A stretch of 64,000 nucleotides of DNA from a virus (IMGVR_UViG_3300025389_000021:1-64000); one strand, 5' to 3'. Counted from the stretch's first letter, positions 1 to 64,000 are shown. Notes: generated by a model not told the origin, from the sequence alone. Made by a program: numbers and translations.

Positions 1-479
1 CTAGCGCAGATCAAGCTGGAGGAACTACAGGACAAGCAGGAGAAACTCCAGCAACTACAACTCCAGCAACTACAACTCCAGCAGGTCCAAGTCCAGAACA
101 ACAAGCTATTATTGATCAAATTAGAGAAGTAATGGGTCAATTGGCAGATGTTGAAGACGTAGGTATTCAAAGAGCTCTTTCTGATGCGCAGGCAACAATT
201 GATGCTGTATCAAAACAAGCACCAGCAAAACCAGAAGCAGGTGGTGGTGGAATGAAACCTCCCCCAGCAACAGGTGCTACAGGTAACAGTGCTACGCCGC
301 CGGCTGTACAAAAATCAATGGATGCTGTAGCAGGTGCTCCTACTCAAGGCAAAGATGCTAAAGGCAATCCATTATATACTGACAAGTCCGGTATTACATA
401 TGATGCTAGCGGCAAGTCGTTAACTCCAGAAAGTGCAGAAGCAGAACTAGCTCGTTGGCTTAAAATAGCTCGCGGTTAA
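1..479 (+). CDS. 3' end of a low-complexity Ala/Thr/Pro/Gly-rich protein (5'-partial)
   Basis: The frame of ORF 132..479 stays open to the window edge (SADQAGGTTGQAGETPATTTPATTTPAG...). It ends ELARWLKIARG*. Confidence 0.7.
   Translation, partial: SADQAGGTTGQAGETPATTTPATTTPAGPSPEQQAIIDQIREVMGQLADVEDVGIQRALSDAQATIDAVSKQAPAKPEAGGGGMKPPPATGATGNSATPPAVQKSMDAVAGAPTQGKDAKGNPLYTDKSGITYDASGKSLTPESAEAELARWLKIARG
44..83 (+). repeat. 15-bp tandem repeat (AACTCCAGCAACTAC, ~2.7 copies) encoding TPATT
   Basis: Directly visible in the sequence and in frame. Confidence 0.8.
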
Positions 480-486
480 TCAAACA

Positions 487-512
487 AAATGGCAGATTTA
501 TTTCTGCCATTT
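487..512 (+). terminator. Stem-loop, probable intrinsic terminator
   Basis: AAATGGCAGA-tttatt-TCTGCCATTT, a perfect 10-bp stem just after the stop at 479. The U-tract is weak. Confidence 0.55.
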
Positions 513-525
513 CCACCTCTAAAGG

Positions 526-554
526 TTGAGTTTTTAAGATAATTAGTTTATAAT
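526..554 (+). promoter_or_regulatory. Sigma70-type promoter
   Basis: TTGAGT-17 nt-TATAAT upstream of AGGAG and the ATG at 575. Confidence 0.6.
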
Positions 555-574
555 AGGCAATATAGGAGAGATTT

Positions 575-832
575 ATGTCAGGACGCTCATACGGTGCAGA
601 AGAAAAGGCAAAATTAGAAAGATTAATCAGCGAAGGTTCTACAGTATTACGTGAAGTAGAAGATTTGCAAGAAGGCTTAAAAGAAACAGTTAAGGCAGTT
701 GCGGAAGAATTACAAATCAAACCCAGCATTATTAATCGTGCAATCAAAATTGCACATAAAGGTGATTGGCAAAATCATAATGCAGATTGGGAAGAAATTG
801 AAGCTATTTTGGATATCACTAAACGTATCTAA
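575..832 (+). CDS. Small helical dsDNA-binding protein (T4 DsbA/GapR-like)
   Basis: 85 aa, all-helical pattern with 'LKETVKAVAEELQIKPSIINRAIKIAHK'. Strong SD and located next to the DNA polymerase. Confidence 0.55.
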   Translation: MSGRSYGAEEKAKLERLISEGSTVLREVEDLQEGLKETVKAVAEELQIKPSIINRAIKIAHKGDWQNHNADWEEIEAILDITKRI

Positions 833-847
833 TAAGTATAAAAGAGA

Positions 848-899
848 AAGGTCGGCGGGCCATAAACCGCATGAAGGTATTTGCAAGCCCTAAATTGCA
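848..899 (+). promoter_or_regulatory. Twin RNA hairpins in the DNA polymerase leader (candidate translational operator)
   Basis: GCGG-gccataaa-CCGC (855-870) and TGCAA-gccctaaa-TTGCA (882-899). Each is preceded by AAGGT, and the pair sits immediately before the GGAG SD. Confidence 0.5.
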
Positions 900-914
900 T
901 GGAGAATAAAATTT

Positions 915-3584
915 ATGTCTTATGTAGACGCATGGTTTGACCGCGAGAATGATATCATTAAAGTGGTTGAACGCAATAAGAAAGGTGAAAGGGAATTTAG
1001 AGATATTCCTGTACGCCACACATTTTATGTAAAAGATCCCCGAGGAAAATTTACGTCAATCTACGGTGAAGAATTAACCCGTATCGTTTGTAAAAACACA
1101 AAAGAACTGCGCAAAGAACAGGCCATTAATAGTGGTAAGACTCTATACGAGTCAGACATTAATCCTATTTTTGTTACACTAAGCGAACACTATATCAATC
1201 AAGATGCTCCAAAATTAAATGTAGCGTTTTTCGATATTGAGGTAGACTTTGATCCAGAACGTGGCTATGCTAGTCCAGACGATGCATTCATGCCAATTAC
1301 TGCGATTGCCGTCTACCTACAGTGGCTAGAGACTATGGTATGTTTGGCAATCCCTCCTAAAAAAGTCAGCATGGAGGAGGCCAAGGAAATGGTCAAGGAC
1401 TTTCCTAACACATATCTGTTTGATAACGAAGCAGACTTGTTGGACATGTTCTTGGACTTGATCAAAGATGCAGATGTTATCAGTGGTTGGAATAGTGAAG
1501 GATTTGATATTCCCTATACTACAAATCGCGTTACAAAAGTTCTAAGCAAAGAGGACACAAGACGGTTCTGTTTGTTTGACCAATTGCCTAAACGTCGTGA
1601 ATACGAAAAATATGGTCGTACTAGTACAACTTATGACTACATTGGTCGTGTGCATTTAGATTATCTTGAACTGTACCGCAAGTACACATATGAAGAACGC
1701 CATACATATAGATTAGATGCCATTGCAGAATATGAGCTAGGCAAACGTAAAACACAATACGAAGGCACACTAGATCAACTATACAACAACGACTTCCGTA
1801 CATTTGTAGAATACAACATTAATGACTGTAAACTACTGGACGACCTGGACAAAAAATTAAAATTCATGGATCTTGCCAACACACTGGCACATGAAAATAC
1901 AGTACTACTACAAACTACAATGGGTGCGGTTGCTGTAACTGAGCAGGCTATTATTAACGAGGCACATCGCAGAGGTTTTCAAGTTCCTAATCGTACCAAG
2001 ATGAGTGAACGTGAAGACAATGAAGGTGCGGCTGGTGCGTATGTGGCGTATCCTAAAGAAGGATTACAAGATTGGGTAGGATCGTTGGATATTAACAGTC
2101 TATATCCGTCAGCTATTCGTGCGCTTAACATGGGGCCAGAAACTATTATCGGTCAGTTGCGTCAAACAATGACTGAAGAATATATAGAATTACAAATGGC
2201 CAAAGGCAAATCATTTGCGGCCGCTTGGGAAGGTGTCTTTGGGTCCTTAGAATACACAGCAGTAATGAATCAAGAAATCGGCACAGACATTGCTATCGAC
2301 TGGGAAGATGGATCTAGTGATGTACTCAGTGCCGCCGAAGTATATAGATTAATATTTGAAAGCAATCAGCCTTGGATGCTTTCAAGTAACGGTACTATCT
2401 TCACCCATGAAAAAGAAGGTATTATTCCAGGGCTACTAAAACGCTGGTATGCTGAACGTAAAGAGATGCAGGCCAAACTAAAGGAGGCTATAAATGCTGG
2501 AAACAAAATTGAAGAAGAATACTGGGATAAGCGACAACTTGTTAAGAAGATTAATCTTAACAGCCTGTATGGTGCTATTCTTAATAGCGGCTGTAGATTC
2601 TTTGATAAACGAATCGGACAATCAACAACGCTGGTCGGTCGTCAAATCGCAAAACATATGGCGAGTAAAGTAAATGAGATCATTACCGGAGAGTATGATC
2701 ACGTAGGAAAGGCAGTAATTTATGGTGACACTGATAGTTGTTATTTTAGTGCTTATCGCACTCTACAGAAGGACATTGAGGCCGGACGAATTCCCTGGAC
2801 GAAAGAAACAGTAATTCAACTTTATGATACAATTGGCGAAGAAGTAAATCAAACATTCCCACAGTTTATGTTAGATAGTTTTCATTGTCCTAAGACACGT
2901 GGAGAAGTTATCAAAGCAGGTCGCGAAATTGTTGGCAGTAAGAGTTTGTTTATTACTAAGAAACGTTATGCTGTATTGTATTACGACAAAGAAGGCAAAC
3001 GTGCTGACATAGATGGAAAAGCTGGCAAGATAAAGGCCATGGGCTTGGATCTTAAACGCAGTGATACGCCAGAATTTATTCAAGACTTTTTAAGTGAAGT
3101 TCTTGAAATGGTTCTCATGGGTAAGCCTGAACAAGAAGTTTTGGATCATATAAGTCAATTCCGTATTAAATTCAAAGGTCGACCTGGTTGGGAAAAAGGT
3201 TCGCCAAAACGTGCCAACAACATTACTGATTATCAAGCCAAGGAAGCCAAAGCTGGTAAAACAAATATGCCTGGTCATGTTAGAGCAAGTATTAATTGGA
3301 ACACGCTCAAGCGTATGTACAATGACAAGTATTCTATGGGTATTACAGACGGTGCTAAAGTTATTGTTTGTAAACTCAAACCTAATCCGTTAGGTTTTAC
3401 ATCAGTTGCTTATCCAGTGGATGAACTGAGATTACCGCAGTGGTTCAAGGATTTGCCTTTTGATCATGCAGAGATGGAAGCTACCATCATTGATAAAAAG
3501 TTAGATAACTTGATTGGTGTTCTTAAATGGGACCTCAACAGCACTGAAGAAAAAAATACATTCAACAGTTTATTTGAGTTTTAA
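915..3584 (+). CDS. Family B DNA polymerase (T4 gp43-like)
   Basis: Exo motifs DIE, NSEGFD and YNINDC. Pol motifs DINSLYPS, KKINLNSLYG and YGDTDS. C-terminal clamp-binding-like SLFEF. Confidence 0.97.
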   Translation: MSYVDAWFDRENDIIKVVERNKKGEREFRDIPVRHTFYVKDPRGKFTSIYGEELTRIVCKNTKELRKEQAINSGKTLYESDINPIFVTLSEHYINQDAPKLNVAFFDIEVDFDPERGYASPDDAFMPITAIAVYLQWLETMVCLAIPPKKVSMEEAKEMVKDFPNTYLFDNEADLLDMFLDLIKDADVISGWNSEGFDIPYTTNRVTKVLSKEDTRRFCLFDQLPKRREYEKYGRTSTTYDYIGRVHLDYLELYRKYTYEERHTYRLDAIAEYELGKRKTQYEGTLDQLYNNDFRTFVEYNINDCKLLDDLDKKLKFMDLANTLAHENTVLLQTTMGAVAVTEQAIINEAHRRGFQVPNRTKMSEREDNEGAAGAYVAYPKEGLQDWVGSLDINSLYPSAIRALNMGPETIIGQLRQTMTEEYIELQMAKGKSFAAAWEGVFGSLEYTAVMNQEIGTDIAIDWEDGSSDVLSAAEVYRLIFESNQPWMLSSNGTIFTHEKEGIIPGLLKRWYAERKEMQAKLKEAINAGNKIEEEYWDKRQLVKKINLNSLYGAILNSGCRFFDKRIGQSTTLVGRQIAKHMASKVNEIITGEYDHVGKAVIYGDTDSCYFSAYRTLQKDIEAGRIPWTKETVIQLYDTIGEEVNQTFPQFMLDSFHCPKTRGEVIKAGREIVGSKSLFITKKRYAVLYYDKEGKRADIDGKAGKIKAMGLDLKRSDTPEFIQDFLSEVLEMVLMGKPEQEVLDHISQFRIKFKGRPGWEKGSPKRANNITDYQAKEAKAGKTNMPGHVRASINWNTLKRMYNDKYSMGITDGAKVIVCKLKPNPLGFTSVAYPVDELRLPQWFKDLPFDHAEMEATIIDKKLDNLIGVLKWDLNSTEEKNTFNSLFEF

Positions 3585-3585
3585 T

Positions 3586-4362
3586 ATGGAAATTATAATT
3601 GCAGGATATGGGTTTGTTGGCAAGGCTGTTGGCCGTGCTATTGAGCATAGAAATATTGTACATATTGTTGATCCAAAAATTAACGATACCATTGTTTCAG
3701 ATTATAGATATGCAGAAGGTGTTATTATTTGTGTAGGAACGCCTAGTACAGAATTAGGTGATTGTGATGTCAGTCAAATTTATAGTGTGATGGACACAGT
3801 TCCCGAGACATTGCCAGTACTAATAAAATGTACAGTAAGGCCCGATTACCTAAATAGATTACTAGTAAACTATCCCAACCATAATATTTGTTACAGTCCA
3901 GAATTTTTACGGGCGGCAACAGCCGATGAGGATTTTGCTAATCAAACATATATGATATTAGGCGGTGAAGATCCCAACGATATTTGGGGAGAATTATTTA
4001 TGAGTTCTCTTAAAAACCTAAATACAATCGAATATTGCACACTGACAGAAGCAAGTATGTTGAAATATGCCACTAACTGTTTCCTAAGTGTCAAAGTAGC
4101 GTTCTTTAATCAAATTTATGACATGTGCCATCTAAACGGTGCTGACTATAATAAAGTTATTGAACTGTTAAAGATGGATGAGCGTATTGGGTCAAGCCAT
4201 ATGCAGGTTCCAGGGCCAGACGGAAGTCGTGGATTTGGGGGTGCTTGTTTCCCTAAAGATACAAATGCGTTTATACATTATGCCGATAAAATTGGATTGA
4301 TACACACACTGGTAGAATCGGCAATAAAATATAACAAGAAAGTAAGAAAAACATTGACATAG
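3586..4362 (+). CDS. Short UDP-glucose/GDP-mannose 6-dehydrogenase family protein
   Basis: GYGFVG Rossmann motif, CVGTP, YSPEFLR, K..N.FL..K..F.N and catalytic GFGGACFPKD. About 258 aa, lacking the C-terminal domain. Start reassigned to the ATG at 3586, just after the pol stop. Confidence 0.88.
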   Translation: MEIIIAGYGFVGKAVGRAIEHRNIVHIVDPKINDTIVSDYRYAEGVIICVGTPSTELGDCDVSQIYSVMDTVPETLPVLIKCTVRPDYLNRLLVNYPNHNICYSPEFLRAATADEDFANQTYMILGGEDPNDIWGELFMSSLKNLNTIEYCTLTEASMLKYATNCFLSVKVAFFNQIYDMCHLNGADYNKVIELLKMDERIGSSHMQVPGPDGSRGFGGACFPKDTNAFIHYADKIGLIHTLVESAIKYNKKVRKTLT

Positions 4363-4382
4363 TCATAAAAACCTATATAATA
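4354..4382 (+). promoter_or_regulatory. Sigma70-type promoter
   Basis: TTGACA-16 nt-TATAAT. Its AAACCTATATAATA is identical to the motif at 13877-13890. Confidence 0.65.
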
Positions 4383-4401
4383 AACAAACATGGAGAATCA
4401 T

Positions 4402-5133
4402 ATGAAAGACTTTTTACAAGACCTAGTAACACATACGCATAGCCTAGGCTTTTTGCCATTGGTTAAAGTTACTGCTACAGATAAAAGTGTAGCTATCGAA
4501 TCAAGAGCAGAAGATCATAGCGTTATCCTTAACGCTAAAACTAAAGAAGCTATCGAAGACTTTGAAGGTGTATTTGGTATGCCTAACTTAAACAAGTTGG
4601 ACATTCTATTAAAATGCCCAGAGTACAAAGAAAATTTCACTATTGAAGTAGTTAAACAGGAACGTGACGGAGAAGAAATTCCTACAGGTTTACATTTTTC
4701 TAACGGTGCTGGTGACTTTGAAAACGATTATCGTTTTATGAATTCTAGCATTATCAATGAAAAATTGAAAACTGTTAAATTCAAGGGTGCAACTTGGGAT
4801 GTTGAATTCAAGCCATCAATGGCCGCTATTCAAAGATTCAAGTTTCAAGCATCAGCACATACAGAAGATCCTGTATTCCAAATTTCAACAAAAGATAACA
4901 ATCTAGTGTTTAATTTTGGCGATGCTAATACCCATGCTGGAAGTTTTGTATTCCAAAGTGATATTGGTGGTAAATTGAAATCAACTTGGTGCTGGCCAGT
5001 AAATGCAATTCAAAGCATCTTAAATCTTCCCGGAGATGTTACTATGCGTATTGCAGATGCAGGTGCTCTACAAATTACTGTAGACAGCGGAATTGCTGAA
5101 TACGACTACATCCTTCCAGCACAAAGCAAATAA
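4402..5133 (+). CDS. Probable DNA polymerase sliding clamp (gp45-like)
   Basis: About 243 aa with a two-domain alpha/beta pattern ending 'ITVDSGIAEYDYILPA'. Near a PolB with a clamp-binding tail. GGAG SD precedes the ATG at 4402. Confidence 0.6.
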   Translation: MKDFLQDLVTHTHSLGFLPLVKVTATDKSVAIESRAEDHSVILNAKTKEAIEDFEGVFGMPNLNKLDILLKCPEYKENFTIEVVKQERDGEEIPTGLHFSNGAGDFENDYRFMNSSIINEKLKTVKFKGATWDVEFKPSMAAIQRFKFQASAHTEDPVFQISTKDNNLVFNFGDANTHAGSFVFQSDIGGKLKSTWCWPVNAIQSILNLPGDVTMRIADAGALQITVDSGIAEYDYILPAQSK

Positions 5134-5312
5134 TGGTCGAACTTCATAAACGTACCGTACTAAGAGCATTAAGTTATAGAATAGTAGCATTACTGATAAC
5201 TGCTGTCTGGACTGGTTTAAGCGATGCAGTTATAATACATGTTATCCTAACTGCGGTACATTACGTTATGGAACGAGCATGGTTAAAAATAAAATGGGGC
5301 AAAATTGAATAG
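5133..5312 (+). CDS. Small membrane protein, DUF2061-like (not in the ORF track)
   Basis: Hand translation: MVELHKRTVLRALSYRIVALLITAVWTGLSDAVIIHVILTAVHYVMERAWLKIKWGKIE. It has a TAATG overlap with the upstream gene and overlaps the downstream start. Confidence 0.65.
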   Translation: MVELHKRTVLRALSYRIVALLITAVWTGLSDAVIIHVILTAVHYVMERAWLKIKWGKIE

Positions 5313-6861
5313 AAATCTAACAGCAACGCAAAACGACTATGCGTACTTTCTGCCGGCAACGTCAGGATTTTATAGTACCTATATAGGTAAACAACGTCAC
5401 GGTAACTATGTAGACCCGGCTCGTATCCCCGCGAGCTTTGGTCCAATGGGCATTGAGGCTATGAATTATCTAGATCCCAATGCGGCATTTTATTATGACC
5501 ATTGTTTATATAGTGCAGGACATGCTAATTTAGATCTTAACAAACCAGATCCTAGCGAAGACATGTTCCGTAATCGAAATCGTGCAACTAGTTGGGTACT
5601 AGGTGATTCAGGCGGATTCCAAATTGGTAAAGGCAAGTGGGAAGGTGATTGGAAAGATCCTAACTGTCCAAAAGCAATGAAGAAGCGTACACAAGTATTG
5701 GCCTGGATGGATGCACTCATGGACTATGGTATGTGTCTTGATGTTCCGGCTTGGGTGGCTCGTAGTCCGGCAGGAGCCAAGGCTACAGGAATTAGTACCT
5801 ACGCTGAAGCTGTTCAGGCAACTTTTATCAATAATGATTATTTTATTAATAATCGTAACGGTAATTGTAAATTCCTTAATGTATTACAAGGTGAAAATCA
5901 CAAGGATGCTGAGGGTTGGTATCAGCACATGAAGAAATATTGTGATCCAAAACAATATCCTGGTCGGCATTTTAACGGTTGGGGCATGGGTGGACAGAAT
6001 ATGTGTGACATTCACTTGACCTTAAAACGTCTAGTAGCGTTACGCTTTGACGGGCTTCTTGAAAAAGGAGAACAAGACTGGATGCACTTCTTAGGCACCA
6101 GTAAATTAGAATGGGCATTAATCTTAACTGACATACAAAGGGCCGTAAGGAAATATCACAATGACCAATTTACCATATCTTTTGACTGCGCCTCACCGTT
6201 CCTTGCAACCGCAAACGGTCAAATCTACGTCCAAACAGAAATTACCGACAGAGAAAAATGGCTCTACCGCATGTTGCCGTCTCTTGACAACAAAAAATAC
6301 GCCCAAGATACTCGTCTCTTCCAAGACGTAGTAGTACAAGATAAACACTTTGCCAACTTTGAAACAAGTCCGTTAATGGATGGTGTCAAAGTTAACGAAA
6401 TTTGTATCTATGGCCCAAATGATGTTAACAAGATTGGCAAAGTAGGTAAGACGAGCTGGGATAGTTTCACTTATGCTATTATGATGGGGCATAATGTTTG
6501 GATGCATATCAATGCTGTACAAGAAGCTAATCGTCAATATGATGCCGGATTATGTCCTACAATGTTAGTACAAGAAAAATTTGATAGACTATATGCTAAA
6601 GATGTAATCGAAGCCATATTTGCTACAAGTGATCGCGGTACTGCCGATGCTATTGTTGATGAGTTTAGTCGTTTTTGGATGGCTATCCCGGGTACACGAG
6701 GCTATACTGGTAAACGAACAGTTAACGCAAGTACCAAGTTTTTCGAATTGTTTGACGAAGTAGAAGAAGATAGTGTACAATTAGATGAAGAACCAGACTT
6801 CGATGACGAAGTTTCCGATAAACTAGACGCTTTAGAGGCTAGTGTGCATGACGTTACCTGA
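5305..6861 (+). CDS. dpdA: tRNA-guanine-transglycosylase-fold DNA base-exchange enzyme (DpdA-like)
   Basis: TGT motifs DSGGFQ, LDVP, VLQG, GWGMGG, HFLG, SFD.ASP and a late HN. No TGT Zn-Cys cluster. Phage context with folE and queE. Subfamily not determined. Confidence 0.8.
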   Translation: MNRNLTATQNDYAYFLPATSGFYSTYIGKQRHGNYVDPARIPASFGPMGIEAMNYLDPNAAFYYDHCLYSAGHANLDLNKPDPSEDMFRNRNRATSWVLGDSGGFQIGKGKWEGDWKDPNCPKAMKKRTQVLAWMDALMDYGMCLDVPAWVARSPAGAKATGISTYAEAVQATFINNDYFINNRNGNCKFLNVLQGENHKDAEGWYQHMKKYCDPKQYPGRHFNGWGMGGQNMCDIHLTLKRLVALRFDGLLEKGEQDWMHFLGTSKLEWALILTDIQRAVRKYHNDQFTISFDCASPFLATANGQIYVQTEITDREKWLYRMLPSLDNKKYAQDTRLFQDVVVQDKHFANFETSPLMDGVKVNEICIYGPNDVNKIGKVGKTSWDSFTYAIMMGHNVWMHINAVQEANRQYDAGLCPTMLVQEKFDRLYAKDVIEAIFATSDRGTADAIVDEFSRFWMAIPGTRGYTGKRTVNASTKFFELFDEVEEDSVQLDEEPDFDDEVSDKLDALEASVHDVT

Positions 6862-7108
6862 TGAACGCTTTAGAAGTATTCAACGAACAGAAGAATTTTT
6901 ACAGGATCTAATGAATCCGCAAAAGACTCCACGTATTCCAAAAAGCATACGTGAACAAGCTCGTTGGTGTTTGCGACATTATCCTAGTTATCATAATTTG
7001 AAAGAATTAGAACGTGCGGCTCCAGAGGTTGTAACAGAACGAATGGAAGATGTACAGCGTATGATCAAGTACTGGGAAGAAGGGAAAAAGTTTACAAATG
7101 AAAACTAG
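6848..7108 (+). CDS. BPSL0761-like small protein
   Basis: MTLPDER...EEFLQDL...R..AR.CLRHYP pattern. Confidence 0.55.
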   Translation: MTLPDERFRSIQRTEEFLQDLMNPQKTPRIPKSIREQARWCLRHYPSYHNLKELERAAPEVVTERMEDVQRMIKYWEEGKKFTNEN

Positions 7109-7979
7109 TCTTGTAGTAGGAATGGGTATAGGCAATTTGTATGCCACTGTGCTGGATAAACTTGGACACGGTGTTATTACTGTTGACCAAGACTCTTCGA
7201 AAGGCGCAGATTTTATAAGTGTAGATGATGCCATTGCTAAATGTCATATGTTTGATACTGCACACGTTTGCACACCCAATTTTACACACGAAGACATTGC
7301 CCGCAAACTTGCACCGGTGACTAAAATAGTTTTTATTGAAAAACCCGGTGTTATTAATACCAAATCATGGATGAAAATGATTACGGATTTTCCGCAAACA
7401 CGTTTCATGATGGTTAAAAATAACATGTGGCGTGAGAACATTAGTGAATTAAAAGATCTAGCTACTAAAGCCAAAATAGTAAACATTGAATGGATTAGAA
7501 AGAATTGTATTCCTAGTCCAGGCAGTTGGTTTACAACACGCAAACTAGCGTTTGGCGGTGTTAGTCGTGATTTAATGCCACACCTTTTGAGTCTTTATAT
7601 TGCTATGAATCCAGCATGGCGTAAAGAACAAGTTAACGGCAACGCAACTATACAGAATTGGTTATTAGAAGACATTGAAAGTACAGAATACGGAGTGGTA
7701 AACTCCAACGGTACATATGATGTAGATGATCAATGTGATATTTCATTTGGCAATAAATGGAATTGTCGTGCTAACTGGCGTAGTATGACACACGAAAATA
7801 GTGCCATTGAATTTATAATGCAGGACAATAGTATAGAACGATTTGAATTAGGTTGGTGCCCCGAAGAAGCCTATTTCAATATGATTAAAAATGCTATAGA
7901 TAATATAGACAACTATCAGTTCTGGTTAGAACAATTTGATATAGATACATGGATACATGAAAGAATAGAGAATCTATGA
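7098..7979 (+). CDS. Gfo/Idh/MocA family NAD(P)-dependent oxidoreductase
   Basis: GMGIG, VCTPNFTH, FIEKP and GGVSRDLMPH motifs. Confidence 0.85.
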   Translation: MKTSLVVGMGIGNLYATVLDKLGHGVITVDQDSSKGADFISVDDAIAKCHMFDTAHVCTPNFTHEDIARKLAPVTKIVFIEKPGVINTKSWMKMITDFPQTRFMMVKNNMWRENISELKDLATKAKIVNIEWIRKNCIPSPGSWFTTRKLAFGGVSRDLMPHLLSLYIAMNPAWRKEQVNGNATIQNWLLEDIESTEYGVVNSNGTYDVDDQCDISFGNKWNCRANWRSMTHENSAIEFIMQDNSIERFELGWCPEEAYFNMIKNAIDNIDNYQFWLEQFDIDTWIHERIENL

Positions 7980-8881
7980 AGGTAAAGTGTTTACAAACAA
8001 CAGGCAAAGGCTATTTCGAAGAAGTTGATTACGAAATTGGACCTTGGGCACAGGATAGTATCTATGTTAAGGCTATAATGACTGGTGTATGTCGTAGCGA
8101 CATAGACATGATGATGGGCGACTTTGGTCCGCTACCCTTACACATGCAAGGACACGAAGGTATTGGACAAGTCATGTCTGTAGGTGCGGCATGTAATGAT
8201 GTAAAAGTAGGCGATTATGTTGCAACACGCGGTGAGCCTGCTTATGCTGACCAGTATACTGTACGTCAAGGAGAATATGTAAAGATTCCCGAAGCACATC
8301 CCCGTTATATTTTAGAACCAGTTGCTTGCGGTATTAATCTTATTGAACAGGCCAAAGAATATTTGCAGGATCGACAAGGCAGACACGAAAACAATCGTAT
8401 GCTTATTATTGGTAGTGGATTCCTTGCCTGGGTTGCCTATCACACCATGCGTCTAAATGGATATATCTTCCATGTAGATGTATTGGGTCACAGTAATAAA
8501 GAGCTTTGGGGAGATCGAATTCAGTCTAGTACTATCGAAAACTACGATGTGGTTATTGATCTTAGCGGTAATTATGAGCTAGGTACACAGATCAACCTAA
8601 ATAATAATGCAGTGATTATAGATGGAGTAGGAAAAGCAGTAAGCAAACAAGAAGCACAGGCTCAACTTTGGAAAGCTGTTACCACTGTCAAGCCTAGTCC
8701 CCGTAATCCTGAGTTTATCGATTGCATGCATATAGCCAAGTACTGGATTGAAAACGGCTATCTAGAGGTTGATAGTTTTTGGACTAGAGGTTATAATCGT
8801 AGTACAGAATGGCAACAAGCGTTTGCGGACGGCGTTAATCGTCCGAGTGGTTATAGTAGAGGTTATATTAAATGGGACTAA
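7976..8881 (+). CDS. Zn-dependent medium-chain alcohol dehydrogenase family protein
   Basis: GVCRSD, GHEGIG, VKVGDYV, LEP.AC and IIGSG Rossmann motifs. No structural-Zn Cys4 lobe. Confidence 0.85.
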   Translation: MKVKCLQTTGKGYFEEVDYEIGPWAQDSIYVKAIMTGVCRSDIDMMMGDFGPLPLHMQGHEGIGQVMSVGAACNDVKVGDYVATRGEPAYADQYTVRQGEYVKIPEAHPRYILEPVACGINLIEQAKEYLQDRQGRHENNRMLIIGSGFLAWVAYHTMRLNGYIFHVDVLGHSNKELWGDRIQSSTIENYDVVIDLSGNYELGTQINLNNNAVIIDGVGKAVSKQEAQAQLWKAVTTVKPSPRNPEFIDCMHIAKYWIENGYLEVDSFWTRGYNRSTEWQQAFADGVNRPSGYSRGYIKWD

Positions 8882-9411
8882 ACACTGAAGAACGACAAGG
8901 TGTCGTTTACTTTACAGGTTATGAAGTCGAACATACGATTTGTCATGGTATGTACACATTATTTGTAGTGGGCACACCGCCTGTAGAAGATATACTACGT
9001 ATTGCAGACGACAGTCAAGCATACTTAGACGAGTCTAAGCGTATCCGACATATCTACTTTGGTACTAGTCAGAGCTTTAACCCTAAAAGCATCACGCATG
9101 AAGAATATAAAGCATGGGATGATGTTATTATTCCATGTTTGAAGAAAGATTATTGGGTGACATTGGACTTTGATGTTAGTCACTCGGAAGGTGTACTTGA
9201 ATCTTGTTATAGTGAATATCCAAGATTCGTACCTATGATTAGTGTTAAACTACCCTACATTAATCAACATAACTATAACGCCACACTTAAACTGGATGAT
9301 CGTACCTGGGGTGCTACCAATCCAGGTGTGTGGACTCATCAACTACATGATCTAATGCGTATGGACAAATATACACATTGGGATCAATATACACAAGACA
9401 CACCAGCATGA
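8872..9411 (+). CDS. Hypothetical protein in the deazaguanine cluster
   Basis: 179 aa, overlapping both neighbours. Enzyme-like motifs GYEVEHT, TLFVVG, HIYFG and KLDD..WGATNPGVW.H. Confidence 0.7.
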   Translation: MGLNTEERQGVVYFTGYEVEHTICHGMYTLFVVGTPPVEDILRIADDSQAYLDESKRIRHIYFGTSQSFNPKSITHEEYKAWDDVIIPCLKKDYWVTLDFDVSHSEGVLESCYSEYPRFVPMISVKLPYINQHNYNATLKLDDRTWGATNPGVWTHQLHDLMRMDKYTHWDQYTQDTPA

Positions 9412-9806
9412 TAGAAAATGTATTACGCCAAGATTGGCGCCCAAACAAGATGATCTGGGTCACCTTCCAAAAAGAAGGCATCCATGCTTATCCAGCGGCC
9501 GCAACTGATCCAAACTTAGCAACAGGAGATGAATATGATGTATCGTTTTTGGCTACTCCTCATCGTCATATATTCCATTTTCGCGTTTGGCTTTCAGTTA
9601 CCCACAACGACCGTGATGTCGAATTCATCCAGTTCAAACGATGGTTGGAAAATTTATACAAAGACAGTATACTAAAACTAGATTATAAGAGTTGCGAGAT
9701 GATGTCAGACGATTTGTATGACATGATTTCACAAAGGTATCCAAGCCGTGAGGTTTGGATTGAGGTCTCCGAAGACGGAGAAAATGGTTCGTTTATTAAA
9801 TATTAA
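9408..9806 (+). CDS. QueD/PTPS-fold (T-fold) protein with LxxxHRHxF motif (DpdL-like)
   Basis: GIH.YP, LATPHRHIFHF, DRDVEFI, SCEM and VSEDGENG. It lacks the canonical QueD CxxxHGH. Start at the ATG at 9408 (ATGA overlap). Confidence 0.75.
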   Translation: MIENVLRQDWRPNKMIWVTFQKEGIHAYPAAATDPNLATGDEYDVSFLATPHRHIFHFRVWLSVTHNDRDVEFIQFKRWLENLYKDSILKLDYKSCEMMSDDLYDMISQRYPSREVWIEVSEDGENGSFIKY

Positions 9807-9817
9807 GGAAAGCTATA

Positions 9818-10078
9818 ATGGCTAAGAACTACAAGGACATCAACTATTTTGAAACTCGTCCGGATATTGTTAAAATCTTTGATGATCTAGAGGCATTCCA
9901 TGACTGGTGCCGTATGGAGGGGGCTCCATTTGATGAAGCTCATCTTTATAATAGAGAAAGCTGGCAGTGGCGTAACTTTGATAAGACACGCCGTCCTAAG
10001 AAGCCGTTTACAGGTGAACGTAAACCTTACCTAGGCAAAAATCCACGTCCTTATAACAATGAACGTATTTCTAATTGA
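9818..10078 (+). CDS. Hypothetical protein
   Basis: 86 aa with an AAGGA SD and a basic C-terminal tail. Confidence 0.7.
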   Translation: MAKNYKDINYFETRPDIVKIFDDLEAFHDWCRMEGAPFDEAHLYNRESWQWRNFDKTRRPKKPFTGERKPYLGKNPRPYNNERISN

Positions 10079-11156
10079 TCTAGAAGCTGTTGAGACAAGG
10101 TACACTGGCGAGTGGAAACGCCATGTACCTAATCTCTTACGAAAGGCAGGACACAATGTTCAAATTATATCTGGGCCTGAGGATATTCCTACAGCCACTA
10201 CTCCTGGTGCTTTTCTTAATTTTGGCGGCACCAATATATATAAGTCTCGACAAGTGGAACAAATGGGGCGCCTATTTTGCTCCGGATCAGTTAAACCTGG
10301 CGATCATTTCCTGTTTACCGATGCTTGGCATCCTGGCATCATAAACTTAAAGTACATGAGTGAACTACTGAACATTCCAGTAGTCACGCATGGCTTGTGG
10401 CATGCTGGTAGTTATGATCCTCAAGACTTTCTTGGACGCTTAGTTGGCAATAAGCCTTGGGTACGTCACGCAGAGAAGAGTTTCTTCCATGCATTTGATC
10501 ACAACTATTTTGCTACAGATTTTCATATCAAGATGTTTGTTACTAATCTATTAAATGATTATCCAAATGAAAATCCCTGGCTGGCGGATGACTTGAATGA
10601 TATTCTTGCAGGTGAAGATCCAAGATTTGTTCGCACTGGATGGCCAATGGAGTATATGGAAGATACATTGACCATGTATAAGAATATGCCCAAGCGTGAT
10701 CTTATTCTTTTCCCGCATCGCATCGCACCTGAGAAGCAGGTTGAGATTTTCAGAGACTTGGCTACACACTTACCGCAATATGAATTTGTAGTGTGTCAGG
10801 ATCAACAGCTAACAAAAAATGAATATCATAACTTGTTAGGCGAAGCAAAGATGGTGTTTAGTGCTAACTTACAAGAAACACTAGGCATTAGTTGCTATGA
10901 AGGTGCGGTAGTTGATGCTATTCCCATGGTTCCGGATAGGCTCAGTTACAGTGAAATGTATTATGACACATTCAAATATCCTAGCGTATGGACTAACGAT
11001 TATGATACATATACAGTATACAGACCAGATTTGTGTCGTAAAATAATAGAACATATGGATAATTATTCTACAAGAATACCTATGATCCGAAAACAAGCAA
11101 AGGATTTACATGAACGATTCTTCAGCGCCACAGCACTCCTTAGACGATTTACTTGA
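10059..11156 (+). CDS. GT-B (GT4-like) glycosyltransferase
   Basis: FPHRIAPEKQ, SANLQETLGISCYEG and P.VPDRLSY.EM, the nucleotide-sugar-binding C-domain signature. Confidence 0.8.
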   Translation: MNVFLIDLEAVETRYTGEWKRHVPNLLRKAGHNVQIISGPEDIPTATTPGAFLNFGGTNIYKSRQVEQMGRLFCSGSVKPGDHFLFTDAWHPGIINLKYMSELLNIPVVTHGLWHAGSYDPQDFLGRLVGNKPWVRHAEKSFFHAFDHNYFATDFHIKMFVTNLLNDYPNENPWLADDLNDILAGEDPRFVRTGWPMEYMEDTLTMYKNMPKRDLILFPHRIAPEKQVEIFRDLATHLPQYEFVVCQDQQLTKNEYHNLLGEAKMVFSANLQETLGISCYEGAVVDAIPMVPDRLSYSEMYYDTFKYPSVWTNDYDTYTVYRPDLCRKIIEHMDNYSTRIPMIRKQAKDLHERFFSATALLRRFT

Positions 11157-11577
11157 AAAAGTAAAACAGTACACATCGTCAACTTATGTTGTCAACAGTG
11201 ATACTGTTACTATTTCAAACAATGGTAATACCTCTGGTACCATATCATCTATTGATCTAAATACTATTGACAATATTACACTTGGCACAACCATACCTTC
11301 AAACTATTATTATACTGCACCTAGTACATTAGGAACCATAAGTATAGGAAGCGGATTAACTAGTGCTAGTATAGCAGGTCTTAATACTATAAACACTTCA
11401 CAATTTAATATACAGTTACCAGAAGAATGGGTAGATCGATTTCCCGAATGGGATCGCATAAAAGATATGTGTGAACAATATCCCGGATTAAAAATAGCAT
11501 TTGACAAATTCAAAACAACTTACCTATTAGTGAAAGGACACTATGATACTCCAGAAGATGAAAGACCGCGTCCTTAA
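11110..11577 (+). CDS. Hypothetical protein with Thr/Ser-rich N-terminus and helical C-terminus
   Basis: Low-complexity T/S/I tract followed by CEQYPGLKIAFDKFKTTY. Confidence 0.65.
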   Translation: MNDSSAPQHSLDDLLEKVKQYTSSTYVVNSDTVTISNNGNTSGTISSIDLNTIDNITLGTTIPSNYYYTAPSTLGTISIGSGLTSASIAGLNTINTSQFNIQLPEEWVDRFPEWDRIKDMCEQYPGLKIAFDKFKTTYLLVKGHYDTPEDERPRP

Positions 11578-12034
11578 TTGGCTTGAGCGACATGATCGCA
11601 AACGAATTATTATGGATCGTACCGAAAACGAACCATATCTAGAACGCTATTATGTATTGTTCAAAGAACGTGTCACATTTCCTTATAACGTATTCTTACA
11701 TAAATTCTGTAAAAGCGATCCAGATGATGTACATGATCATCCTTGGAATTACTTTACTATCATTCTTGCCGGCGGTTACTATGAGTGGATTGCTCAGTTC
11801 AACGAAGATGGTACAAAGAACTGCGAAGTAAGAGTATGGCGTGGTCCCGGTAGTTTCCGTTTTGGTAACACACATACCTTTCACCGTATTGAATTAAAAG
11901 AGGGCGTTACTCCTTGGACATTGTTCTTTGTAGGTAAGCGTCAACGTGAGTGGGGATTTATTGTAGAAAATAAATGGATCCACTTTGAAAAATATTTAAG
12001 TGATAGAAAGAATGGCCTACTTCCCAACAACTAA
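11543..12034 (+). CDS. Cupin-fold (cysteine-dioxygenase-like) protein
   Basis: LHKF..SD...HDHPW...IL.GGY.E...FHRIEL...WTLF metal-binding cupin pattern. Confidence 0.7.
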   Translation: MILQKMKDRVLNWLERHDRKRIIMDRTENEPYLERYYVLFKERVTFPYNVFLHKFCKSDPDDVHDHPWNYFTIILAGGYYEWIAQFNEDGTKNCEVRVWRGPGSFRFGNTHTFHRIELKEGVTPWTLFFVGKRQREWGFIVENKWIHFEKYLSDRKNGLLPNN

Positions 12035-12401
12035 TACAACTGCTACTTCAGTATATACTAATGGTACCAGCACAGCTACTATACCAAATGGTGGTTATTT
12101 AACGTCGACTGGAACTAACACTATTTGGACCACTAATACAAGCGTTCCAAATAGCGAAGTGATGAGGATTAATCAAACCAATCCTGCCACTATAGAAGTT
12201 AAAGGTAACATGGTTATTAACGGAGTTGATTTAGAAGAACGGTTAAAGACAATCGAAACAGTATTGCAAATTCCAGAAAGAGATGTTATACTAGAACGTA
12301 AACATCCTAAACTTAAAAAGATGTACGATGACTACATAAAGGCTTTGGGCAAATACAGAACATTTGAAGCAATTAAAGGAGATGAAGATGGAACTACATG
12401 A
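12012..12401 (+). CDS. Hypothetical protein with Thr-rich N-terminus and helical C-terminus
   Basis: T-rich tract followed by LERKHPKLKKMYDDY. Same layout as 11110..11577. Confidence 0.65.
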   Translation: MAYFPTTNTTATSVYTNGTSTATIPNGGYLTSTGTNTIWTTNTSVPNSEVMRINQTNPATIEVKGNMVINGVDLEERLKTIETVLQIPERDVILERKHPKLKKMYDDYIKALGKYRTFEAIKGDEDGTT

Positions 12402-12618
12402 ATCAGTTAGAGATACTTATAAAGAACAAATTATCAAAGAGCATGACGGATATCGATTGAAACTCAAGAAGCATGAAGTACTCAATCCTAAAGGATTATT
12501 AAGCATTGACATGGTTCAAGAAAGTTTGAAAGACGGGGAAGTTGTTGACTCGCAAGTATATAATTTCTTTATGACTAAAGAAGAAGTAGCAACACTGGCA
12601 TCCGCATTGATAGCATGA
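12388..12618 (+). CDS. Hypothetical protein
   Basis: GGAG SD. Overlaps its neighbours. Confidence 0.6.
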   Translation: MELHESVRDTYKEQIIKEHDGYRLKLKKHEVLNPKGLLSIDMVQESLKDGEVVDSQVYNFFMTKEEVATLASALIA

Positions 12619-13103
12619 AGAAGATCTATTACACTTGGACTCAAGTAGAGGGTGCTTGTTTAGATCTATCCAGACAAATAATACAGGATAAATGGTATCC
12701 TGACTATATTGTTGGTTTGAATAGGGGAGGCCTTGTACCGGCTAATTTAATTAGTCAATACTTAGACATTCCTATGGCTACACTTATGGTCAGTCTCAGA
12801 GATGGCGGCATTAAAGTTAGCGACACAGGTATGGCGGAAGATGCCTACAACGGTCAAAATATCCTAGTTGTAGATGACATCAACGATCAAGGTTCTACGA
12901 TTGCTTGGATTAAAAAAGATTGGCAAACTAGTTGTTTGCCAGGCGAAACACAATGGCAAACTACATGGGGTCATAATGTACGTTTTGCAGTATTAACAAA
13001 TAACCTATCCAGCAAGGAAGATGTTGATTATACCTATTGGGAAGTCAACAAAGCCGAAGAAGATTGCTGGCTAGTTTATCCTTGGGAGGAATTTTGGAAA
13101 TGA
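12615..13103 (+). CDS. Type I (xanthine/guanine-like) phosphoribosyltransferase
   Basis: IVGLNRGGLVPA, PRPP-binding ILVVDDINDQGST and C-terminal WLVYPWE. Confidence 0.88.
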   Translation: MKKIYYTWTQVEGACLDLSRQIIQDKWYPDYIVGLNRGGLVPANLISQYLDIPMATLMVSLRDGGIKVSDTGMAEDAYNGQNILVVDDINDQGSTIAWIKKDWQTSCLPGETQWQTTWGHNVRFAVLTNNLSSKEDVDYTYWEVNKAEEDCWLVYPWEEFWK

Positions 13104-13291
13104 CATCAGCAGTAATTAAACTTATTATCGGACTTGCATTTATTTTAATTGCAATTTCCGTTGGCCCAATCATTGGTATATGGTCATTGAATACACTATT
13201 TCCAGTATTACATATTGAGTTAACATGGCAAACTTGGTTAGCTTTTAATATTTTATTTGGTAGTAGTATTGCTACTAGGATAAAAGGATGA
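13100..13291 (+). CDS. Small membrane protein
   Basis: Two hydrophobic segments. ATGA overlap with the PRTase. Confidence 0.6.
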   Translation: MTSAVIKLIIGLAFILIAISVGPIIGIWSLNTLFPVLHIELTWQTWLAFNILFGSSIATRIKG

Positions 13292-13458
13292 ACCCCGATA
13301 TTCAAGCTATCAAAGAAAAAATTGATAAAGTTAATAGCGATATTTTGAAATTATCTGAAAGTGGAACTAGTCTTCAAGGTATTCAAGCATTAAACAATTA
13401 CAAAGATTATTTAGAAGACGAACTACGCAATTTAGAAAAAAATGCAAAAAAAACATAG
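13288..13458 (+). CDS. Small coiled-coil protein (not in the ORF track)
   Basis: Hand translation: MNPDIQAIKEKIDKVNSDILKLSESGTSLQGIQALNNYKDYLEDELRNLEKNAKKT. ATGA overlap. Confidence 0.55.
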   Translation: MNPDIQAIKEKIDKVNSDILKLSESGTSLQGIQALNNYKDYLEDELRNLEKNAKKT

Positions 13459-13690
13459 TAGTACAGGTATTATTGCCTCTAAAAAAGAAGGCCGTGTCCA
13501 TATGGTAAGGATACCATGGAAGGGACAAAATAACTATTGGTGGAATGAAGCCTGTGCTGATGTGATAGAAGTATTTGGATTGCCTGGAGATCGATTCACT
13601 AGTCATCCTACCGAAAACAACATGGACTTTTATTTCAAATCAAAAAAGGATGCAGACTTATGCAAAATACTTCTATCAGAGAGAATTTAG
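13442..13690 (+). CDS. Hypothetical protein
   Basis: 82 aa. The start could instead be 13502. Confidence 0.55.
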   Translation: MQKKHSSTGIIASKKEGRVHMVRIPWKGQNNYWWNEACADVIEVFGLPGDRFTSHPTENNMDFYFKSKKDADLCKILLSERI

Positions 13691-13878
13691 ATTTTTATTC
13701 AGTACTAGTACTAGGAATTGCTTTAGTAGTATTTGCTATCTATTGGAATTATACACATCCGCATGTTGTTGTAAAATATGATTGTTCAATATCTGAAATA
13801 AGTCCAGATTATCCTATACCCGTTAAAGAAGCCTGCCGTAAACTTCGAGCAGAAAATAACTTGCAATCGTCTAAATAA
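13660..13878 (+). CDS. Small membrane-anchored protein
   Basis: N-terminal TM segment followed by YDCS.SEISPDYP..VKEAC. Confidence 0.55.
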   Translation: MQNTSIRENLDFYSVLVLGIALVVFAIYWNYTHPHVVVKYDCSISEISPDYPIPVKEACRKLRAENNLQSSK

Positions 13879-13890
13879 ACCTATATAATA
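13861..13890 (+). promoter_or_regulatory. Sigma70-type promoter for the folE block
   Basis: TTGCAA-17 nt-TATAAT. Shares AAACCTATATAATA with 4369-4382. Confidence 0.6.
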
Positions 13891-13906
13891 GTACAAAGGA
13901 ACAAGT

Positions 13907-14671
13907 ATGACTGAATCGAGAATCTATCAAAATTTAATTATAGGCGCTGACATGCAGGAAGACGATAACACAGAATATCAAGAAGCCAATCTAGCAGATG
14001 TTTTGCGTTTCAAAATGAAACGTGACAATAAACGTTTTTGGGCTGGCGATAACATCAGCGAATATGTTACAGAAGAAAACAAAGAACAATTAATCACAGA
14101 AGCAACACAGGCATTTGAAAAAGTATTAGATACTTTGCTGATTGATCGTGAAACAGATCCTAATAGCAAGGGCACAGCACGTCGTCTTGCTAAAATGTAC
14201 TTTAATGAAATAATGGCAGGACGTTATGAACCAGCACCGGATGCAACAGCATTTCCTAACGACAGCGAAGACAGATACGAAGGTATGTTGGTGGTACGTA
14301 GTGAGCTCCGCTCTATGTGCAGTCATCATCATCAGCCCGTTACTGGTGTCGCTTACATTGGCATCATCGCCGCACAAAAACTTATTGGTTTGTCTAAGTA
14401 CACTCGTATTGCTCAGTGGTGTGCTCGTCGCGGCACTCTCCAGGAAGAGTTGTGTAACGATATTGCTAGGGAAATACAAAAAGCCACAGGAGCCACAGAC
14501 TTAGGTGTATATGTGCAAGCCATACATGGTTGTTGTGAGAACCGTGGCATTATGGCACACTCTAGTCTTACACAAACAACTGTACTCAAAGGTGCGTTCA
14601 AAGACGACCACGGTACAAAGAAAGAGTTTTTTGACAATATTAAAATGCAACAGGAGTATGCTTCAAAATGA
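13907..14671 (+). CDS. folE: GTP cyclohydrolase I
   Basis: TARRLAKMY, SMCSHHHQP, IGLSKYTRI, LQEEL and HGCCENRG. Confidence 0.95.
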   Translation: MTESRIYQNLIIGADMQEDDNTEYQEANLADVLRFKMKRDNKRFWAGDNISEYVTEENKEQLITEATQAFEKVLDTLLIDRETDPNSKGTARRLAKMYFNEIMAGRYEPAPDATAFPNDSEDRYEGMLVVRSELRSMCSHHHQPVTGVAYIGIIAAQKLIGLSKYTRIAQWCARRGTLQEELCNDIAREIQKATGATDLGVYVQAIHGCCENRGIMAHSSLTQTTVLKGAFKDDHGTKKEFFDNIKMQQEYASK

Positions 14672-15024
14672 TGTACCAAACGCCAGCTGAAGGCATTATG
14701 AAAACAAACGACTGGGGAGACAGTAAAGTCTACCGAGTTACTTGCAAGTGTGGTGCGTCCGATCACGATCATCACATGTGGGTAGAAGCCGATGATCACG
14801 AAGTTAGTGTTACTATCTATACAACTGTAAAAAGTAATTGGTGGAGTAAAACTCGCTGGCATGCTATTTGGCAATTACTAACTAAAGGCTATATTGATAC
14901 AGAATCCACTGTAATTATGAATCGTCAGCAGGCATTTAACTATGCCCAAACATTGTTAAGTGCTGTAGACGACGTAGAACAATTTAGGAAAGAAAAAAAT
15001 GACAAACGCCAAGCAAGTATTTGA
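14668..15024 (+). CDS. Hypothetical protein, possible metal-binding CxC...H
   Basis: YRVTCKCGASDHDHH. Lies between folE and queE. Confidence 0.6.
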   Translation: MMYQTPAEGIMKTNDWGDSKVYRVTCKCGASDHDHHMWVEADDHEVSVTIYTTVKSNWWSKTRWHAIWQLLTKGYIDTESTVIMNRQQAFNYAQTLLSAVDDVEQFRKEKNDKRQASI

Positions 15025-15229
15025 CGAATTATTTTATCGTATGAAGACTACAGACCTAAATAAGTTTGAGATTAAACGTGAAGTAGGCAATAACTGGTTG
15101 CCACAAGGTACAGTTCCGTTTGATTTATCTGCTAAAAATGGTATTGCTACATTTGAAGTGTGGGCAGAAAGTATCCAAGACGCAGAAAATCAAGTAAGTC
15201 AATTTTTAGAAAGAGATGAAGATGAGTAA
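14999..15229 (+). CDS. Hypothetical protein
   Basis: 76 aa, overlapping both neighbours. Confidence 0.55.
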   Translation: MTNAKQVFDELFYRMKTTDLNKFEIKREVGNNWLPQGTVPFDLSAKNGIATFEVWAESIQDAENQVSQFLERDEDE

Positions 15230-16079
15230 AATTAAGATAGCAGAAATTTTTTATAGCCTACAAGGTGAAGGACGCTATGCAGGAGTGCCTAGCGTTTTCT
15301 TGCGTACATTTGGATGCAACTTTCAATGCCGTGGATTTGCCATGCCTAAAGGACAAATTACAACAGAACCAGATGAAATCGCAGAAGTAGTGCATCTCTA
15401 TAATACATACGAGGATTTACCATTAGCAGAAACTGGATGCGATAGTTATGCTTCGTGGCATCCTGGTTTTAAGCATCTAAGTCCAATGATGACCAATGAA
15501 GAAGTTGTTGCAAAGATGGAAAGTATTATTCCTAATAATGCTTGGATGCAAGAAGATGGACATGATATACATTTGGTTATTACAGGCGGAGAGCCACTGC
15601 TAGGTTGGCAGAAAAATTATCCAGATATTATTGCGGCTTGTCAGAAAAAAGGTCTAACTAATATTACATTTGAAACTAATGGCACTCAACGTCTAAGCGA
15701 TGAATTTTATACATGGCTCGATAACACAGGCACAGTACACTCAATGTTTACATTTAGCATAAGTCCTAAATTATCTTGCAGTGGTGAAACATGGGCAAGT
15801 GCTATTCAATCTGAAATTGTAAAAGAATATGAAGGCGTCGGACACTGCTATTTGAAATTTGTAGTAGCTACTGAGGACGATGTTGAAGAAGTTGATCGTG
15901 CTGTAAAAGCCTATCAAGACGTAGGATTTACTGGGCCTACATATTTGATGCCAGTAGGCGGAACAGAAAATACTTACAATCTAAACACTAAACAAGTAGC
16001 TGAACTTGCAATGAAACGTGGTTACCGTTATAGTCCAAGATTACAAGTAGATATTTGGCGCAATGCTTGGGGAACCTAA
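15216..16079 (+). CDS. queE: 7-carboxy-7-deazaguanine synthase (radical SAM)
   Basis: EIFYSLQGEG..G.PSVFLRTFGCNFQC...CDS, VITGGEP, ETNG, SISPKL and RLQVDIW. Confidence 0.92.
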   Translation: MKMSKIKIAEIFYSLQGEGRYAGVPSVFLRTFGCNFQCRGFAMPKGQITTEPDEIAEVVHLYNTYEDLPLAETGCDSYASWHPGFKHLSPMMTNEEVVAKMESIIPNNAWMQEDGHDIHLVITGGEPLLGWQKNYPDIIAACQKKGLTNITFETNGTQRLSDEFYTWLDNTGTVHSMFTFSISPKLSCSGETWASAIQSEIVKEYEGVGHCYLKFVVATEDDVEEVDRAVKAYQDVGFTGPTYLMPVGGTENTYNLNTKQVAELAMKRGYRYSPRLQVDIWRNAWGT

Positions 16080-16223
16080 ATGCTAATCATTGCCGTATTA
16101 CTAATTGTATTAACCATCTTAATAGTATTATTGCTACAGTGGACAACTAATGCATCTAGTGCTTGCACTGGTAATTGCAGGCAAGGCAGAGATTGTGATT
16201 GCATGGAAAAGAAAAATGATTAA
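16080..16223 (+). CDS. Small membrane peptide with Cys-rich tail (not in the ORF track)
   Basis: Hand translation: MLIIAVLLIVLTILIVLLLQWTTNASSACTGNCRQGRDCDCMEKKND. Fills the gap between queE and the next gene. Confidence 0.5.
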   Translation: MLIIAVLLIVLTILIVLLLQWTTNASSACTGNCRQGRDCDCMEKKND

Positions 16224-16650
16224 AAATTTAATTAAAAAATGGTTTGGTATCGATAAGTTAGAAGATAACTTAAAAGTTCTCAAAGAAATGGAAGCCAAAG
16301 CAGTAGCGGCTACTGCTGAAGCTCAAACAGCCGAACAAGAAGCAAAGATGGATCCAAAAACTCGAGCTACTGCTCGAGGAGAACCATATGTAGCAGTTTT
16401 GGATACCCATGTGAACAAAGAAAATGTCCGTAATGGGTTTTTTGAACTTGACTGGAATGACCTGTTTATAGTACAATTAAAACAAGCTGGATACGGATTT
16501 GATGGTGATCCAGATGAAGAGATTGTGGATCGGTGGTTTAGAGATTTGGCAGGCAACATGCTAGCAGAAGCAGGCCAACAACCTAATCGCACAATTGGTG
16601 GTTATATTAATGTAAACAGATTAGGAAACGGCAAAGCCGAAGTTGAATGA
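16216..16650 (+). CDS. Hypothetical protein
   Basis: Probable start MIKNLIKK. Contains GFFELDWN..F...L..AGY...EEIVDRWF. Confidence 0.65.
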   Translation: MIKNLIKKWFGIDKLEDNLKVLKEMEAKAVAATAEAQTAEQEAKMDPKTRATARGEPYVAVLDTHVNKENVRNGFFELDWNDLFIVQLKQAGYGFDGDPDEEIVDRWFRDLAGNMLAEAGQQPNRTIGGYINVNRLGNGKAEVE

Positions 16651-17660
16651 CACATATTATTGTTGATACTGCAAATACTTTCTTCCGTGCTCGTCATGTG
16701 GTACAAGGTTCCGCTGACATCAAACTAGGCATGGCTTTTCATATAACACTTAACAGTATCAAAAAGGCTTGGCAAGATTTTGGTGGCAGTCACGTAGTAT
16801 TCTGCCTTGAAGGTCGTAGCTGGCGTAAGGACTATTACAAACCCTACAAGGCCAATAGGCAAGAAACTCGTGCGGCCATGACACAGAAAGAACAAGATGA
16901 AGACAAATTGTTCTGGGAAGCATTTGATCAATTCAAAGATTTCATTATTGAAAAAACTAACGCCACAGTGATGCAACATCCAAATCTTGAAGCCGATGAT
17001 TTAATTGCAGGTTGGATACAGGCACATCCAGATGCAAAACATGTCATTATTAGTACAGATGGCGATTTTGCACAATTAATTGGTCCTAATGTTAGTCAGT
17101 ACAACGGTGTAGGTGACTTACATATTACACACGAAGGAATCTTTGATGCCAAAGGCAAACCCGTTAAAGACAAAAAGACAGGCGAACCTAAGCCAGCGCA
17201 AGACCCAGAGTGGATGCTATTCGAAAAATGCATGCGTGGTGATACCAGTGATAATGTCTTCTCAGCGTATCCAGGTGTGCGTACTAAAGGTTCTAAAAAC
17301 AAAGTTGGTTTGCTTGAAGCGTTCGAAGATCGTAAAAGCCGCGGATATGCGTGGAACAATCTCATGTTACAGAGGTGGGTTGACCACAATGGCGAAGAAC
17401 ACAGAGTCCTAGAAGATTATCAACGCAATGTACAACTGTGCGATCTAACAGCACAACCGGCGGATATTAAAGAAAAAATTAAAGAAACAATATTGGCTAA
17501 TGCTCGTCCAAAAGACATTACACAAGTTGGTATCCGTATGCTTAAATTCTGTAACGCATGGGATATGAAAAAGATTGCTGATAATATTCAGACATACGCA
17601 GAACCGTTTCAAGCCAAATATCAAGGAGAATTACATGGCATCACTGAGCAAATTAGTTAA
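16647..17660 (+). CDS. rnh: T4-type RNase H / 5'-3' exonuclease (FEN-like)
   Basis: IVDTAN, SWRK.YY.PYKANR, EADD, ISTDGDF.QL and GDTSDNV..PG. Confidence 0.9.
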   Translation: MTHIIVDTANTFFRARHVVQGSADIKLGMAFHITLNSIKKAWQDFGGSHVVFCLEGRSWRKDYYKPYKANRQETRAAMTQKEQDEDKLFWEAFDQFKDFIIEKTNATVMQHPNLEADDLIAGWIQAHPDAKHVIISTDGDFAQLIGPNVSQYNGVGDLHITHEGIFDAKGKPVKDKKTGEPKPAQDPEWMLFEKCMRGDTSDNVFSAYPGVRTKGSKNKVGLLEAFEDRKSRGYAWNNLMLQRWVDHNGEEHRVLEDYQRNVQLCDLTAQPADIKEKIKETILANARPKDITQVGIRMLKFCNAWDMKKIADNIQTYAEPFQAKYQGELHGITEQIS

Positions 17661-17826
17661 AGTAAATGAAAATATTAGTATCAATCGTTACGACAACGGT
17701 TGGATGGTCGAAATTGGCGGCCGCAACAAGAAAGAAGATTGGGCCAACACAAAAACTCTTTGTAATTCTGAACAAGAAGTTCTCGATTTAATCAAAGAGT
17801 GGAACACATTACCACTCGATAATTGA
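17635..17826 (+). CDS. Hypothetical protein
   Basis: AAGGAG SD before the ATG at 17635. Confidence 0.65.
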   Translation: MASLSKLVKVNENISINRYDNGWMVEIGGRNKKEDWANTKTLCNSEQEVLDLIKEWNTLPLDN

Positions 17827-17869
17827 GATAAATACATACATTATTCCAACGCCTTCGGGGTAGAATAAT
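17827..17869 (+). promoter_or_regulatory. T4-late-like motif GATAAATA followed by an imperfect UUCG hairpin
   Basis: GATAAATA at 17827-17834, then ATTATTC...CC-TTCG-GG...GAATAAT at 17840-17869. Confidence 0.4.
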
Positions 17870-17884
17870 ATTAAGGAGAAAAAT

Positions 17885-18364
17885 ATGACTGAAATACACG
17901 CCAAGCCTATTGTGGATGGTAAGTTTTGGATCGTAGAGCAGAATGGCACTAAGGTCGCAACACTACACAAAAAAGAAAACAACAAGTTTGTACTATCCAG
18001 TACCAACGGTGAAGTAATGTTTAATAAGAAACAGGACCTCACAAAACAATTTGGAGCAGGTTTCTTCCTAACCAGTACCAAGGTTAAAGTTACAACTGCC
18101 GAACCTAACGAATGTCACGGATACCCCACTAGTGTAAAACCTTACAATAGTATGTATGATGTAAGACGCAAATTACCGTTATTCACTAAAAGTAATGCCA
18201 GCAAGAGTTTATACTGTGCAGGCTACTATACTATCAAGTTTAACAAAGGATGGGTTAAATCATTCTGTCCTAAAGTTATTACATTAGAACGCAATCCATA
18301 CAAAGGTCCTTTCAAAACAGAATTTGAAATGAAACAGGTCTTATCTAATGCAAAATCAGATTAA
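17885..18364 (+). CDS. Hypothetical protein
   Basis: 159 aa with an AAGGAG SD. Confidence 0.7.
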   Translation: MTEIHAKPIVDGKFWIVEQNGTKVATLHKKENNKFVLSSTNGEVMFNKKQDLTKQFGAGFFLTSTKVKVTTAEPNECHGYPTSVKPYNSMYDVRRKLPLFTKSNASKSLYCAGYYTIKFNKGWVKSFCPKVITLERNPYKGPFKTEFEMKQVLSNAKSD

Positions 18365-18599
18365 TACAACTCCTATAACCCAATTTGGACAAGCCTTAAG
18401 AGCCGCAGAATTGGGTAACCAACGAGAAGTTAAACTGACTATTCAACAGGCTAGGTTACTTAATCTAGCCTTGTTGGAAATACAAGATAAACTGTTACAA
18501 GACTATACTAGTTTGTTTAATGAGCTTAAAAAACATACCGCAGAAGGCCCTGAAGTAGTACAGGTGCTATTAGACGGTGGTGGGTTTGATAACAAATAG
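18348..18599 (+). CDS. Hypothetical protein
   Basis: 83 aa, ending LDGGGF. Confidence 0.6.
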   Translation: MQNQINTTPITQFGQALRAAELGNQREVKLTIQQARLLNLALLEIQDKLLQDYTSLFNELKKHTAEGPEVVQVLLDGGGFDNK

Positions 18600-18600
18600 A

Positions 18601-18634
18601 CATAAATATATGCGTACATATTTGGATACGCATA
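18601..18634 (+). promoter_or_regulatory. Late-promoter-like CATAAATA plus a hairpin over the ribosome-binding region
   Basis: CATAAATA at 18601-08. TATGCGTA (18609-16) pairs perfectly with TACGCATA (18627-34), ending one base before the ATG. Confidence 0.5.
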
Positions 18635-18919
18635 ATGTCAAGACCTAAACCAAAAGTTTTATTAGAACATACAAACAAGAAAACCTGGAAATCTGAGCAG
18701 ATTTTAGAAGCGGATGCCATTTGGGCAGTATTCTATAAAAACGCACCGTTTAATCTAAAATCATTTAATAGCCTTACCTCCTATCCTGGACCCAAATATA
18801 AAAAAGTTTCTTTTTCAAATCCTGGCCACGCACATAATTTGGCAAAGAAATTGAATCAAACATTTGGTGTAGATGATTTTCAAGTTGTCATGCTAACACA
18901 AGGCACCATAATAAAATGA
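18635..18919 (+). CDS. Basic hypothetical protein
   Basis: 94 aa, MSRPKP...GPKYKKVSFSNPGHA. Confidence 0.7.
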   Translation: MSRPKPKVLLEHTNKKTWKSEQILEADAIWAVFYKNAPFNLKSFNSLTSYPGPKYKKVSFSNPGHAHNLAKKLNQTFGVDDFQVVMLTQGTIIK

Positions 18920-19317
18920 TAACACGCGACACTCTTACTAAGATTTTTTTAGAGCAGTGGGGTAAGAGTACAGACGACATCAATGTTAAGATGTTTGGGC
19001 GCAAGTGGTGGCAAAGTACTCGTGCAGGTAAACAAACCAATTTTCGTTTGAGTGACGAAGGTTATGTGTTTTTGGTTAAAGATTTGGAACTGAAAGAATA
19101 CGAAATTCCATTTACCGAACCAATCGAACTAAGTCCTCAAACTATTATATTTTTGGAAAGGTATGTGGACTGCCCCTACTACCTAACCAACATGTCTATC
19201 ACAGTATTCTCAGAAAAGAAAAGTTTTGAACTCATGTTGTTTTCAGACGATATACGAAAATTTGGTTTGATTAAAGCTATGAACGAAAGAGAAAAAGAAT
19301 TAGCCAAAATTCTATAA
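18916..19317 (+). CDS. Hypothetical protein
   Basis: 133 aa. ATGA overlap. Confidence 0.7.
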   Translation: MITRDTLTKIFLEQWGKSTDDINVKMFGRKWWQSTRAGKQTNFRLSDEGYVFLVKDLELKEYEIPFTEPIELSPQTIIFLERYVDCPYYLTNMSITVFSEKKSFELMLFSDDIRKFGLIKAMNEREKELAKIL

Positions 19318-19333
19318 AAAGATAAAAAAACAG

Positions 19334-19374
19334 TTGACTCTTATCCTAAGTGACACTATAATATATACATACAG
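19334..19374 (+). promoter_or_regulatory. Sigma70-type promoter
   Basis: A-tract, then TTGACT-17 nt-TATAAT. TATAATATATACATACAG is repeated at 20558. Confidence 0.7.
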
Positions 19375-19417
19375 CGTTACTTCAACCCGTATTTTTTAAC
19401 TTAAGATAGGAAGCAAA

Positions 19418-20518
19418 ATGGCAGAAATTTCCAGTCGCACAGTTGGCCCAAGCGGTGCCAAAAAATCTTTGCGCAAAGCATTCAAAAACAAACGTCCAAT
19501 CTTCCTATGGGGTCCTCCAGGAATTGGTAAGTCCGATATTATTAAACAACTTGGTGACGAGTTGGACGCTCACGTAATTGATGTACGTTTGAGCCTTTGG
19601 GAACCTACCGATATTAAAGGTATTCCATATTTTGACAGCAACGATGGCACTATGCGTTGGGCTCCTCCAGCAGAATTGCCAAGTGCTGAAATGGCAAAAC
19701 AACACAAAACTATCATTTTGTTCTTAGACGAAATGAATAGTGCGGCTCCTAGTGTGCAAGCCGCGGCATATCAATTAGTACTAAATCGTAAGGTTGGTAC
19801 TTATCATTTGCCAGAAAACGTAGTATTAGTTGCCGCTGGTAACCGCGAAACAGACAAGGGTGTTACATTCCGTATGCCTGCTCCGTTGGCTAATCGTTTT
19901 GTTCACTTGGAAATGCAAGTTAACTGGGACGACTACTTTGAGTGGGCTACTGAAAACAAAGTACACAAAGACGTTGTGGGCTTTTTGAGCTTCTCTAAGA
20001 AGGACATTTATGACTTTGATCCAAAGTCTAGCTCACGTGCATTTGCTACTCCACGCTCTTGGTCATTTGTAAGCGAATTGCTTACAGACGACGATGTGGA
20101 TAACGAAACACTTACAGATTTGATTAGCGGTGCTGTTGGCGAAGGGCTTGCTATCAAATTTATGGCACACCGCAAACATGCCAGCAAAATGCCTAATCCT
20201 ACAGATATTTTGAGCGGCAAAGTTAAGAAAATGGACTCCAAAGAGATTTCAGCTATGTACTCTTTAACAGTTTCCTTGTGCTACGAATTGAAAGATGCTT
20301 GCGACAAAAAAGCCAAAAATTGGAGTGATCAAACTAATAACTTTTTCGAATTTATGATGAATAACTTTGAAACAGAATTGGTTATTATGGGCACAAAGGT
20401 TGCGTTGAGCACTTACAAACTGCCTTTGGATCCGGACGAAATCAAGTGTTTTGATGAGTTCCATGCTAAGTTTGGCAAATACATCAGTGCCGCTACCGAA
20501 AAAGACAGCCGTAAATAA
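19418..20518 (+). CDS. MoxR/dynein-related AAA+ ATPase
   Basis: Walker A WGPPGIGKS, Walker B FLDEMN, AAGN, PLANRF and TPRSW. Confidence 0.9.
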   Translation: MAEISSRTVGPSGAKKSLRKAFKNKRPIFLWGPPGIGKSDIIKQLGDELDAHVIDVRLSLWEPTDIKGIPYFDSNDGTMRWAPPAELPSAEMAKQHKTIILFLDEMNSAAPSVQAAAYQLVLNRKVGTYHLPENVVLVAAGNRETDKGVTFRMPAPLANRFVHLEMQVNWDDYFEWATENKVHKDVVGFLSFSKKDIYDFDPKSSSRAFATPRSWSFVSELLTDDDVDNETLTDLISGAVGEGLAIKFMAHRKHASKMPNPTDILSGKVKKMDSKEISAMYSLTVSLCYELKDACDKKAKNWSDQTNNFFEFMMNNFETELVIMGTKVALSTYKLPLDPDEIKCFDEFHAKFGKYISAATEKDSRK

Positions 20519-20534
20519 TTCGGTTTAGTAGTAT

Positions 20535-20575
20535 TTGACACCTCCTTCGGGAGGTGTTATAATATATACATACAG
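20535..20575 (+). promoter_or_regulatory. Consensus sigma70 promoter whose spacer is a C(UUCG)G hairpin
   Basis: TTGACA-17 nt-TATAAT. ACACCTCC-TTCG-GGAGGTGT spans 20538-20557. Confidence 0.7.
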
Positions 20576-20588
20576 TAAAGGAGCATTC

Positions 20589-21773
20589 ATGTCACACGCA
20601 GATCCAATTATCGACAAAATTATCGTAGCCCGTGTGGGTCTACTACTCCGTCATCCTTTCTTTGGCAATATGGCAACACGCCTAAAAATTGAAGAAGGCA
20701 GTGAATGGATGGGCACAGCCGCAACAGACGGACGTACAATTTATTTTAATCGTGAATTTTTTGAACCTCTAACAGTTAAACAAGTAGAGTTCGTTATTGC
20801 ACACGAAATTCTGCACAATGTGTTCGATCACATGAGTCGTAGAGAAAGTCGTAACCCACGCATCTTTAACATTGCCGCAGATTACTGTGTAAATGGACAA
20901 TTGGTTCGTGACCGGATTGGCGAACACAATATTGAAGGTATCAAAATTTTCCATGATACCAAATACTACGGTATGGGTGCAGAGGAAGTCTACGACAAGA
21001 TCTTTGACGAAATGGACGAAGACGAACTAAATGCATTGGGTCAATTACTAGACGACCACATTGATTGGGGTGAAAACGGTAAGGATGGTCAGCCAAGATA
21101 CAGCAAGGAAGAGTTGAAACAGATTCGTGACGAGATTCGCGAAGCTACAGTACAGGCCGCACAAGCCGCAGGTGCTGGTAATACTCCTGCTAGTGTACAA
21201 CGCATGATTAAGGAATTAACAGAGCCAAAGATGAATTGGCGCGAAATTCTTCGTCAACAGATCCAAAGCACTATTAAGAACGACTACTCGTTTATGCGTC
21301 CTAACCGTAAAGGCTGGCACATGAACGCTATACTACCTGGAACACAATTTCAAGATACTATTGATATCTGTGTAAGCATTGACATGTCGGGGTCCATTGG
21401 TGACGAGCAGGCCAAAGATTTCTTAAGTGAGATCAAAGGTATTATGCAAGAGTACAGAGACTTTAAGATTAAAGTTTGGTGCTTTGATACCAAAGTCTAT
21501 AATGAACAAGACTATGATGGTTATTGCATGGACGATTTTGATAACTATGAACCAATGGGCGGTGGCGGAACTGAATTTGATGCCAACTGGGAATACATGA
21601 AAGAAAATGATATTCAGCCTAAGAAGTTTATCATGTTTACAGATGGTTATCCTTGGGGTAGCTGGGGTGATGAAAATTACTGCGACACAGTATTCATTAT
21701 CCATGGCAACGATAAGATTGTTCCACCATTTGGGGAATATGCTTATTACGAGCAAGTAAAAGAAACGGCGTAA
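20589..21773 (+). CDS. HExxH metallopeptidase-like plus VWA domain protein (DUF2201-like)
   Basis: TAATDG, AHEILH, NIAAD..VN and MIDAS DMSGS...GGGGTEF...FTDGY. AAGGAG SD before the ATG at 20589. Confidence 0.88.
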   Translation: MSHADPIIDKIIVARVGLLLRHPFFGNMATRLKIEEGSEWMGTAATDGRTIYFNREFFEPLTVKQVEFVIAHEILHNVFDHMSRRESRNPRIFNIAADYCVNGQLVRDRIGEHNIEGIKIFHDTKYYGMGAEEVYDKIFDEMDEDELNALGQLLDDHIDWGENGKDGQPRYSKEELKQIRDEIREATVQAAQAAGAGNTPASVQRMIKELTEPKMNWREILRQQIQSTIKNDYSFMRPNRKGWHMNAILPGTQFQDTIDICVSIDMSGSIGDEQAKDFLSEIKGIMQEYRDFKIKVWCFDTKVYNEQDYDGYCMDDFDNYEPMGGGGTEFDANWEYMKENDIQPKKFIMFTDGYPWGSWGDENYCDTVFIIHGNDKIVPPFGEYAYYEQVKETA

Positions 21774-21774
21774 T

Positions 21775-22062
21775 ATGGCAATAAAAAATGGCAAGCCCAA
21801 CCCCTTAAACTATTTTGGTTTAAGAAGGGTTGAGGTTGCCTGTCCTCATTTTAAGTATACTAGTATGGACCGTTATAATCCAACTCTAGTCAAATCTATC
21901 GACTCCTGGATACGTAAGAATCTAAATAATAGGTACTATGTTGGACAAGACGTTATGCTTGATCATACCAATACTATAATCTACGGAATACGTATTGGTT
22001 TTGAAAGTGAAAAGGAATTAAGTTTTTTCACGATTGCCTGTCCACATTTACAAACGAGATAA
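21775..22062 (+). CDS. Hypothetical protein
   Basis: 95 aa, ending IGFESEKELSFFTIACP. Confidence 0.65.
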   Translation: MAIKNGKPNPLNYFGLRRVEVACPHFKYTSMDRYNPTLVKSIDSWIRKNLNNRYYVGQDVMLDHTNTIIYGIRIGFESEKELSFFTIACPHLQTR

Positions 22063-22090
22063 TTAAATACGTACTCAATAAGGAGATATT

Positions 22091-22354
22091 ATGACTGACG
22101 TACAGAATAATACACAAGAAACACCAGCACAATCTAATGATCTTTCAGTTAATGATCTTAACGCAATGAAAGTAATTATTGATATTGCTAGCTCACGTGG
22201 AGCATTTAAGCCTAATGAAATGGTAGCAGTTGGTCAAACTTACACCAAATTAACTGCATTTTTAGACGCAGTAGCCGCTCAACAAAAAGCTAATCCACAA
22301 CCAGAAGCACCAGCACAAGCACAATCAGCAACTTCAATTGCTACCGGAGCTTAA
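22091..22354 (+). CDS. Hypothetical protein
   Basis: IIDIASSRGAFKPNEM..VG..Y.KL motif. AAGGAG SD. Confidence 0.7.
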   Translation: MTDVQNNTQETPAQSNDLSVNDLNAMKVIIDIASSRGAFKPNEMVAVGQTYTKLTAFLDAVAAQQKANPQPEAPAQAQSATSIATGA

Positions 22355-22355
22355 T

Positions 22356-22958
22356 ATGGCCGAAATCAAACACGTAGGTCGTATTAAAGCAACCAATAAA
22401 AAAGTATTGATTGCTTATCGCACCTTACCTGGTGATGCATATTCAGCACTAGTTATCCCAACTGAAAATATGCCAGACATCTATCACGATGCTGTTATCA
22501 ATTTGGTTGAAAGTGCGGCTGCTCAAGAATCATACGAATTTGCAGAAGCATTGGATCGTACACAATTTCCAGATGGTTCACGTATGTTGCCTTGGTTGCA
22601 TGTTAACAATCGTTTGGTTAAAGTTCCAACTGATGCCGTAGAAGTAACACCAACTCCAGGTGTAGGCATTTTGTTAAGCGAATTGAATCAAATTATTGCT
22701 GAACAGCGTGGCGTAGCAGTAGATGATTTGGCATTGAACGAAGGTATCAATGATAAAACAGAAACTAAAACAGAAGATGTAAAAGCAACTGCCACTGTAG
22801 TTGAAGCAACTGTAGAAAAGACTACTATTGCCGACGACAGCACACCAGAAGCTAAAGCAAAGTTTTATCGTAGCCAAGCTGATAAGCTAGCCAAAGAAGC
22901 CGCTAATTTCCGCCGTATGGCAGAAGAACTAGTTCCTAGCAAGAAAAAAATACAATGA
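22356..22958 (+). CDS. Hypothetical protein
   Basis: Probable start MAEIKHVGR. C-terminal coiled coil. Confidence 0.7.
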   Translation: MAEIKHVGRIKATNKKVLIAYRTLPGDAYSALVIPTENMPDIYHDAVINLVESAAAQESYEFAEALDRTQFPDGSRMLPWLHVNNRLVKVPTDAVEVTPTPGVGILLSELNQIIAEQRGVAVDDLALNEGINDKTETKTEDVKATATVVEATVEKTTIADDSTPEAKAKFYRSQADKLAKEAANFRRMAEELVPSKKKIQ

Positions 22959-23275
22959 CACGATCTGGGAAGATTCTTCCCAGTGACGTCATAAAACATT
23001 GGCCAGAAGTATTTGCAGACGTTGAACTCAACGTGTTACCTATCAGGTATTTGAATACAGTTTTGGTAAATTTTAAGGATGGAAAAGTCTGGGAAATAAA
23101 AATAACAACAAAGACTCGAAGAGACGGATGGGATGCCTTTCAAAAAAGTTTACACGAGTTGTGTAAATCCTACGAGGATACTATCGAAAATGTTGATTTT
23201 AAGTTAGACACAGAGCGTGTACGCAAAGACATAGAACGTAGTACTCAAAAATTCCTTAAGAAAAAGAAGTTATAA
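22955..23275 (+). CDS. Hypothetical protein
   Basis: 106 aa. ATGA overlap. Confidence 0.65.
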   Translation: MTRSGKILPSDVIKHWPEVFADVELNVLPIRYLNTVLVNFKDGKVWEIKITTKTRRDGWDAFQKSLHELCKSYEDTIENVDFKLDTERVRKDIERSTQKFLKKKKL

Positions 23276-23278
23276 ATA

Positions 23279-23959
23279 ATGCATGTTAGATTACTCAGTT
23301 ACAGTCAACCCACACAGGAATATGCAGATCTTGGCATCACAGATGCACAAGAACTCATTGCGTATTGCGCCCGTGTGTCCAATCCAAGCAACCAACTTAA
23401 CACCGAAACATCAGAAAAACTCATCCAATACTTGGTCAAGCACCAACACTGGAGCCCGCTTGAAATGGTCTCAGCCTGTATCGAAATCACCACTACCAGA
23501 GACATTGCAAGACAAATACTTAGACATCGTAGCTTCAGCTTCCAGGAGTTCAGCCAACGATATGCTGACCCTACTAAAGACTTGTCGTTTGTACTTAGAG
23601 AAGCACGAAGACAAGACACAAAAAATAGACAAAACAGTATAGAACTAGACGTTCATAACAACGACGAAGATCGTTTTCTTGCCTATCAATGGGAACGTAT
23701 GCAAGAGCTAGTTATTAAACAAGCACGTGATGCATATGAATGGGCTATTATAAAAGGTATTGCCAAAGAACAAGCTCGTGCTGTTCTGCCGGAAGGTCTT
23801 ATTGAAAGTCGTTTATATATGAATGGCACACTACGTAGCTGGATTCACTTTATAGAGTTGCGTAGTGCTAATGGCACACAAAAAGAACATCAAGAAGTTG
23901 CTATAGCTTGTGCCAAAGTTATTGCAGAAATATTTCCTACAAATCTAAAAATTAATTAA
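23279..23959 (+). CDS. thyX: FAD-dependent thymidylate synthase
   Basis: ThyX motif RHRSFSFQEFSQRY, plus HWSPLE, AKEQARAVLP and LRS..GTQKEH. Confidence 0.96.
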   Translation: MHVRLLSYSQPTQEYADLGITDAQELIAYCARVSNPSNQLNTETSEKLIQYLVKHQHWSPLEMVSACIEITTTRDIARQILRHRSFSFQEFSQRYADPTKDLSFVLREARRQDTKNRQNSIELDVHNNDEDRFLAYQWERMQELVIKQARDAYEWAIIKGIAKEQARAVLPEGLIESRLYMNGTLRSWIHFIELRSANGTQKEHQEVAIACAKVIAEIFPTNLKIN

Positions 23960-24672
23960 CCCCTAAATAATTGAGGCGGCAAAGTTTCAATATGATAACG
24001 AAACTCATTTTCAAGCCACGCATAATCATTAATTTTAGATAACATTTCAGGGTCATTTTTATAAGTAGTTCCAAACCATTCGCCTGCGCTTGCTCCGCCC
24101 CTAGCATATTCTGCAAATGGTTTGTTACTTAAATTAAATTTCCATTTTGTTAATCTATCGGACGTTTCTTGATCAAACTGTCCATCAATCACTCTACTAG
24201 ATAATTTTGCACATTCTCTAAATGCACTACGCCATGTACTAAATTCATCTGTATTGAAATTAGTTATATTAGATACCTCTGGCATAACTTTGAATCTTTT
24301 AGAAATACTAGTAGTCATATCTGGTTTACTTAAATCCATATTGAGAGTAAGTTCTGTAGGTAATAATTTTATTCCACCATAACCATATTCTAAATCATTA
24401 ACTGGATTGCGACTTCTCCATACATGTACAATATCTTCTTCGCTTGGATCTAATTTTAAGTTAAATCTAAAAGTAGGTAAAATAACAGCATCGGCATCTA
24501 CTACATAAAACATTTTTGTAGAAACTAATTTGGCTGCTTCTTTATGTGCATTATGAATCCCTTCTACTCCATGTACTCGAAAAATTTTGTTTCGTAAATT
24601 TGAAGATACCAGTCTAACAAATCCAAAATTTGCAGAAGGTTCATTATAGGAAATAAAAACAATATCGTACAT
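23956..24672 (-). CDS. GT-A-like glycosyltransferase
   Basis: DIVFISYNEP, RVHGVEGI..AH, DxD (VVDADA), YGYGG and WRSAFRE. Confidence 0.6.
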   Translation of the reverse strand: MYDIVFISYNEPSANFGFVRLVSSNLRNKIFRVHGVEGIHNAHKEAAKLVSTKMFYVVDADAVILPTFRFNLKLDPSEEDIVHVWRSRNPVNDLEYGYGGIKLLPTELTLNMDLSKPDMTTSISKRFKVMPEVSNITNFNTDEFSTWRSAFRECAKLSSRVIDGQFDQETSDRLTKWKFNLSNKPFAEYARGGASAGEWFGTTYKNDPEMLSKINDYAWLENEFRYHIETLPPQLFRG

Positions 24673-25568
24673 TATCGTTTCCTAATAATTCTAGGACTAT
24701 TATTAAAAACAGTTTTGAAAAACTTGCTAGAATTTTCGCAGGGTTCAAATAATTCTAACCCACACTGGTCTCTTAATGTATATCCTAGTCCAGAAATTTC
24801 ATGTGGTAGCATTTTATCAGTGACTTTGCTATATTTGGTTTCCCATTGTTCAGTGAGCCATTCAAAATCTCTTACATTGGCATAATCCCAATCTGTGCAA
24901 TTAGTTAGATATGCACCTTCTCTTGCTCCATACATACTCCATAATCCGTTAGGAACATCTGCACCTATATTACACCATACAAGAAGTCTATGATAATTTT
25001 GCCACCATACTTTCTTAATATCTTTTGCTTTGGCGCCTTGATCCAGTGACATCTTTACACCTTCGCGGAAGCCTGCTCTCCATGCTTGAAATGGACTGGC
25101 ATTGGTGTAGCTCTCACTGTAGTTTTCATTAAACTGATAATACTTGTCGTCAAAACAAAATTCAACTAGTCCTTTGGTATCAGTAGGATCACTATTTTCA
25201 TGTGTACGCATATTGTTTACAAACTTGCGTGTCCACATTTTAAGTCCACCATTGCCATACATAAGTCCATTTACGTGTACTCGACCACACCAGCTAAAAA
25301 CATGATCAGGTGTTAATCCTAATTCTTCTATGTCAACTTCTACTTCTAAAAATTTTGGATCTACAATATTGTCTGCATCTACAGTTACAAAATATTCACT
25401 TTCACTTAATGCGGCACAGGCTTTATGTGCGGCATCACTGCCTTTAACTCCGTGAACACGTTTAGCCCAGGGCACTTTGTTGCACAGGTCTGCATAGTTC
25501 TTCTCAGCATTAGGCTCATCGTAGCTGAGAAATATAATATCCTGTTCTATAATTTTAATCTTGTTCAT
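24672..25568 (-). CDS. GT-A-like glycosyltransferase, paralogue of 23956..24672
   Basis: DIIFLSYDEP, RVHGVKG..AAH, VTVDADN, YGNGG and WRAGFREG. Confidence 0.6.
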   Translation of the reverse strand: MNKIKIIEQDIIFLSYDEPNAEKNYADLCNKVPWAKRVHGVKGSDAAHKACAALSESEYFVTVDADNIVDPKFLEVEVDIEELGLTPDHVFSWCGRVHVNGLMYGNGGLKMWTRKFVNNMRTHENSDPTDTKGLVEFCFDDKYYQFNENYSESYTNASPFQAWRAGFREGVKMSLDQGAKAKDIKKVWWQNYHRLLVWCNIGADVPNGLWSMYGAREGAYLTNCTDWDYANVRDFEWLTEQWETKYSKVTDKMLPHEISGLGYTLRDQCGLELFEPCENSSKFFKTVFNNSPRIIRKR

Positions 25569-26166
25569 CTATTTTCCATACATTTAATGAATACGATAGT
25601 TCTGCTAAATTTGATGTAATCGAAATAGCTTCAATAGTTCGTTCCCAGGTTGTATTAAATTTAACAACAACTGCTGTTTTTATCAAATCTTTGAGTCCAA
25701 TTTTAATTGTTCTTATTAAAAAATTAGGATCATTTCCAATAATTACAAAAAACAATATTTCTGTAACTGGAATTTCGTTATTAAGATATCTATTTCTAAA
25801 TGCCATAGAAGAATTAAACAACCAATGTTTATTGTTTTCGTCCCACACTATAGATATATCATTATCTATATCATAATCTTCTATCCAAGATAATAATTTA
25901 TTCTTAAAAGAGTGTTGCAAAGACAATCTGTGAGATACAAGACCCAATAACGCATTACCCGTTTCATCAATAACAGTGCCTATACGAAAATCTTCAAATT
26001 TATCTTTTCCTAATATAAATCTTTCGTAGGATTCAAAACTAACTTCGATTGTATTTTTGAAATTAGGATCCTTAAAATTAGTAGCCGCTACAATAGTCCT
26101 GTCATCTTGATAAGCAACATAAAACTTAGGAGTTAGATCAATTGCTTTTTTAGTTTTTTTAGCCAT
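25555..26166 (-). CDS. Hypothetical protein within the GT cluster
   Basis: 203 aa, overlapping both neighbours. Confidence 0.65.
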   Translation of the reverse strand: MAKKTKKAIDLTPKFYVAYQDDRTIVAATNFKDPNFKNTIEVSFESYERFILGKDKFEDFRIGTVIDETGNALLGLVSHRLSLQHSFKNKLLSWIEDYDIDNDISIVWDENNKHWLFNSSMAFRNRYLNNEIPVTEILFFVIIGNDPNFLIRTIKIGLKDLIKTAVVVKFNTTWERTIEAISITSNLAELSYSLNVWKIDEQD

Positions 26167-27004
26167 TTGTTAACTCCTTTAATTTTTTAATAATCTTAGG
26201 AGATAAAAAATCTTTTTCTACATAATGAAATAATTTATGTTGACGTATATTTCCCACTGTCAACTCGCCTGTAAAATTATATAGTACAGATTGTTGCCAA
26301 CTAGATTCACCAGTTTTCCAATTTTGTAAAGGTGTTTTCATATGGATAAATTCCATAGGATTTAATGAATCTAAAACTGTTTCATGGGCTCCTAGTATTT
26401 CTATCGTGATAGCTACTGCCAAGTCCATGCTGGGCCAATCTTGATAGTTTTCAGGAGCAAATTTAGTCCAGCACCATGCCCAATTATTACAAACAAATTC
26501 TAAAACTTTATAAAATTCTTGTGCATAATTACTTTTCTTAAAATAGTGTAATGCAAAATATGGACTAGATAACTTATTAGATACAAACGCTTTCCTATGC
26601 ACAGTATCAACAACAGTTTCTAATTTATGATTTTTGATCCTATTACAAAATTTAATATCATGATTACTGCAATAATCCCACCATAAAGATATATCATCTA
26701 GCATTAGCATATCGGTGTCTAATACAATAGTTTCATCATAGGGTGTTGCATAGTACATTTGATATCTGTGCTCAGTCTTAAACAAACTCGATAGTTCTGT
26801 ATTAAAATAAGGTATAGGAATTATCTGGTCAAATGCCGATTTATACTCTTCAGGAACAATATCGTTTGTTATTAAAGATATTTTATCGATGCTGTTCTGA
26901 GACAGTTTTATACTCAGCGCCAATGCGTAGGCTTGCTGAACATAATCAACATCTTCTGTATTTTGTGCTAGAACAAGAAATCCTTTAGACACCAGAACCT
27001 CCAT
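26159..27004 (-). CDS. GT-A glycosyltransferase (GT8/mannosyltransferase-like)
   Basis: GFLVLAQN...Y...AYALA.SI, FDQII, PYDETIVLDTD (DxD) and F.HMK. Confidence 0.65.
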   Translation of the reverse strand: MEVLVSKGFLVLAQNTEDVDYVQQAYALALSIKLSQNSIDKISLITNDIVPEEYKSAFDQIIPIPYFNTELSSLFKTEHRYQMYYATPYDETIVLDTDMLMLDDISLWWDYCSNHDIKFCNRIKNHKLETVVDTVHRKAFVSNKLSSPYFALHYFKKSNYAQEFYKVLEFVCNNWAWCWTKFAPENYQDWPSMDLAVAITIEILGAHETVLDSLNPMEFIHMKTPLQNWKTGESSWQQSVLYNFTGELTVGNIRQHKLFHYVEKDFLSPKIIKKLKELTNG

Positions 27005-27833
27005 CTATAAAACGACTAAGACTAAACTTGTTCATAACATGTACATCTAGTCCTGTTGTCTTTGCAAATATATATTCACCGTTATAGTCTTTCTTTTCTA
27101 CTAGAAATTTCATAGCATTGTCTTTCATTTCAACTAGTAGATCTTTGTCTTTTGTGTAAATCATCTTCCCTGGCAATTCAAATGCAAATGTTCCTTCGAC
27201 TTTAGAATTCATAATATGTATTGCAATACTAAATGCATAGTCATTTCTAAATAACGAAGCGTCAATACTATAAAGCATTTTGAAATAATCCCAATTGGCT
27301 CTAATGTAGGAAATCAAATCAAAAAACGATTCCATCATGGGATTCTTTTTGAATATAAAAGTGGTAGCCCAGTAAAATTTAATGCTGTACTCGTTGATTC
27401 TAATAAATTCATCTCTCGATCGCCAATCGGCTAAATCCATACTAGACGAATATATTTGAAAATCCAAATCTGCATCAAATGCTGATTTCAAAATATCACT
27501 GTTTATAATATAGTCACTGTCTATTACAAGAGTAGTATCGTATGGGCTTAAATTGTACGCTTGATTACGTGCAAAATTTTTCCACTCTAGTGTCTTTGAA
27601 AATATTGCTCCATCAAAAAAGGCTTTTCTTTGTGTAAGAGATGAATCGTGTACTTCAATAATTTGATCAAATGGATGATTGGGCTGACTTTCTGCCAACC
27701 AAGAAGGACTATCAGTGACTACACTAACCGGAACATCTAAATATTTTTTTGCCTGATTGGCGGCAAACACAGCTAGTTTTATATAATCAACACTAGAATT
27801 ATTCTGTGCAAAAATTAAGATACCATTGCTCAT
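26985..27833 (-). CDS. GT-A glycosyltransferase, paralogue of 26159..27004
   Basis: GILIFAQN...DY...A, FDQII, SPYDTTLVIDSD (DxD), FRND.AFSIA and H.MNK. Confidence 0.65.
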   Translation of the reverse strand: MSNGILIFAQNNSSVDYIKLAVFAANQAKKYLDVPVSVVTDSPSWLAESQPNHPFDQIIEVHDSSLTQRKAFFDGAIFSKTLEWKNFARNQAYNLSPYDTTLVIDSDYIINSDILKSAFDADLDFQIYSSSMDLADWRSRDEFIRINEYSIKFYWATTFIFKKNPMMESFFDLISYIRANWDYFKMLYSIDASLFRNDYAFSIAIHIMNSKVEGTFAFELPGKMIYTKDKDLLVEMKDNAMKFLVEKKDYNGEYIFAKTTGLDVHVMNKFSLSRFIDGGSGV

Positions 27834-28174
27834 AGTTCTACAATATCTGCAATTTTTCTTTTAGATTTGATATCTGAATATTTTTCAAAGTAATCTTGAG
27901 AAGCATCAGAGTATAATTGTATAATGTCAGCTAAGAATTTTTTAGGATTTGAAATTTTAACTGGAAGGTTATTTGAATCAACAAGTATTAAATCAAAAGG
28001 CCTGTCAGCCATTGTACTTACAAAACTAATTAAGTCCGGTGTTATTTTGAATGTTGCACCATCAATATAGTAAATTAGTTTTTGATTGTATTCTTCTAAA
28101 ATTATGCGTTTTTGATTAGCCAAAGTGGCCATATAACTAGCCACTGCAAACGCTTTTTCAATTCTTTCATCCAT
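27830..28174 (-). CDS. Hypothetical protein, possibly tail-fibre-chaperone-like
   Basis: 114 aa with a GGAG SD. The helix-'GATFK'-'ILVD.N..P' layout is reminiscent of DUF4376-type chaperones (weak). Confidence 0.55.
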   Translation of the reverse strand: MDERIEKAFAVASYMATLANQKRIILEEYNQKLIYYIDGATFKITPDLISFVSTMADRPFDLILVDSNNLPVKISNPKKFLADIIQLYSDASQDYFEKYSDIKSKRKIADIVEL

Positions 28175-28184
28175 ATTAAACTCC

Positions 28185-28228
28185 GTAGTGTACTATGATA
28201 ACACTACAGTAGTTAGCTTGTCAAGCTA
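28185..28228 (-). promoter_or_regulatory. Sigma70-type promoter for the GT operon, overlaid by two inverted repeats
   Basis: Minus strand TTGACA-18 nt-(TGn)TATCAT. Inverted repeat TAGCTTG-t-CAAGCTA at 28214-28228 and GTAGTGT...ACACTAC at 28185-28207. Confidence 0.5.
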
Positions 28229-28236
28229 TTAGAGTA

Positions 28237-29433
28237 TTAAGAAGCTGAAAAACTATTTGTAGTCACTGTCGGAAGAGTAGCGGCTACTGCTGATCCACTA
28301 GCATAATATGCTTGGACCGAACTGGTCAATGTACCAGTAACATATTCATCAATACCGTAAGTTGGACTGTGTCCCGATACCGTTGATTGGTCTTGGAATT
28401 GAATACTAAAAGTAATTGCCGAACCACTTGTGCTTGCAATTAAATCGTATTGATTTGGTGTATATGCAGGACTTGCTGTAGTTTTATTTAACAAGGTTAC
28501 TGGGCCACTGGTTAACCCATAAAAACCTGTATTAGATAAAATACTATTGTAGCTACCATTACAACTTGTACTGTTGTAATTAAATGTTACAGTTTTCAAA
28601 GCTGTTAATAGTGTGTTCCAGTCTTGTGATTTGGCATAGCCCGGGTCTGTAGGTTGATAACCAGTTAATCCAGCTGAAAATGTAAAGTACCCGCCTGAAT
28701 TAAAAAATGCCTTCAAGGCGTCTGTTGAAGACCACGTCAATACTAATGTATGAGTAGCTTGAGTTTTCCATGGTGTTGTATTGCTAGCTGTTGGACTTCC
28801 TGCAATGGAAACTAAACTACTTTGTCCTGAAGCGGCAATGGCCAAGGGATTATTATTGATAGAATTAGCTAACGCAAGAAATTTGGCAAAGTCTGCGGCA
28901 TTGATAGATCCACCTGCATTTGCACCTGCTTTTGTTGCTACGCTTGGGCTGGGTAAAGAACCAATACTCCCTTGGTGAGTGTAGGCGTTGAGTAAATCTG
29001 TTCTAAGATTATTCCACTGTACTGCTGTAATTTGTGTAGTTCCGGCCGCTAGAGTTGAAGATGCTAACAAAGTTTGATTATATCCGTACGGGTTTGGTAA
29101 AGATCCGGAAGGAGTTCCCATAACTTTACTTGTTATTCCCTGAATGTAATTATAATCAGCGGCAGTGATTACAGCCGCAGTGCTTCCTGCAAAAGTTGAC
29201 GGAGTAGAGGATGTTCCAACGGCTTGACTATTACTAACAGTATATGTTCCTGTTCCGCCAGTTCCTGATATAAATGCAAGAATATGGGTATTTGAAACTA
29301 CGGATGTGCCGGTTACAGCCATTCCTAAAATTATTGTGGCAGTAGGGGTAGAAGTTACTGTCAAAATGGTGCCTGCGGTTCCGCTAGTACCGTTACTAAT
29401 ATAACCTTGAAATGATGTAAGGGTTGCCGCCAT
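28237..29433 (-). CDS. Ser/Thr/Gly-rich virion structural protein
   Basis: Paralogous to 29490..30395 (ADYN, YGYNQT, W..LRTD..NAY.H, FFN.GG, K..DW..LL) with an extra N-terminal module. Confidence 0.6.
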   Translation of the reverse strand: MAATLTSFQGYISNGTSGTAGTILTVTSTPTATIILGMAVTGTSVVSNTHILAFISGTGGTGTYTVSNSQAVGTSSTPSTFAGSTAAVITAADYNYIQGITSKVMGTPSGSLPNPYGYNQTLLASSTLAAGTTQITAVQWNNLRTDLLNAYTHQGSIGSLPSPSVATKAGANAGGSINAADFAKFLALANSINNNPLAIAASGQSSLVSIAGSPTASNTTPWKTQATHTLVLTWSSTDALKAFFNSGGYFTFSAGLTGYQPTDPGYAKSQDWNTLLTALKTVTFNYNSTSCNGSYNSILSNTGFYGLTSGPVTLLNKTTASPAYTPNQYDLIASTSGSAITFSIQFQDQSTVSGHSPTYGIDEYVTGTLTSSVQAYYASGSAVAATLPTVTTNSFSAS

Positions 29434-29457
29434 AAGTGCCTTTTAATAAATTCAGTT

Positions 29458-29465
29458 TATTTATA
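29458..29465 (-). promoter_or_regulatory. T4-type late promoter TATAAATA
   Basis: Exact TATAAATA on the - strand, 24 nt upstream of the ATG at 29433. Confidence 0.55.
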
Positions 29466-29489
29466 ACCACATGGTTAGTGGTTGTAAAT

Positions 29490-30395
29490 TTACGGCCCAG
29501 TTGCTAGGACGCTAGGTAATGCTGACTGAACGTTTGATCCGGTCGAATAATACGCCTGAACTGTACTGGTCAAAGTTCCTTCCACATTTTCGTCAACACT
29601 AGGATTTCCGCCTGCTAGATCTTTGAACGCAATAGATACATTCAAAACACTTCCGTCAGAACTAGTGCTTAAATAAATGTCATACTGATTAGGAAAATAT
29701 GTAACAGTTGATGCACCCTTTTGAAATACCTGAGTGCTAGTAGTTGTTAATTGATAAAATCCAGTACTTGCACTAATAGTTGTATAAGATCCTGAGCTGG
29801 ATACACCGCCATAACCTAAAGTAATGGTTCCCATATCACTTAATAATTTAGCCCAATCTGCATTTTTTTGAGCACTGCCATCTGCTGGATAACCACTTAA
29901 ACTAGCACTCATACGGATCTGTCCGCCAGCATTAAAAAATCCTCTAGCCGAATTTCTGTCAGGCCATGTTAATGTTATATTGTGCGTTACTGTGCCGTTC
30001 CAAGCAGTTGTTCTTGTTCCAATAGACAATGTTTGTAAACTAGCTTGACCTCCTGGAGGAGTTGTAGTTGATGCCGCATAGGTGGCATTCAATATTGCTA
30101 GATAATTATTGTAATCGGTAGCTGTTACTTTTTTTGCGTTGGTTGGCACTGTAGGAATTGTTAAATTGCCTGGGGTACCAATATGATTATAAGCATTTAC
30201 AATGTCAGTTCTAAGTGCTATCCAATCTGATAATTTTATTGGAGGATATTTTCCACCAACTGCGACTATTTGATTACTGTTTACTGTTTGATTGTATCCG
30301 TAAATGCCGGCGCCAACACCCATAATAGTGCTAACTGTGGACTGCAACACATTGTAATCACTAGCATAAATTTTTGCGCCTGTTAATACTGCCAT
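29490..30395 (-). CDS. Ser/Thr/Gly-rich virion structural protein
   Basis: In the tail-fibre block. Paralogue of 28237..29433. Confidence 0.6.
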   Translation of the reverse strand: MAVLTGAKIYASDYNVLQSTVSTIMGVGAGIYGYNQTVNSNQIVAVGGKYPPIKLSDWIALRTDIVNAYNHIGTPGNLTIPTVPTNAKKVTATDYNNYLAILNATYAASTTTPPGGQASLQTLSIGTRTTAWNGTVTHNITLTWPDRNSARGFFNAGGQIRMSASLSGYPADGSAQKNADWAKLLSDMGTITLGYGGVSSSGSYTTISASTGFYQLTTTSTQVFQKGASTVTYFPNQYDIYLSTSSDGSVLNVSIAFKDLAGGNPSVDENVEGTLTSTVQAYYSTGSNVQSALPSVLATGP

Positions 30396-30404
30396 ATTCT
30401 TTCC

Positions 30405-30740
30405 TTATATCAAAGCACATTCAATCAAATGTACACCACTACCGTCTAATTGGTCCTGCATAGCTACTGCAAATACATCAGCATTTACACCAAAAGTTGG
30501 ATCTATAGCTACTCCGTAGCCAACACCTGCTACTATTTTAGTACCCTGTGCAATAGCTCCAGCCACTAGCATGTTTACACGACCAGATAATTTTACATTA
30601 ACACCGTCTTCCAGTATTTCAATAATTACACCTACAGGCAAGTCCCCTATGTTACAGGCTGTAACTTCTGAACTTGTACCTATTGACACCACAGTGCCTA
30701 CTGGATACGGTTGGTCTGGTGAATATTTTTCTATTGTCAT
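30405..30740 (-). CDS. Stand-alone copy of the tail-fibre C-terminal (peptidase G2/intramolecular-chaperone-like) domain
   Basis: EKY...Y.VGTVVSIG...EVTAC..GD...GRV...DVFAVA...LIEC, which aligns by eye with the C-terminus of 30748..32277. Confidence 0.6.
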   Translation of the reverse strand: MTIEKYSPDQPYPVGTVVSIGTSSEVTACNIGDLPVGVIIEILEDGVNVKLSGRVNMLVAGAIAQGTKIVAGVGYGVAIDPTFGVNADVFAVAMQDQLDGSGVHLIECALI

Positions 30741-30747
30741 AAACTAC

Positions 30748-32277
30748 TTATAATATTATACATTCAACTAATTTGATTTCTTCATCATCACTAGATCCAA
30801 GTGCAATAGCAAACACATCTTGATGACCATGATTAATAGCTACTCCGCAACCAGTTGATTCTGCAATAATTCTATCACCTTTACTAACTGGGCCTTTGAT
30901 TTTAACTGGAACTCGACCTTTGAGTGCAATGTACAATCCGCCTTTCAAAGTTTGATTCATCATATATGCTGGATTTGCACTAACTGCACCCAACGCACGA
31001 TCTCCTGATCGGCAAGCTGTAACCTCTTGTGTTCCGCCCACTGATACAACCGTGCCTACTTCGTATTCTTTATCACAAAGATATTTTTCTGCTAGGTCAG
31101 CATAGTCTGCGCTAGTTGCTGTACCATTAAATGTTGTAGCAAAAATTGTGTTAGTAGCATCGCGGGCGGCAATAGTACTAGCCACATTTGCTGTACTAGC
31201 TGAAACAAAAGTTCCATTTAGATTCAAATTATTTGCATTTGTAGCTGTACCTAAAAAGTTAATAGCATACACATTGTTCCATTGATATGTAGAACTACCA
31301 ATATTGTTTACTCCGCTACTAAAAGGATTTCCTGCCGAACTTCCTCCTGGAAGAAGATCTGATCCCTTAATGCTAAGAGGATATAGTAAAGATTGACTAG
31401 CACTTGTTGTTTGAAATACTATCGTATCGGTTACTGTTCCTTGCACTGTAGGATTATTACTGGTTGCATTTGTAAAAACTTTTAATGGTGGAGTTCCAGA
31501 TCCAACTGTATAGCCCTGTGGAAAATTCACAATACTAGTGAATACTGGACTGGCGGCTTTTACATAAGCACTATCCGATAGTCCTGCTAATTTATCAGAG
31601 TTTGTAGCTGTTCCCCAAAATCTATGATTAACACTTGGATTTGTCACTCCAGCCACTGCACCTGTTGCGTTGCTATCAGTATATGCTAGGGTGATACCTT
31701 GTTGTATACGTCCAAAACCTGTAATAGAATTAATAGAATTGTTAAGTGTAAACGCAGGATCTGCACTTATAATAAAAATTGTTTGATTATTATCAATAGC
31801 TTGTATAATTGCATGAGTCGTACCGTTAGTATCTTGCACTGTTGTAGACTGCATTTGTGTAAGGCCTGCGCCTGCCACGCCTTGTGGGCCAATTAATTTG
31901 TAAGGAGTTACTGGATCACTTGTATATGCAAATAATTGATTGGTAGTAGTATTAAACCAGAAGTCACCAACTGTTAAACCAGTAGGACTTGTTGGGCCAA
32001 TTGCCGCTCCGCCTGTTGTTCTCCAATTTGTACCGTCAAAAAACTTTAATTTAGTTGCACCAGGAGTACTATCAAACCATATTTGTCCAGCCAATGGATG
32101 TGGAGGCTGTGTTGTATTGGCAAAATTCTCCAGCAACCACACAAAATTATCATTTTGAGCTTGTCCATAGCCAGCGTAGTTTTTACCTACTAGCGTCAAA
32201 TCAGTGCTGGTATCAACTGTACCGTCTGCAACTGTTGCTAGTAATGTTCCATTATAATGAGTAATCGTATATGACAT
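30748..32277 (-). CDS. Tail fibre/spike protein with C-terminal chaperone-like domain
   Basis: Shared N-domain L.LVGKNY.GYG...NF..LLENFA...P..GQ.W.D. C-terminal YADLAEKY...GRVPVK..G.V.KGD. Confidence 0.7.
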   Translation of the reverse strand: MSYTITHYNGTLLATVADGTVDTSTDLTLVGKNYAGYGQAQNDNFVWLLENFANTTQPPHPLAGQIWFDSTPGATKLKFFDGTNWRTTGGAAIGPTSPTGLTVGDFWFNTTTNQLFAYTSDPVTPYKLIGPQGVAGAGLTQMQSTTVQDTNGTTHAIIQAIDNNQTIFIISADPAFTLNNSINSITGFGRIQQGITLAYTDSNATGAVAGVTNPSVNHRFWGTATNSDKLAGLSDSAYVKAASPVFTSIVNFPQGYTVGSGTPPLKVFTNATSNNPTVQGTVTDTIVFQTTSASQSLLYPLSIKGSDLLPGGSSAGNPFSSGVNNIGSSTYQWNNVYAINFLGTATNANNLNLNGTFVSASTANVASTIAARDATNTIFATTFNGTATSADYADLAEKYLCDKEYEVGTVVSVGGTQEVTACRSGDRALGAVSANPAYMMNQTLKGGLYIALKGRVPVKIKGPVSKGDRIIAESTGCGVAINHGHQDVFAIALGSSDDEEIKLVECIIL

Positions 32278-32294
32278 CGTGTCGTTCCTTATTC

Positions 32295-32306
32295 CTTGTA
32301 TTTATG
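32295..32306 (-). promoter_or_regulatory. Late-promoter-like ATAAATACAAG
   Basis: The same 11-mer occurs upstream of the genes starting at 32277, 37112 and 60385. Confidence 0.5.
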
Positions 32307-32327
32307 CAGTTTTAGACGTTAAAATTT

Positions 32328-34262
32328 TTACGCTAAATCAAGCTCCCATGTCCAAACACCTGCTTGTAGTGCATAAAGTTTAATGACTCCATTACTACAT
32401 TGCACCCTACAAAGAGTATTTGGTCGATGCTCGCCTGGAGGAAATATTCTTTGTAACAAATTTGTACCAATTTCAGCGTCAGATAACCCAGTGGTAACTA
32501 ACCCAATGCCTAAAGATGCGCTGGCAATAGCTGTATCTACATAGTTCTTACTAGCGGCATCTTGATTATCAGTAGGGTCTGCTATATTCTTAATTTGCGC
32601 ACTGGATACTCCAATATATCCTGATCCTTTTGGTTGTAAAGTAATATTTCCAGATACTTGAATACTGTTGTAGGCAATGGTACTGCCGGTAATACTAAGA
32701 TTTGATACTGCTAGACTAGTCAGTGTACCAACGCTAACTACACCAGGTGCCGCAGTAACATTAGTTCCTAAACTGAATTGTGTATTACCAGAATTAACTG
32801 TAACTACTGGCTGTGCATTAAGATAATATCCTGCGCCAGATCCTGAAGTTCCAACGTTAATAAAGTCTGAAAAATTCCAATAACCTGTGTTAGAACTAGC
32901 ACTACTAGTGTTTGCTGTACTATTCCATGCAATAAGTTTGTTGGTTGCACCATCTAATGTAATACCACCGCCGCTAGCTGTGGTGTCAGTTGGGGAAGCC
33001 ACTTTGCCTAGTTCGATATTTTTATCAGCTATAGTAACGACAGTACTGCTTATTGTTTCTGTAGTTCCCAATACTGTTAAGTTGCCTTCAATTATAACAT
33101 CGCCAGCTACATCTAACATGGCTGTTGGATTAGCTGTATAAATTCCCACACGCTGAGTGTTTGTGTTAATATACAAACTATTAGACAACGTGCCTGTGCT
33201 GTTTTTTAAGTTGATTCCAAAGTTTTGCCCTAATGCATTTGAATTTAGGGTAAATGTATTAGAGTTTGAATCAATTAATACCGACATGTTCGATGCCGCA
33301 CCAAGCACTAGTGGATTGTTATTTTGTATACTCAATGTTCCGCTAGTAGTATTATTGTCGCTAGTAGTTAAGAAACTTTCTGCTGTTTTTAGACTACCGT
33401 TTGCGGCTAATAAACTTTGAGCTTGACTTACTAGACCACTGTAAATAATACCTGGATAAGATCCAGTATTAAATCCAATTTTAATAATATCGCTTGTGGC
33501 AATTATGGTTATTGGAGAATTAGCACTACCAATAATATTACTTGTACTAACAGTATATGTTCCAGCACCGCCAATTGTTCCAGAGGTTTGGTTTGTAATT
33601 GTAGTGTTTGCAATAACATTTGCGCCACTGAGTGTTTGATTTACTACAATAGTTCCAGATGTTACAGATTTAACTGTAAGTACGTTAGCAACTTGATATC
33701 CTACAAAAGTCGCAGTACTGGTAAATCCAGGAATAGTACTGGCAGGGATAAAATTATCTTTACTGTATATTCCTATAATAGTTGCGCCAACATATAGCAC
33801 AACAACAGTATGTGATACACCGTTAACGTCAATAATAGTTTCTACGTTAAAACCACTAACGCCTTGCCCTCGAGTATAGACTGGCCCTGCCAGTGTTGTT
33901 GCTGTGCCGTCATTAAACCATAATTGTCCGTTAGCACTATCAATCCATAAATCGCCAGATGTTATACTGCTAGGAACTGAATTTGAAACAATAGTACCAC
34001 TCGTAACTGCGAATGTAGTGCCGTTATATACTTTTAATCTGTTTTGTCCAGTATCGTACCATAGTTGTCCAGTCAATGGATTGTTAGGTTGTGTAGTATT
34101 AGCAAAGTTTTCTAATAGATATGTAAAATTGTCATTTAGAAAAACACCATACCCTGTTGAATTTTTACCAATCAATGCAATATCGAGTACGCCCTGTTTG
34201 ATTATTCCGTCAGGAATAGTGTATTTTAGTGTGCCGTTTGTTAGATAAAGTTGATAACTCAT
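32328..34262 (-). CDS. Tail fibre-like protein
   Basis: Same N-domain as both neighbours. Fibre motifs RVGI.T.NP...LDV.G and I.NIADPT..QDAASKNYVD. Confidence 0.7.
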   Translation of the reverse strand: MSYQLYLTNGTLKYTIPDGIIKQGVLDIALIGKNSTGYGVFLNDNFTYLLENFANTTQPNNPLTGQLWYDTGQNRLKVYNGTTFAVTSGTIVSNSVPSSITSGDLWIDSANGQLWFNDGTATTLAGPVYTRGQGVSGFNVETIIDVNGVSHTVVVLYVGATIIGIYSKDNFIPASTIPGFTSTATFVGYQVANVLTVKSVTSGTIVVNQTLSGANVIANTTITNQTSGTIGGAGTYTVSTSNIIGSANSPITIIATSDIIKIGFNTGSYPGIIYSGLVSQAQSLLAANGSLKTAESFLTTSDNNTTSGTLSIQNNNPLVLGAASNMSVLIDSNSNTFTLNSNALGQNFGINLKNSTGTLSNSLYINTNTQRVGIYTANPTAMLDVAGDVIIEGNLTVLGTTETISSTVVTIADKNIELGKVASPTDTTASGGGITLDGATNKLIAWNSTANTSSASSNTGYWNFSDFINVGTSGSGAGYYLNAQPVVTVNSGNTQFSLGTNVTAAPGVVSVGTLTSLAVSNLSITGSTIAYNSIQVSGNITLQPKGSGYIGVSSAQIKNIADPTDNQDAASKNYVDTAIASASLGIGLVTTGLSDAEIGTNLLQRIFPPGEHRPNTLCRVQCSNGVIKLYALQAGVWTWELDLA

Positions 34263-36493
34263 TATATTGCACCTGTAAAGATTATATAATTTATTGTTTG
34301 ATAGGGATTCATGATACCTACTGGGATGCCAGTTGCACCCACTACACTACCTGTATTCAAAATTCCTGAACCAACTGTACCTGTACCGGATGTTCCTACA
34401 CTACCAATGGCATGTGGATCCGGAGCTTCTCTAGGAGTATTGACTGCATAAAATTGACTAGTGCCATCATTCAAACTGTGATTGTGATCAGGAAGGTTAG
34501 AAGCAATAAGTGTTACTGTACCATTTGCTGTACTATTACCAGATCCAATATTTTTAGCAGAAATATCTGCTATACGATTGGCAGTACCGCTAGTGTTGCC
34601 ATTCAAATCAACCGTTGTAGTAATTCTAGTACCTGATCCGTCTTTGCTAGGCACTTGAATTCCATTATTCATATTATCTGCACCTAATGGGAAACGTCCA
34701 CGTAGATCAGGAAGTGCAAAAGTTCCAAGACCTTTTAATAAACTAGAAGCTTTATAGGTGTAGCCAATTTTATTATATAAATCTGCATACTGACTGATTA
34801 AAACTTCTGCACCATCACATAATAAATATCCTGTTGGAATAATTGTTCCGGCAAATGGAAAGATCATACCTGTCTGTATTGTAGCCACATGCGCCAACAA
34901 CGTTGCCTTTTCCATTTTTAGCAAACCCTGACCTGATCTATAAACTAAAAGATTGTCGTTTGCATAGGAGTCTGTTGCTTTAGTTTGATTAAAAATAAAG
35001 TCTGGACTTATTTTTGTAGAAAATATAGCAGTTCCAGTAGTACTTTGTCCATTAAAACTTAACTGATTACTAGTAACATCGCCTGTTAAACTAAAAACCG
35101 TAGGACTTGCTAATGAGGCTGCGCTGCCACTGATACTACCTGCTAGTGTTCCAGTAAAAGTTCCACTAAAATTTCCTGCAAAATTGTTTGCATAGATATT
35201 TCTAAAACTTCTTGTACTTGTTCCAATATCATACACGCCACTTGGCACATACGGTATACCAAGGCTTACAGCTTCTGCTGGGCTGGTACTGTAACCTGGA
35301 GTTAACACTGAACCTGTTTTAGGTGCATTTGTATTATCATACCAATTAAAATATTGCTGGCCATTAAACGTTACATCATCGCCTAGCACTGATGTTTTAG
35401 CCACTGCAAGGCCGCCTTGTGTAACAATACTGCCTGTAGCAGTTGTAAATAATGTGCCTGGAGTATAAGAACTATCTATGGTGCTAACTATATTAAGATA
35501 TCCTGGAATATTATTTACAGTATCATCTTTAATTGTTACTGTACCTTTTACATCTAATGTACTAACTGGGGCTGTATTACCATAGCCTACACCAAGCTGT
35601 CCGTTAGCGTTAACACTTAATACAGTATTAACCTTAGCGTTGTTTGTTAGATTAAAATTGATACCAGAACCACTTAATGTCGATTTAATTGTTGGAGTAG
35701 CCGCTTCAATATCTAATATAAAACTACTATTAGATCCAATAGTTAAACCTGCATCAGATCTTATATTAAGGATAGTATTTGTAGTTGTTGTTGTACCTTC
35801 TGTACTTAGAAAGTTACTTGCTGAGATTGTATTACCATTAACTAATAATGCATCTGCTTTTTGTGCAGTACCCCAGAATTTTGTCGGTGCCGCATCTGAT
35901 GTTATAGTAGTTAATGTTGTACCTCTATATACAGTACTAAATCCACTAATTGTAGATTTAGGAATAAATTGATCACTGCTGATAATAGCAATCCTTGTAT
36001 TGTTTACATAGATACTAACAACAGTATGAGCAATATTGTCAGAATCGATAATAGATTCTGCAATTGGACCACTTTGAGCACCTGTACTAAATTGAGGTCC
36101 AACTAGTAGCCAGTTAGATCCAGAAAATATATACAGCTGACTGGTAGATGTATTTGCCCACAAATCTCCTGCTAGACTATTAGCTACCGCAGGAGCAGAG
36201 CCACTCTTTTTAAGACTACCAGCAGTTGTCCATGTTGTTCCATCGTATAATTTTAATATGTTTGTGGCAGTATCATACCAAAGTTGACCTTGTATAGGAT
36301 TGGCAGGACTAGTTGGTGCGGCAAAATTTTCTAACAGGTGTAAAAAATCAGTAGCAATAATGCTACCATAACCTGGATATTGTTGTCCCACAAACCCAAG
36401 ACTAGTATCTGTATTGTTGACAGTGCCATCATTTACTACAATGGCTGGTTTATTTGGATTAGTTGAGTCAGTATATTGAATTTGATATGGCAT
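34262..36493 (-). CDS. Tail fibre protein with phage tail-collar domain (gp12-like)
   Basis: GMIFPFAG...PTGYLLCDG...Y.DLY..IG..Y...F.LPDLRGRFPLG, LPDHNH and PYQTINYII. Confidence 0.85.
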   Translation of the reverse strand: MPYQIQYTDSTNPNKPAIVVNDGTVNNTDTSLGFVGQQYPGYGSIIATDFLHLLENFAAPTSPANPIQGQLWYDTATNILKLYDGTTWTTAGSLKKSGSAPAVANSLAGDLWANTSTSQLYIFSGSNWLLVGPQFSTGAQSGPIAESIIDSDNIAHTVVSIYVNNTRIAIISSDQFIPKSTISGFSTVYRGTTLTTITSDAAPTKFWGTAQKADALLVNGNTISASNFLSTEGTTTTTNTILNIRSDAGLTIGSNSSFILDIEAATPTIKSTLSGSGINFNLTNNAKVNTVLSVNANGQLGVGYGNTAPVSTLDVKGTVTIKDDTVNNIPGYLNIVSTIDSSYTPGTLFTTATGSIVTQGGLAVAKTSVLGDDVTFNGQQYFNWYDNTNAPKTGSVLTPGYSTSPAEAVSLGIPYVPSGVYDIGTSTRSFRNIYANNFAGNFSGTFTGTLAGSISGSAASLASPTVFSLTGDVTSNQLSFNGQSTTGTAIFSTKISPDFIFNQTKATDSYANDNLLVYRSGQGLLKMEKATLLAHVATIQTGMIFPFAGTIIPTGYLLCDGAEVLISQYADLYNKIGYTYKASSLLKGLGTFALPDLRGRFPLGADNMNNGIQVPSKDGSGTRITTTVDLNGNTSGTANRIADISAKNIGSGNSTANGTVTLIASNLPDHNHSLNDGTSQFYAVNTPREAPDPHAIGSVGTSGTGTVGSGILNTGSVVGATGIPVGIMNPYQTINYIIFTGAI

Positions 36494-36503
36494 ATAATTC
36501 TCC

Positions 36504-37112
36504 TTATACTGATACTAAACCAGTTAGACTTTGAATCCTAACTGTATAATCGATTTGTATTAGACGATTTAGACTTTTTAATACTGGATGAAAAATAACG
36601 TGAGTTAATAATAAAGGTGTTCCACCTGTATTACGATTAATTAATCCCAATTCATCAAAAGTAAATGTACTATTGTTGTTATTAACAGCATCAAATGCTG
36701 TTTGATTACTTGGCTCGCCGTAATCTAACAAGCAAGTTACAAATAAATCACTGTAAGTTGTACCGGTTGTATGACGAACTTCTGTGAAATTTCTAGTAGG
36801 ATCAGTATTGGTTGCGCTGTTAGGATCTACCACTTTGGCATATTGTTGACTGTACAAACTAGCATTAGAGCCAGTACTATTAGGAGTCAAATATGTAATA
36901 ATTCCGGTAGGATCAACTGCTGTTCCGCCATTACCAAATGCCATTTGATAAACATATCCGCCCGTAGCAGAGGCTGCCAGCGAATTAGCCAATGCCACGC
37001 TCATGTTCTCATAGTGAATAGCGTTACGTTTGTTCACGAAGGTTTCTTTAGTGGTAGGGTCAAATATATGAATGTGCCCTTCTATATGAATTCCTGTTGC
37101 GTCCTTGTGCAT
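36504..37112 (-). CDS. Probable baseplate/tail-fibre attachment protein
   Basis: MAFGNGG, FDELGL, LLTHVIFHP..KS.NR...I.YT motifs. Structural context. Confidence 0.55.
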   Translation of the reverse strand: MHKDATGIHIEGHIHIFDPTTKETFVNKRNAIHYENMSVALANSLAASATGGYVYQMAFGNGGTAVDPTGIITYLTPNSTGSNASLYSQQYAKVVDPNSATNTDPTRNFTEVRHTTGTTYSDLFVTCLLDYGEPSNQTAFDAVNNNNSTFTFDELGLINRNTGGTPLLLTHVIFHPVLKSLNRLIQIDYTVRIQSLTGLVSV

Positions 37113-37128
37113 AGTGATCTCTCTTTAT

Positions 37129-37140
37129 CTTGTATTTATC
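37129..37140 (-). promoter_or_regulatory. Late-promoter-like ATAAATACAAG
   Basis: Second copy of the 11-mer. Confidence 0.5.
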
Positions 37141-37161
37141 AATGTTTATAATGTGCTAGTT

Positions 37162-38391
37162 TTATCTAGCAATGGTAGTCTGTCTAGGATATGTGGGCCC
37201 TGTTGAAGATCTAAATCCATAATTACGTTTAGGAAATACTGTACCTGTTCGTATTGTTTTGTATAAAGCAGTTCCAATTGGTGGTCCAAGACCGGTTACT
37301 GGATCCCATCCGCTAGTTCCAGCATAGCCGCTGGTTATTTTTGTATTGTTAGTTCCCACAGTTATATCATAAAATGCGCTGGGGTTGGCATAGGCAATAG
37401 TATTCCAATCAGGAGCAGATCTTTTTACTCCTGTTAATTGTAAGTATCTAGCAAGTATGCCTGCCAAAGTTGGACAAGATAAGCTGGTTCCGCCATATCC
37501 GCTGATTGATCCGTTTACATAAACTGCATAGGCATTCATGGGAGCTGAAAAATCTGGTAGTCCTCGAGCATTTAGTGCTGTTGGACTGCCTGTTACACCA
37601 TTAGTAATTGGGGTATAGTATAATCCTGTTTGCCAACTAGGCAAATTAAACAACACGCTTAAACCACCACCGCCACCCCATGTAGTGCCAAACCCTGCGT
37701 CTCTATTGTCATCTGTTTCGCTAGCTCGAGTATTAGTGCCTGAATTGAGTGTTAGTTTTGTACCACCTGCGGATATCACATAAGGACTAGCACTGGGATA
37801 AACTACTCCTAATGCATTCGATGTAGGACTTACTACACTGCCGTAATCTCCAGATGACGCCAAGCAGGTAATTTTTGCAGTTGCCAACTGTTGAAGATAC
37901 TGTTCGTCACTATTATATTCGTTGCCTCCCCAGCTGATAGTAACAATATGTATACCATCGGCAATAGCGGCTGACACCATGCTAGAAAGGTAATTGCCTA
38001 TATAAATTGTGATCTGTGCTTGAGGTGCCATACAGGCCGCACAATAGATATCCACTGTGTTTTCTCCGCTGCCTGTATCTGGACTTACACTGAAAGTACC
38101 GGTCTGACCATCTAACAGCACTTGTCTAACTGTAGGAACTGTATAACTACTACTGATTAGTCCAGCAGTTTGTAAATCACTAAATGACTTGTTCAAATCA
38201 CTTTGAAGGAACCCGCCGCCAAAACTAAAAATTCCAATCTTAACTCCTAAACCAGTAGCAGTAGGAATACTGTATGCTGTTGCTATTTGCGGTGGGGTAA
38301 GATACCCATTGACAGGAATAGCATATGGCGTTTGGCCAGTGTCTGGATCTATTACTGTTTCAGGAATTAAATGTGCAGGAGTGTACGTCAT
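37162..38391 (-). CDS. S53 (sedolisin/kumamolisin) family serine-carboxyl protease, catalytic domain only
   Basis: E-x3-D (GENTVD), ISWG, oxyanion SSGD.G, YPSASPYV..GGT, GGTSLS.P and Ca-site DITVG.N...GWDPVTGLG.P. Confidence 0.9.
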   Translation of the reverse strand: MTYTPAHLIPETVIDPDTGQTPYAIPVNGYLTPPQIATAYSIPTATGLGVKIGIFSFGGGFLQSDLNKSFSDLQTAGLISSSYTVPTVRQVLLDGQTGTFSVSPDTGSGENTVDIYCAACMAPQAQITIYIGNYLSSMVSAAIADGIHIVTISWGGNEYNSDEQYLQQLATAKITCLASSGDYGSVVSPTSNALGVVYPSASPYVISAGGTKLTLNSGTNTRASETDDNRDAGFGTTWGGGGGLSVLFNLPSWQTGLYYTPITNGVTGSPTALNARGLPDFSAPMNAYAVYVNGSISGYGGTSLSCPTLAGILARYLQLTGVKRSAPDWNTIAYANPSAFYDITVGTNNTKITSGYAGTSGWDPVTGLGPPIGTALYKTIRTGTVFPKRNYGFRSSTGPTYPRQTTIAR

Positions 38392-38392
38392 A

Positions 38393-41050
38393 TTAATTTT
38401 CTAATTTTAAGTATGTTATAGTCACTGTAATAGCCTGTGTTGATCCGCTATTATTTGTAATTCTCAAATACATGTTTGTGCTAGGAGTTCCATCAGCATT
38501 GTAACCATATACCGCAGGAGTAAAATAAGTTGTAGTTGCAGTAGTTGTTATTGCTTCTGCTACAACACCACTACCTGGTGTTGGATCTGTTGTGATTGTT
38601 CTGCTACTGTCACTTGACTGTGCTGTAGAACTAGTGTAAATTGATACCCAGGCTCCTGCACTTACCTGAATACTATACAATGCATATCCTTTTGCGGCCG
38701 TAACTGTTGCAGTGGCAGCGGCATTGGCAGCCAAACTTGACGTTGTAGTTGCTACTGTTGCTCTACTACTCAATGCTCCACCAAATGTTGGTGCGGCGCT
38801 AATTACTCCATTATTGATAGTAACTGTAGTTCCGTCAATTTTAACACCACCCAACACACTTGTAGTTGCAGTTGGCAATGTGTATGAATACGCATTACTA
38901 ATTACTCCGTTACTGATAGTAATAGTTGATCCATCAACTTTGACTCCGCCTAACTGTGTAGTACTAGCAGTGGCAAGACCAATTGTACCGCTAGTGTTTA
39001 GGATACCGCTAGTAGTACTTACCGGAATATAAACTCCGCCTAGAGTAGTTGGACTAGCTGATGGCAATGAGTATGTGTAAGGTGCGCTAATAATTCCGTT
39101 ATTAATTGTAACGGTAGTTCCATCTATTTTAACTCCGCCCAATACTGTAGGACTTGAAGTTGGTAAAGTATATTGCGTTGAGCTTATGATACCATTTGAT
39201 ATTGATATCGTGGTTCCGTCAACTTTAACTCCACCTAGTACACTTGTACTTGCAGTTGGCAATGAGTATGCACTGGCACTACTAATAACACCGTTGTTAA
39301 TTGTAATACTAGTGCCGTCAACTTTGACACCACCCAATATACTAGTTGTTGCTGTTGGTAATGTATAGTTTGTATAGTTTGCTGTAATTGTACCGCTAAC
39401 GATACTAATTGTTGAGCCATCAACTTTAACTCCACCTAACACACTTGTACTTGCAGTTGGCAAAGTATAAGACGACTGTACAGCACTAATTACACCATTA
39501 TTAATTGTGACCGTGGTTCCATCTATCTTAACACCACCTAGGGTACTTGTTGTTGCAGTTGGCAATGAGTATGCACTGGCACTACTAATAATCCCTGTTA
39601 CAGGATTGATTATAATTGTTGTACCGTCAGGTTTTACACCACCTAATGAAGTAGCTGTTGCAATCGGTAAAGTATAATTTGTATAATTAGCAGTAATGGT
39701 TCCATTAACAATGCTAATGGTCGATCCGTCAACCTTAACTCCACCTAACACACTTGTACTTGCAGTTGGTAAAGTATAATTTGTATAATTAGATGTGATA
39801 ACACCATTACTGATAGTAATTGTTGAGCCATCGACTTTGACTCCACCAAGCACACTTGTTGTTGCTGTGGGTAGTGTGTATTGTGGTGCTGTAATTACAC
39901 CGTTACTGATAGTAATTGTTGAGCCATCAATTTTGACTCCACCTAACACACTTGTTGTTGCTGTAGGTAATACGCTACTAATAACTCCACTTGTTGCAGT
40001 TATTGTTGTACCGTCAGGTTTTACACCACCAAGTACTGTAGTTGTTGCTTGAGGTAATGTATAACTACCTGTATTAATTGTTAATGTAGCTACACCGCCT
40101 GATACACCTGCGGTCACTCCAGTACCTGTAAAATTCAATGTTGTAACTGCACTTGCTACACCTTGTGTAGTTCCCGAATTTTGAACAGTCACACCAGTAA
40201 TACCAGATCCGCCGGCACCGTTTGTGTTGATGGATGTCATCAATCCTGTTCCAGAATTATAAGAAAAAGTTAATCCGGTTTGAGTTCCACCTGTAAACAT
40301 AGCGGCAGCCACAGCTCTAATATTAGATGCTAGTGCAGAAATGTTTCCGCCACTTGCAGAAATTGTAGTACCGTCAACAGTAACTCCGCCTAGTGTGCTT
40401 GTTGTTGCTTGAGGTAAAGAATAATTTGAACTAATAATTCCGTTGTTTATAGTGACCGTTGACCCATCAATCTTAACTCCACCTAATACACTAGTTGTTG
40501 CAGTAGGTAATGTATAATTATTCCCCGAACTACTGATAACACCGTTGCTAATAGTAATTGTTGATCCGTCGACTTTAACTCCACCTAGTACACTTGTACT
40601 TGCGGTTGGTAGTGAATAATTACTAATTCCGCTTATGACGCCAGTTGTAGGATTAACTATAATGGTTGATCCGTCAACTTTAACTCCGCCTAATGTAGTA
40701 GTAGTCGCAGGAGGAAGAGCATACGAGTAAGGAGCACTTATAACTCCGCCGTTTACTATAACTGTTGATCCGTCAACTTTGACTCCTCCTAGTACACTTG
40801 TACTTGCGGTTGGCAAGGTGTAACTAGAAAAATTAGCACTAATTACACCACCAGCATTGATAGATATAGTTGTACCATCAATCTTAACACCACCTAGTCT
40901 GGATCCCGATGCCACTGGCAATGTATAAGAATTTACTAAACTAGCATACAGCTCAGTAAAATTTGAATTTATTTTAAGGCCGGCGGTACGTAATGTATCT
41001 CCAGTCTTATCTCCAACGGTTGTTCCGGTGTTTATCAGTTGTAAAGCCAT
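38393..41050 (-). CDS. Repeat-rich fibre protein
   Basis: N-terminal gp9/gp10-like INTG...D.TGDTLR.A..KIN.NF.ELY, then 19 repeats of ~33 aa (YTLPTATTSVLGGVKVDG.TITI.NGVIS). Confidence 0.75.
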   Translation of the reverse strand: MALQLINTGTTVGDKTGDTLRTAGLKINSNFTELYASLVNSYTLPVASGSRLGGVKIDGTTISINAGGVISANFSSYTLPTASTSVLGGVKVDGSTVIVNGGVISAPYSYALPPATTTTLGGVKVDGSTIIVNPTTGVISGISNYSLPTASTSVLGGVKVDGSTITISNGVISSSGNNYTLPTATTSVLGGVKIDGSTVTINNGIISSNYSLPQATTSTLGGVTVDGTTISASGGNISALASNIRAVAAAMFTGGTQTGLTFSYNSGTGLMTSINTNGAGGSGITGVTVQNSGTTQGVASAVTTLNFTGTGVTAGVSGGVATLTINTGSYTLPQATTTVLGGVKPDGTTITATSGVISSVLPTATTSVLGGVKIDGSTITISNGVITAPQYTLPTATTSVLGGVKVDGSTITISNGVITSNYTNYTLPTASTSVLGGVKVDGSTISIVNGTITANYTNYTLPIATATSLGGVKPDGTTIIINPVTGIISSASAYSLPTATTSTLGGVKIDGTTVTINNGVISAVQSSYTLPTASTSVLGGVKVDGSTISIVSGTITANYTNYTLPTATTSILGGVKVDGTSITINNGVISSASAYSLPTASTSVLGGVKVDGTTISISNGIISSTQYTLPTSSPTVLGGVKIDGTTVTINNGIISAPYTYSLPSASPTTLGGVYIPVSTTSGILNTSGTIGLATASTTQLGGVKVDGSTITISNGVISNAYSYTLPTATTSVLGGVKIDGTTVTINNGVISAAPTFGGALSSRATVATTTSSLAANAAATATVTAAKGYALYSIQVSAGAWVSIYTSSTAQSSDSSRTITTDPTPGSGVVAEAITTTATTTYFTPAVYGYNADGTPSTNMYLRITNNSGSTQAITVTITYLKLEN
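38795..40930 (-). repeat. Degenerate ~100-bp coding tandem repeats (19 units in two blocks of 6 and 13)
   Basis: Recurrent DNA such as ACTCCACCTA.(T/C)ACACTTGTACTTGC.GTTGG. Boundaries are approximate. Confidence 0.8.
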
Positions 41051-41054
41051 GTTA

Positions 41055-44000
41055 TTATCCTTGATCCATTGTTAAATCGCCCTGATCGAACGATGTGCTA
41101 GGTGCATCAAATGTTAAAGCAACAGCTCTCTTTGCACCCAGTGTCTTATTACTTATTTGATTATACTCTGCATACCAAATACCCGGCTCAGCTTTAATAA
41201 ATTGAGCTATTTCACTAGTATCTACTAAAATATTTGGAGAGTATTTTCCGTCCCAATCTGTTCCTGTACGTTGATATACAGTGACTCTTGTGCCCAAGTC
41301 TACTTTATTAGTCAATCTTACACGAGCACTAGAGCCGTCAACTGCAAAATCTGCGTCAAATCTAACATCGCCCGCAGGACTATAAGGGGCAATATTAACA
41401 TTATGTACACTGTATGGTTGTTTTTTCAAACGTATATTTCCAATAAAGAATTTCCAAAAATACAAATAATTTTCTATTGTTGTTGTGCCGTCTAAGTTGG
41501 TTACTGTAATGTCATCAAAGAAAGTTGCGCCACTTGTATGTGCTTCTTGACATTGATATGTATAACTTCCAACATTGACAATATCTCCAACCGCATATGA
41601 AGATCCGCTAGACCAATCGGCAGTGTCTTTGTAACCTCCAACAAAAACTTCTATTTGGTCTGATTGACCAAAATTTGGAGGAATTATAGTATCATACAGT
41701 GACCAACAAGTTTTCACGGTTGTATTTGCAGGAGTGTAATCGATGGTTGCACTTCTGAGCGATGTTTGCGGGACGAATGTTGTACAATAATAATATTGGC
41801 CATTGTACACTACTACATCATTGATATTGTATGATTGTGAATTATTAAATGTACCAATATATGTATAACCTCGCTGAGCAAACCATTCTAATATTCCTGT
41901 AGTGTCTGTTGTAGATCCGCGCACTGGCACAAAATCTACAGAAACAAAATTTGATCCGTCAGCAATAATTGTCTGAACAGTGATTGTATCTTTATAAGGA
42001 ATAGTCTCACTAGAACTTATATCTTGAACATACGTTCCAGCAGGATTTGATTTTGCAATTCCAGTTCCTAAAATGCCTCTGCGTAATTGACTTAATACAT
42101 TACCATTTTTTGCGTAATATTGTATACGTTCGCCCTGTATTTCAATAATACCTGGAATTTTATTATCTGTACTTGGAACTTGGAAGTTGGATGCATCTGT
42201 CAGTACTATACTAGTGTCTGTCCATAATAAATCTTGTGCCAATGTTGTTCGTTTCTTCAAACTTAATCGAGTAAACGATGTTTTGTTAGTCATATCTTTG
42301 AATTGTACGTAGGCAATTCCTGTTGTTAACACATTAGTGCCATAAGTTAACACTTCAAACACATCGGATAAAGTAGGAATAATTGCCAGTTGAACTGTAA
42401 TTCTATCGTCATTTAATCTGTAGTCTACTCCTGGAACTAGAAGTGTTGAATTTTTTGTAACCCATATATAATTTTCATCTATAACAGATCTTTCAAGTGT
42501 AATTAATCCTCCCGAAACTCCAGTTATAGAGTAATAGACTGGACTGTTAGCTACTAGTGTTGAATTACTTTCAACAATAACTTCTGTTCTTTCAAGGTCA
42601 ACTGAATCATGTTCATATGATGTTAATACTTCTACGATATGAGAACTATCATAGGATTGCGCAAAAGTAATTTGTCTTGTACTAGCATTGTATGTGTAGC
42701 CGTTTGGTAATAGCACACTAACTACAAGTGTTTTTCCTTGATACACTGTATAGGCGGTAGTTGTAATTGTGATGCTAACTACACTTAAATCTACAGTATA
42801 ATCTCTTCCTGCTAATAATAAATTATTTCCTACCAAAACTGATATGCTAGATGCATTGATTGAATAGGGAGGAATTTTATTTGAATTTAACGTATAAGTA
42901 AATTGGTTACTTCCTACTGTAAAATAACTATTAACTGGGGCTGGTAGAATCTGCTGGTCAACCCTTACAATCATGTAAGTTTCATTTGGTAATAAATTGC
43001 CAATTAAATTTTGCAATTGATATGTAGTCGATCCGTTTGTACTAATCCTTTCAGTATTTGTGATGGCAAATGTCTGTTCTGATCCGCTAACAACAATATA
43101 ATTGATTACAGTATTAAGCGCAGGCGGATTAATAAATCTAATTCCTACAGATTTAACTAATACATAATTGCTGTCTGTTTGGAAATACTGAACTTGCGCT
43201 GGCACACCATCAACAAACACAGTAGCAGTAAAATTATCAAGCCACGGTGCTTGGGTAATAAATTCTGTTGTTATTCCGTCGCCGATAAAATAATCTAAAT
43301 CTAAAATATTTTCTCCAGCATATCCTATATTAAAGATTGTTACTATAGAGCTATTAGAAGGTGCTACTGCAAAATTAATGGCACTGTTTTCATAGTCAAT
43401 TGTATAGTCGGTATTCAATGTTTGAATACCCAAATTACCATTTGTACCGGTAACTTTAACCAAAATGCTATTAACTGTAACTGGTTGTTGACCAATTGTA
43501 TAGTTTGTTCTAGATCCGTCAGCAATATAATTGTCTACTTTTATGCGAGCAGAACCCTGTGATGGTCTGTCAAAAACTTTAATAGCAAGAGTATCAACAA
43601 CTTGTCCTGGTACAACTTCTTCAGGAGCAGGACTACTTGTTGGAGTAACTAGGCCGTCACCGTCTAATATAATATCATCTGCCGCTATTCCACTAGCTGT
43701 GGTATAAGCTAAATCTCCTCCAGAAATATCTGTGTCTCTATCTGCAGGAGCAATAGAACCGTCGCTAGTTTCTTGTCTAAATATAAAACTATCACTAGCG
43801 TGTGCTATACCTGCCGGCACTGATACTACACCATCGTGACCGTTAGCATAGATAGTTTGCATAACCGCATAAGGATTAGTAGGACTAGATCCAGAAACAT
43901 CATCATAATCCCCCGCATCTATTCTTATAGGATCAAATTGGCCAATTATATGCACTTCTGTACCGCTAGATGGAGCAATAGCAAATTGAATAACATTAGT

Positions 44001-47000
44001 TGGACTTGTAAAATCTTTTGGAATTGATTGGTCTCGTCTAAAAACTATGTTAATACCATCTGCAATATTTAGATATAAAATTTGATCAAGTGTCAGTTGA
44101 GTGGCTGAATCTATACTTTTTACTTTAACTGTAATTCCAAATGCCGTTAGATAGTTTGTGTTTGTTGTATAAACTGAATCGCCTACTTGTATCAACGAAG
44201 TGTTATTAACTGTTAATATACTACTTCCGGCAGCGTTGGTAACAAACGCAATAACATCACCGGCAACTGGAATAATGTCAGGAGCACGATTGAGAATAAT
44301 TGTAGTTGCATCTATTATTTTAGATATTGTTTGTGTATTAAATGCTGTGCCTACAAGTCCAAGTCCAACAGTTAATCCAGAAGTAGATCCAAGCGTTAGA
44401 ACCGTTCCTAATACAAAGAAAGAGTAGGATTGGCCAACTGCGGCTACAGTAAGATTATTACTTAGAATAATTTGAGTTCCGGTAACTGATACAACTGTAG
44501 TGTTATAAGGAACACCAATACCTGATACAAATTGTCCGGCAAAAATATTAGAAGGAAAATCAACTATTATAGTAGACTGTCCGGAAGCTCCGCCTACACC
44601 CGTTGCTACAGCTACAGTTGTGGTGCTTATAGGATAATTAGTACCATTAGCATTTGCAGAATATTTTGTTTGAACTGTTGAACTTTGTGCAGATGCATTG
44701 TTTGCCAAGAAAACTGTTGGATATAAAAAGAAATTAAACGGAAATATTTTATTCACTCCGTCGCCGTATTCAACAATTTCTGTATACTGACCCCAGTAAA
44801 CGTTAATAGCAGTTCCGCTAGCCGGAACATATGGCAACGTCCATGTTGTTTTAATAGGATTTGAAGTCGTAGGAACTGCGGGTTCAGTAACTGTATAATC
44901 AGTAAAAGTTGGATCAAATGAATCCCACTTGTCTGTACCGTATGGTTGTTCACTCCATCCACCGCCAGCAGTAAATCCTAAATTGCCAACAATGGTTCCG
45001 CCGTAGTCAACACCTAACATTAGTTGATTATATTCTTTACCTACCATTCCGCTGATAGGATTATAATTAAAATTGATCCTGTCAATAGAATTTAATACAG
45101 ATGTATCTTTTACATAAGATAAGGTAGCAATTACATTTGCCGCAAGAGGTTTTACAAAAGTTATAATTCCCGAGTATTGTGTTTCACCATTTATTTTATT
45201 TTTAATTTGAGACAACGAATAATCTTCTGGTAGCAAAGGATAGCTTTGATTAGTATTTTTATTCAATACTGTTATCGAAGACTTGTTAGTACGCAAATCT
45301 GGTGGCCACGGTAACTCATACGATAACAAAGATCCAGATCCCGGTAATTCAATAGTTTCTTCAATTTTAGAAATATAAGGCTTGTAACTGATACGATCGA
45401 ATTTAATTCCAGTTAAGTTGGATCTAACAACACTATTGCCTAATATGGCCACTACTGTTGCAGGTGTTCCGGTCGTACTCAATCCTCCAACTATAGATAC
45501 TGTTGGAGCTTCTAAATATCCAGATCCCTTAGTAAGCAGTATAATTCTGTTAACAACGCCATTTGTAAAAAACGCCTGCGCAGATGCTCCACTGCCACTT
45601 GTACTTGTAAATATCACCTGGGGTTGTGTTACATATCCGCTACCACCTGAAACAATTTTCAAATCAATAACTTGGAATCCAACATTGTCTAACCAGAATT
45701 TCCAAGGGTACACTTGAACTTCTGGAGAATCTGAAGATATTTTTCCATCAACCACAAATGAATTAATAATACTTAATGAACTATTTTTAATATCAGCAGG
45801 TAAATCAAAGTCAGTGACTGCTGTAGAACTAACATCAGGAGTATTAGTATTTGTATATTGACTTATATACTCTCTAATTTTTGTTCTATAGGGCTTAACT
45901 TCAGCTATGTAGTCTTGGAAATTGCTAAGATTATCTACAGGATAATAAACAGGTTGTGTAAATCCGCCAACATTATGAGTGGCTCTGACAAAACTAGTTT
46001 TGAACGCCCAGTCAATATAAGGCTGTTCACTATGTGCATAACGTATACTTCTAAAAAATAAATCTAAATAATTTTTATATAGATCCCCAATTAGGATTTT
46101 ATCTTGTAAAGTACTAAGAATAATTCGCAATTCAGTACCGGCTTTGATATCGTATGCACCAGTATCATACGTATCTGCATCATAGCCAACTGCGGAGAAA
46201 CTTGTTTGATATACTGTAGAATTGAACTGAATTGTACCAGCTTGAATTCCAACGACTCGATAAGATTGTGTCCAATCTACAGAGTTAGAATTTGCATATT
46301 TTTCTAACAACATCCACTGTGTCGATGTTGCCATTGAAACTTTTACAATGTTACCAATCTGAGCATTTAAGAAATTCAAATCCACAAATAATTGAACAGA
46401 ATAATCTGCCGCAGTAAACTGATTGTATCCGCTGGCATACCAATCAACTTTAGTCCAGTACTGCGTTACATCATATGCTTGTGTTGCTGATCGACTCCAA
46501 CGTCCTACAATACTACCAGTCATATCTTTATAGGTAGGATCAAAAGAATAAATGCTCCAAGAATTACTAGCTTGACTATCACTGCGTACAAGTACAGAAT
46601 AGTCTCGAACAGTGGCAACTGTCGAATCATCATAGCCTATTCCGCCTGCTAGCACAGTTACAGATTGTATTCTTCCATTAGTATCAATATTAGCTCTTAC
46701 TAGAGCATCTTTACCTGAACCAGAAATAGTTATATAAGGCGGTTGAATATAACCACGCCCTGTTGAAATAATAGTAATACCAGTAATTCTACCATTAACT
46801 ATGATAGGAGCCAACTCGGGTCTTATAAACAAATTGATCGAGTATGACAAATCTGCATCTGTATCTACTATTTTGTCATACGACCCAGATATAATGTTTG
46901 GCGGTGGATCTACTTTATACAAATCTTCAATATTATAATTATCGACGATTTGATTTTTTAATAAAATCAAATTTACTGCTTCTATAAATTGTTTCAATGC

Positions 47001-50000
47001 TTCAACACGATTTACAAACATACCTTGGCGTGGTCTATTTTCAACACCGTATTTTAATTTCGGAGGTAACAGTACATCAGGAACTGCTCGTCCTGTTACA
47101 TCGACTCCGCATAGACTGTCGATCCATTTTTCTTTAATTGTTTTTGGCAGTTGTACAATAGTATCTGCACTGATTAGTTTCCATTGACTATGGATATTTT
47201 GATGTATTTTATCTGTAGTCCAATATTCTACTGCTAGTACAGTATCTGTTGATTTTAGATAACCGTACACATTTACAAGACTGAAAGAATCTGTGCCCAT
47301 CAACGCTAGATAGGTATAACCTTGCCCCCTTGGATTAGAAATTAAACTTGAAACATCTTGAGCAGAAATGTGTCGTCCTGGAACATCTGGAACTGTGGTT
47401 TTATTTTTAACCCAATAGTAATAGGTATTCTTAAATGTTTTAGTTACACTATTATATGTTTTAGTTACAGAATATGCACTATCGCCGTATAGCGTTGTTC
47501 CAGTTATACCTTGTGATTGTCCAGCAGGTGTAGATGATTGTGCATCCCACTGACTTGGTAATAAAGGTGTAGTAACCCATTCGTAAATATCCACACTCGC
47601 GCCAGTGGCCAATGTATTCCAAGTGTTATTTCTATATATTGGATTTGGAAAATATGGAACTACAAATTTTGTTGTAGACAGATTCCACCATAGTTGTCCC
47701 TGTTGTTCTGTAGACCAGAATCCGCTAGAATTAACTGTTACGGATGCAGATCCATTACTGTATGAATATGTTGCTGGATCGTAAAATGTTTTATATTTTA
47801 ATTCTTCCTCAGCAGGTCCAGCAATTTTTCCCTGTAAAGGATCAATTATATCAATATAAGTTAATAATTTATTTGTTGATCTGCTATACAAAAATGCTTT
47901 CTTAATTTTTGATACATCGGCTATAGGCACAGGTGTTTTATCTATAGTCCACGATACTGCATTTGGATCTTTTGAATAAATTGTTAATAGTCCCTGAGCT
48001 CCTGCTGTACCAACTGTTAATAGTGGTGCCCCAACAAATATATTATTTGCGCCCACTGACAATCCTTGGCCATAGCCGCTAGTAAAATCAAATGTGTGAG
48101 GTAAACTTTCACTGTAAACCCAATTTACATTATATCTATCATACACATCGACCCGTCCGCTGGCAATCTGTGTGGTAATAAAATTGGTAGATTTTTTATC
48201 AAAAGTAGTTGCTACAGAAGTTTTATCAAAAGTAGTTGTTGTTGTACTAGATCCATAACGACTATAAACTGCTAGTGTCTTGTAGTCATTCATGAAGGAG
48301 ATCGAAGTACCAAATTCTCCATTTGTTTCAGGAGTGTGCGGTACTAGGTTTGAAACTAATTGATACGTGTTGTTTGATGACAGTTGATAAACACCAACAC
48401 TGCCTCGTTGATTTATATTAGAAACTCCAGTGGTGTTATCGCTTACAGCAATATATGTTCCATCATCTGATACTGTAATTCCTTGACCGAATGTTGGTAA
48501 AAATCCTGTCAAGGTCTGTATTAAGACTCCTGCTTGATACACATAAACTTTTCCTACAGAACCGCCTATTGCTGACACTGCTAATGTGCTACCATCTCGA
48601 CTCAATGCTAACTGAGATCCAAAATAACTATTAACTGTATCGCCAGCAAATGATCGAGTATATGACCATCCAACTGATGAGAATGTTAAACTTCCATTTG
48701 GAGTTAAATCAGGTGCAGATGATAAAATTACAGCTTTACTACTCTGAACGTATGTAGAACTTATATTAAAGGTTAAAGTAGGATCTCCGTTAGGAAAACT
48801 TGTACTACCAAATGTTACTCGAGTAATTGGTAAGGTCGATGAATTAGTTACAAGATCTTTTTGACCTTTTATTTCAACAAAATTGTAATTTATAATTTTA
48901 TAAAAAGCATACGTTCCAGTACCTGTTGCTATAAAATTTTGTATAGCCCTAGATGCACCTTGCGAATCTACTACAGTAATTTGTGTTTTGGCGGGCGCAC
49001 CGACACTTGATATTGCGCCAACATAACTGCTTGGCGGTAATCCATAACCAACAATGAGATATCCAACAGCTATGTCAGATACAGTTGTTGTTAAAATAAA
49101 TGTATTTGTGCCAGTAACGCCACCGCTAGACAACGTATGTGTAGTGACCAACTGGTTAATTGACGTCAATCCTGTTGACGATACTGTTAAGTTTGGAATA
49201 CTGTAAGCATATGAACTATTATATAGAGAAACAGTAGCGCCTGATAGGATACTAGAAACATTTATTTGTGTTGAACTAGTATTATAAACAGTATTAATTA
49301 CTTCTTTCCCAGTTGTGTCTATAGCTGGTGAAAACAATAATCTTGTAAGAACATATTCAACTACTTGATCGGAATTAAAAGCAGAATTTCCAAAGATATC
49401 ATTACCAGAAATTATCATTCCAGCAGATATTCCAGCAGTAGATTGTAATTTTAATACAGTGCCTGTACTATTAACTTCGTCGTAAATTGACGTTACTTGC
49501 GGGGTAGTTGTATACGAAAATTGATAAACTCTTCCAGTGTTATTGTTATAGGCAGGAGCACTTACATACATATTGCTTGAATCAAATACAATAGCAGATC
49601 CAAATTTTTCATTTGAAATAACTGGACTTAGAATAGAATCAACTATCTGATAGATATTGTTTGCATCTTTTTGATACAGCGTTATCATACCATTTGCTGT
49701 TACTCCAGTATTGTAAGTGGATGTATCAGATATAGGTGTGTAAAAAATTTGATTCCAGAAAACACTGTTTTGATTTGGTGTATTTCCGGCAGGCACTGGG
49801 AACAATGCTTGATAAAGTATACTGTTGTAAGACACGATAGTGTTAACAGCATATACAGTTGCAGGAGAATATACTCCAATATAGTATGTGCTAGAAGAAC
49901 CCGATGTAGGACTTCCAGTAGCCAACCATGTTCCATCAGGACTAACTGCCGCGGTACTAATTACGGTTGCTGATGCTGGTGAACCTACACTGTTGAATGG

Positions 50001-53000
50001 CGGTTGTATTAACTGTCGCTGTGTCCAAGGAACTGCTGTTGACACTTTGTCATAAGTGGCAATTTGCGATGTTCCAACAGACACCGCGGCTGTATTTCCG
50101 TTTTTACTTACAGCAATAAACTGAGCAAAATTTATTCCGGCACCAACTACAGGTGAATTTTTCGTAGTAGATTGATAAACTTTTTTATATTTCCAAGTTG
50201 CCCAACCGCTATTGATATCAGAACTAGCATAATCAGTCCATACAATATTGCCATCTTCTAATCTAGCAGGAAGAATATTATCTATAGTATCAATATACCC
50301 AGTACGTTGAGATAACAATGTATAGACTGTTAAATTATCTAAATCAGTAAAAGGCGAAGGTACCGATAATCCAGGGGCTATAATATTAATGTTGTTTAAT
50401 GTAATACTGTCAATTTTATAAAAGCCCTGAATAGATTCAGACTGTCCTATGCCTATATAAGTCCCAACCTTCAATGATGTCTCATATTGTGTTGTTAGTG
50501 TAAGAGTATGCGTGGTTTTGTTGTAAGTTACATTTGTTACATTCAAATTTATATCTGTAAATCTATAAACGTTCCAACTATTTGCACCATCAAATGCACA
50601 CCAGAAATATGCACCTTCATTTATTTGTGAAATATCTAAAACCACTGTTCCAGTTCCAGTTCCAGTTCCAGTAGCAACAAATGTAGTGCCAACTGTACTA
50701 GCACTAGCACCTATTTGTGTAAAATCGGTTGTACCAACTGTTGAAATTTTATAACTTAATCCAACAACAATTGAAGATGCCGACTGCCCTGTTAGATCTT
50801 TTAACTGGCCAATAGATACAAATACATCTGTATTATCAACGTAACCTGCACTTCTTAAAAACTGATTAATAGCAACTGGACCGTTTTCAGAATCTACTGT
50901 TGTCTTTAATTCTAAGAAAGGTCTTGAATTATATCCGTGAGGCTTGACGTAAATGTCATTAGGAGTAAGTTGAATAATAAATGGATTTATTGTAGGATCA
51001 ACTCGTTTTATCAGTACTGTTCCTTGAGGATTATTAATATTGTATTTTGCCTGATCTAATACAAATTCAATATCCTCAAATGCTTTACTAGCACCGTATT
51101 GCGATACTCGAATAGCCCACTCTTCATAAAAAGTTAGACTTTCTTTATTTTCAGAATTTAAGACACCAAACAATTTATTAAGAACATTCTGAGTACCTTT
51201 GTCTCGGATCATGCCTTGATAAAATTTGAATTCACTAACATCGTCTTGAATAATATTATTCAAGTATTGACGTTTTTGATATCCTATTAAGTGCTGAGCC
51301 ATTTGTTGTTGAGGAGCATCGAAACTATCAACTTCTAGGCTATAAAAATCTGTAAACTGTGTAGCAATATTAGTCCAGTTAGGAATAATAGCCGGTGTTG
51401 GTTTTTTATCTAATTTTTTCCAATTTGAAGAATTGAAAACAGCGGATCCAGCTATGAACGCATTTGCAGAATAATAATAACTGTGATGGTTTACAATATC
51501 CCCAATATTATAATCTTGCCAAGGTTGCCATTCTTTTACAACAGCACTATCAAAAATAAATCCTGGGATATCAAGACCACCATACCAATCGGTTGTGGTG
51601 TAGCCTGATATTTTTAATCTTTCTTGTCTGTAACCAGTTGTTGGACTATAAATGACATCATTAAAAATTGTTTTATTATCTATAACAATTACGTGTTCAT
51701 TTTGTACTAGATAAAAACTTGCACCATAGATGCCGTCACTGTTTCTTGGAGTATAACTTACAGTATTTTCTTGTCTATAACTATCAAGATTTTGTACATC
51801 AAACGGTGTTCCATTAACTTTAACAATCTCGTATGAATTAAAACCGTTAGTAATACTGTCCACTACAGATAATACTGTATTAAAATTAATAGTATTTGCA
51901 CTAGGGCTTAAACTAATTACACTTGCGCCTTCTACGTTGAGGCCCGATAATAAATTCCATTTTGTGAATTCAAATTCGTTAGTTAATGGGATATTTTGTA
52001 AAGCACTATAATAATCACCGTCATATCGAACAATAGTTGCGTATTTGTAAGATTTATTTGGTTCCCAGTCTTCCCACTTGTCGTGTCCTGTACTCCAGTT
52101 TTGTGTAGTCCAGAACATAAATTCTCTTGCACTTGTTTCCCAGTTAGACACAGTGCCTAAGTTGTTATTAAAATTATCAAATACAAATCCCTGATCTTTT
52201 AACCACTCACCGTAGCCTAACAAAAAGTCTACTACTTGTTGCACGGTGGCAAATAATGTACCATAAGGAGCAACTGTAGTTGTTTCTTTATCCCATGAAT
52301 TGCGCAAAGTTGCTGTAGCTCCTCCAGTCATAGGCAATGAAGGTAATGATGCTAGTACTTGAGAATTAAATGTACTTAATGCTGTGAAATTAGCTAATGC
52401 TCTGTAGTACTTTCCATTGTATAATATTACGGTACCTGCAATGTATTGTTGACCAACAGTCCACTCTGCATAACTTTCGCTGATTCCGCCTACATTTATG
52501 GTGGCTCCTGAACCATTATATTGATAATAATTAAAGTAAGGTTGTGTTAAACTATATCCTTTAATTTCAAAACCAGTAGATAGTTTGGTAATAATAACTC
52601 CACTATAAACTAATTTTTTTACAGTTGATGATTTATTAAGAAAAACTTTATAATTTTCTACTGGTATAAACACGTTACCAGTACTACTAGGAGTTTTAGA
52701 TTCTAATAATATATTAAATTGAGCCTGATTTGTAAATGCTCCTACACGATATCCAAGTCGAGGAGTCATGTTTTGCAAATCAAACAAATAGCTATTATAC
52801 CCTGCTATGTCATTACTAAAAATATAATTAAAAATTAAATCTACAACATAGTTAACGAGGCCGGCTGTTTGTACACGAGTAATACTAGAATAAATTGATG
52901 GTAAAATAATATCTGCTGGTTTGATACGTAATCCAGTTGGCTTATAAATCAATTGATTGGCTAGATTTCGAATAATATTATGTCTGTCTAATATCAATCC

Positions 53001-56000
53001 AAAAGTTTTTGCAGGATTAAGTAATATTGCAGTTGAAATTACACTAAAAGGATAATAACTACTACGGGTCCAAGCATTTTCTACAGGACTCACGTCTCCA
53101 AACACAAAATTATTATCAATGTTTGGTTGCACAAGGCCCGATGCTAAACCGGAAGCCTGTGGACTAATTAAGTTTCCAGAGCTATCTACTGGTATGTGTT
53201 TGATTAAAAATGGTTTTACATATTTTGCATTTACAGTTGCTGGAACTCCCGGTGCTTTTATTACGCCGTTTGCAATATCAGTCCACATAGGAATGTTATC
53301 GCTAGTATAAGGAGCGTCTCCATATAACTTTGTCCACCAAGTCGGTCTTACTGAAAATCCTAGCATTTCCCAAGGGCACAAATGAGGTCTATCTGTGTCC
53401 AACAACCATTTATACACACCTCTCCAGTAGCCTGGTAAAGAAGTACCGTTGGGAGCAGAGTTTAGCGAGTAATTATAAGTAAAACTATTTGTTCTATCGT
53501 AATTCAATGGAGTTGATAAATCCTTACCGACTAACCCAATCCAACTATAAAAATTAGTAGATAACACACTATCAAATTCTTTTTTAGAATAAGGTGTATC
53601 TCTATTGTAACTAGGAATAATATCTGTAAGATCAAAGATTGTTGGATCGTATTCAACTTTAATGTTATTAAAAATTCTTTTTTCTAATTCTAATAGTATA
53701 TCATCTCGGTAGTCATTGTAAGCCAAGACAATACTGCCATCATGACCTTGTATTACATTTTGTGGAGAAATCAGTGTTGTATCAAGATATTTTCTTGGTT
53801 CAAACTTTGGCCATAACCCTAATTTAGTTGGAGTGGCTGGAACAAAACTACCGTCTGTACTATCATATTCTATAGTTGTAATAATATCACCGTTACTTAA
53901 TGACACGCTCGATGATATTTCAATGAAGCCTTGGTCATCAAATATATATTGAGTTCCATATAATAATTGTGAATTGTTTAGATATACCCCAACTGCTTTA
54001 TTTGAAAGCGTTGTTAAATTAAATGTGTTGTTTAACGGATATTTTTTAATTCTATAATCAACTACAGACAGGTCAGTTTTAACATTGGCGCCGTACGGAA
54101 CCATATCGCTGAAATAGTAAGGAGCCACTTTAGGTTTGTTAGAATTAATTTTTGTCATTATTAATTCTACAAATTGTACAGGATCAGTATGTACACCTAA
54201 AGAACTGGCAGTGTTTATAAAAAGTCTTTTGAAATCACTATAATCAGTTTTGGCTTGTGTCAACGCTTTGACAACATTGTTTGATTCTGTTGTAATATGA
54301 TATACTGCAAGACTTAAAGGACCACTGTGTTGAACAAACTTTGTACCGTATTGTGTTATGTTTCCTAAATCGCGAAGATTGCTTGCTCCTGGAAAATTTC
54401 CAGAAAATGATGCTGTATTATCAACAATACTGTTGACATGGTCAATTACTTCACCTAGTGTAAAATTACCAATATCATCATTCAACGGATTGTTTTGTAG
54501 ATTTAACGGAATTTCATAAAATCCGTTTGAATTTATTGGTTGATCTGAAAAAGCTCTAATTGTTAGTATGTCAGTTGGTGCTAGATCTTTGTTTAATACT
54601 ACCTGATAGTATGTGTTTTTAGCAACTATTGACCATAAAGATTTATCAAGTCTCTGTCCGTTTACATAAATTTTAACTTCGAGATCTGTTAAATTGTTTA
54701 TATTGTCATAGATATCAACTGGAAAATTATTTACTAATCCAGAATTATCATAGATTCTAATTGCGGCTTGTAGATTTTTAGTCTTGCACAATTGCCAGCC
54801 GTTCAAATAGATAGTATTGTTAGAATAATCTAAACTGGATAAAAATCCTACATCGATGGCTTTAGATTCTAGTGAATTAGTGTTTAGATTTTTATATTGA
54901 AAAGTATCTATTGCTAGGTTAAAATTAAAAACAATATCACCTATATTACTTACATTTTGATATTGTAAAGGAAATCCTAGAACTAAATCGTTAGTACCCG
55001 AACCAGTAGCATAACTGAACAACGCAGTTCCCTTAAATGTTGATCCAGAATAAACAGATGAGTCGCCGTAACTAAATCCGTTAGAATCGTAAATATCAAA
55101 TAGTGGCGGCTGATTAGCTGACGTTTTTTGTTGTGCTTTTGTCCAGTTGGTACCATTGTACCAGTACATGCTTCCTTGATTAGTAATGCCTTGACGTGCT
55201 AACACCACTCGATCTTTCATTGGAGATGCTACTTCTACTAGATGCAATTGATTGCTTCCGGTATCTAAATGTAACACATCAATGTATTCTACTTGAAAAA
55301 TTTTACCAGCAACTAGTGGATCAGTGTCTGCTGTAAATAATATCAGCATACCTGCTTGTACTGTAACTCCGTCGATGTTATATCCAGCGGCACCTTCTAT
55401 AGTTGCAAACGCTGTTGTAGTGAAGCTGTCAACTAAATCAACATCCACAGTTGCAACTGTGCCAAAATTGAAAAGTCGTAGATCTGCTGAAAACTCTATG
55501 ATAGGTCTTTTTGCTCTAAGTGTTTGATCTAACGACGGATTATTGCCATTATACATAGCACTTGTAGAAATTACATCTTTATGAAACCATCGATTATAAC
55601 GACTCCACGGATTGTGATCCTTACTGGCTCGATTAACTAATATATAATCTAAATTGCCTGCGTATCCTCTAGCAGTATCAAATGGTTCTTGATCAAACGG
55701 TGTTTGATCAAATTCTACATTAATAGATGTTGTATAAGCTCCAATAATTTCTAAAGTATTAGAATCGATTAGTTTAATAGCAGTGCCTACGCCCTCTACA
55801 TAGTATTCACCCGTAGCATAACTTGTTGGATATACTTGTCCTTTGAAATTTAATTTCATTCCATTGCTCAACGGAGTTCCGTTAGACAACGTATAATTAA
55901 CTTTTCCTAGTATTTCAGATTCAACATTGATAGATGTAGCATCTGATGCGGCATATATTTGTATGGTTCCGCCAAGATTAATATCAGTTTCACTTTGATA

Positions 56001-56744
56001 ATAAAGTATTGATGGAGCATCAATTGGAACCACAAATGTTATTGTTCCTGATTCAACTGCATAGTTGTCTATAGCATTTGGAAATATATAACGATCGGTT
56101 GTGCCTGTTGATCTTAGAGTTTTAATACTGAAAGGATTACCAATACTATCAATATAAAATGTGTATGTTTGACCTTTGTATAGTCGCAATACTGGGTTAG
56201 GTGTTAATCCATCTGGGGTAAAAATGTATTGGTTGTTGGAACCTTCTGCTTGTACTTGAACTGAAAAAGAACTTTCTAATGGAATTTCATGCCCGTATAC
56301 CGTGATGGTTTCAGGGCCATAAGGCAACCAGTAATAGTTTTGAAAATTAACAAATTTATCCCAGTCAATATGTGGATCCCAAGAATACATTTCTTGGTTG
56401 TTTAAGCGAGTGTGGTTACTAGTATTGCCACCAAATACTGAAAGTTGATTAATATAATCAATATAATCTTTATAAAATACTACATTGTCTAAATTATCTT
56501 TAATAGTGATTGCAGGTTCTAATTGATAATTTTGTCTTACTGAATCAGCAGCCTTGACATAAACATCTTCACCTGTACTGGCCTTAGCATTTTTTCGGCC
56601 AATATATCCGCTAGTTTTTGTCAGTGTACCTGGACGGTATAATTGATCAACTGTCGATTGTAAAAACTTTTTATTAGCGTCGGTCTGATAAAATTTAGGT
56701 AATAAATTTACACTAAATCCATTTCTTTTAGAAGGTATAGCCAT
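41055..56744 (-). CDS. Giant (5229 aa) baseplate wedge/adhesin-like structural protein
   Basis: Follows the gp6-like gene (gp7-like position). Has KPYRTKIREY, about six CBM5/12-like W...Y..G..V.Y.G..Y.A repeats and FG-GAP-like propeller repeats. Confidence 0.7.
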   Translation of the reverse strand: MAIPSKRNGFSVNLLPKFYQTDANKKFLQSTVDQLYRPGTLTKTSGYIGRKNAKASTGEDVYVKAADSVRQNYQLEPAITIKDNLDNVVFYKDYIDYINQLSVFGGNTSNHTRLNNQEMYSWDPHIDWDKFVNFQNYYWLPYGPETITVYGHEIPLESSFSVQVQAEGSNNQYIFTPDGLTPNPVLRLYKGQTYTFYIDSIGNPFSIKTLRSTGTTDRYIFPNAIDNYAVESGTITFVVPIDAPSILYYQSETDINLGGTIQIYAASDATSINVESEILGKVNYTLSNGTPLSNGMKLNFKGQVYPTSYATGEYYVEGVGTAIKLIDSNTLEIIGAYTTSINVEFDQTPFDQEPFDTARGYAGNLDYILVNRASKDHNPWSRYNRWFHKDVISTSAMYNGNNPSLDQTLRAKRPIIEFSADLRLFNFGTVATVDVDLVDSFTTTAFATIEGAAGYNIDGVTVQAGMLILFTADTDPLVAGKIFQVEYIDVLHLDTGSNQLHLVEVASPMKDRVVLARQGITNQGSMYWYNGTNWTKAQQKTSANQPPLFDIYDSNGFSYGDSSVYSGSTFKGTALFSYATGSGTNDLVLGFPLQYQNVSNIGDIVFNFNLAIDTFQYKNLNTNSLESKAIDVGFLSSLDYSNNTIYLNGWQLCKTKNLQAAIRIYDNSGLVNNFPVDIYDNINNLTDLEVKIYVNGQRLDKSLWSIVAKNTYYQVVLNKDLAPTDILTIRAFSDQPINSNGFYEIPLNLQNNPLNDDIGNFTLGEVIDHVNSIVDNTASFSGNFPGASNLRDLGNITQYGTKFVQHSGPLSLAVYHITTESNNVVKALTQAKTDYSDFKRLFINTASSLGVHTDPVQFVELIMTKINSNKPKVAPYYFSDMVPYGANVKTDLSVVDYRIKKYPLNNTFNLTTLSNKAVGVYLNNSQLLYGTQYIFDDQGFIEISSSVSLSNGDIITTIEYDSTDGSFVPATPTKLGLWPKFEPRKYLDTTLISPQNVIQGHDGSIVLAYNDYRDDILLELEKRIFNNIKVEYDPTIFDLTDIIPSYNRDTPYSKKEFDSVLSTNFYSWIGLVGKDLSTPLNYDRTNSFTYNYSLNSAPNGTSLPGYWRGVYKWLLDTDRPHLCPWEMLGFSVRPTWWTKLYGDAPYTSDNIPMWTDIANGVIKAPGVPATVNAKYVKPFLIKHIPVDSSGNLISPQASGLASGLVQPNIDNNFVFGDVSPVENAWTRSSYYPFSVISTAILLNPAKTFGLILDRHNIIRNLANQLIYKPTGLRIKPADIILPSIYSSITRVQTAGLVNYVVDLIFNYIFSNDIAGYNSYLFDLQNMTPRLGYRVGAFTNQAQFNILLESKTPSSTGNVFIPVENYKVFLNKSSTVKKLVYSGVIITKLSTGFEIKGYSLTQPYFNYYQYNGSGATINVGGISESYAEWTVGQQYIAGTVILYNGKYYRALANFTALSTFNSQVLASLPSLPMTGGATATLRNSWDKETTTVAPYGTLFATVQQVVDFLLGYGEWLKDQGFVFDNFNNNLGTVSNWETSAREFMFWTTQNWSTGHDKWEDWEPNKSYKYATIVRYDGDYYSALQNIPLTNEFEFTKWNLLSGLNVEGASVISLSPSANTINFNTVLSVVDSITNGFNSYEIVKVNGTPFDVQNLDSYRQENTVSYTPRNSDGIYGASFYLVQNEHVIVIDNKTIFNDVIYSPTTGYRQERLKISGYTTTDWYGGLDIPGFIFDSAVVKEWQPWQDYNIGDIVNHHSYYYSANAFIAGSAVFNSSNWKKLDKKPTPAIIPNWTNIATQFTDFYSLEVDSFDAPQQQMAQHLIGYQKRQYLNNIIQDDVSEFKFYQGMIRDKGTQNVLNKLFGVLNSENKESLTFYEEWAIRVSQYGASKAFEDIEFVLDQAKYNINNPQGTVLIKRVDPTINPFIIQLTPNDIYVKPHGYNSRPFLELKTTVDSENGPVAINQFLRSAGYVDNTDVFVSIGQLKDLTGQSASSIVVGLSYKISTVGTTDFTQIGASASTVGTTFVATGTGTGTGTVVLDISQINEGAYFWCAFDGANSWNVYRFTDINLNVTNVTYNKTTHTLTLTTQYETSLKVGTYIGIGQSESIQGFYKIDSITLNNINIIAPGLSVPSPFTDLDNLTVYTLLSQRTGYIDTIDNILPARLEDGNIVWTDYASSDINSGWATWKYKKVYQSTTKNSPVVGAGINFAQFIAVSKNGNTAAVSVGTSQIATYDKVSTAVPWTQRQLIQPPFNSVGSPASATVISTAAVSPDGTWLATGSPTSGSSSTYYIGVYSPATVYAVNTIVSYNSILYQALFPVPAGNTPNQNSVFWNQIFYTPISDTSTYNTGVTANGMITLYQKDANNIYQIVDSILSPVISNEKFGSAIVFDSSNMYVSAPAYNNNTGRVYQFSYTTTPQVTSIYDEVNSTGTVLKLQSTAGISAGMIISGNDIFGNSAFNSDQVVEYVLTRLLFSPAIDTTGKEVINTVYNTSSTQINVSSILSGATVSLYNSSYAYSIPNLTVSSTGLTSINQLVTTHTLSSGGVTGTNTFILTTTVSDIAVGYLIVGYGLPPSSYVGAISSVGAPAKTQITVVDSQGASRAIQNFIATGTGTYAFYKIINYNFVEIKGQKDLVTNSSTLPITRVTFGSTSFPNGDPTLTFNISSTYVQSSKAVILSSAPDLTPNGSLTFSSVGWSYTRSFAGDTVNSYFGSQLALSRDGSTLAVSAIGGSVGKVYVYQAGVLIQTLTGFLPTFGQGITVSDDGTYIAVSDNTTGVSNINQRGSVGVYQLSSNNTYQLVSNLVPHTPETNGEFGTSISFMNDYKTLAVYSRYGSSTTTTTFDKTSVATTFDKKSTNFITTQIASGRVDVYDRYNVNWVYSESLPHTFDFTSGYGQGLSVGANNIFVGAPLLTVGTAGAQGLLTIYSKDPNAVSWTIDKTPVPIADVSKIKKAFLYSRSTNKLLTYIDIIDPLQGKIAGPAEEELKYKTFYDPATYSYSNGSASVTVNSSGFWSTEQQGQLWWNLSTTKFVVPYFPNPIYRNNTWNTLATGASVDIYEWVTTPLLPSQWDAQSSTPAGQSQGITGTTLYGDSAYSVTKTYNSVTKTFKNTYYYWVKNKTTVPDVPGRHISAQDVSSLISNPRGQGYTYLALMGTDSFSLVNVYGYLKSTDTVLAVEYWTTDKIHQNIHSQWKLISADTIVQLPKTIKEKWIDSLCGVDVTGRAVPDVLLPPKLKYGVENRPRQGMFVNRVEALKQFIEAVNLILLKNQIVDNYNIEDLYKVDPPPNIISGSYDKIVDTDADLSYSINLFIRPELAPIIVNGRITGITIISTGRGYIQPPYITISGSGKDALVRANIDTNGRIQSVTVLAGGIGYDDSTVATVRDYSVLVRSDSQASNSWSIYSFDPTYKDMTGSIVGRWSRSATQAYDVTQYWTKVDWYASGYNQFTAADYSVQLFVDLNFLNAQIGNIVKVSMATSTQWMLLEKYANSNSVDWTQSYRVVGIQAGTIQFNSTVYQTSFSAVGYDADTYDTGAYDIKAGTELRIILSTLQDKILIGDLYKNYLDLFFRSIRYAHSEQPYIDWAFKTSFVRATHNVGGFTQPVYYPVDNLSNFQDYIAEVKPYRTKIREYISQYTNTNTPDVSSTAVTDFDLPADIKNSSLSIINSFVVDGKISSDSPEVQVYPWKFWLDNVGFQVIDLKIVSGGSGYVTQPQVIFTSTSGSGASAQAFFTNGVVNRIILLTKGSGYLEAPTVSIVGGLSTTGTPATVVAILGNSVVRSNLTGIKFDRISYKPYISKIEETIELPGSGSLLSYELPWPPDLRTNKSSITVLNKNTNQSYPLLPEDYSLSQIKNKINGETQYSGIITFVKPLAANVIATLSYVKDTSVLNSIDRINFNYNPISGMVGKEYNQLMLGVDYGGTIVGNLGFTAGGGWSEQPYGTDKWDSFDPTFTDYTVTEPAVPTTSNPIKTTWTLPYVPASGTAINVYWGQYTEIVEYGDGVNKIFPFNFFLYPTVFLANNASAQSSTVQTKYSANANGTNYPISTTTVAVATGVGGASGQSTIIVDFPSNIFAGQFVSGIGVPYNTTVVSVTGTQIILSNNLTVAAVGQSYSFFVLGTVLTLGSTSGLTVGLGLVGTAFNTQTISKIIDATTIILNRAPDIIPVAGDVIAFVTNAAGSSILTVNNTSLIQVGDSVYTTNTNYLTAFGITVKVKSIDSATQLTLDQILYLNIADGINIVFRRDQSIPKDFTSPTNVIQFAIAPSSGTEVHIIGQFDPIRIDAGDYDDVSGSSPTNPYAVMQTIYANGHDGVVSVPAGIAHASDSFIFRQETSDGSIAPADRDTDISGGDLAYTTASGIAADDIILDGDGLVTPTSSPAPEEVVPGQVVDTLAIKVFDRPSQGSARIKVDNYIADGSRTNYTIGQQPVTVNSILVKVTGTNGNLGIQTLNTDYTIDYENSAINFAVAPSNSSIVTIFNIGYAGENILDLDYFIGDGITTEFITQAPWLDNFTATVFVDGVPAQVQYFQTDSNYVLVKSVGIRFINPPALNTVINYIVVSGSEQTFAITNTERISTNGSTTYQLQNLIGNLLPNETYMIVRVDQQILPAPVNSYFTVGSNQFTYTLNSNKIPPYSINASSISVLVGNNLLLAGRDYTVDLSVVSITITTTAYTVYQGKTLVVSVLLPNGYTYNASTRQITFAQSYDSSHIVEVLTSYEHDSVDLERTEVIVESNSTLVANSPVYYSITGVSGGLITLERSVIDENYIWVTKNSTLLVPGVDYRLNDDRITVQLAIIPTLSDVFEVLTYGTNVLTTGIAYVQFKDMTNKTSFTRLSLKKRTTLAQDLLWTDTSIVLTDASNFQVPSTDNKIPGIIEIQGERIQYYAKNGNVLSQLRRGILGTGIAKSNPAGTYVQDISSSETIPYKDTITVQTIIADGSNFVSVDFVPVRGSTTDTTGILEWFAQRGYTYIGTFNNSQSYNINDVVVYNGQYYYCTTFVPQTSLRSATIDYTPANTTVKTCWSLYDTIIPPNFGQSDQIEVFVGGYKDTADWSSGSSYAVGDIVNVGSYTYQCQEAHTSGATFFDDITVTNLDGTTTIENYLYFWKFFIGNIRLKKQPYSVHNVNIAPYSPAGDVRFDADFAVDGSSARVRLTNKVDLGTRVTVYQRTGTDWDGKYSPNILVDTSEIAQFIKAEPGIWYAEYNQISNKTLGAKRAVALTFDAPSTSFDQGDLTMDQG

Positions 56745-59700
56745 TACAAATTGCCCCCATACGCTGTGCTAGTAACCGATTGATTATTTGAAAAATTTGT
56801 ATTTTGAGGTGTTACTGTTTTTAGATTAGATCCAGTAAAGCCAGACACCACAACTATATTATCTGTAGTAGCTGAGCTTATTAAAATCTGATCGCTAGGA
56901 CATTGGATTTCAAACAAATTGCCAAAATATAATCCTGGCTGTGTTGGAACAATAGCAAAATTAATAATGTCAGGTGTTAATTGATTCATAACGTAAGTAG
57001 ATAATTCTGTAAAATAAAAAGAGTCGCCAAAGTTCCAGTTATCTAAACTAAAAAATGTGTTTATAGCTGTGAGTATTCTTGCTTTAATATCAGAGTTGGA
57101 TGCAGTACCCGATGGGTTGATCATAACATTGAAGGTAGCTTGTACACTAGGATCTGCATTTGATCCAAATAATAATTTGTAACTGACTGGATGATATATA
57201 ATTTCATCTGATATAGATTTAATTAAATCTAAATTTGTTGATAACAACGAATGTAATTCATCAGAGCTTGGTGGTAACGGTAACGTGCCGCCTGATGACA
57301 ACCATTGTCTGAATGCAATATCGTAATTTTTTGTTAATACATACACATCCATGATATTACTAGATCCTGGATCTATTCTACTGTCGTAGTCTGCACTGTG
57401 TACATATTGAAATTTTAATTTAGAACGACCAACATATACTTTATAATCAAGTGTTGGAACTAATTTTAGTACACCTGACAGATTTAGTTTAACAACTGTA
57501 GCAGTATCTATAAAATAAAAATATGTACCGTCCGCATAAGATGCAAAAGAAGCATTGCCTTGTGAAGGCAATACTATCACAGGTCCCAATATTGGATCAT
57601 TGGCTACATATCTGTAATCTTCTTGGCCAGAAGAAATTGTATATCTTTCTTCTACAATATATTTGGTTGTAACATCACCTGTTAATGGACTTACAATATC
57701 CACAAACAACTGAGGATTATCTACTACTCCACTGCCTGTTGAATCTGCAAAGGTAACTACAATCTTCTTAGGATCAATGTAGCCATCTTGTCCATAATAT
57801 TCGGATACAATTTGCCAAGTAAGATCCTGTGTGAAAGGAGTTGGCAAATCAGGTTGTGGATTAACACTAAGAATTTTAACAGTATCTAATACTGTAGAAC
57901 TAGAAGTACTATCGTATACTGGCACATTAGAGTCAAAATAGAATGTCAGTTCTGCATCGCTTTCAAATATATAACGCAATTTTCTTGTGTTAATTGTATA
58001 TTGTACTGTGTTGGATGTAAACAATAAAATCCAGCTTGAATCTAAATTTTGTAACGTTGTATCGCCTTGGTTAGCAAGACTAAATGCGTTAACAGAATTC
58101 AAATTATTTGCATAGACAATTTGCCACGTAGTTGTTAATGCATCGTATCGCAAACCAAAATTATCATTTGCCTTAATTAAATCAATCATTGCTGTTATAA
58201 TAGACGGGGTTAATGTTCTATTAAATTGCGGCATTATCTGAGATAAAATTGCTTTCGATGGAATAACTTTATCTAATACGATTGGTCCTGATCCGTCAGT
58301 CAACACTCCGCTACCGCCAGCAGTACCATCGTCAGTTACTTTAACAACTTGCGCCCATATATAATTGGCTGTGTTATCTGCTGATATTGATCCAGTTGTT
58401 GCTGTTGCTGTTTGAGACTTGTTTACTATCCATGTTGTTCCAGATCCTGAAACAATATATGTTCCAGCGGCAACTGTTCCACCGCTTAAAGACATGCCGG
58501 TAACAACATTACCAGTTACATTAGTTATAACTAACGTATTACCAGAAATATTTCCTACAAAATTTACTGTAGATGTTATCAATGTGTTTGTAGTTAAATT
58601 AAAACATTGTCCTGCAGGGGCTATAAATTTAATCAAAGATCCTGGAGTAATATATTTCAAATCTGTAGCAGTAGATGATCCTACAATATATGGAATAGTT
58701 TGTCCTGGGGCATTAATAAATCCGCTAACTGTATTACTGTCAATAGTAACGCTAGTCCAGGCAGCATTGATACTAACACTAAGATAATCTAAAAAATTTG
58801 CGTAATAAAAATTTCTTAAATCAGGAGAATTTAATATATCATAAATTGTATTATCAATTACACCTTGAATATCTAAATCAGTTACATAGGAAAAATTTGT
58901 TGAATAGGTGTATGTTTCTTGATATATGATCCCGTCATCACCAAACAAATTAGTTGTGCTATATTTTCCTGTAGGGTCAAGCAAGTCAAAATATCTACTT
59001 ATACCACTACTAGTTCTGTTGACTGCTTTGACTTTTGCAATTTGTAAATTAGCACTCAACGGACTAATATTATAATCTTCGCCAGTAATCATACGATTTT
59101 GAGTATAATATGTCTGTGGAGCATTTGTCTTAATACTGGCGTTTGACTCTGAAGGTGCTGAATTTATTACACTGGTTGCTAGACTTAAACTAATTGTTAA
59201 CGTTTCTGTTTGGTTGCTTGCCGATGTATAAGGCACGCTGAACAAAACATTTACAATATCATTGGCATTGATAGTATAGTTTAATCCATTACTGGTTCTA
59301 TAATAAACTCTAAAATTTCCAATTGGTAAATTACCAAATGTACCGTCGCTAAAAGAAAGACTTATTGCATCTTGTGCTTTAGTTATTATACTAAAAATAT
59401 TTTTAATAGAATTGTTAATACTATTATAGATTGAGTTGCTACCTGATGTAGAAGGAACCTGTGTCCACAATGTGTCTTCTAAACCAGTTTGTTGATTTAA
59501 TGAATATAACCACACATCTGTATCATTAATTTGTTGTGTGTTAATATCTATGGTTTGATTGGCTGTTGGATTTGTTATTGTAAATGTACTTTGATTTAGA
59601 GTACCCTGCACAAAATTAAAAAAGAATCCAGTGCCTGGACTACTTGCACTATGTCCGTCATCAGAGTATATAAATGCCAAGGCGTTTCCTATTTTAGGAG

Positions 59701-60385
59701 GCTCTTCGTATATGTAAGTTTGATTTTTGAATGTAGTACTGGTGATTTCAAAATTCATACTACGACCAGCAATATTTTTTGTAAAAGGATAAACAGGCAC
59801 TTCTGTTGGATTAGAATTAAATCTATATTGTGCTGTAGGAACTCCGTAAATCGTAGCAGAATCTATAGGATTTCCAAATTGATGAGTAGATGGCAATGCG
59901 GCATTTAATACTGAAATAAACTGATTGTGCCAATTAGAATTACTAGGATCATTCCAAGTAACATATTGTCCTGATAGATTCCTGCCATTGCTATCAAACA
60001 CTGTTTCTGTTGTGCTGATTGCACTGAATTTTAGTAGGCCGTTTGCTGGAACGTTTCTATGGGCAGTGTAGTTAATCATACGAGATAAGCGTAGTACACT
60101 TTCTCTGCGTTCTGCTAACTCTAAAAAGTTCTCGCGGGCGTTCAAGTCCACACGGAACGCTATACTTTGACCAACAAATGCTATAAGATCTATTAGGGCA
60201 AGGTATTCACTAGACTCAATATAGTCATTAAAATCTTCAGGAAAATTTGTACGGACATATTCAATCATTGTACGACGTAAATTTTCAAAGTCATAGCTTT
60301 GAAAATCGGCATTCTTGAAAGATTGATAGATTTTTTGCCAATTTTCTGACACTAATAAATTATTTTGTCTGTCCGTTGAACTCAT
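56744..60385 (-). CDS. Baseplate wedge subunit (T4 gp6-like)
   Basis: DF.SYDFE.LR..M..Y....F..DFNDY.ESS....LID..A, E.FL..A.RRES and QNRMIT.EDY. Confidence 0.8.
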   Translation of the reverse strand: MSSTDRQNNLLVSENWQKIYQSFKNADFQSYDFENLRRTMIEYVRTNFPEDFNDYIESSEYLALIDLIAFVGQSIAFRVDLNARENFLELAERRESVLRLSRMINYTAHRNVPANGLLKFSAISTTETVFDSNGRNLSGQYVTWNDPSNSNWHNQFISVLNAALPSTHQFGNPIDSATIYGVPTAQYRFNSNPTEVPVYPFTKNIAGRSMNFEITSTTFKNQTYIYEEPPKIGNALAFIYSDDGHSASSPGTGFFFNFVQGTLNQSTFTITNPTANQTIDINTQQINDTDVWLYSLNQQTGLEDTLWTQVPSTSGSNSIYNSINNSIKNIFSIITKAQDAISLSFSDGTFGNLPIGNFRVYYRTSNGLNYTINANDIVNVLFSVPYTSASNQTETLTISLSLATSVINSAPSESNASIKTNAPQTYYTQNRMITGEDYNISPLSANLQIAKVKAVNRTSSGISRYFDLLDPTGKYSTTNLFGDDGIIYQETYTYSTNFSYVTDLDIQGVIDNTIYDILNSPDLRNFYYANFLDYLSVSINAAWTSVTIDSNTVSGFINAPGQTIPYIVGSSTATDLKYITPGSLIKFIAPAGQCFNLTTNTLITSTVNFVGNISGNTLVITNVTGNVVTGMSLSGGTVAAGTYIVSGSGTTWIVNKSQTATATTGSISADNTANYIWAQVVKVTDDGTAGGSGVLTDGSGPIVLDKVIPSKAILSQIMPQFNRTLTPSIITAMIDLIKANDNFGLRYDALTTTWQIVYANNLNSVNAFSLANQGDTTLQNLDSSWILLFTSNTVQYTINTRKLRYIFESDAELTFYFDSNVPVYDSTSSSTVLDTVKILSVNPQPDLPTPFTQDLTWQIVSEYYGQDGYIDPKKIVVTFADSTGSGVVDNPQLFVDIVSPLTGDVTTKYIVEERYTISSGQEDYRYVANDPILGPVIVLPSQGNASFASYADGTYFYFIDTATVVKLNLSGVLKLVPTLDYKVYVGRSKLKFQYVHSADYDSRIDPGSSNIMDVYVLTKNYDIAFRQWLSSGGTLPLPPSSDELHSLLSTNLDLIKSISDEIIYHPVSYKLLFGSNADPSVQATFNVMINPSGTASNSDIKARILTAINTFFSLDNWNFGDSFYFTELSTYVMNQLTPDIINFAIVPTQPGLYFGNLFEIQCPSDQILISSATTDNIVVVSGFTGSNLKTVTPQNTNFSNNQSVTSTAYGGNL

Positions 60386-60400
60386 TATTTTTTCCTAGTA

Positions 60401-60412
60401 CTTGTATTTATT
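60401..60412 (-). promoter_or_regulatory. Late-promoter-like ATAAATACAAG
   Basis: Third copy of the 11-mer, upstream of the gp6-like gene. Confidence 0.5.
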
Positions 60413-60433
60413 GAAACAAATTAAGTGCGTATT

Positions 60434-60868
60434 TTATGCCGGACCTAGCAGACCGTTGTCTTGATCAAATTTCAATTGTATAGATTCTTGCAAATTGTAT
60501 AGAAAATATTTCAAATCACATTGTATTTGTATGCCATTATCATAAGGTGTAACTAAAATATTTGTTGCCTGAACACGAGGATCACTGTTAAAAATCTCGT
60601 TAACATTTTCTAATATTGCATTTTGTACATCAGGTGTCAATGGCTCAAACAGTAGATCCCAGATTATAGATCCAAACTCAGGTTGCATCAAACGTTCACC
60701 TTTTCTTACAAAGAAATTATTCAACAAGTCTTGCTTGATAAGTGCAAAATCGTATAGTGCATAATTTTGTGTATCTTTGCTAACAGTACTGAAGCCCCTG
60801 TAGAACTGTGTTTTGACAGGGCTGTTAGGTTGATTTTGTGGTAATTGTGGAACAGTATAAATGGTCAT
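60434..60868 (-). CDS. Baseplate wedge subunit gp25 family
   Basis: LIKQDLLN.F..RKGERLM.PEFGS.IWDLLFEP...DPRV. Confidence 0.88.
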   Translation of the reverse strand: MTIYTVPQLPQNQPNSPVKTQFYRGFSTVSKDTQNYALYDFALIKQDLLNNFFVRKGERLMQPEFGSIIWDLLFEPLTPDVQNAILENVNEIFNSDPRVQATNILVTPYDNGIQIQCDLKYFLYNLQESIQLKFDQDNGLLGPA

Positions 60869-60869
60869 A

Positions 60870-62390
60870 TCAATTGTTTCCTTTTAAGAAGGTATCTGAC
60901 GAAGATGTATATGTTTTCCAAGATTTTGGAACACTGATAGCTGAGGCTTTTTCCCTATCAGTAGCATCAGGCTTAAACAAAGACCCATCTAGATTTTCAT
61001 GGTGCGGATAAGGTTCTGTAGTTGGTATTCGAGCCATTATACTTGTAATTGTTGTACCGTCAGTTTCTGTTGGATTGTCTATGGTAGACAATGCAGTTGC
61101 ACTGGCTGCGCTGGTTGCAACACCTGAATTAAAATTAATGTTACCGCCATCGATGGCAGTATTGGCTGCCATGATATGCGTATCTCCGCCTGATGTAAAT
61201 TTGTTACTAGAGCCAGTATGAACATCATATTTTCCAGTAATAGTAAGTTTGCCATCGCCTCCGACAATCACATTATAATCTTTGCCCGACTCTGATTGAA
61301 ATCTTTCTGCGGCTTTGATATTAACGTTGCGGCCTGCTTCAAAATTAATGTCTCGATCAGCATAAAAATTTAAGTCGTTACTAGAATGAACACTTACGCT
61401 GTCCTGAGCATAGATATCTATTTTACCATCACTGGTTAATTCTATCCAAGCAGTGCCTCGACTATTGGTAATATAAATTAAATCCTCAGTATTATGCATT
61501 AATATCTGATGACCAGTTCTTGTACGTAACCTAATTAGTTCGTTGGCAGGTTTTGTAACATCGCCGTCTGTATCACCATTATCAATACTGGCGTATTCTG
61601 GAGGACCATCCGTAGGAGCTTTTTTTCTAAGCCAGTTGGCATCTCCATCATCCATAACAAATGTACTACCGCCCAGCCTACTTACTGGAGCATTTAATCT
61701 TTTCCACTCTGCTTTACCAACGTCTGCACGTTTTGCATCTGTTTGCTTATCTGTTGGGCCAGGAGTGCTAATACCAAATACCATACTAGGACTTTCTCTT
61801 CTAGCACTGCTGGTAGTAATTCCACGAATGTCATCTAACAACAATCCTTGGTTTTTTAGTATCTGTGCAAAGGGATGAACGGGTTTGAGATTTTTTTCAG
61901 GATCTCCTGTAGTGGCACTGTCTGGAGCCGCTTTGTTATATTCAGAAGTTGGCACTCGACTAGCACTGCCGTAATTGGTGTCTATTGCACCGCCCACTAC
62001 TTGTTGTGTGGCAGCCAAACCTGGAATCATAAAATTCATTGTGTCATCAATTACACACCCTAACCAGTAACCTCGCTTAGGATCTCCGTTGACAAACATT
62101 ATCATGACAATAGTACCTACATCAGGTGGTACCATCCACATGCCGTAACTTTTTTGTGTATCCTGATAATCATTATTAGGTCCAGTAAAATCTACACTGG
62201 TTACGCCATAAAAAGGACTTAGATATTTTACTTGATGTAGTTGTGTTTCACTATCAGTTGATCCTACGGGTCTTAAAATTTCAACTTCAAGGATACCCAT
62301 GTAGGTAGGATCAAGATTGCTGACAACCTTTGCTAAAAACGGGCCTGGTTTTGGTTCCGTTCCTTGTGAGGAATAATCTTCATTCATCAT
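60870..62390 (-). CDS. Baseplate hub/spike protein (gp5/VgrG-like)
   Basis: OB-fold DP..MG.L.V...G.WMVPPD.G..V...F..GD, then RT.TGH.I..., beta-helix repeats and PTTEPYPHHEN. Confidence 0.8.
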   Translation of the reverse strand: MMNEDYSSQGTEPKPGPFLAKVVSNLDPTYMGILEVEILRPVGSTDSETQLHQVKYLSPFYGVTSVDFTGPNNDYQDTQKSYGMWMVPPDVGTIVMIMFVNGDPKRGYWLGCVIDDTMNFMIPGLAATQQVVGGAIDTNYGSASRVPTSEYNKAAPDSATTGDPEKNLKPVHPFAQILKNQGLLLDDIRGITTSSARRESPSMVFGISTPGPTDKQTDAKRADVGKAEWKRLNAPVSRLGGSTFVMDDGDANWLRKKAPTDGPPEYASIDNGDTDGDVTKPANELIRLRTRTGHQILMHNTEDLIYITNSRGTAWIELTSDGKIDIYAQDSVSVHSSNDLNFYADRDINFEAGRNVNIKAAERFQSESGKDYNVIVGGDGKLTITGKYDVHTGSSNKFTSGGDTHIMAANTAIDGGNINFNSGVATSAASATALSTIDNPTETDGTTITSIMARIPTTEPYPHHENLDGSLFKPDATDREKASAISVPKSWKTYTSSSDTFLKGNN

Positions 62391-64000
62391 TTAGATGGTT
62401 CCTGTACTTTGGCTTTTTCTGGAACGTTAACGTTAAATGTATTTGATGCAGAACCGGTACCTTTGAATTCCTGACTTGGTACACGATTGCCTTTAAGCGT
62501 TTGTGTAAATTGTCCGCCAGCAAATTTGCTTGTAACAGTTAATAGATGATAAAATCCACTCCACATTAATACAGGTGCGCTCTTTGTACTTTTTCCAAAG
62601 TCATATAAACCAGTAGCTTGATTCAAATCAACTGGTGTTCTAAAATTAATAACGATATGCACTTCTCCATTTTGATGATTAATAGTCATATCACTATTGA
62701 GATTTTTGTATTGACTTGGTTTAGCTGTATAATTGCCGTTGCCACTTTGTGCAATATAGTAAGGATCGCCTATTATGTCCATCTCTAACTGTTGCATGGC
62801 TGACTGATCATTTACAGCATCGTGAAATAGTCTAGCCGCACGGGTATTAGGAGTTTCAAGTCCACCGCCGCCTTTGTTATCTGATTTTGTTTTAGTGCCA
62901 GTATATCTAACTTGTGACGGAACTGTTCCTTTTTGAGCTTTTTGTCCATCTGGCAAAGGATTAGAATTATTTAATTTAGGTTCTGCGGCACTGTCTGAGT
63001 CGGCTAATTTTGCATCGGCTGTTTGATCTATTGCCGTTGCTCCCATTATGGCTGCAAAAGAAGTTTTGAAACTTAAATTAAATCTTATAACATCAACGTT
63101 TTTTCCAGTATAGATGTAATTGTATTCTTTAACAATTTGTTTTTTAAGTTCAGTAAACCCTGAAGCTTTTGTATTAGGTGCCATAAGTTTAGTAGAATGT
63201 ACTTCATAGGGCACTACCCTGTACACTATAATTCTAGGTTGTCTACCTGTAGTTTTTTCATTAGAATTATCGCTGACAATAAAAACTTGTGTGTCAATTC
63301 TCCACCACACTTTCATACCGTCTTTAGTTACTTGTGCTTCGCCTAGTGCGCTGGATGCATATTCGCTGTTTAACAATACTTGATTTATTGCTGTTGGTAT
63401 ATCAGTATCTTGGCTAAACCTAATGTCACTAATTTTAGGATCTACAGTATTGTTACTGCGTATAACATTGCCTTTACTGTCAATTACCTTGTTGTCTTTG
63501 CCCACAGGTGCATCACCTTTTCTAGTGTCGCTAAATCCCATTTTGGCTTTGCCAAGTTCGTTCACATTGGCAGGATCTTGTACAAATGTATTGTTGCCTG
63601 GAACTTTGCTTTGCACCAAATGTAATTGCTGTGTGATTGCAGACATTGTTGATGTAGATATAGTTGCTCCAGACGAATTTTCACCCTTTGACTGTGTTGA
63701 TCCAGCTGCCGAAGAAGAAATATCTTTGGGAAAAAGAATAAAAATTTGATCAGGAGTTTTTACAATACCTTTTTTTACTTGATCTTTTAGTCGTTGATTG
63801 ATAACCACTTGCAAACTTTTTTCTCCTGTTTGCAAAACTTCTTGTACAGTAATACCTTTTACACTTACATCAGTTTTTATTTCACTGTTGTGTGCGCTGT
63901 GTGCTTCTCCGTTGGCTGCTGTACATTCGCAATGATAAACTGACCCGTGTTCGTTCACTGTCATTTCGATATTCAAAAATTTGAAAGGAATCTTTCTACT
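62387..64000 (-). CDS. Baseplate hub/tail protein (5'-partial)
   Basis: The frame is open to the window edge. Contains KEYNYIYTGKN.D, M.I.GDPYY and SG.Y....V.S.F..GQFTQ.L, typical of hub proteins preceding gp5. Confidence 0.6.
   Translation of the reverse strand, partial: SRKIPFKFLNIEMTVNEHGSVYHCECTAANGEAHSAHNSEIKTDVSVKGITVQEVLQTGEKSLQVVINQRLKDQVKKGIVKTPDQIFILFPKDISSSAAGSTQSKGENSSGATISTSTMSAITQQLHLVQSKVPGNNTFVQDPANVNELGKAKMGFSDTRKGDAPVGKDNKVIDSKGNVIRSNNTVDPKISDIRFSQDTDIPTAINQVLLNSEYASSALGEAQVTKDGMKVWWRIDTQVFIVSDNSNEKTTGRQPRIIVYRVVPYEVHSTKLMAPNTKASGFTELKKQIVKEYNYIYTGKNVDVIRFNLSFKTSFAAIMGATAIDQTADAKLADSDSAAEPKLNNSNPLPDGQKAQKGTVPSQVRYTGTKTKSDNKGGGGLETPNTRAARLFHDAVNDQSAMQQLEMDIIGDPYYIAQSGNGNYTAKPSQYKNLNSDMTINHQNGEVHIVINFRTPVDLNQATGLYDFGKSTKSAPVLMWSGFYHLLTVTSKFAGGQFTQTLKGNRVPSQEFKGTGSASNTFNVNVPEKAKVQEPSK

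Follow-up and report, generated by a model that had tools for sequence, protein, structure and literature searches.

The window analysed here is a 64,000-nucleotide stretch of viral DNA (IMGVR_UViG_3300025389_000021:1-64000); its source record comprises 73 kb, or ~20% of one genome, and absences within the record are bounded by this share. Every gene that the original prediction named for positions 3586-16079 was found there in a run of closely packed or overlapping genes, all on the + strand. The run follows a Family B DNA polymerase gene (PolB; 915..3584, +; Pfam DNA_pol_B, E = 9e-38) and includes a gene for a clamp-like protein (phrog_12062; 4390..5133, +; PHROG 12062, E = 4e-36), homologues of which are labelled as sliding clamp in Phosso and as structural protein in PA5oct. 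In all relatives the cluster begins directly 3' of the polymerase gene and lies within the replication module, with PolB/clamp on one side and RNase H on the other. Among the spanning loci of the first locus set, the polymerase was seen in 28 of 29 and the clamp-like gene in all 29, always just ahead of the gene for a DpdA-like protein.

Two precursor enzymes are encoded in the run, GTP cyclohydrolase I (FolE; 13907..14671, +; Pfam, E = 2.6e-38; PHROG 2197, E = 4.7e-45) and a QueE-like radical SAM enzyme (7-carboxy-7-deazaguanine synthase; 15216..16079, +). The latter matched PHROG 2076 (E = 4e-59), Pfam Radical_SAM (E = 1.6e-5) and NCBIfam QueE models with E values down to 2.4e-16, all below cut-off. 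A 6-oxopurine (xanthine/guanine-type) phosphoribosyltransferase (PRTase; 12615..13103, +; Pfam Pribosyltran, E = 2e-15) had purine/xanthine-guanine PRTases as best PDB matches (1vdm, E = 5e-11) and an NCBIfam XPRT match below cut-off (E = 3.8e-13); it also occurs in the distant metagenomic locus L181, and the PA5oct match is 27% identical. The cupin-type protein, a frequent accessory (11543..12034, +), matched PHROG 4786 'cysteine dioxygenase' (E = 2.4e-35) and gave no Pfam or PDB sequence match. Profile or structure searches confirmed the labels originally given to FolE, QueE, the PRTase and the cupin, as well as to the two oxidoreductases described below.

Scans of the ORFs in the run against Pfam, PHROG and NCBIfam returned no QueC, QueF or ArcS family, and neither QueC nor PTPS had a Pfam match anywhere in the 73-kb record (~20% of the genome). 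The predicted absence of QueC, QueF and ArcS holds for this incomplete record only: in five fuller relatives, QueC was missing in four, and a canonical QueD/PTPS was encoded elsewhere in all five. The proposal of a 7-deazaguanine DNA-modification module of the 7-carboxy-7-deazaguanine (CDG) branch without QueC was supported.

The DpdA-like transglycosylase (518 aa; 5305..6861, +) showed no match in Pfam, NCBIfam or PDB sequence searches. Its AlphaFold model (pLDDT 87.5) retrieved only tRNA-guanine transglycosylases (TGTs) from the PDB with Foldseek (21/21 matches at E ≤ 1e-3), and the proposed DpdA-like identity is confirmed at the level of the modelled fold only. The motifs DSGGFQ and FDC are both found, with D101 (DSGGFQ) and D294 (FDC) invariant across 23 relatives, and the final ~50 residues form a disordered acidic tail. 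A BLAST chain leads from the window protein to a 400-aa protein of L181 (E = 1e-22), from there to a 424-aa protein of ACP17 (E = 1e-9), and finally to an annotated TGT of BUDD (E = 2e-54).

The T-fold protein at 9378..9806 (+) had been labelled QueD-fold. This label was corrected, as the protein carries L-x3-H-R-H-x-F (LATPHRHIF) and not the QueD signature CxxxHGH. LxxxHRHxF is the DpdL signature (PMC10516641), from which the protein is predicted to be a 7-carboxy-7-deazaguanine decarboxylase of the DpdL type. With the gene reassigned to DpdL, the module falls in the DpdA/DpdL (dDG) class described by Cui et al. 2023. Homology to DpdL starts only at residue 24-26, which places the true start probably at an internal ATG; identities to the homologues from ACP17, PA5oct, Phosso and phiST (gp040) were 54%, 56%, 66% and 32%, respectively. 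The conserved protein o179 (8872..9411, +), with homologues in PA5oct-like phages and ACP17, had no match in Pfam, PHROGs, NCBIfam, a PDB profile search or the ESM Atlas, and by co-occurrence counts among the core partners of DpdL and the glycosyltransferase (GT).

The GT (365 aa; 10059..11156, +) was modelled with a pLDDT of 94.8. The top Foldseek PDB matches of the model were the GT4/GT-B enzymes glycogen synthase, BshA, BGluT and PglA, and the best BFVD match was a GT1-domain protein of ACP17 (TM 0.86/0.92); the predicted identity as a GT-B enzyme, here GT4-like, is confirmed by the fold only. The window protein itself had no Pfam match, whereas 34/55 relatives matched Pfam Glycos_transf_1, and the family profile matched PDB glycosyltransferases. 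The EX7E motif is kept, with E281 invariant and R221, K226 and E273 nearly invariant. The GT resembles small-molecule GT4 enzymes, a pterin glucosyltransferase included, as much as anything else, and the T4 alpha/beta-glucosyltransferases were absent from the top 50 structural matches (PDB, BFVD).

Three further enzymes may act on sugars. The protein proposed to be UGDH-like is a truncated UDP-glucose/GDP-mannose dehydrogenase-like protein (258 aa; 3586..4362, +; Pfam UDPG_MGDP_dh, E = 3.4e-24; UDPG_MGDP_dh_N, E = 2.1e-9; PHROG 9148, E = 8.4e-47) aligning to residues 81-302 of the 446-aa UGDH chain 4a7p. The C-terminal UDP-binding domain is missing, whereas the NAD-binding and central domains are retained, and with them the catalytic Cys motif. 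A Gfo/Idh/MocA-type NAD(P) oxidoreductase (7098..7979, +; Pfam GFO_IDH_MocA, E = 2.6e-6, N-domain only), with weak NCBIfam matches to sugar and inositol dehydrogenases, is followed by a medium-chain Zn-dependent dehydrogenase/reductase (Zn-ADH/MDR; 7976..8881, +; ADH_N, E = 3.2e-10; PHROG 2640), and the two genes always occur as a pair. In six related loci, an SDR NDP-sugar epimerase/dehydratase (Pfam Epimerase, E = 1e-43) is encoded directly 3' of the GT. The missing UDP-binding domain and the optional occurrence of the redox and UGDH-like genes count against the sugar-bearing base proposed below.

Co-occurrence was evaluated in 85 unique metagenomic loci spanning the DpdA-like gene to QueE. 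Core partners were the GT (84/85), DpdL (84/85) and o179 (81/85), followed by FolE (76/85), the PRTase (68/85) and the cupin (57/85); these high counts are due in part to shared descent, as most of the loci represent one related clade. In the reverse test with GT-centred loci having at least 6 kb of upstream sequence, the DpdA-like gene was present in 52/53, and DpdL and o179 in 53/53 each. Of the co-occurrence with dpdA initially anticipated for all sugar-related genes, that of the GT was borne out, whereas the UGDH-like gene (24/85) and the Gfo/ADH pair (18/85) are optional accessories. The GT and o179 belong to the deazaguanine module, as shown by association only. L087, the only spanning locus to lack both GT and DpdL, has a QueC-like match instead, and in Vibrio phage 2.275.O, QueC, QueF and Gat-QueC are present and GT and DpdL are missing (25.6-kb region examined).

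In six cultured phage groups (PA5oct-like phages, Phosso, ACP17, BUDD, X1 and BCSR5), the GT gene is a direct neighbour of genes for DpdL, DpdA or QueE or at most about 3 kb away from them. It adjoins a DpdA-type gene in PA5oct, ACP17, BUDD and the metagenomic locus L181, and DpdL, near FolE and QueE, in Phosso; in X1 and BCSR5 the distance to DpdL is 1.5-3 kb.

In the pathway that we propose from established family roles, FolE, QueE and a QueD encoded at another genomic site would convert GTP to CDG. The DpdL-type protein would process CDG, with a predicted decarboxylation to 7-deazaguanine, and the DpdA-like enzyme would then, once the phage DNA has been replicated, swap its guanine for the deazapurine base. 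The PRTase would most likely return the released guanine to GMP, thereby feeding FolE, or may alternatively ribosylate the deazapurine base. We infer that the GT would move a sugar from an NDP-sugar onto the deazaguanine-type base, probably once this base is in DNA, to give a sugar-bearing deazapurine. The UGDH-like, Gfo/Idh/MocA and Zn-ADH enzymes in the window, and the SDR enzyme in relatives, may modify the sugar or its donor, each lineage in its own way.

Since the GT constantly accompanies the guanine-swapping genes, the phage may make a sugar-bearing deazapurine in its DNA, which, if true, would be a base not described before. The best explanation of the data, to which we tentatively assign somewhat less than an even chance as a whole, is that a jumbo phage related to PA5oct owns a DNA-modification module in which a CDG-derived base is placed in DNA by the DpdA-like enzyme and glycosylated by the GT. 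A glycosylated deazaguanine in phage DNA is by itself plausible, if short of probable. At C7, 7-deazaguanine offers a GT no hydroxyl, amino or carboxyl group to act on, so a further step may be needed, e.g., by o179.

An unlikely but serious alternative is that the module yields plain dDG or dCDG in the manner of Cellulophaga phage phiST. The GT and the sugar enzymes would then serve a different target (another base in DNA, a protein of phage or host, or a glycan of the cell envelope) and owe their location to descent. The gene set of phiST comprises FolE, QueD, QueE, DpdL and a DpdA3-type gene but no GT, and its DNA carries plain dDG at 302,000 per 10^6 nucleotides (PMC10516641). This alternative also accommodates the lack of an obvious acceptor group in dDG, the DpdL homologues in 12/28 phage records for which tblastn (E ≤ 1e-3) detected no GT, including the five Cellulophaga records with phiST among them, and the weaker GT homologues in Xanthomonas/Erwinia phages without a DpdL match (5/22 records). 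Location by descent is, however, at odds with the GT staying near DpdA, DpdL or QueE in PA5oct, ACP17, BUDD, Phosso and L181, the DpdA-type proteins of which can barely or not be aligned with each other, and with the joint loss of GT and DpdL where QueC occurs. As to another base, the scanned part of the window contained ThyX only and no C or U hydroxymethylase. Finally, dpdA and dpdL of ACP17 yielded no dDG in E. coli (PMC10516641), which speaks against plain dDG formation.

The substrate of the GT could instead be a small molecule at a step before DNA, such as a pterin, a deazapurine intermediate, or the free base or nucleotide that the PRTase produces; the sugar would then serve as a temporary handle or belong to a pool of modified nucleotides and would not decorate DNA after replication. 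This is rather improbable, although the structural neighbours include tetrahydrobiopterin glucosyltransferases (5zer, 9v0l), BshA and MshA, and the cluster encodes the pterin-pathway enzymes FolE and a PTPS-like T-fold protein. Pathways for deazapurine antibiotics are known to include PRTases that ribosylate preQ0 or CDG, and the purine PRTase is conserved as far as L181. The BGluT match, however, is equalled or exceeded in score by many other GT4 enzymes, every locus examined has QueE and a TGT-fold enzyme, pointing to a deazapurine for nucleic acid, and Cui et al. 2023 conclude that DpdA inserts every known phage 7-deazaguanine post-replicatively (PMC10516641). Very improbable is a cluster that makes queuosine-type tRNA precursors or represents an auxiliary metabolic island without modifying phage DNA: the TGT fold is common to tRNA enzymes, but in all relatives the cluster is part of the replication module, the scans given above showed no QueC or QueF, without which preQ1 for tRNA cannot be made, the DNA of the cultured relative PA5oct is modified at G (excerpt of PMC12191111), and the DpdL-type phages assayed carry dDG in their DNA (PMC10516641).

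The proposed glycosylated CDG-derived base was compared with known systems. Glucosyl-hmC of T4 is alike in concept only, a GT-B enzyme placing the sugar of an NDP-sugar on a non-canonical base after replication. The T4 acceptor differs, as the sugar goes onto the hydroxyl of a hydroxymethylated pyrimidine that is made before replication; the T4 enzymes lie outside the top 50 structural matches of the window GT, and the scanned part of the window showed no hydroxymethylase. BGluT (UDP-glucose:tetrahydrobiopterin alpha-glucosyltransferase) shares the GT4/GT-B fold (E about 1e-7) and uses an acceptor that stems from the FolE/PTPS pathway, but is only 11-13% identical to the window GT and does not outscore glycogen synthase or BshA; to our knowledge, it does not co-occur with QueE or a TGT-fold enzyme. 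The queuosine mannosyltransferase is likewise a GT4-type enzyme. Mannosyl- and galactosyl-queuosine of vertebrate tRNA are 7-deazaguanine derivatives with a sugar in nucleic acid (excerpt of PMC8654956), though in RNA rather than DNA and with the sugar on the queuosine cyclopentenediol, which the window cluster cannot make as it has no QueC, QueF, QueA or QueG.

The phiST cluster shares with the window FolE, QueE, a DpdL with LxxxHRHxF, a very divergent TGT-fold transglycosylase, the lack of QueC and a position beside DNA polymerase genes. It differs in lacking the GT4 gene, o179 and the PRTase, all present in the window cluster; its DpdA3 (259 aa) has no BLAST similarity to the 518-aa window protein, and the DpdL proteins are the most distant of those compared above. 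The main text of the study describing it does not contain 'glycosyl' (Cui et al. 2023, NAR, PMC10516641; main text only). PA5oct (Wroclawvirus), a Pseudomonas jumbo phage, has the same order of PolB, clamp-like, DpdA-like, GT, DpdL, PRTase-like match, QueE and RNase H, with 36% (DpdA-like), 40% (GT) and 56% (DpdL) identity to the window proteins; its cluster differs in having no UGDH-like, Gfo/ADH or cupin genes and in an o179 homologue ~27 kb away. According to the excerpted preprint text (PMC12191111), the resistance of PA5oct DNA to five restriction enzymes follows a pattern indicative of modified G, and nucleases sensing modified DNA target this phage DNA; the deazaguanine gene list in that excerpt names QueE and a PTPS-like gene only. 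The module of the window is of the known DpdA/DpdL (dDG-type) kind, joined by a conserved GT not previously described.

The + strand genes between a family B DNA polymerase (PolB, 915-3584) and an RNase H (16647-17660) form a run in which neighbouring genes abut or overlap by 4-47 bases, and they encode a module of the known DpdA/DpdL kind of 7-deazaguanine DNA modification. Profile searches identified, all on the + strand, a UGDH-like protein (3586-4362), a Gfo/Idh/MocA oxidoreductase (Gfo, 7098-7979), a Zn-ADH/MDR protein (ADH, 7976-8881), a cupin-type protein whose PHROG family is annotated as cysteine dioxygenase (11543-12034), a purine PRTase (12615-13103), FolE (13907-14671) and a QueE-like radical SAM enzyme (15216-16079). 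FolE matched PF01227 with 131.7 bits (cut-off 27); the QueE-like protein gave a full-length match to PHROG 2076 ("QueE-like", E 4e-59) and matched five NCBIfam QueE models at E 2e-16 to 3e-11, each below its own cut-off. Two small + strand ORFs inside the cluster (11110-11577 and 12000-12401) have Ser/Thr/Asn-rich, low-complexity N-terminal halves and no family match, and were conserved in 17/29 and 16/29 loci, respectively. As the 73-kb record, whose first 64 kb make up the window, was rated approximately 20% complete (CheckV), it represents a fragment of a jumbo phage. Among cultured phages, the closest relatives of the cluster proteins came from the PA5oct group (Pseudomonas jumbo phages, Wroclawvirus), Sinorhizobium phage Phosso and Vibrio phage 2.275.O, and more distant ones from Acidovorax phage ACP17 and Xanthomonas phage BUDD; a megablast search with the 12.6-kb region gave no nucleotide match among cultured phages.

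Elsewhere in the window, a single 5229-aa ORF (41055-56744, -) is flanked by ORFs of 1213 aa (56744-60385, -) and 885 aa (38393-41050, -); these giant ORFs, typical of jumbo phages, presumably encode structural proteins. At 19418-21773 (+) lies a MoxR-VWA type pair, in which an AAA/MoxR-like ATPase precedes a DUF2201 metallopeptidase/VWA-like protein (Pfam E 3e-41), and a flavin-dependent thymidylate synthase, ThyX, is encoded at 23279-23959 (+; Pfam Thy1 E 1.2e-44). The part of the window that was scanned showed no gene of the pyrimidine hydroxymethylase type. Five consecutive ORFs of 203-298 aa without Pfam match (23956-27833, -) occupy its lowest-GC stretch (31-33%).

The T-fold protein (9378-9806, +) had been described as QueD-fold in the original prediction. 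The T-fold gene is indeed present, and its product carries LATPHRHIF at ORF residue 58, where QueD has CxxxHGH, with Leu replacing the catalytic Cys and Arg replacing Gly. The change from CxxxHGH to LxxxHRHxF defines DpdL, the predicted decarboxylase of 7-carboxy-7-deazaguanine (CDG) (PMC10516641), and the protein was therefore identified as DpdL rather than QueD. In tblastn comparisons it was 54% identical to its homologue in ACP17 (E 1e-35) and 32% identical to gp040 of the Cellulophaga phage phiST (E 1e-7). The motif was common to most homologues checked; in PA5oct and Aeromonas phage Ahp1, HFH replaces HRH. The DpdL proteins of phages carrying a glycosyltransferase (GT) were 43-66% identical to the window protein, versus 32% for the phiST enzyme, the only DpdL tied to a measured 2'-deoxy-7-deazaguanine (dDG) product (PMC10516641); thus, the product of DpdL in GT carriers may differ from dDG.

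The absence of QueC, also part of the original prediction, was borne out in so far as neither a QueC Pfam match nor a QueD match (PF01242) was found in the 73-kb record, which is weak evidence because the record covers only a fifth of the genome. We also searched five fuller relatives, namely two IMG/VR records (99% and 100% complete), PA5oct, Phosso and ACP17. All five encode a canonical QueD/PTPS elsewhere in the genome, and QueC was absent from four, with one weak match in the fifth. This content corresponds to the gene pattern published for DpdL phages, in which DpdA, FolE, QueE and QueD are present and QueC is absent (PMC10516641).

Neither the 518-aa DpdA-like protein (5305-6861, +) nor the 365-aa GT (10059-11156, +) gave a useful sequence match in Pfam, PHROGs, NCBIfam or PDB, and both were therefore folded by structure prediction. 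For the DpdA-like protein, the Pfam TGT family PF01702 matched neither the protein nor any other part of the 73-kb record, and its family profile matched no TGT chain in PDB by sequence. The model, calculated from an alignment of 23 IMG/VR relatives (31-77% identity), reached a pLDDT of 87.5, and all 21 Foldseek matches in PDB at E ≤ 1e-3 were tRNA-guanine transglycosylases of bacterial, human or archaeal origin (target TM approximately 0.45-0.53). D101 (in DSGGFQ) and D294 (in FDC), which we take to be conserved functional residues of TGT, were invariant across the 23 relatives and also kept in PA5oct, Vibrio phage 2.275.O and Phosso. The TGT fold originally assigned to this protein was thereby confirmed. 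A complex prediction of the DpdA-like protein (residues 1-465) with the GT, run without controls, gave a score of 0.00, which speaks neither for nor against binding.

The GT model, built from 55 diverse relatives (28-54% identity) drawn from 1102 clusters at E ≤ 1e-3, had a pLDDT of 94.8 and a pTM of 0.92. It gave 290 PDB matches at E ≤ 1e-3, of which the best 50 were all glycosyltransferases or glycan/sugar-phosphate synthases; the matches were of the GT-B/GT4 type and included glycogen synthase, BshA, tetrahydrobiopterin glucosyltransferase and PglA. The family profile matched PDB glycosyltransferases by sequence as well (best 8xsg, E 3.5e-4), and 34 of the 55 relatives, the window protein not among them, matched Pfam Glycos_transf_1 (best E 1.3e-8). 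Among the 55 relatives, E281 was invariant and E273, R221 and K226 were nearly so, giving an EX7E motif with an Arg/Lys pair, which we assign to the donor-binding C-terminal domain of GT-B/GT4 enzymes. The earlier GT-B call was thus correct. Neither the α- nor the β-glucosyltransferase of T4 was among the 50 best matches from PDB or BFVD. FolE, a PTPS-like protein, a BGluT-like GT and reductases could also be read as a pterin glucoside pathway; this reading was ranked low, since every locus examined held QueE and a TGT-fold enzyme and the BGluT match was unspecific.

IMG/VR loci were collected around DpdA-like genes and around GT genes, and a further set of DpdA-like loci was sorted by resemblance to the protein of the Vibrio phage in order to bring in more distant ones; 100 loci spanned the region from the DpdA-like gene to QueE, 85 of them unique. 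A GT of any type and DpdL were each present in 84/85 unique spanning loci, o179 (a conserved protein, 8872-9411, +) in 81, FolE in 76, PRTase in 68 and a cupin-type protein in 57, counts that overstate independent observations because most loci belong to one broad clade (PolB 46-92% identical to that of the window). In the reverse direction, GT-centred loci with at least 6 kb of upstream sequence contained the DpdA-like gene in 52/53 cases and DpdL and o179 in 53/53 each; with at least 1.5 kb upstream, DpdL was found in 68/71. The clade abounds in metagenomes, with matches to at least 599 IMG/VR stretches, and at least 8000 candidate proteins scored significant (8000/8000). When a distant GT relative was placed first in the query alignment, L180, L181 and L185 were the only new lineages reached, and the DpdA-like protein of PA5oct or the Vibrio phage alone as query retrieved no related loci from IMG/VR.

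A single spanning locus, L087, lacked both GT and DpdL, and it carried a QueC-like match instead. Vibrio phage 2.275.O has QueC, QueF, a Gat-QueC-type gene and a YhhQ-type transporter gene beside its DpdA-like gene, and no GT, DpdL or o179 in the 25.6-kb region examined. Judged by these two cases, GT, DpdL and o179 act as a single module, to which a QueC branch is the alternative. L087 also lacks o179, has a myo-inositol-1-phosphate-synthase-like protein directly after the DpdA-like protein (11741-13072 and neighbours), holds several unique ORFs and may encode a pathway to a different deazaguanine derivative.

The association with dpdA originally proposed for the GT together with the sugar-activating and redox genes applied to the GT (84/85) and not to Gfo (18/85), ADH (18/85) or the UGDH-like gene (24/85). 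With these counts, Gfo, ADH and UGDH were rejected as a pathway core. Gfo and ADH always occurred together, between the DpdA-like gene and o179, and the UGDH-like gene was found at more than one position. The label UGDH holds for the NAD-binding N-terminal domain, the central domain and the catalytic Cys motif GGxCFPKD; the protein aligns to residues 81-302 of a 446-aa UGDH and ends at the equivalent of approximately residue 302-308, so that the C-terminal UDP-binding domain is absent. With the labels of the T-fold and UGDH-like proteins corrected, the observation behind the original prediction is real. Searches with o179 gave no useful match in Pfam, PHROGs, NCBIfam or PDB, and an ESM Atlas search returned a best score of 0.78 and no named family.

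SDR epimerase-like matches were present in 16/85 loci. In six loci (L127, L132, L090, L105, L088 and L138), the gene directly downstream of the GT encodes an SDR NDP-sugar epimerase/dehydratase (Pfam matches to Epimerase, E 1e-43, and GDP_Man_Dehyd, E 2e-36); in four of them it follows a divergent GT variant of the 436-aa type. This variant occurred on two backgrounds, with DpdA-like proteins approximately 38% identical to that of the window and, in L132, 61% identical. At least one gene of the UGDH-like, Gfo or SDR type was found in 46/85 loci, a count that includes weak and possibly spurious SDR matches of 19-26% identity. If the donor sugar varies by lineage, exchangeable sugar-modifying genes beside a conserved GT would be expected. 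Other inserts in related clusters encode members of the class-III aminotransferase, IMPDH/GMP reductase and isocitrate-lyase/PEP-mutase families (L083:12164-13396; L230:9905-11011; L094:16747-17955).

The same combination recurred in cultured phages. PA5oct has the order PolB, clamp-like, DpdA-like, GT, DpdL, PRTase-like match, QueE and RNase H; the T4-like, 156-kb ACP17 encodes QueD, FolE, an o179 homologue, a 424-aa DpdA-type protein, GT, DpdL and QueE; and BUDD encodes FolE, GT, an annotated queuine tRNA-ribosyltransferase, DpdL and QueE. In Phosso, PolB, clamp, DpdL, GT, FolE and QueE are grouped and the DpdA-like gene lies 172 kb away, in X1 and BCSR5 the GT and DpdL genes are 1.5-3 kb apart, and the metagenomic lineage L181 contains FolE, PRTase, PolB, GT and a 400-aa DpdA-like protein. 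The DpdA-type proteins of these lineages are joined by a weak BLAST chain, which runs from the window protein to the 400-aa protein of L181 (E 1e-22), on to the 424-aa protein of ACP17 (E 1e-9) and from there to the annotated TGT of BUDD (E 2e-54), and which does not reach gp042 (DpdA3) of phiST; an hhalign comparison of the DpdA-like profile with the BUDD TGT was uninformative (probability 4%). Since only this chain connects them, the repeated adjacency of the GT is unlikely to be simple synteny by descent. As to the polymerase neighbourhood, a homing-endonuclease gene interrupts the DNA polymerase gene of PA5oct (L001 5608-10834), and the window polymerase is a single 889-aa ORF; Phosso (L085, L003) has two PolB/clamp-like neighbourhoods, of which the one with the DpdA-like gene adjoins primase and helicase genes.

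A DpdL homologue without a GT match was found in 12 of 28 phage records (tblastn, E ≤ 1e-3), among them Rhizobium RHph_I1_18, Vibrio Bakedbeans, Vibrio D479, Aeromonas Ahp1_CNU-2021, Synechococcus BUCT-ZZ01, Chryseobacterium MA9V-3 and five Cellulophaga records. The DpdL neighbourhoods of RHph_I1_18, Ahp1 and phiST contained no annotated GT, with many genes there annotated merely as hypothetical. The DNA of phiST contains plain dDG at 302,000 per 10^6 nucleotides (PMC10516641, Table 1), so the GT is not needed for dDG. Expression of ACP17 dpdA and dpdL in E. coli yielded no dDG, and other enzymes may be needed (PMC10516641). What is new is a GT4 glycosyltransferase as constant as DpdL itself in an abundant jumbo-phage clade and in several distant cultured phages, accompanied by o179, the PRTase and variable sugar-tailoring genes.

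Judged by the functions of their families, FolE would convert GTP to H2NTP, a QueD encoded elsewhere would form CPH4 and QueE would yield CDG. DpdL would then act on CDG, the published prediction being decarboxylation to 7-deazaguanine, and the TGT-fold enzyme would swap the base into DNA after replication. We further propose that the PRTase could return the excised guanine to GMP or else ribosylate the deazapurine, that the GT would add a sugar within the pathway and that o179 might catalyze a further step. This scheme is weakest at the acceptor atom, because 7-deazaguanine offers only C-H at position 7; with no heteroatom at C7, the sugar linkage might need new chemistry. Candidate linkages are a C-glycoside or attachment to a group that would be installed by o179, or by DpdL acting as something other than a simple decarboxylase.

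That the module modifies G in DNA with a deazapurine is highly probable, and the GT is likely, with somewhat less confidence, to belong to this DNA-modification pathway. A sugar on the final DNA base is a tentative proposal. Slightly more tentative still is the full reading, in which the jumbo-phage clade including PA5oct, Phosso, ACP17 and BUDD might replace guanine with a glycosylated 7-deazapurine whose sugar varies by lineage through swappable tailoring genes; with the same reserve, these could be the short UGDH-like gene, the Gfo/Idh/MocA and Zn-ADH pair and the SDR linked to the divergent GT.

Eight 7-deazaguanine bases have so far been described in phage DNA, all sugar-free (PMC10516641), and the word "glycosyl" is absent from the main text of that article (Cui et al. 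2023). The phage DNA bases described as sugar-bearing in the sections of PMC12191111 used here are on C or T, i.e. pyrimidines; the same sections state that PA5oct DNA is modified at G, do not identify the base and do not mention the GT. Sugar-bearing 7-deazaguanines are known, according to the part of PMC8654956 drawn on, only from vertebrate tRNA (manQ and galQ). We found no report of a glycosylated deazaguanine in phage DNA in the main texts of open-access articles.

That several distant phage groups share a GT locked into their DpdA/DpdL module suggests a purine hypermodification not described before, which might explain both why ACP17 dpdA and dpdL failed to yield dDG in E. coli and why G is modified in PA5oct, a therapeutic-candidate phage. 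A sugar-bearing base would bear on phage-host defence (restriction, END and GmrSD-type nucleases) and on sequencing artefacts, and its pathway would be a source of DNA-modifying enzymes. If the proposal is true, the base would rank as the first sugar-bearing purine analogue known from DNA. In T-even phages, the sugar on hmC varies between glucose and arabinose, and a sugar that varies by lineage on a 7-deazapurine would be the parallel to this variation.
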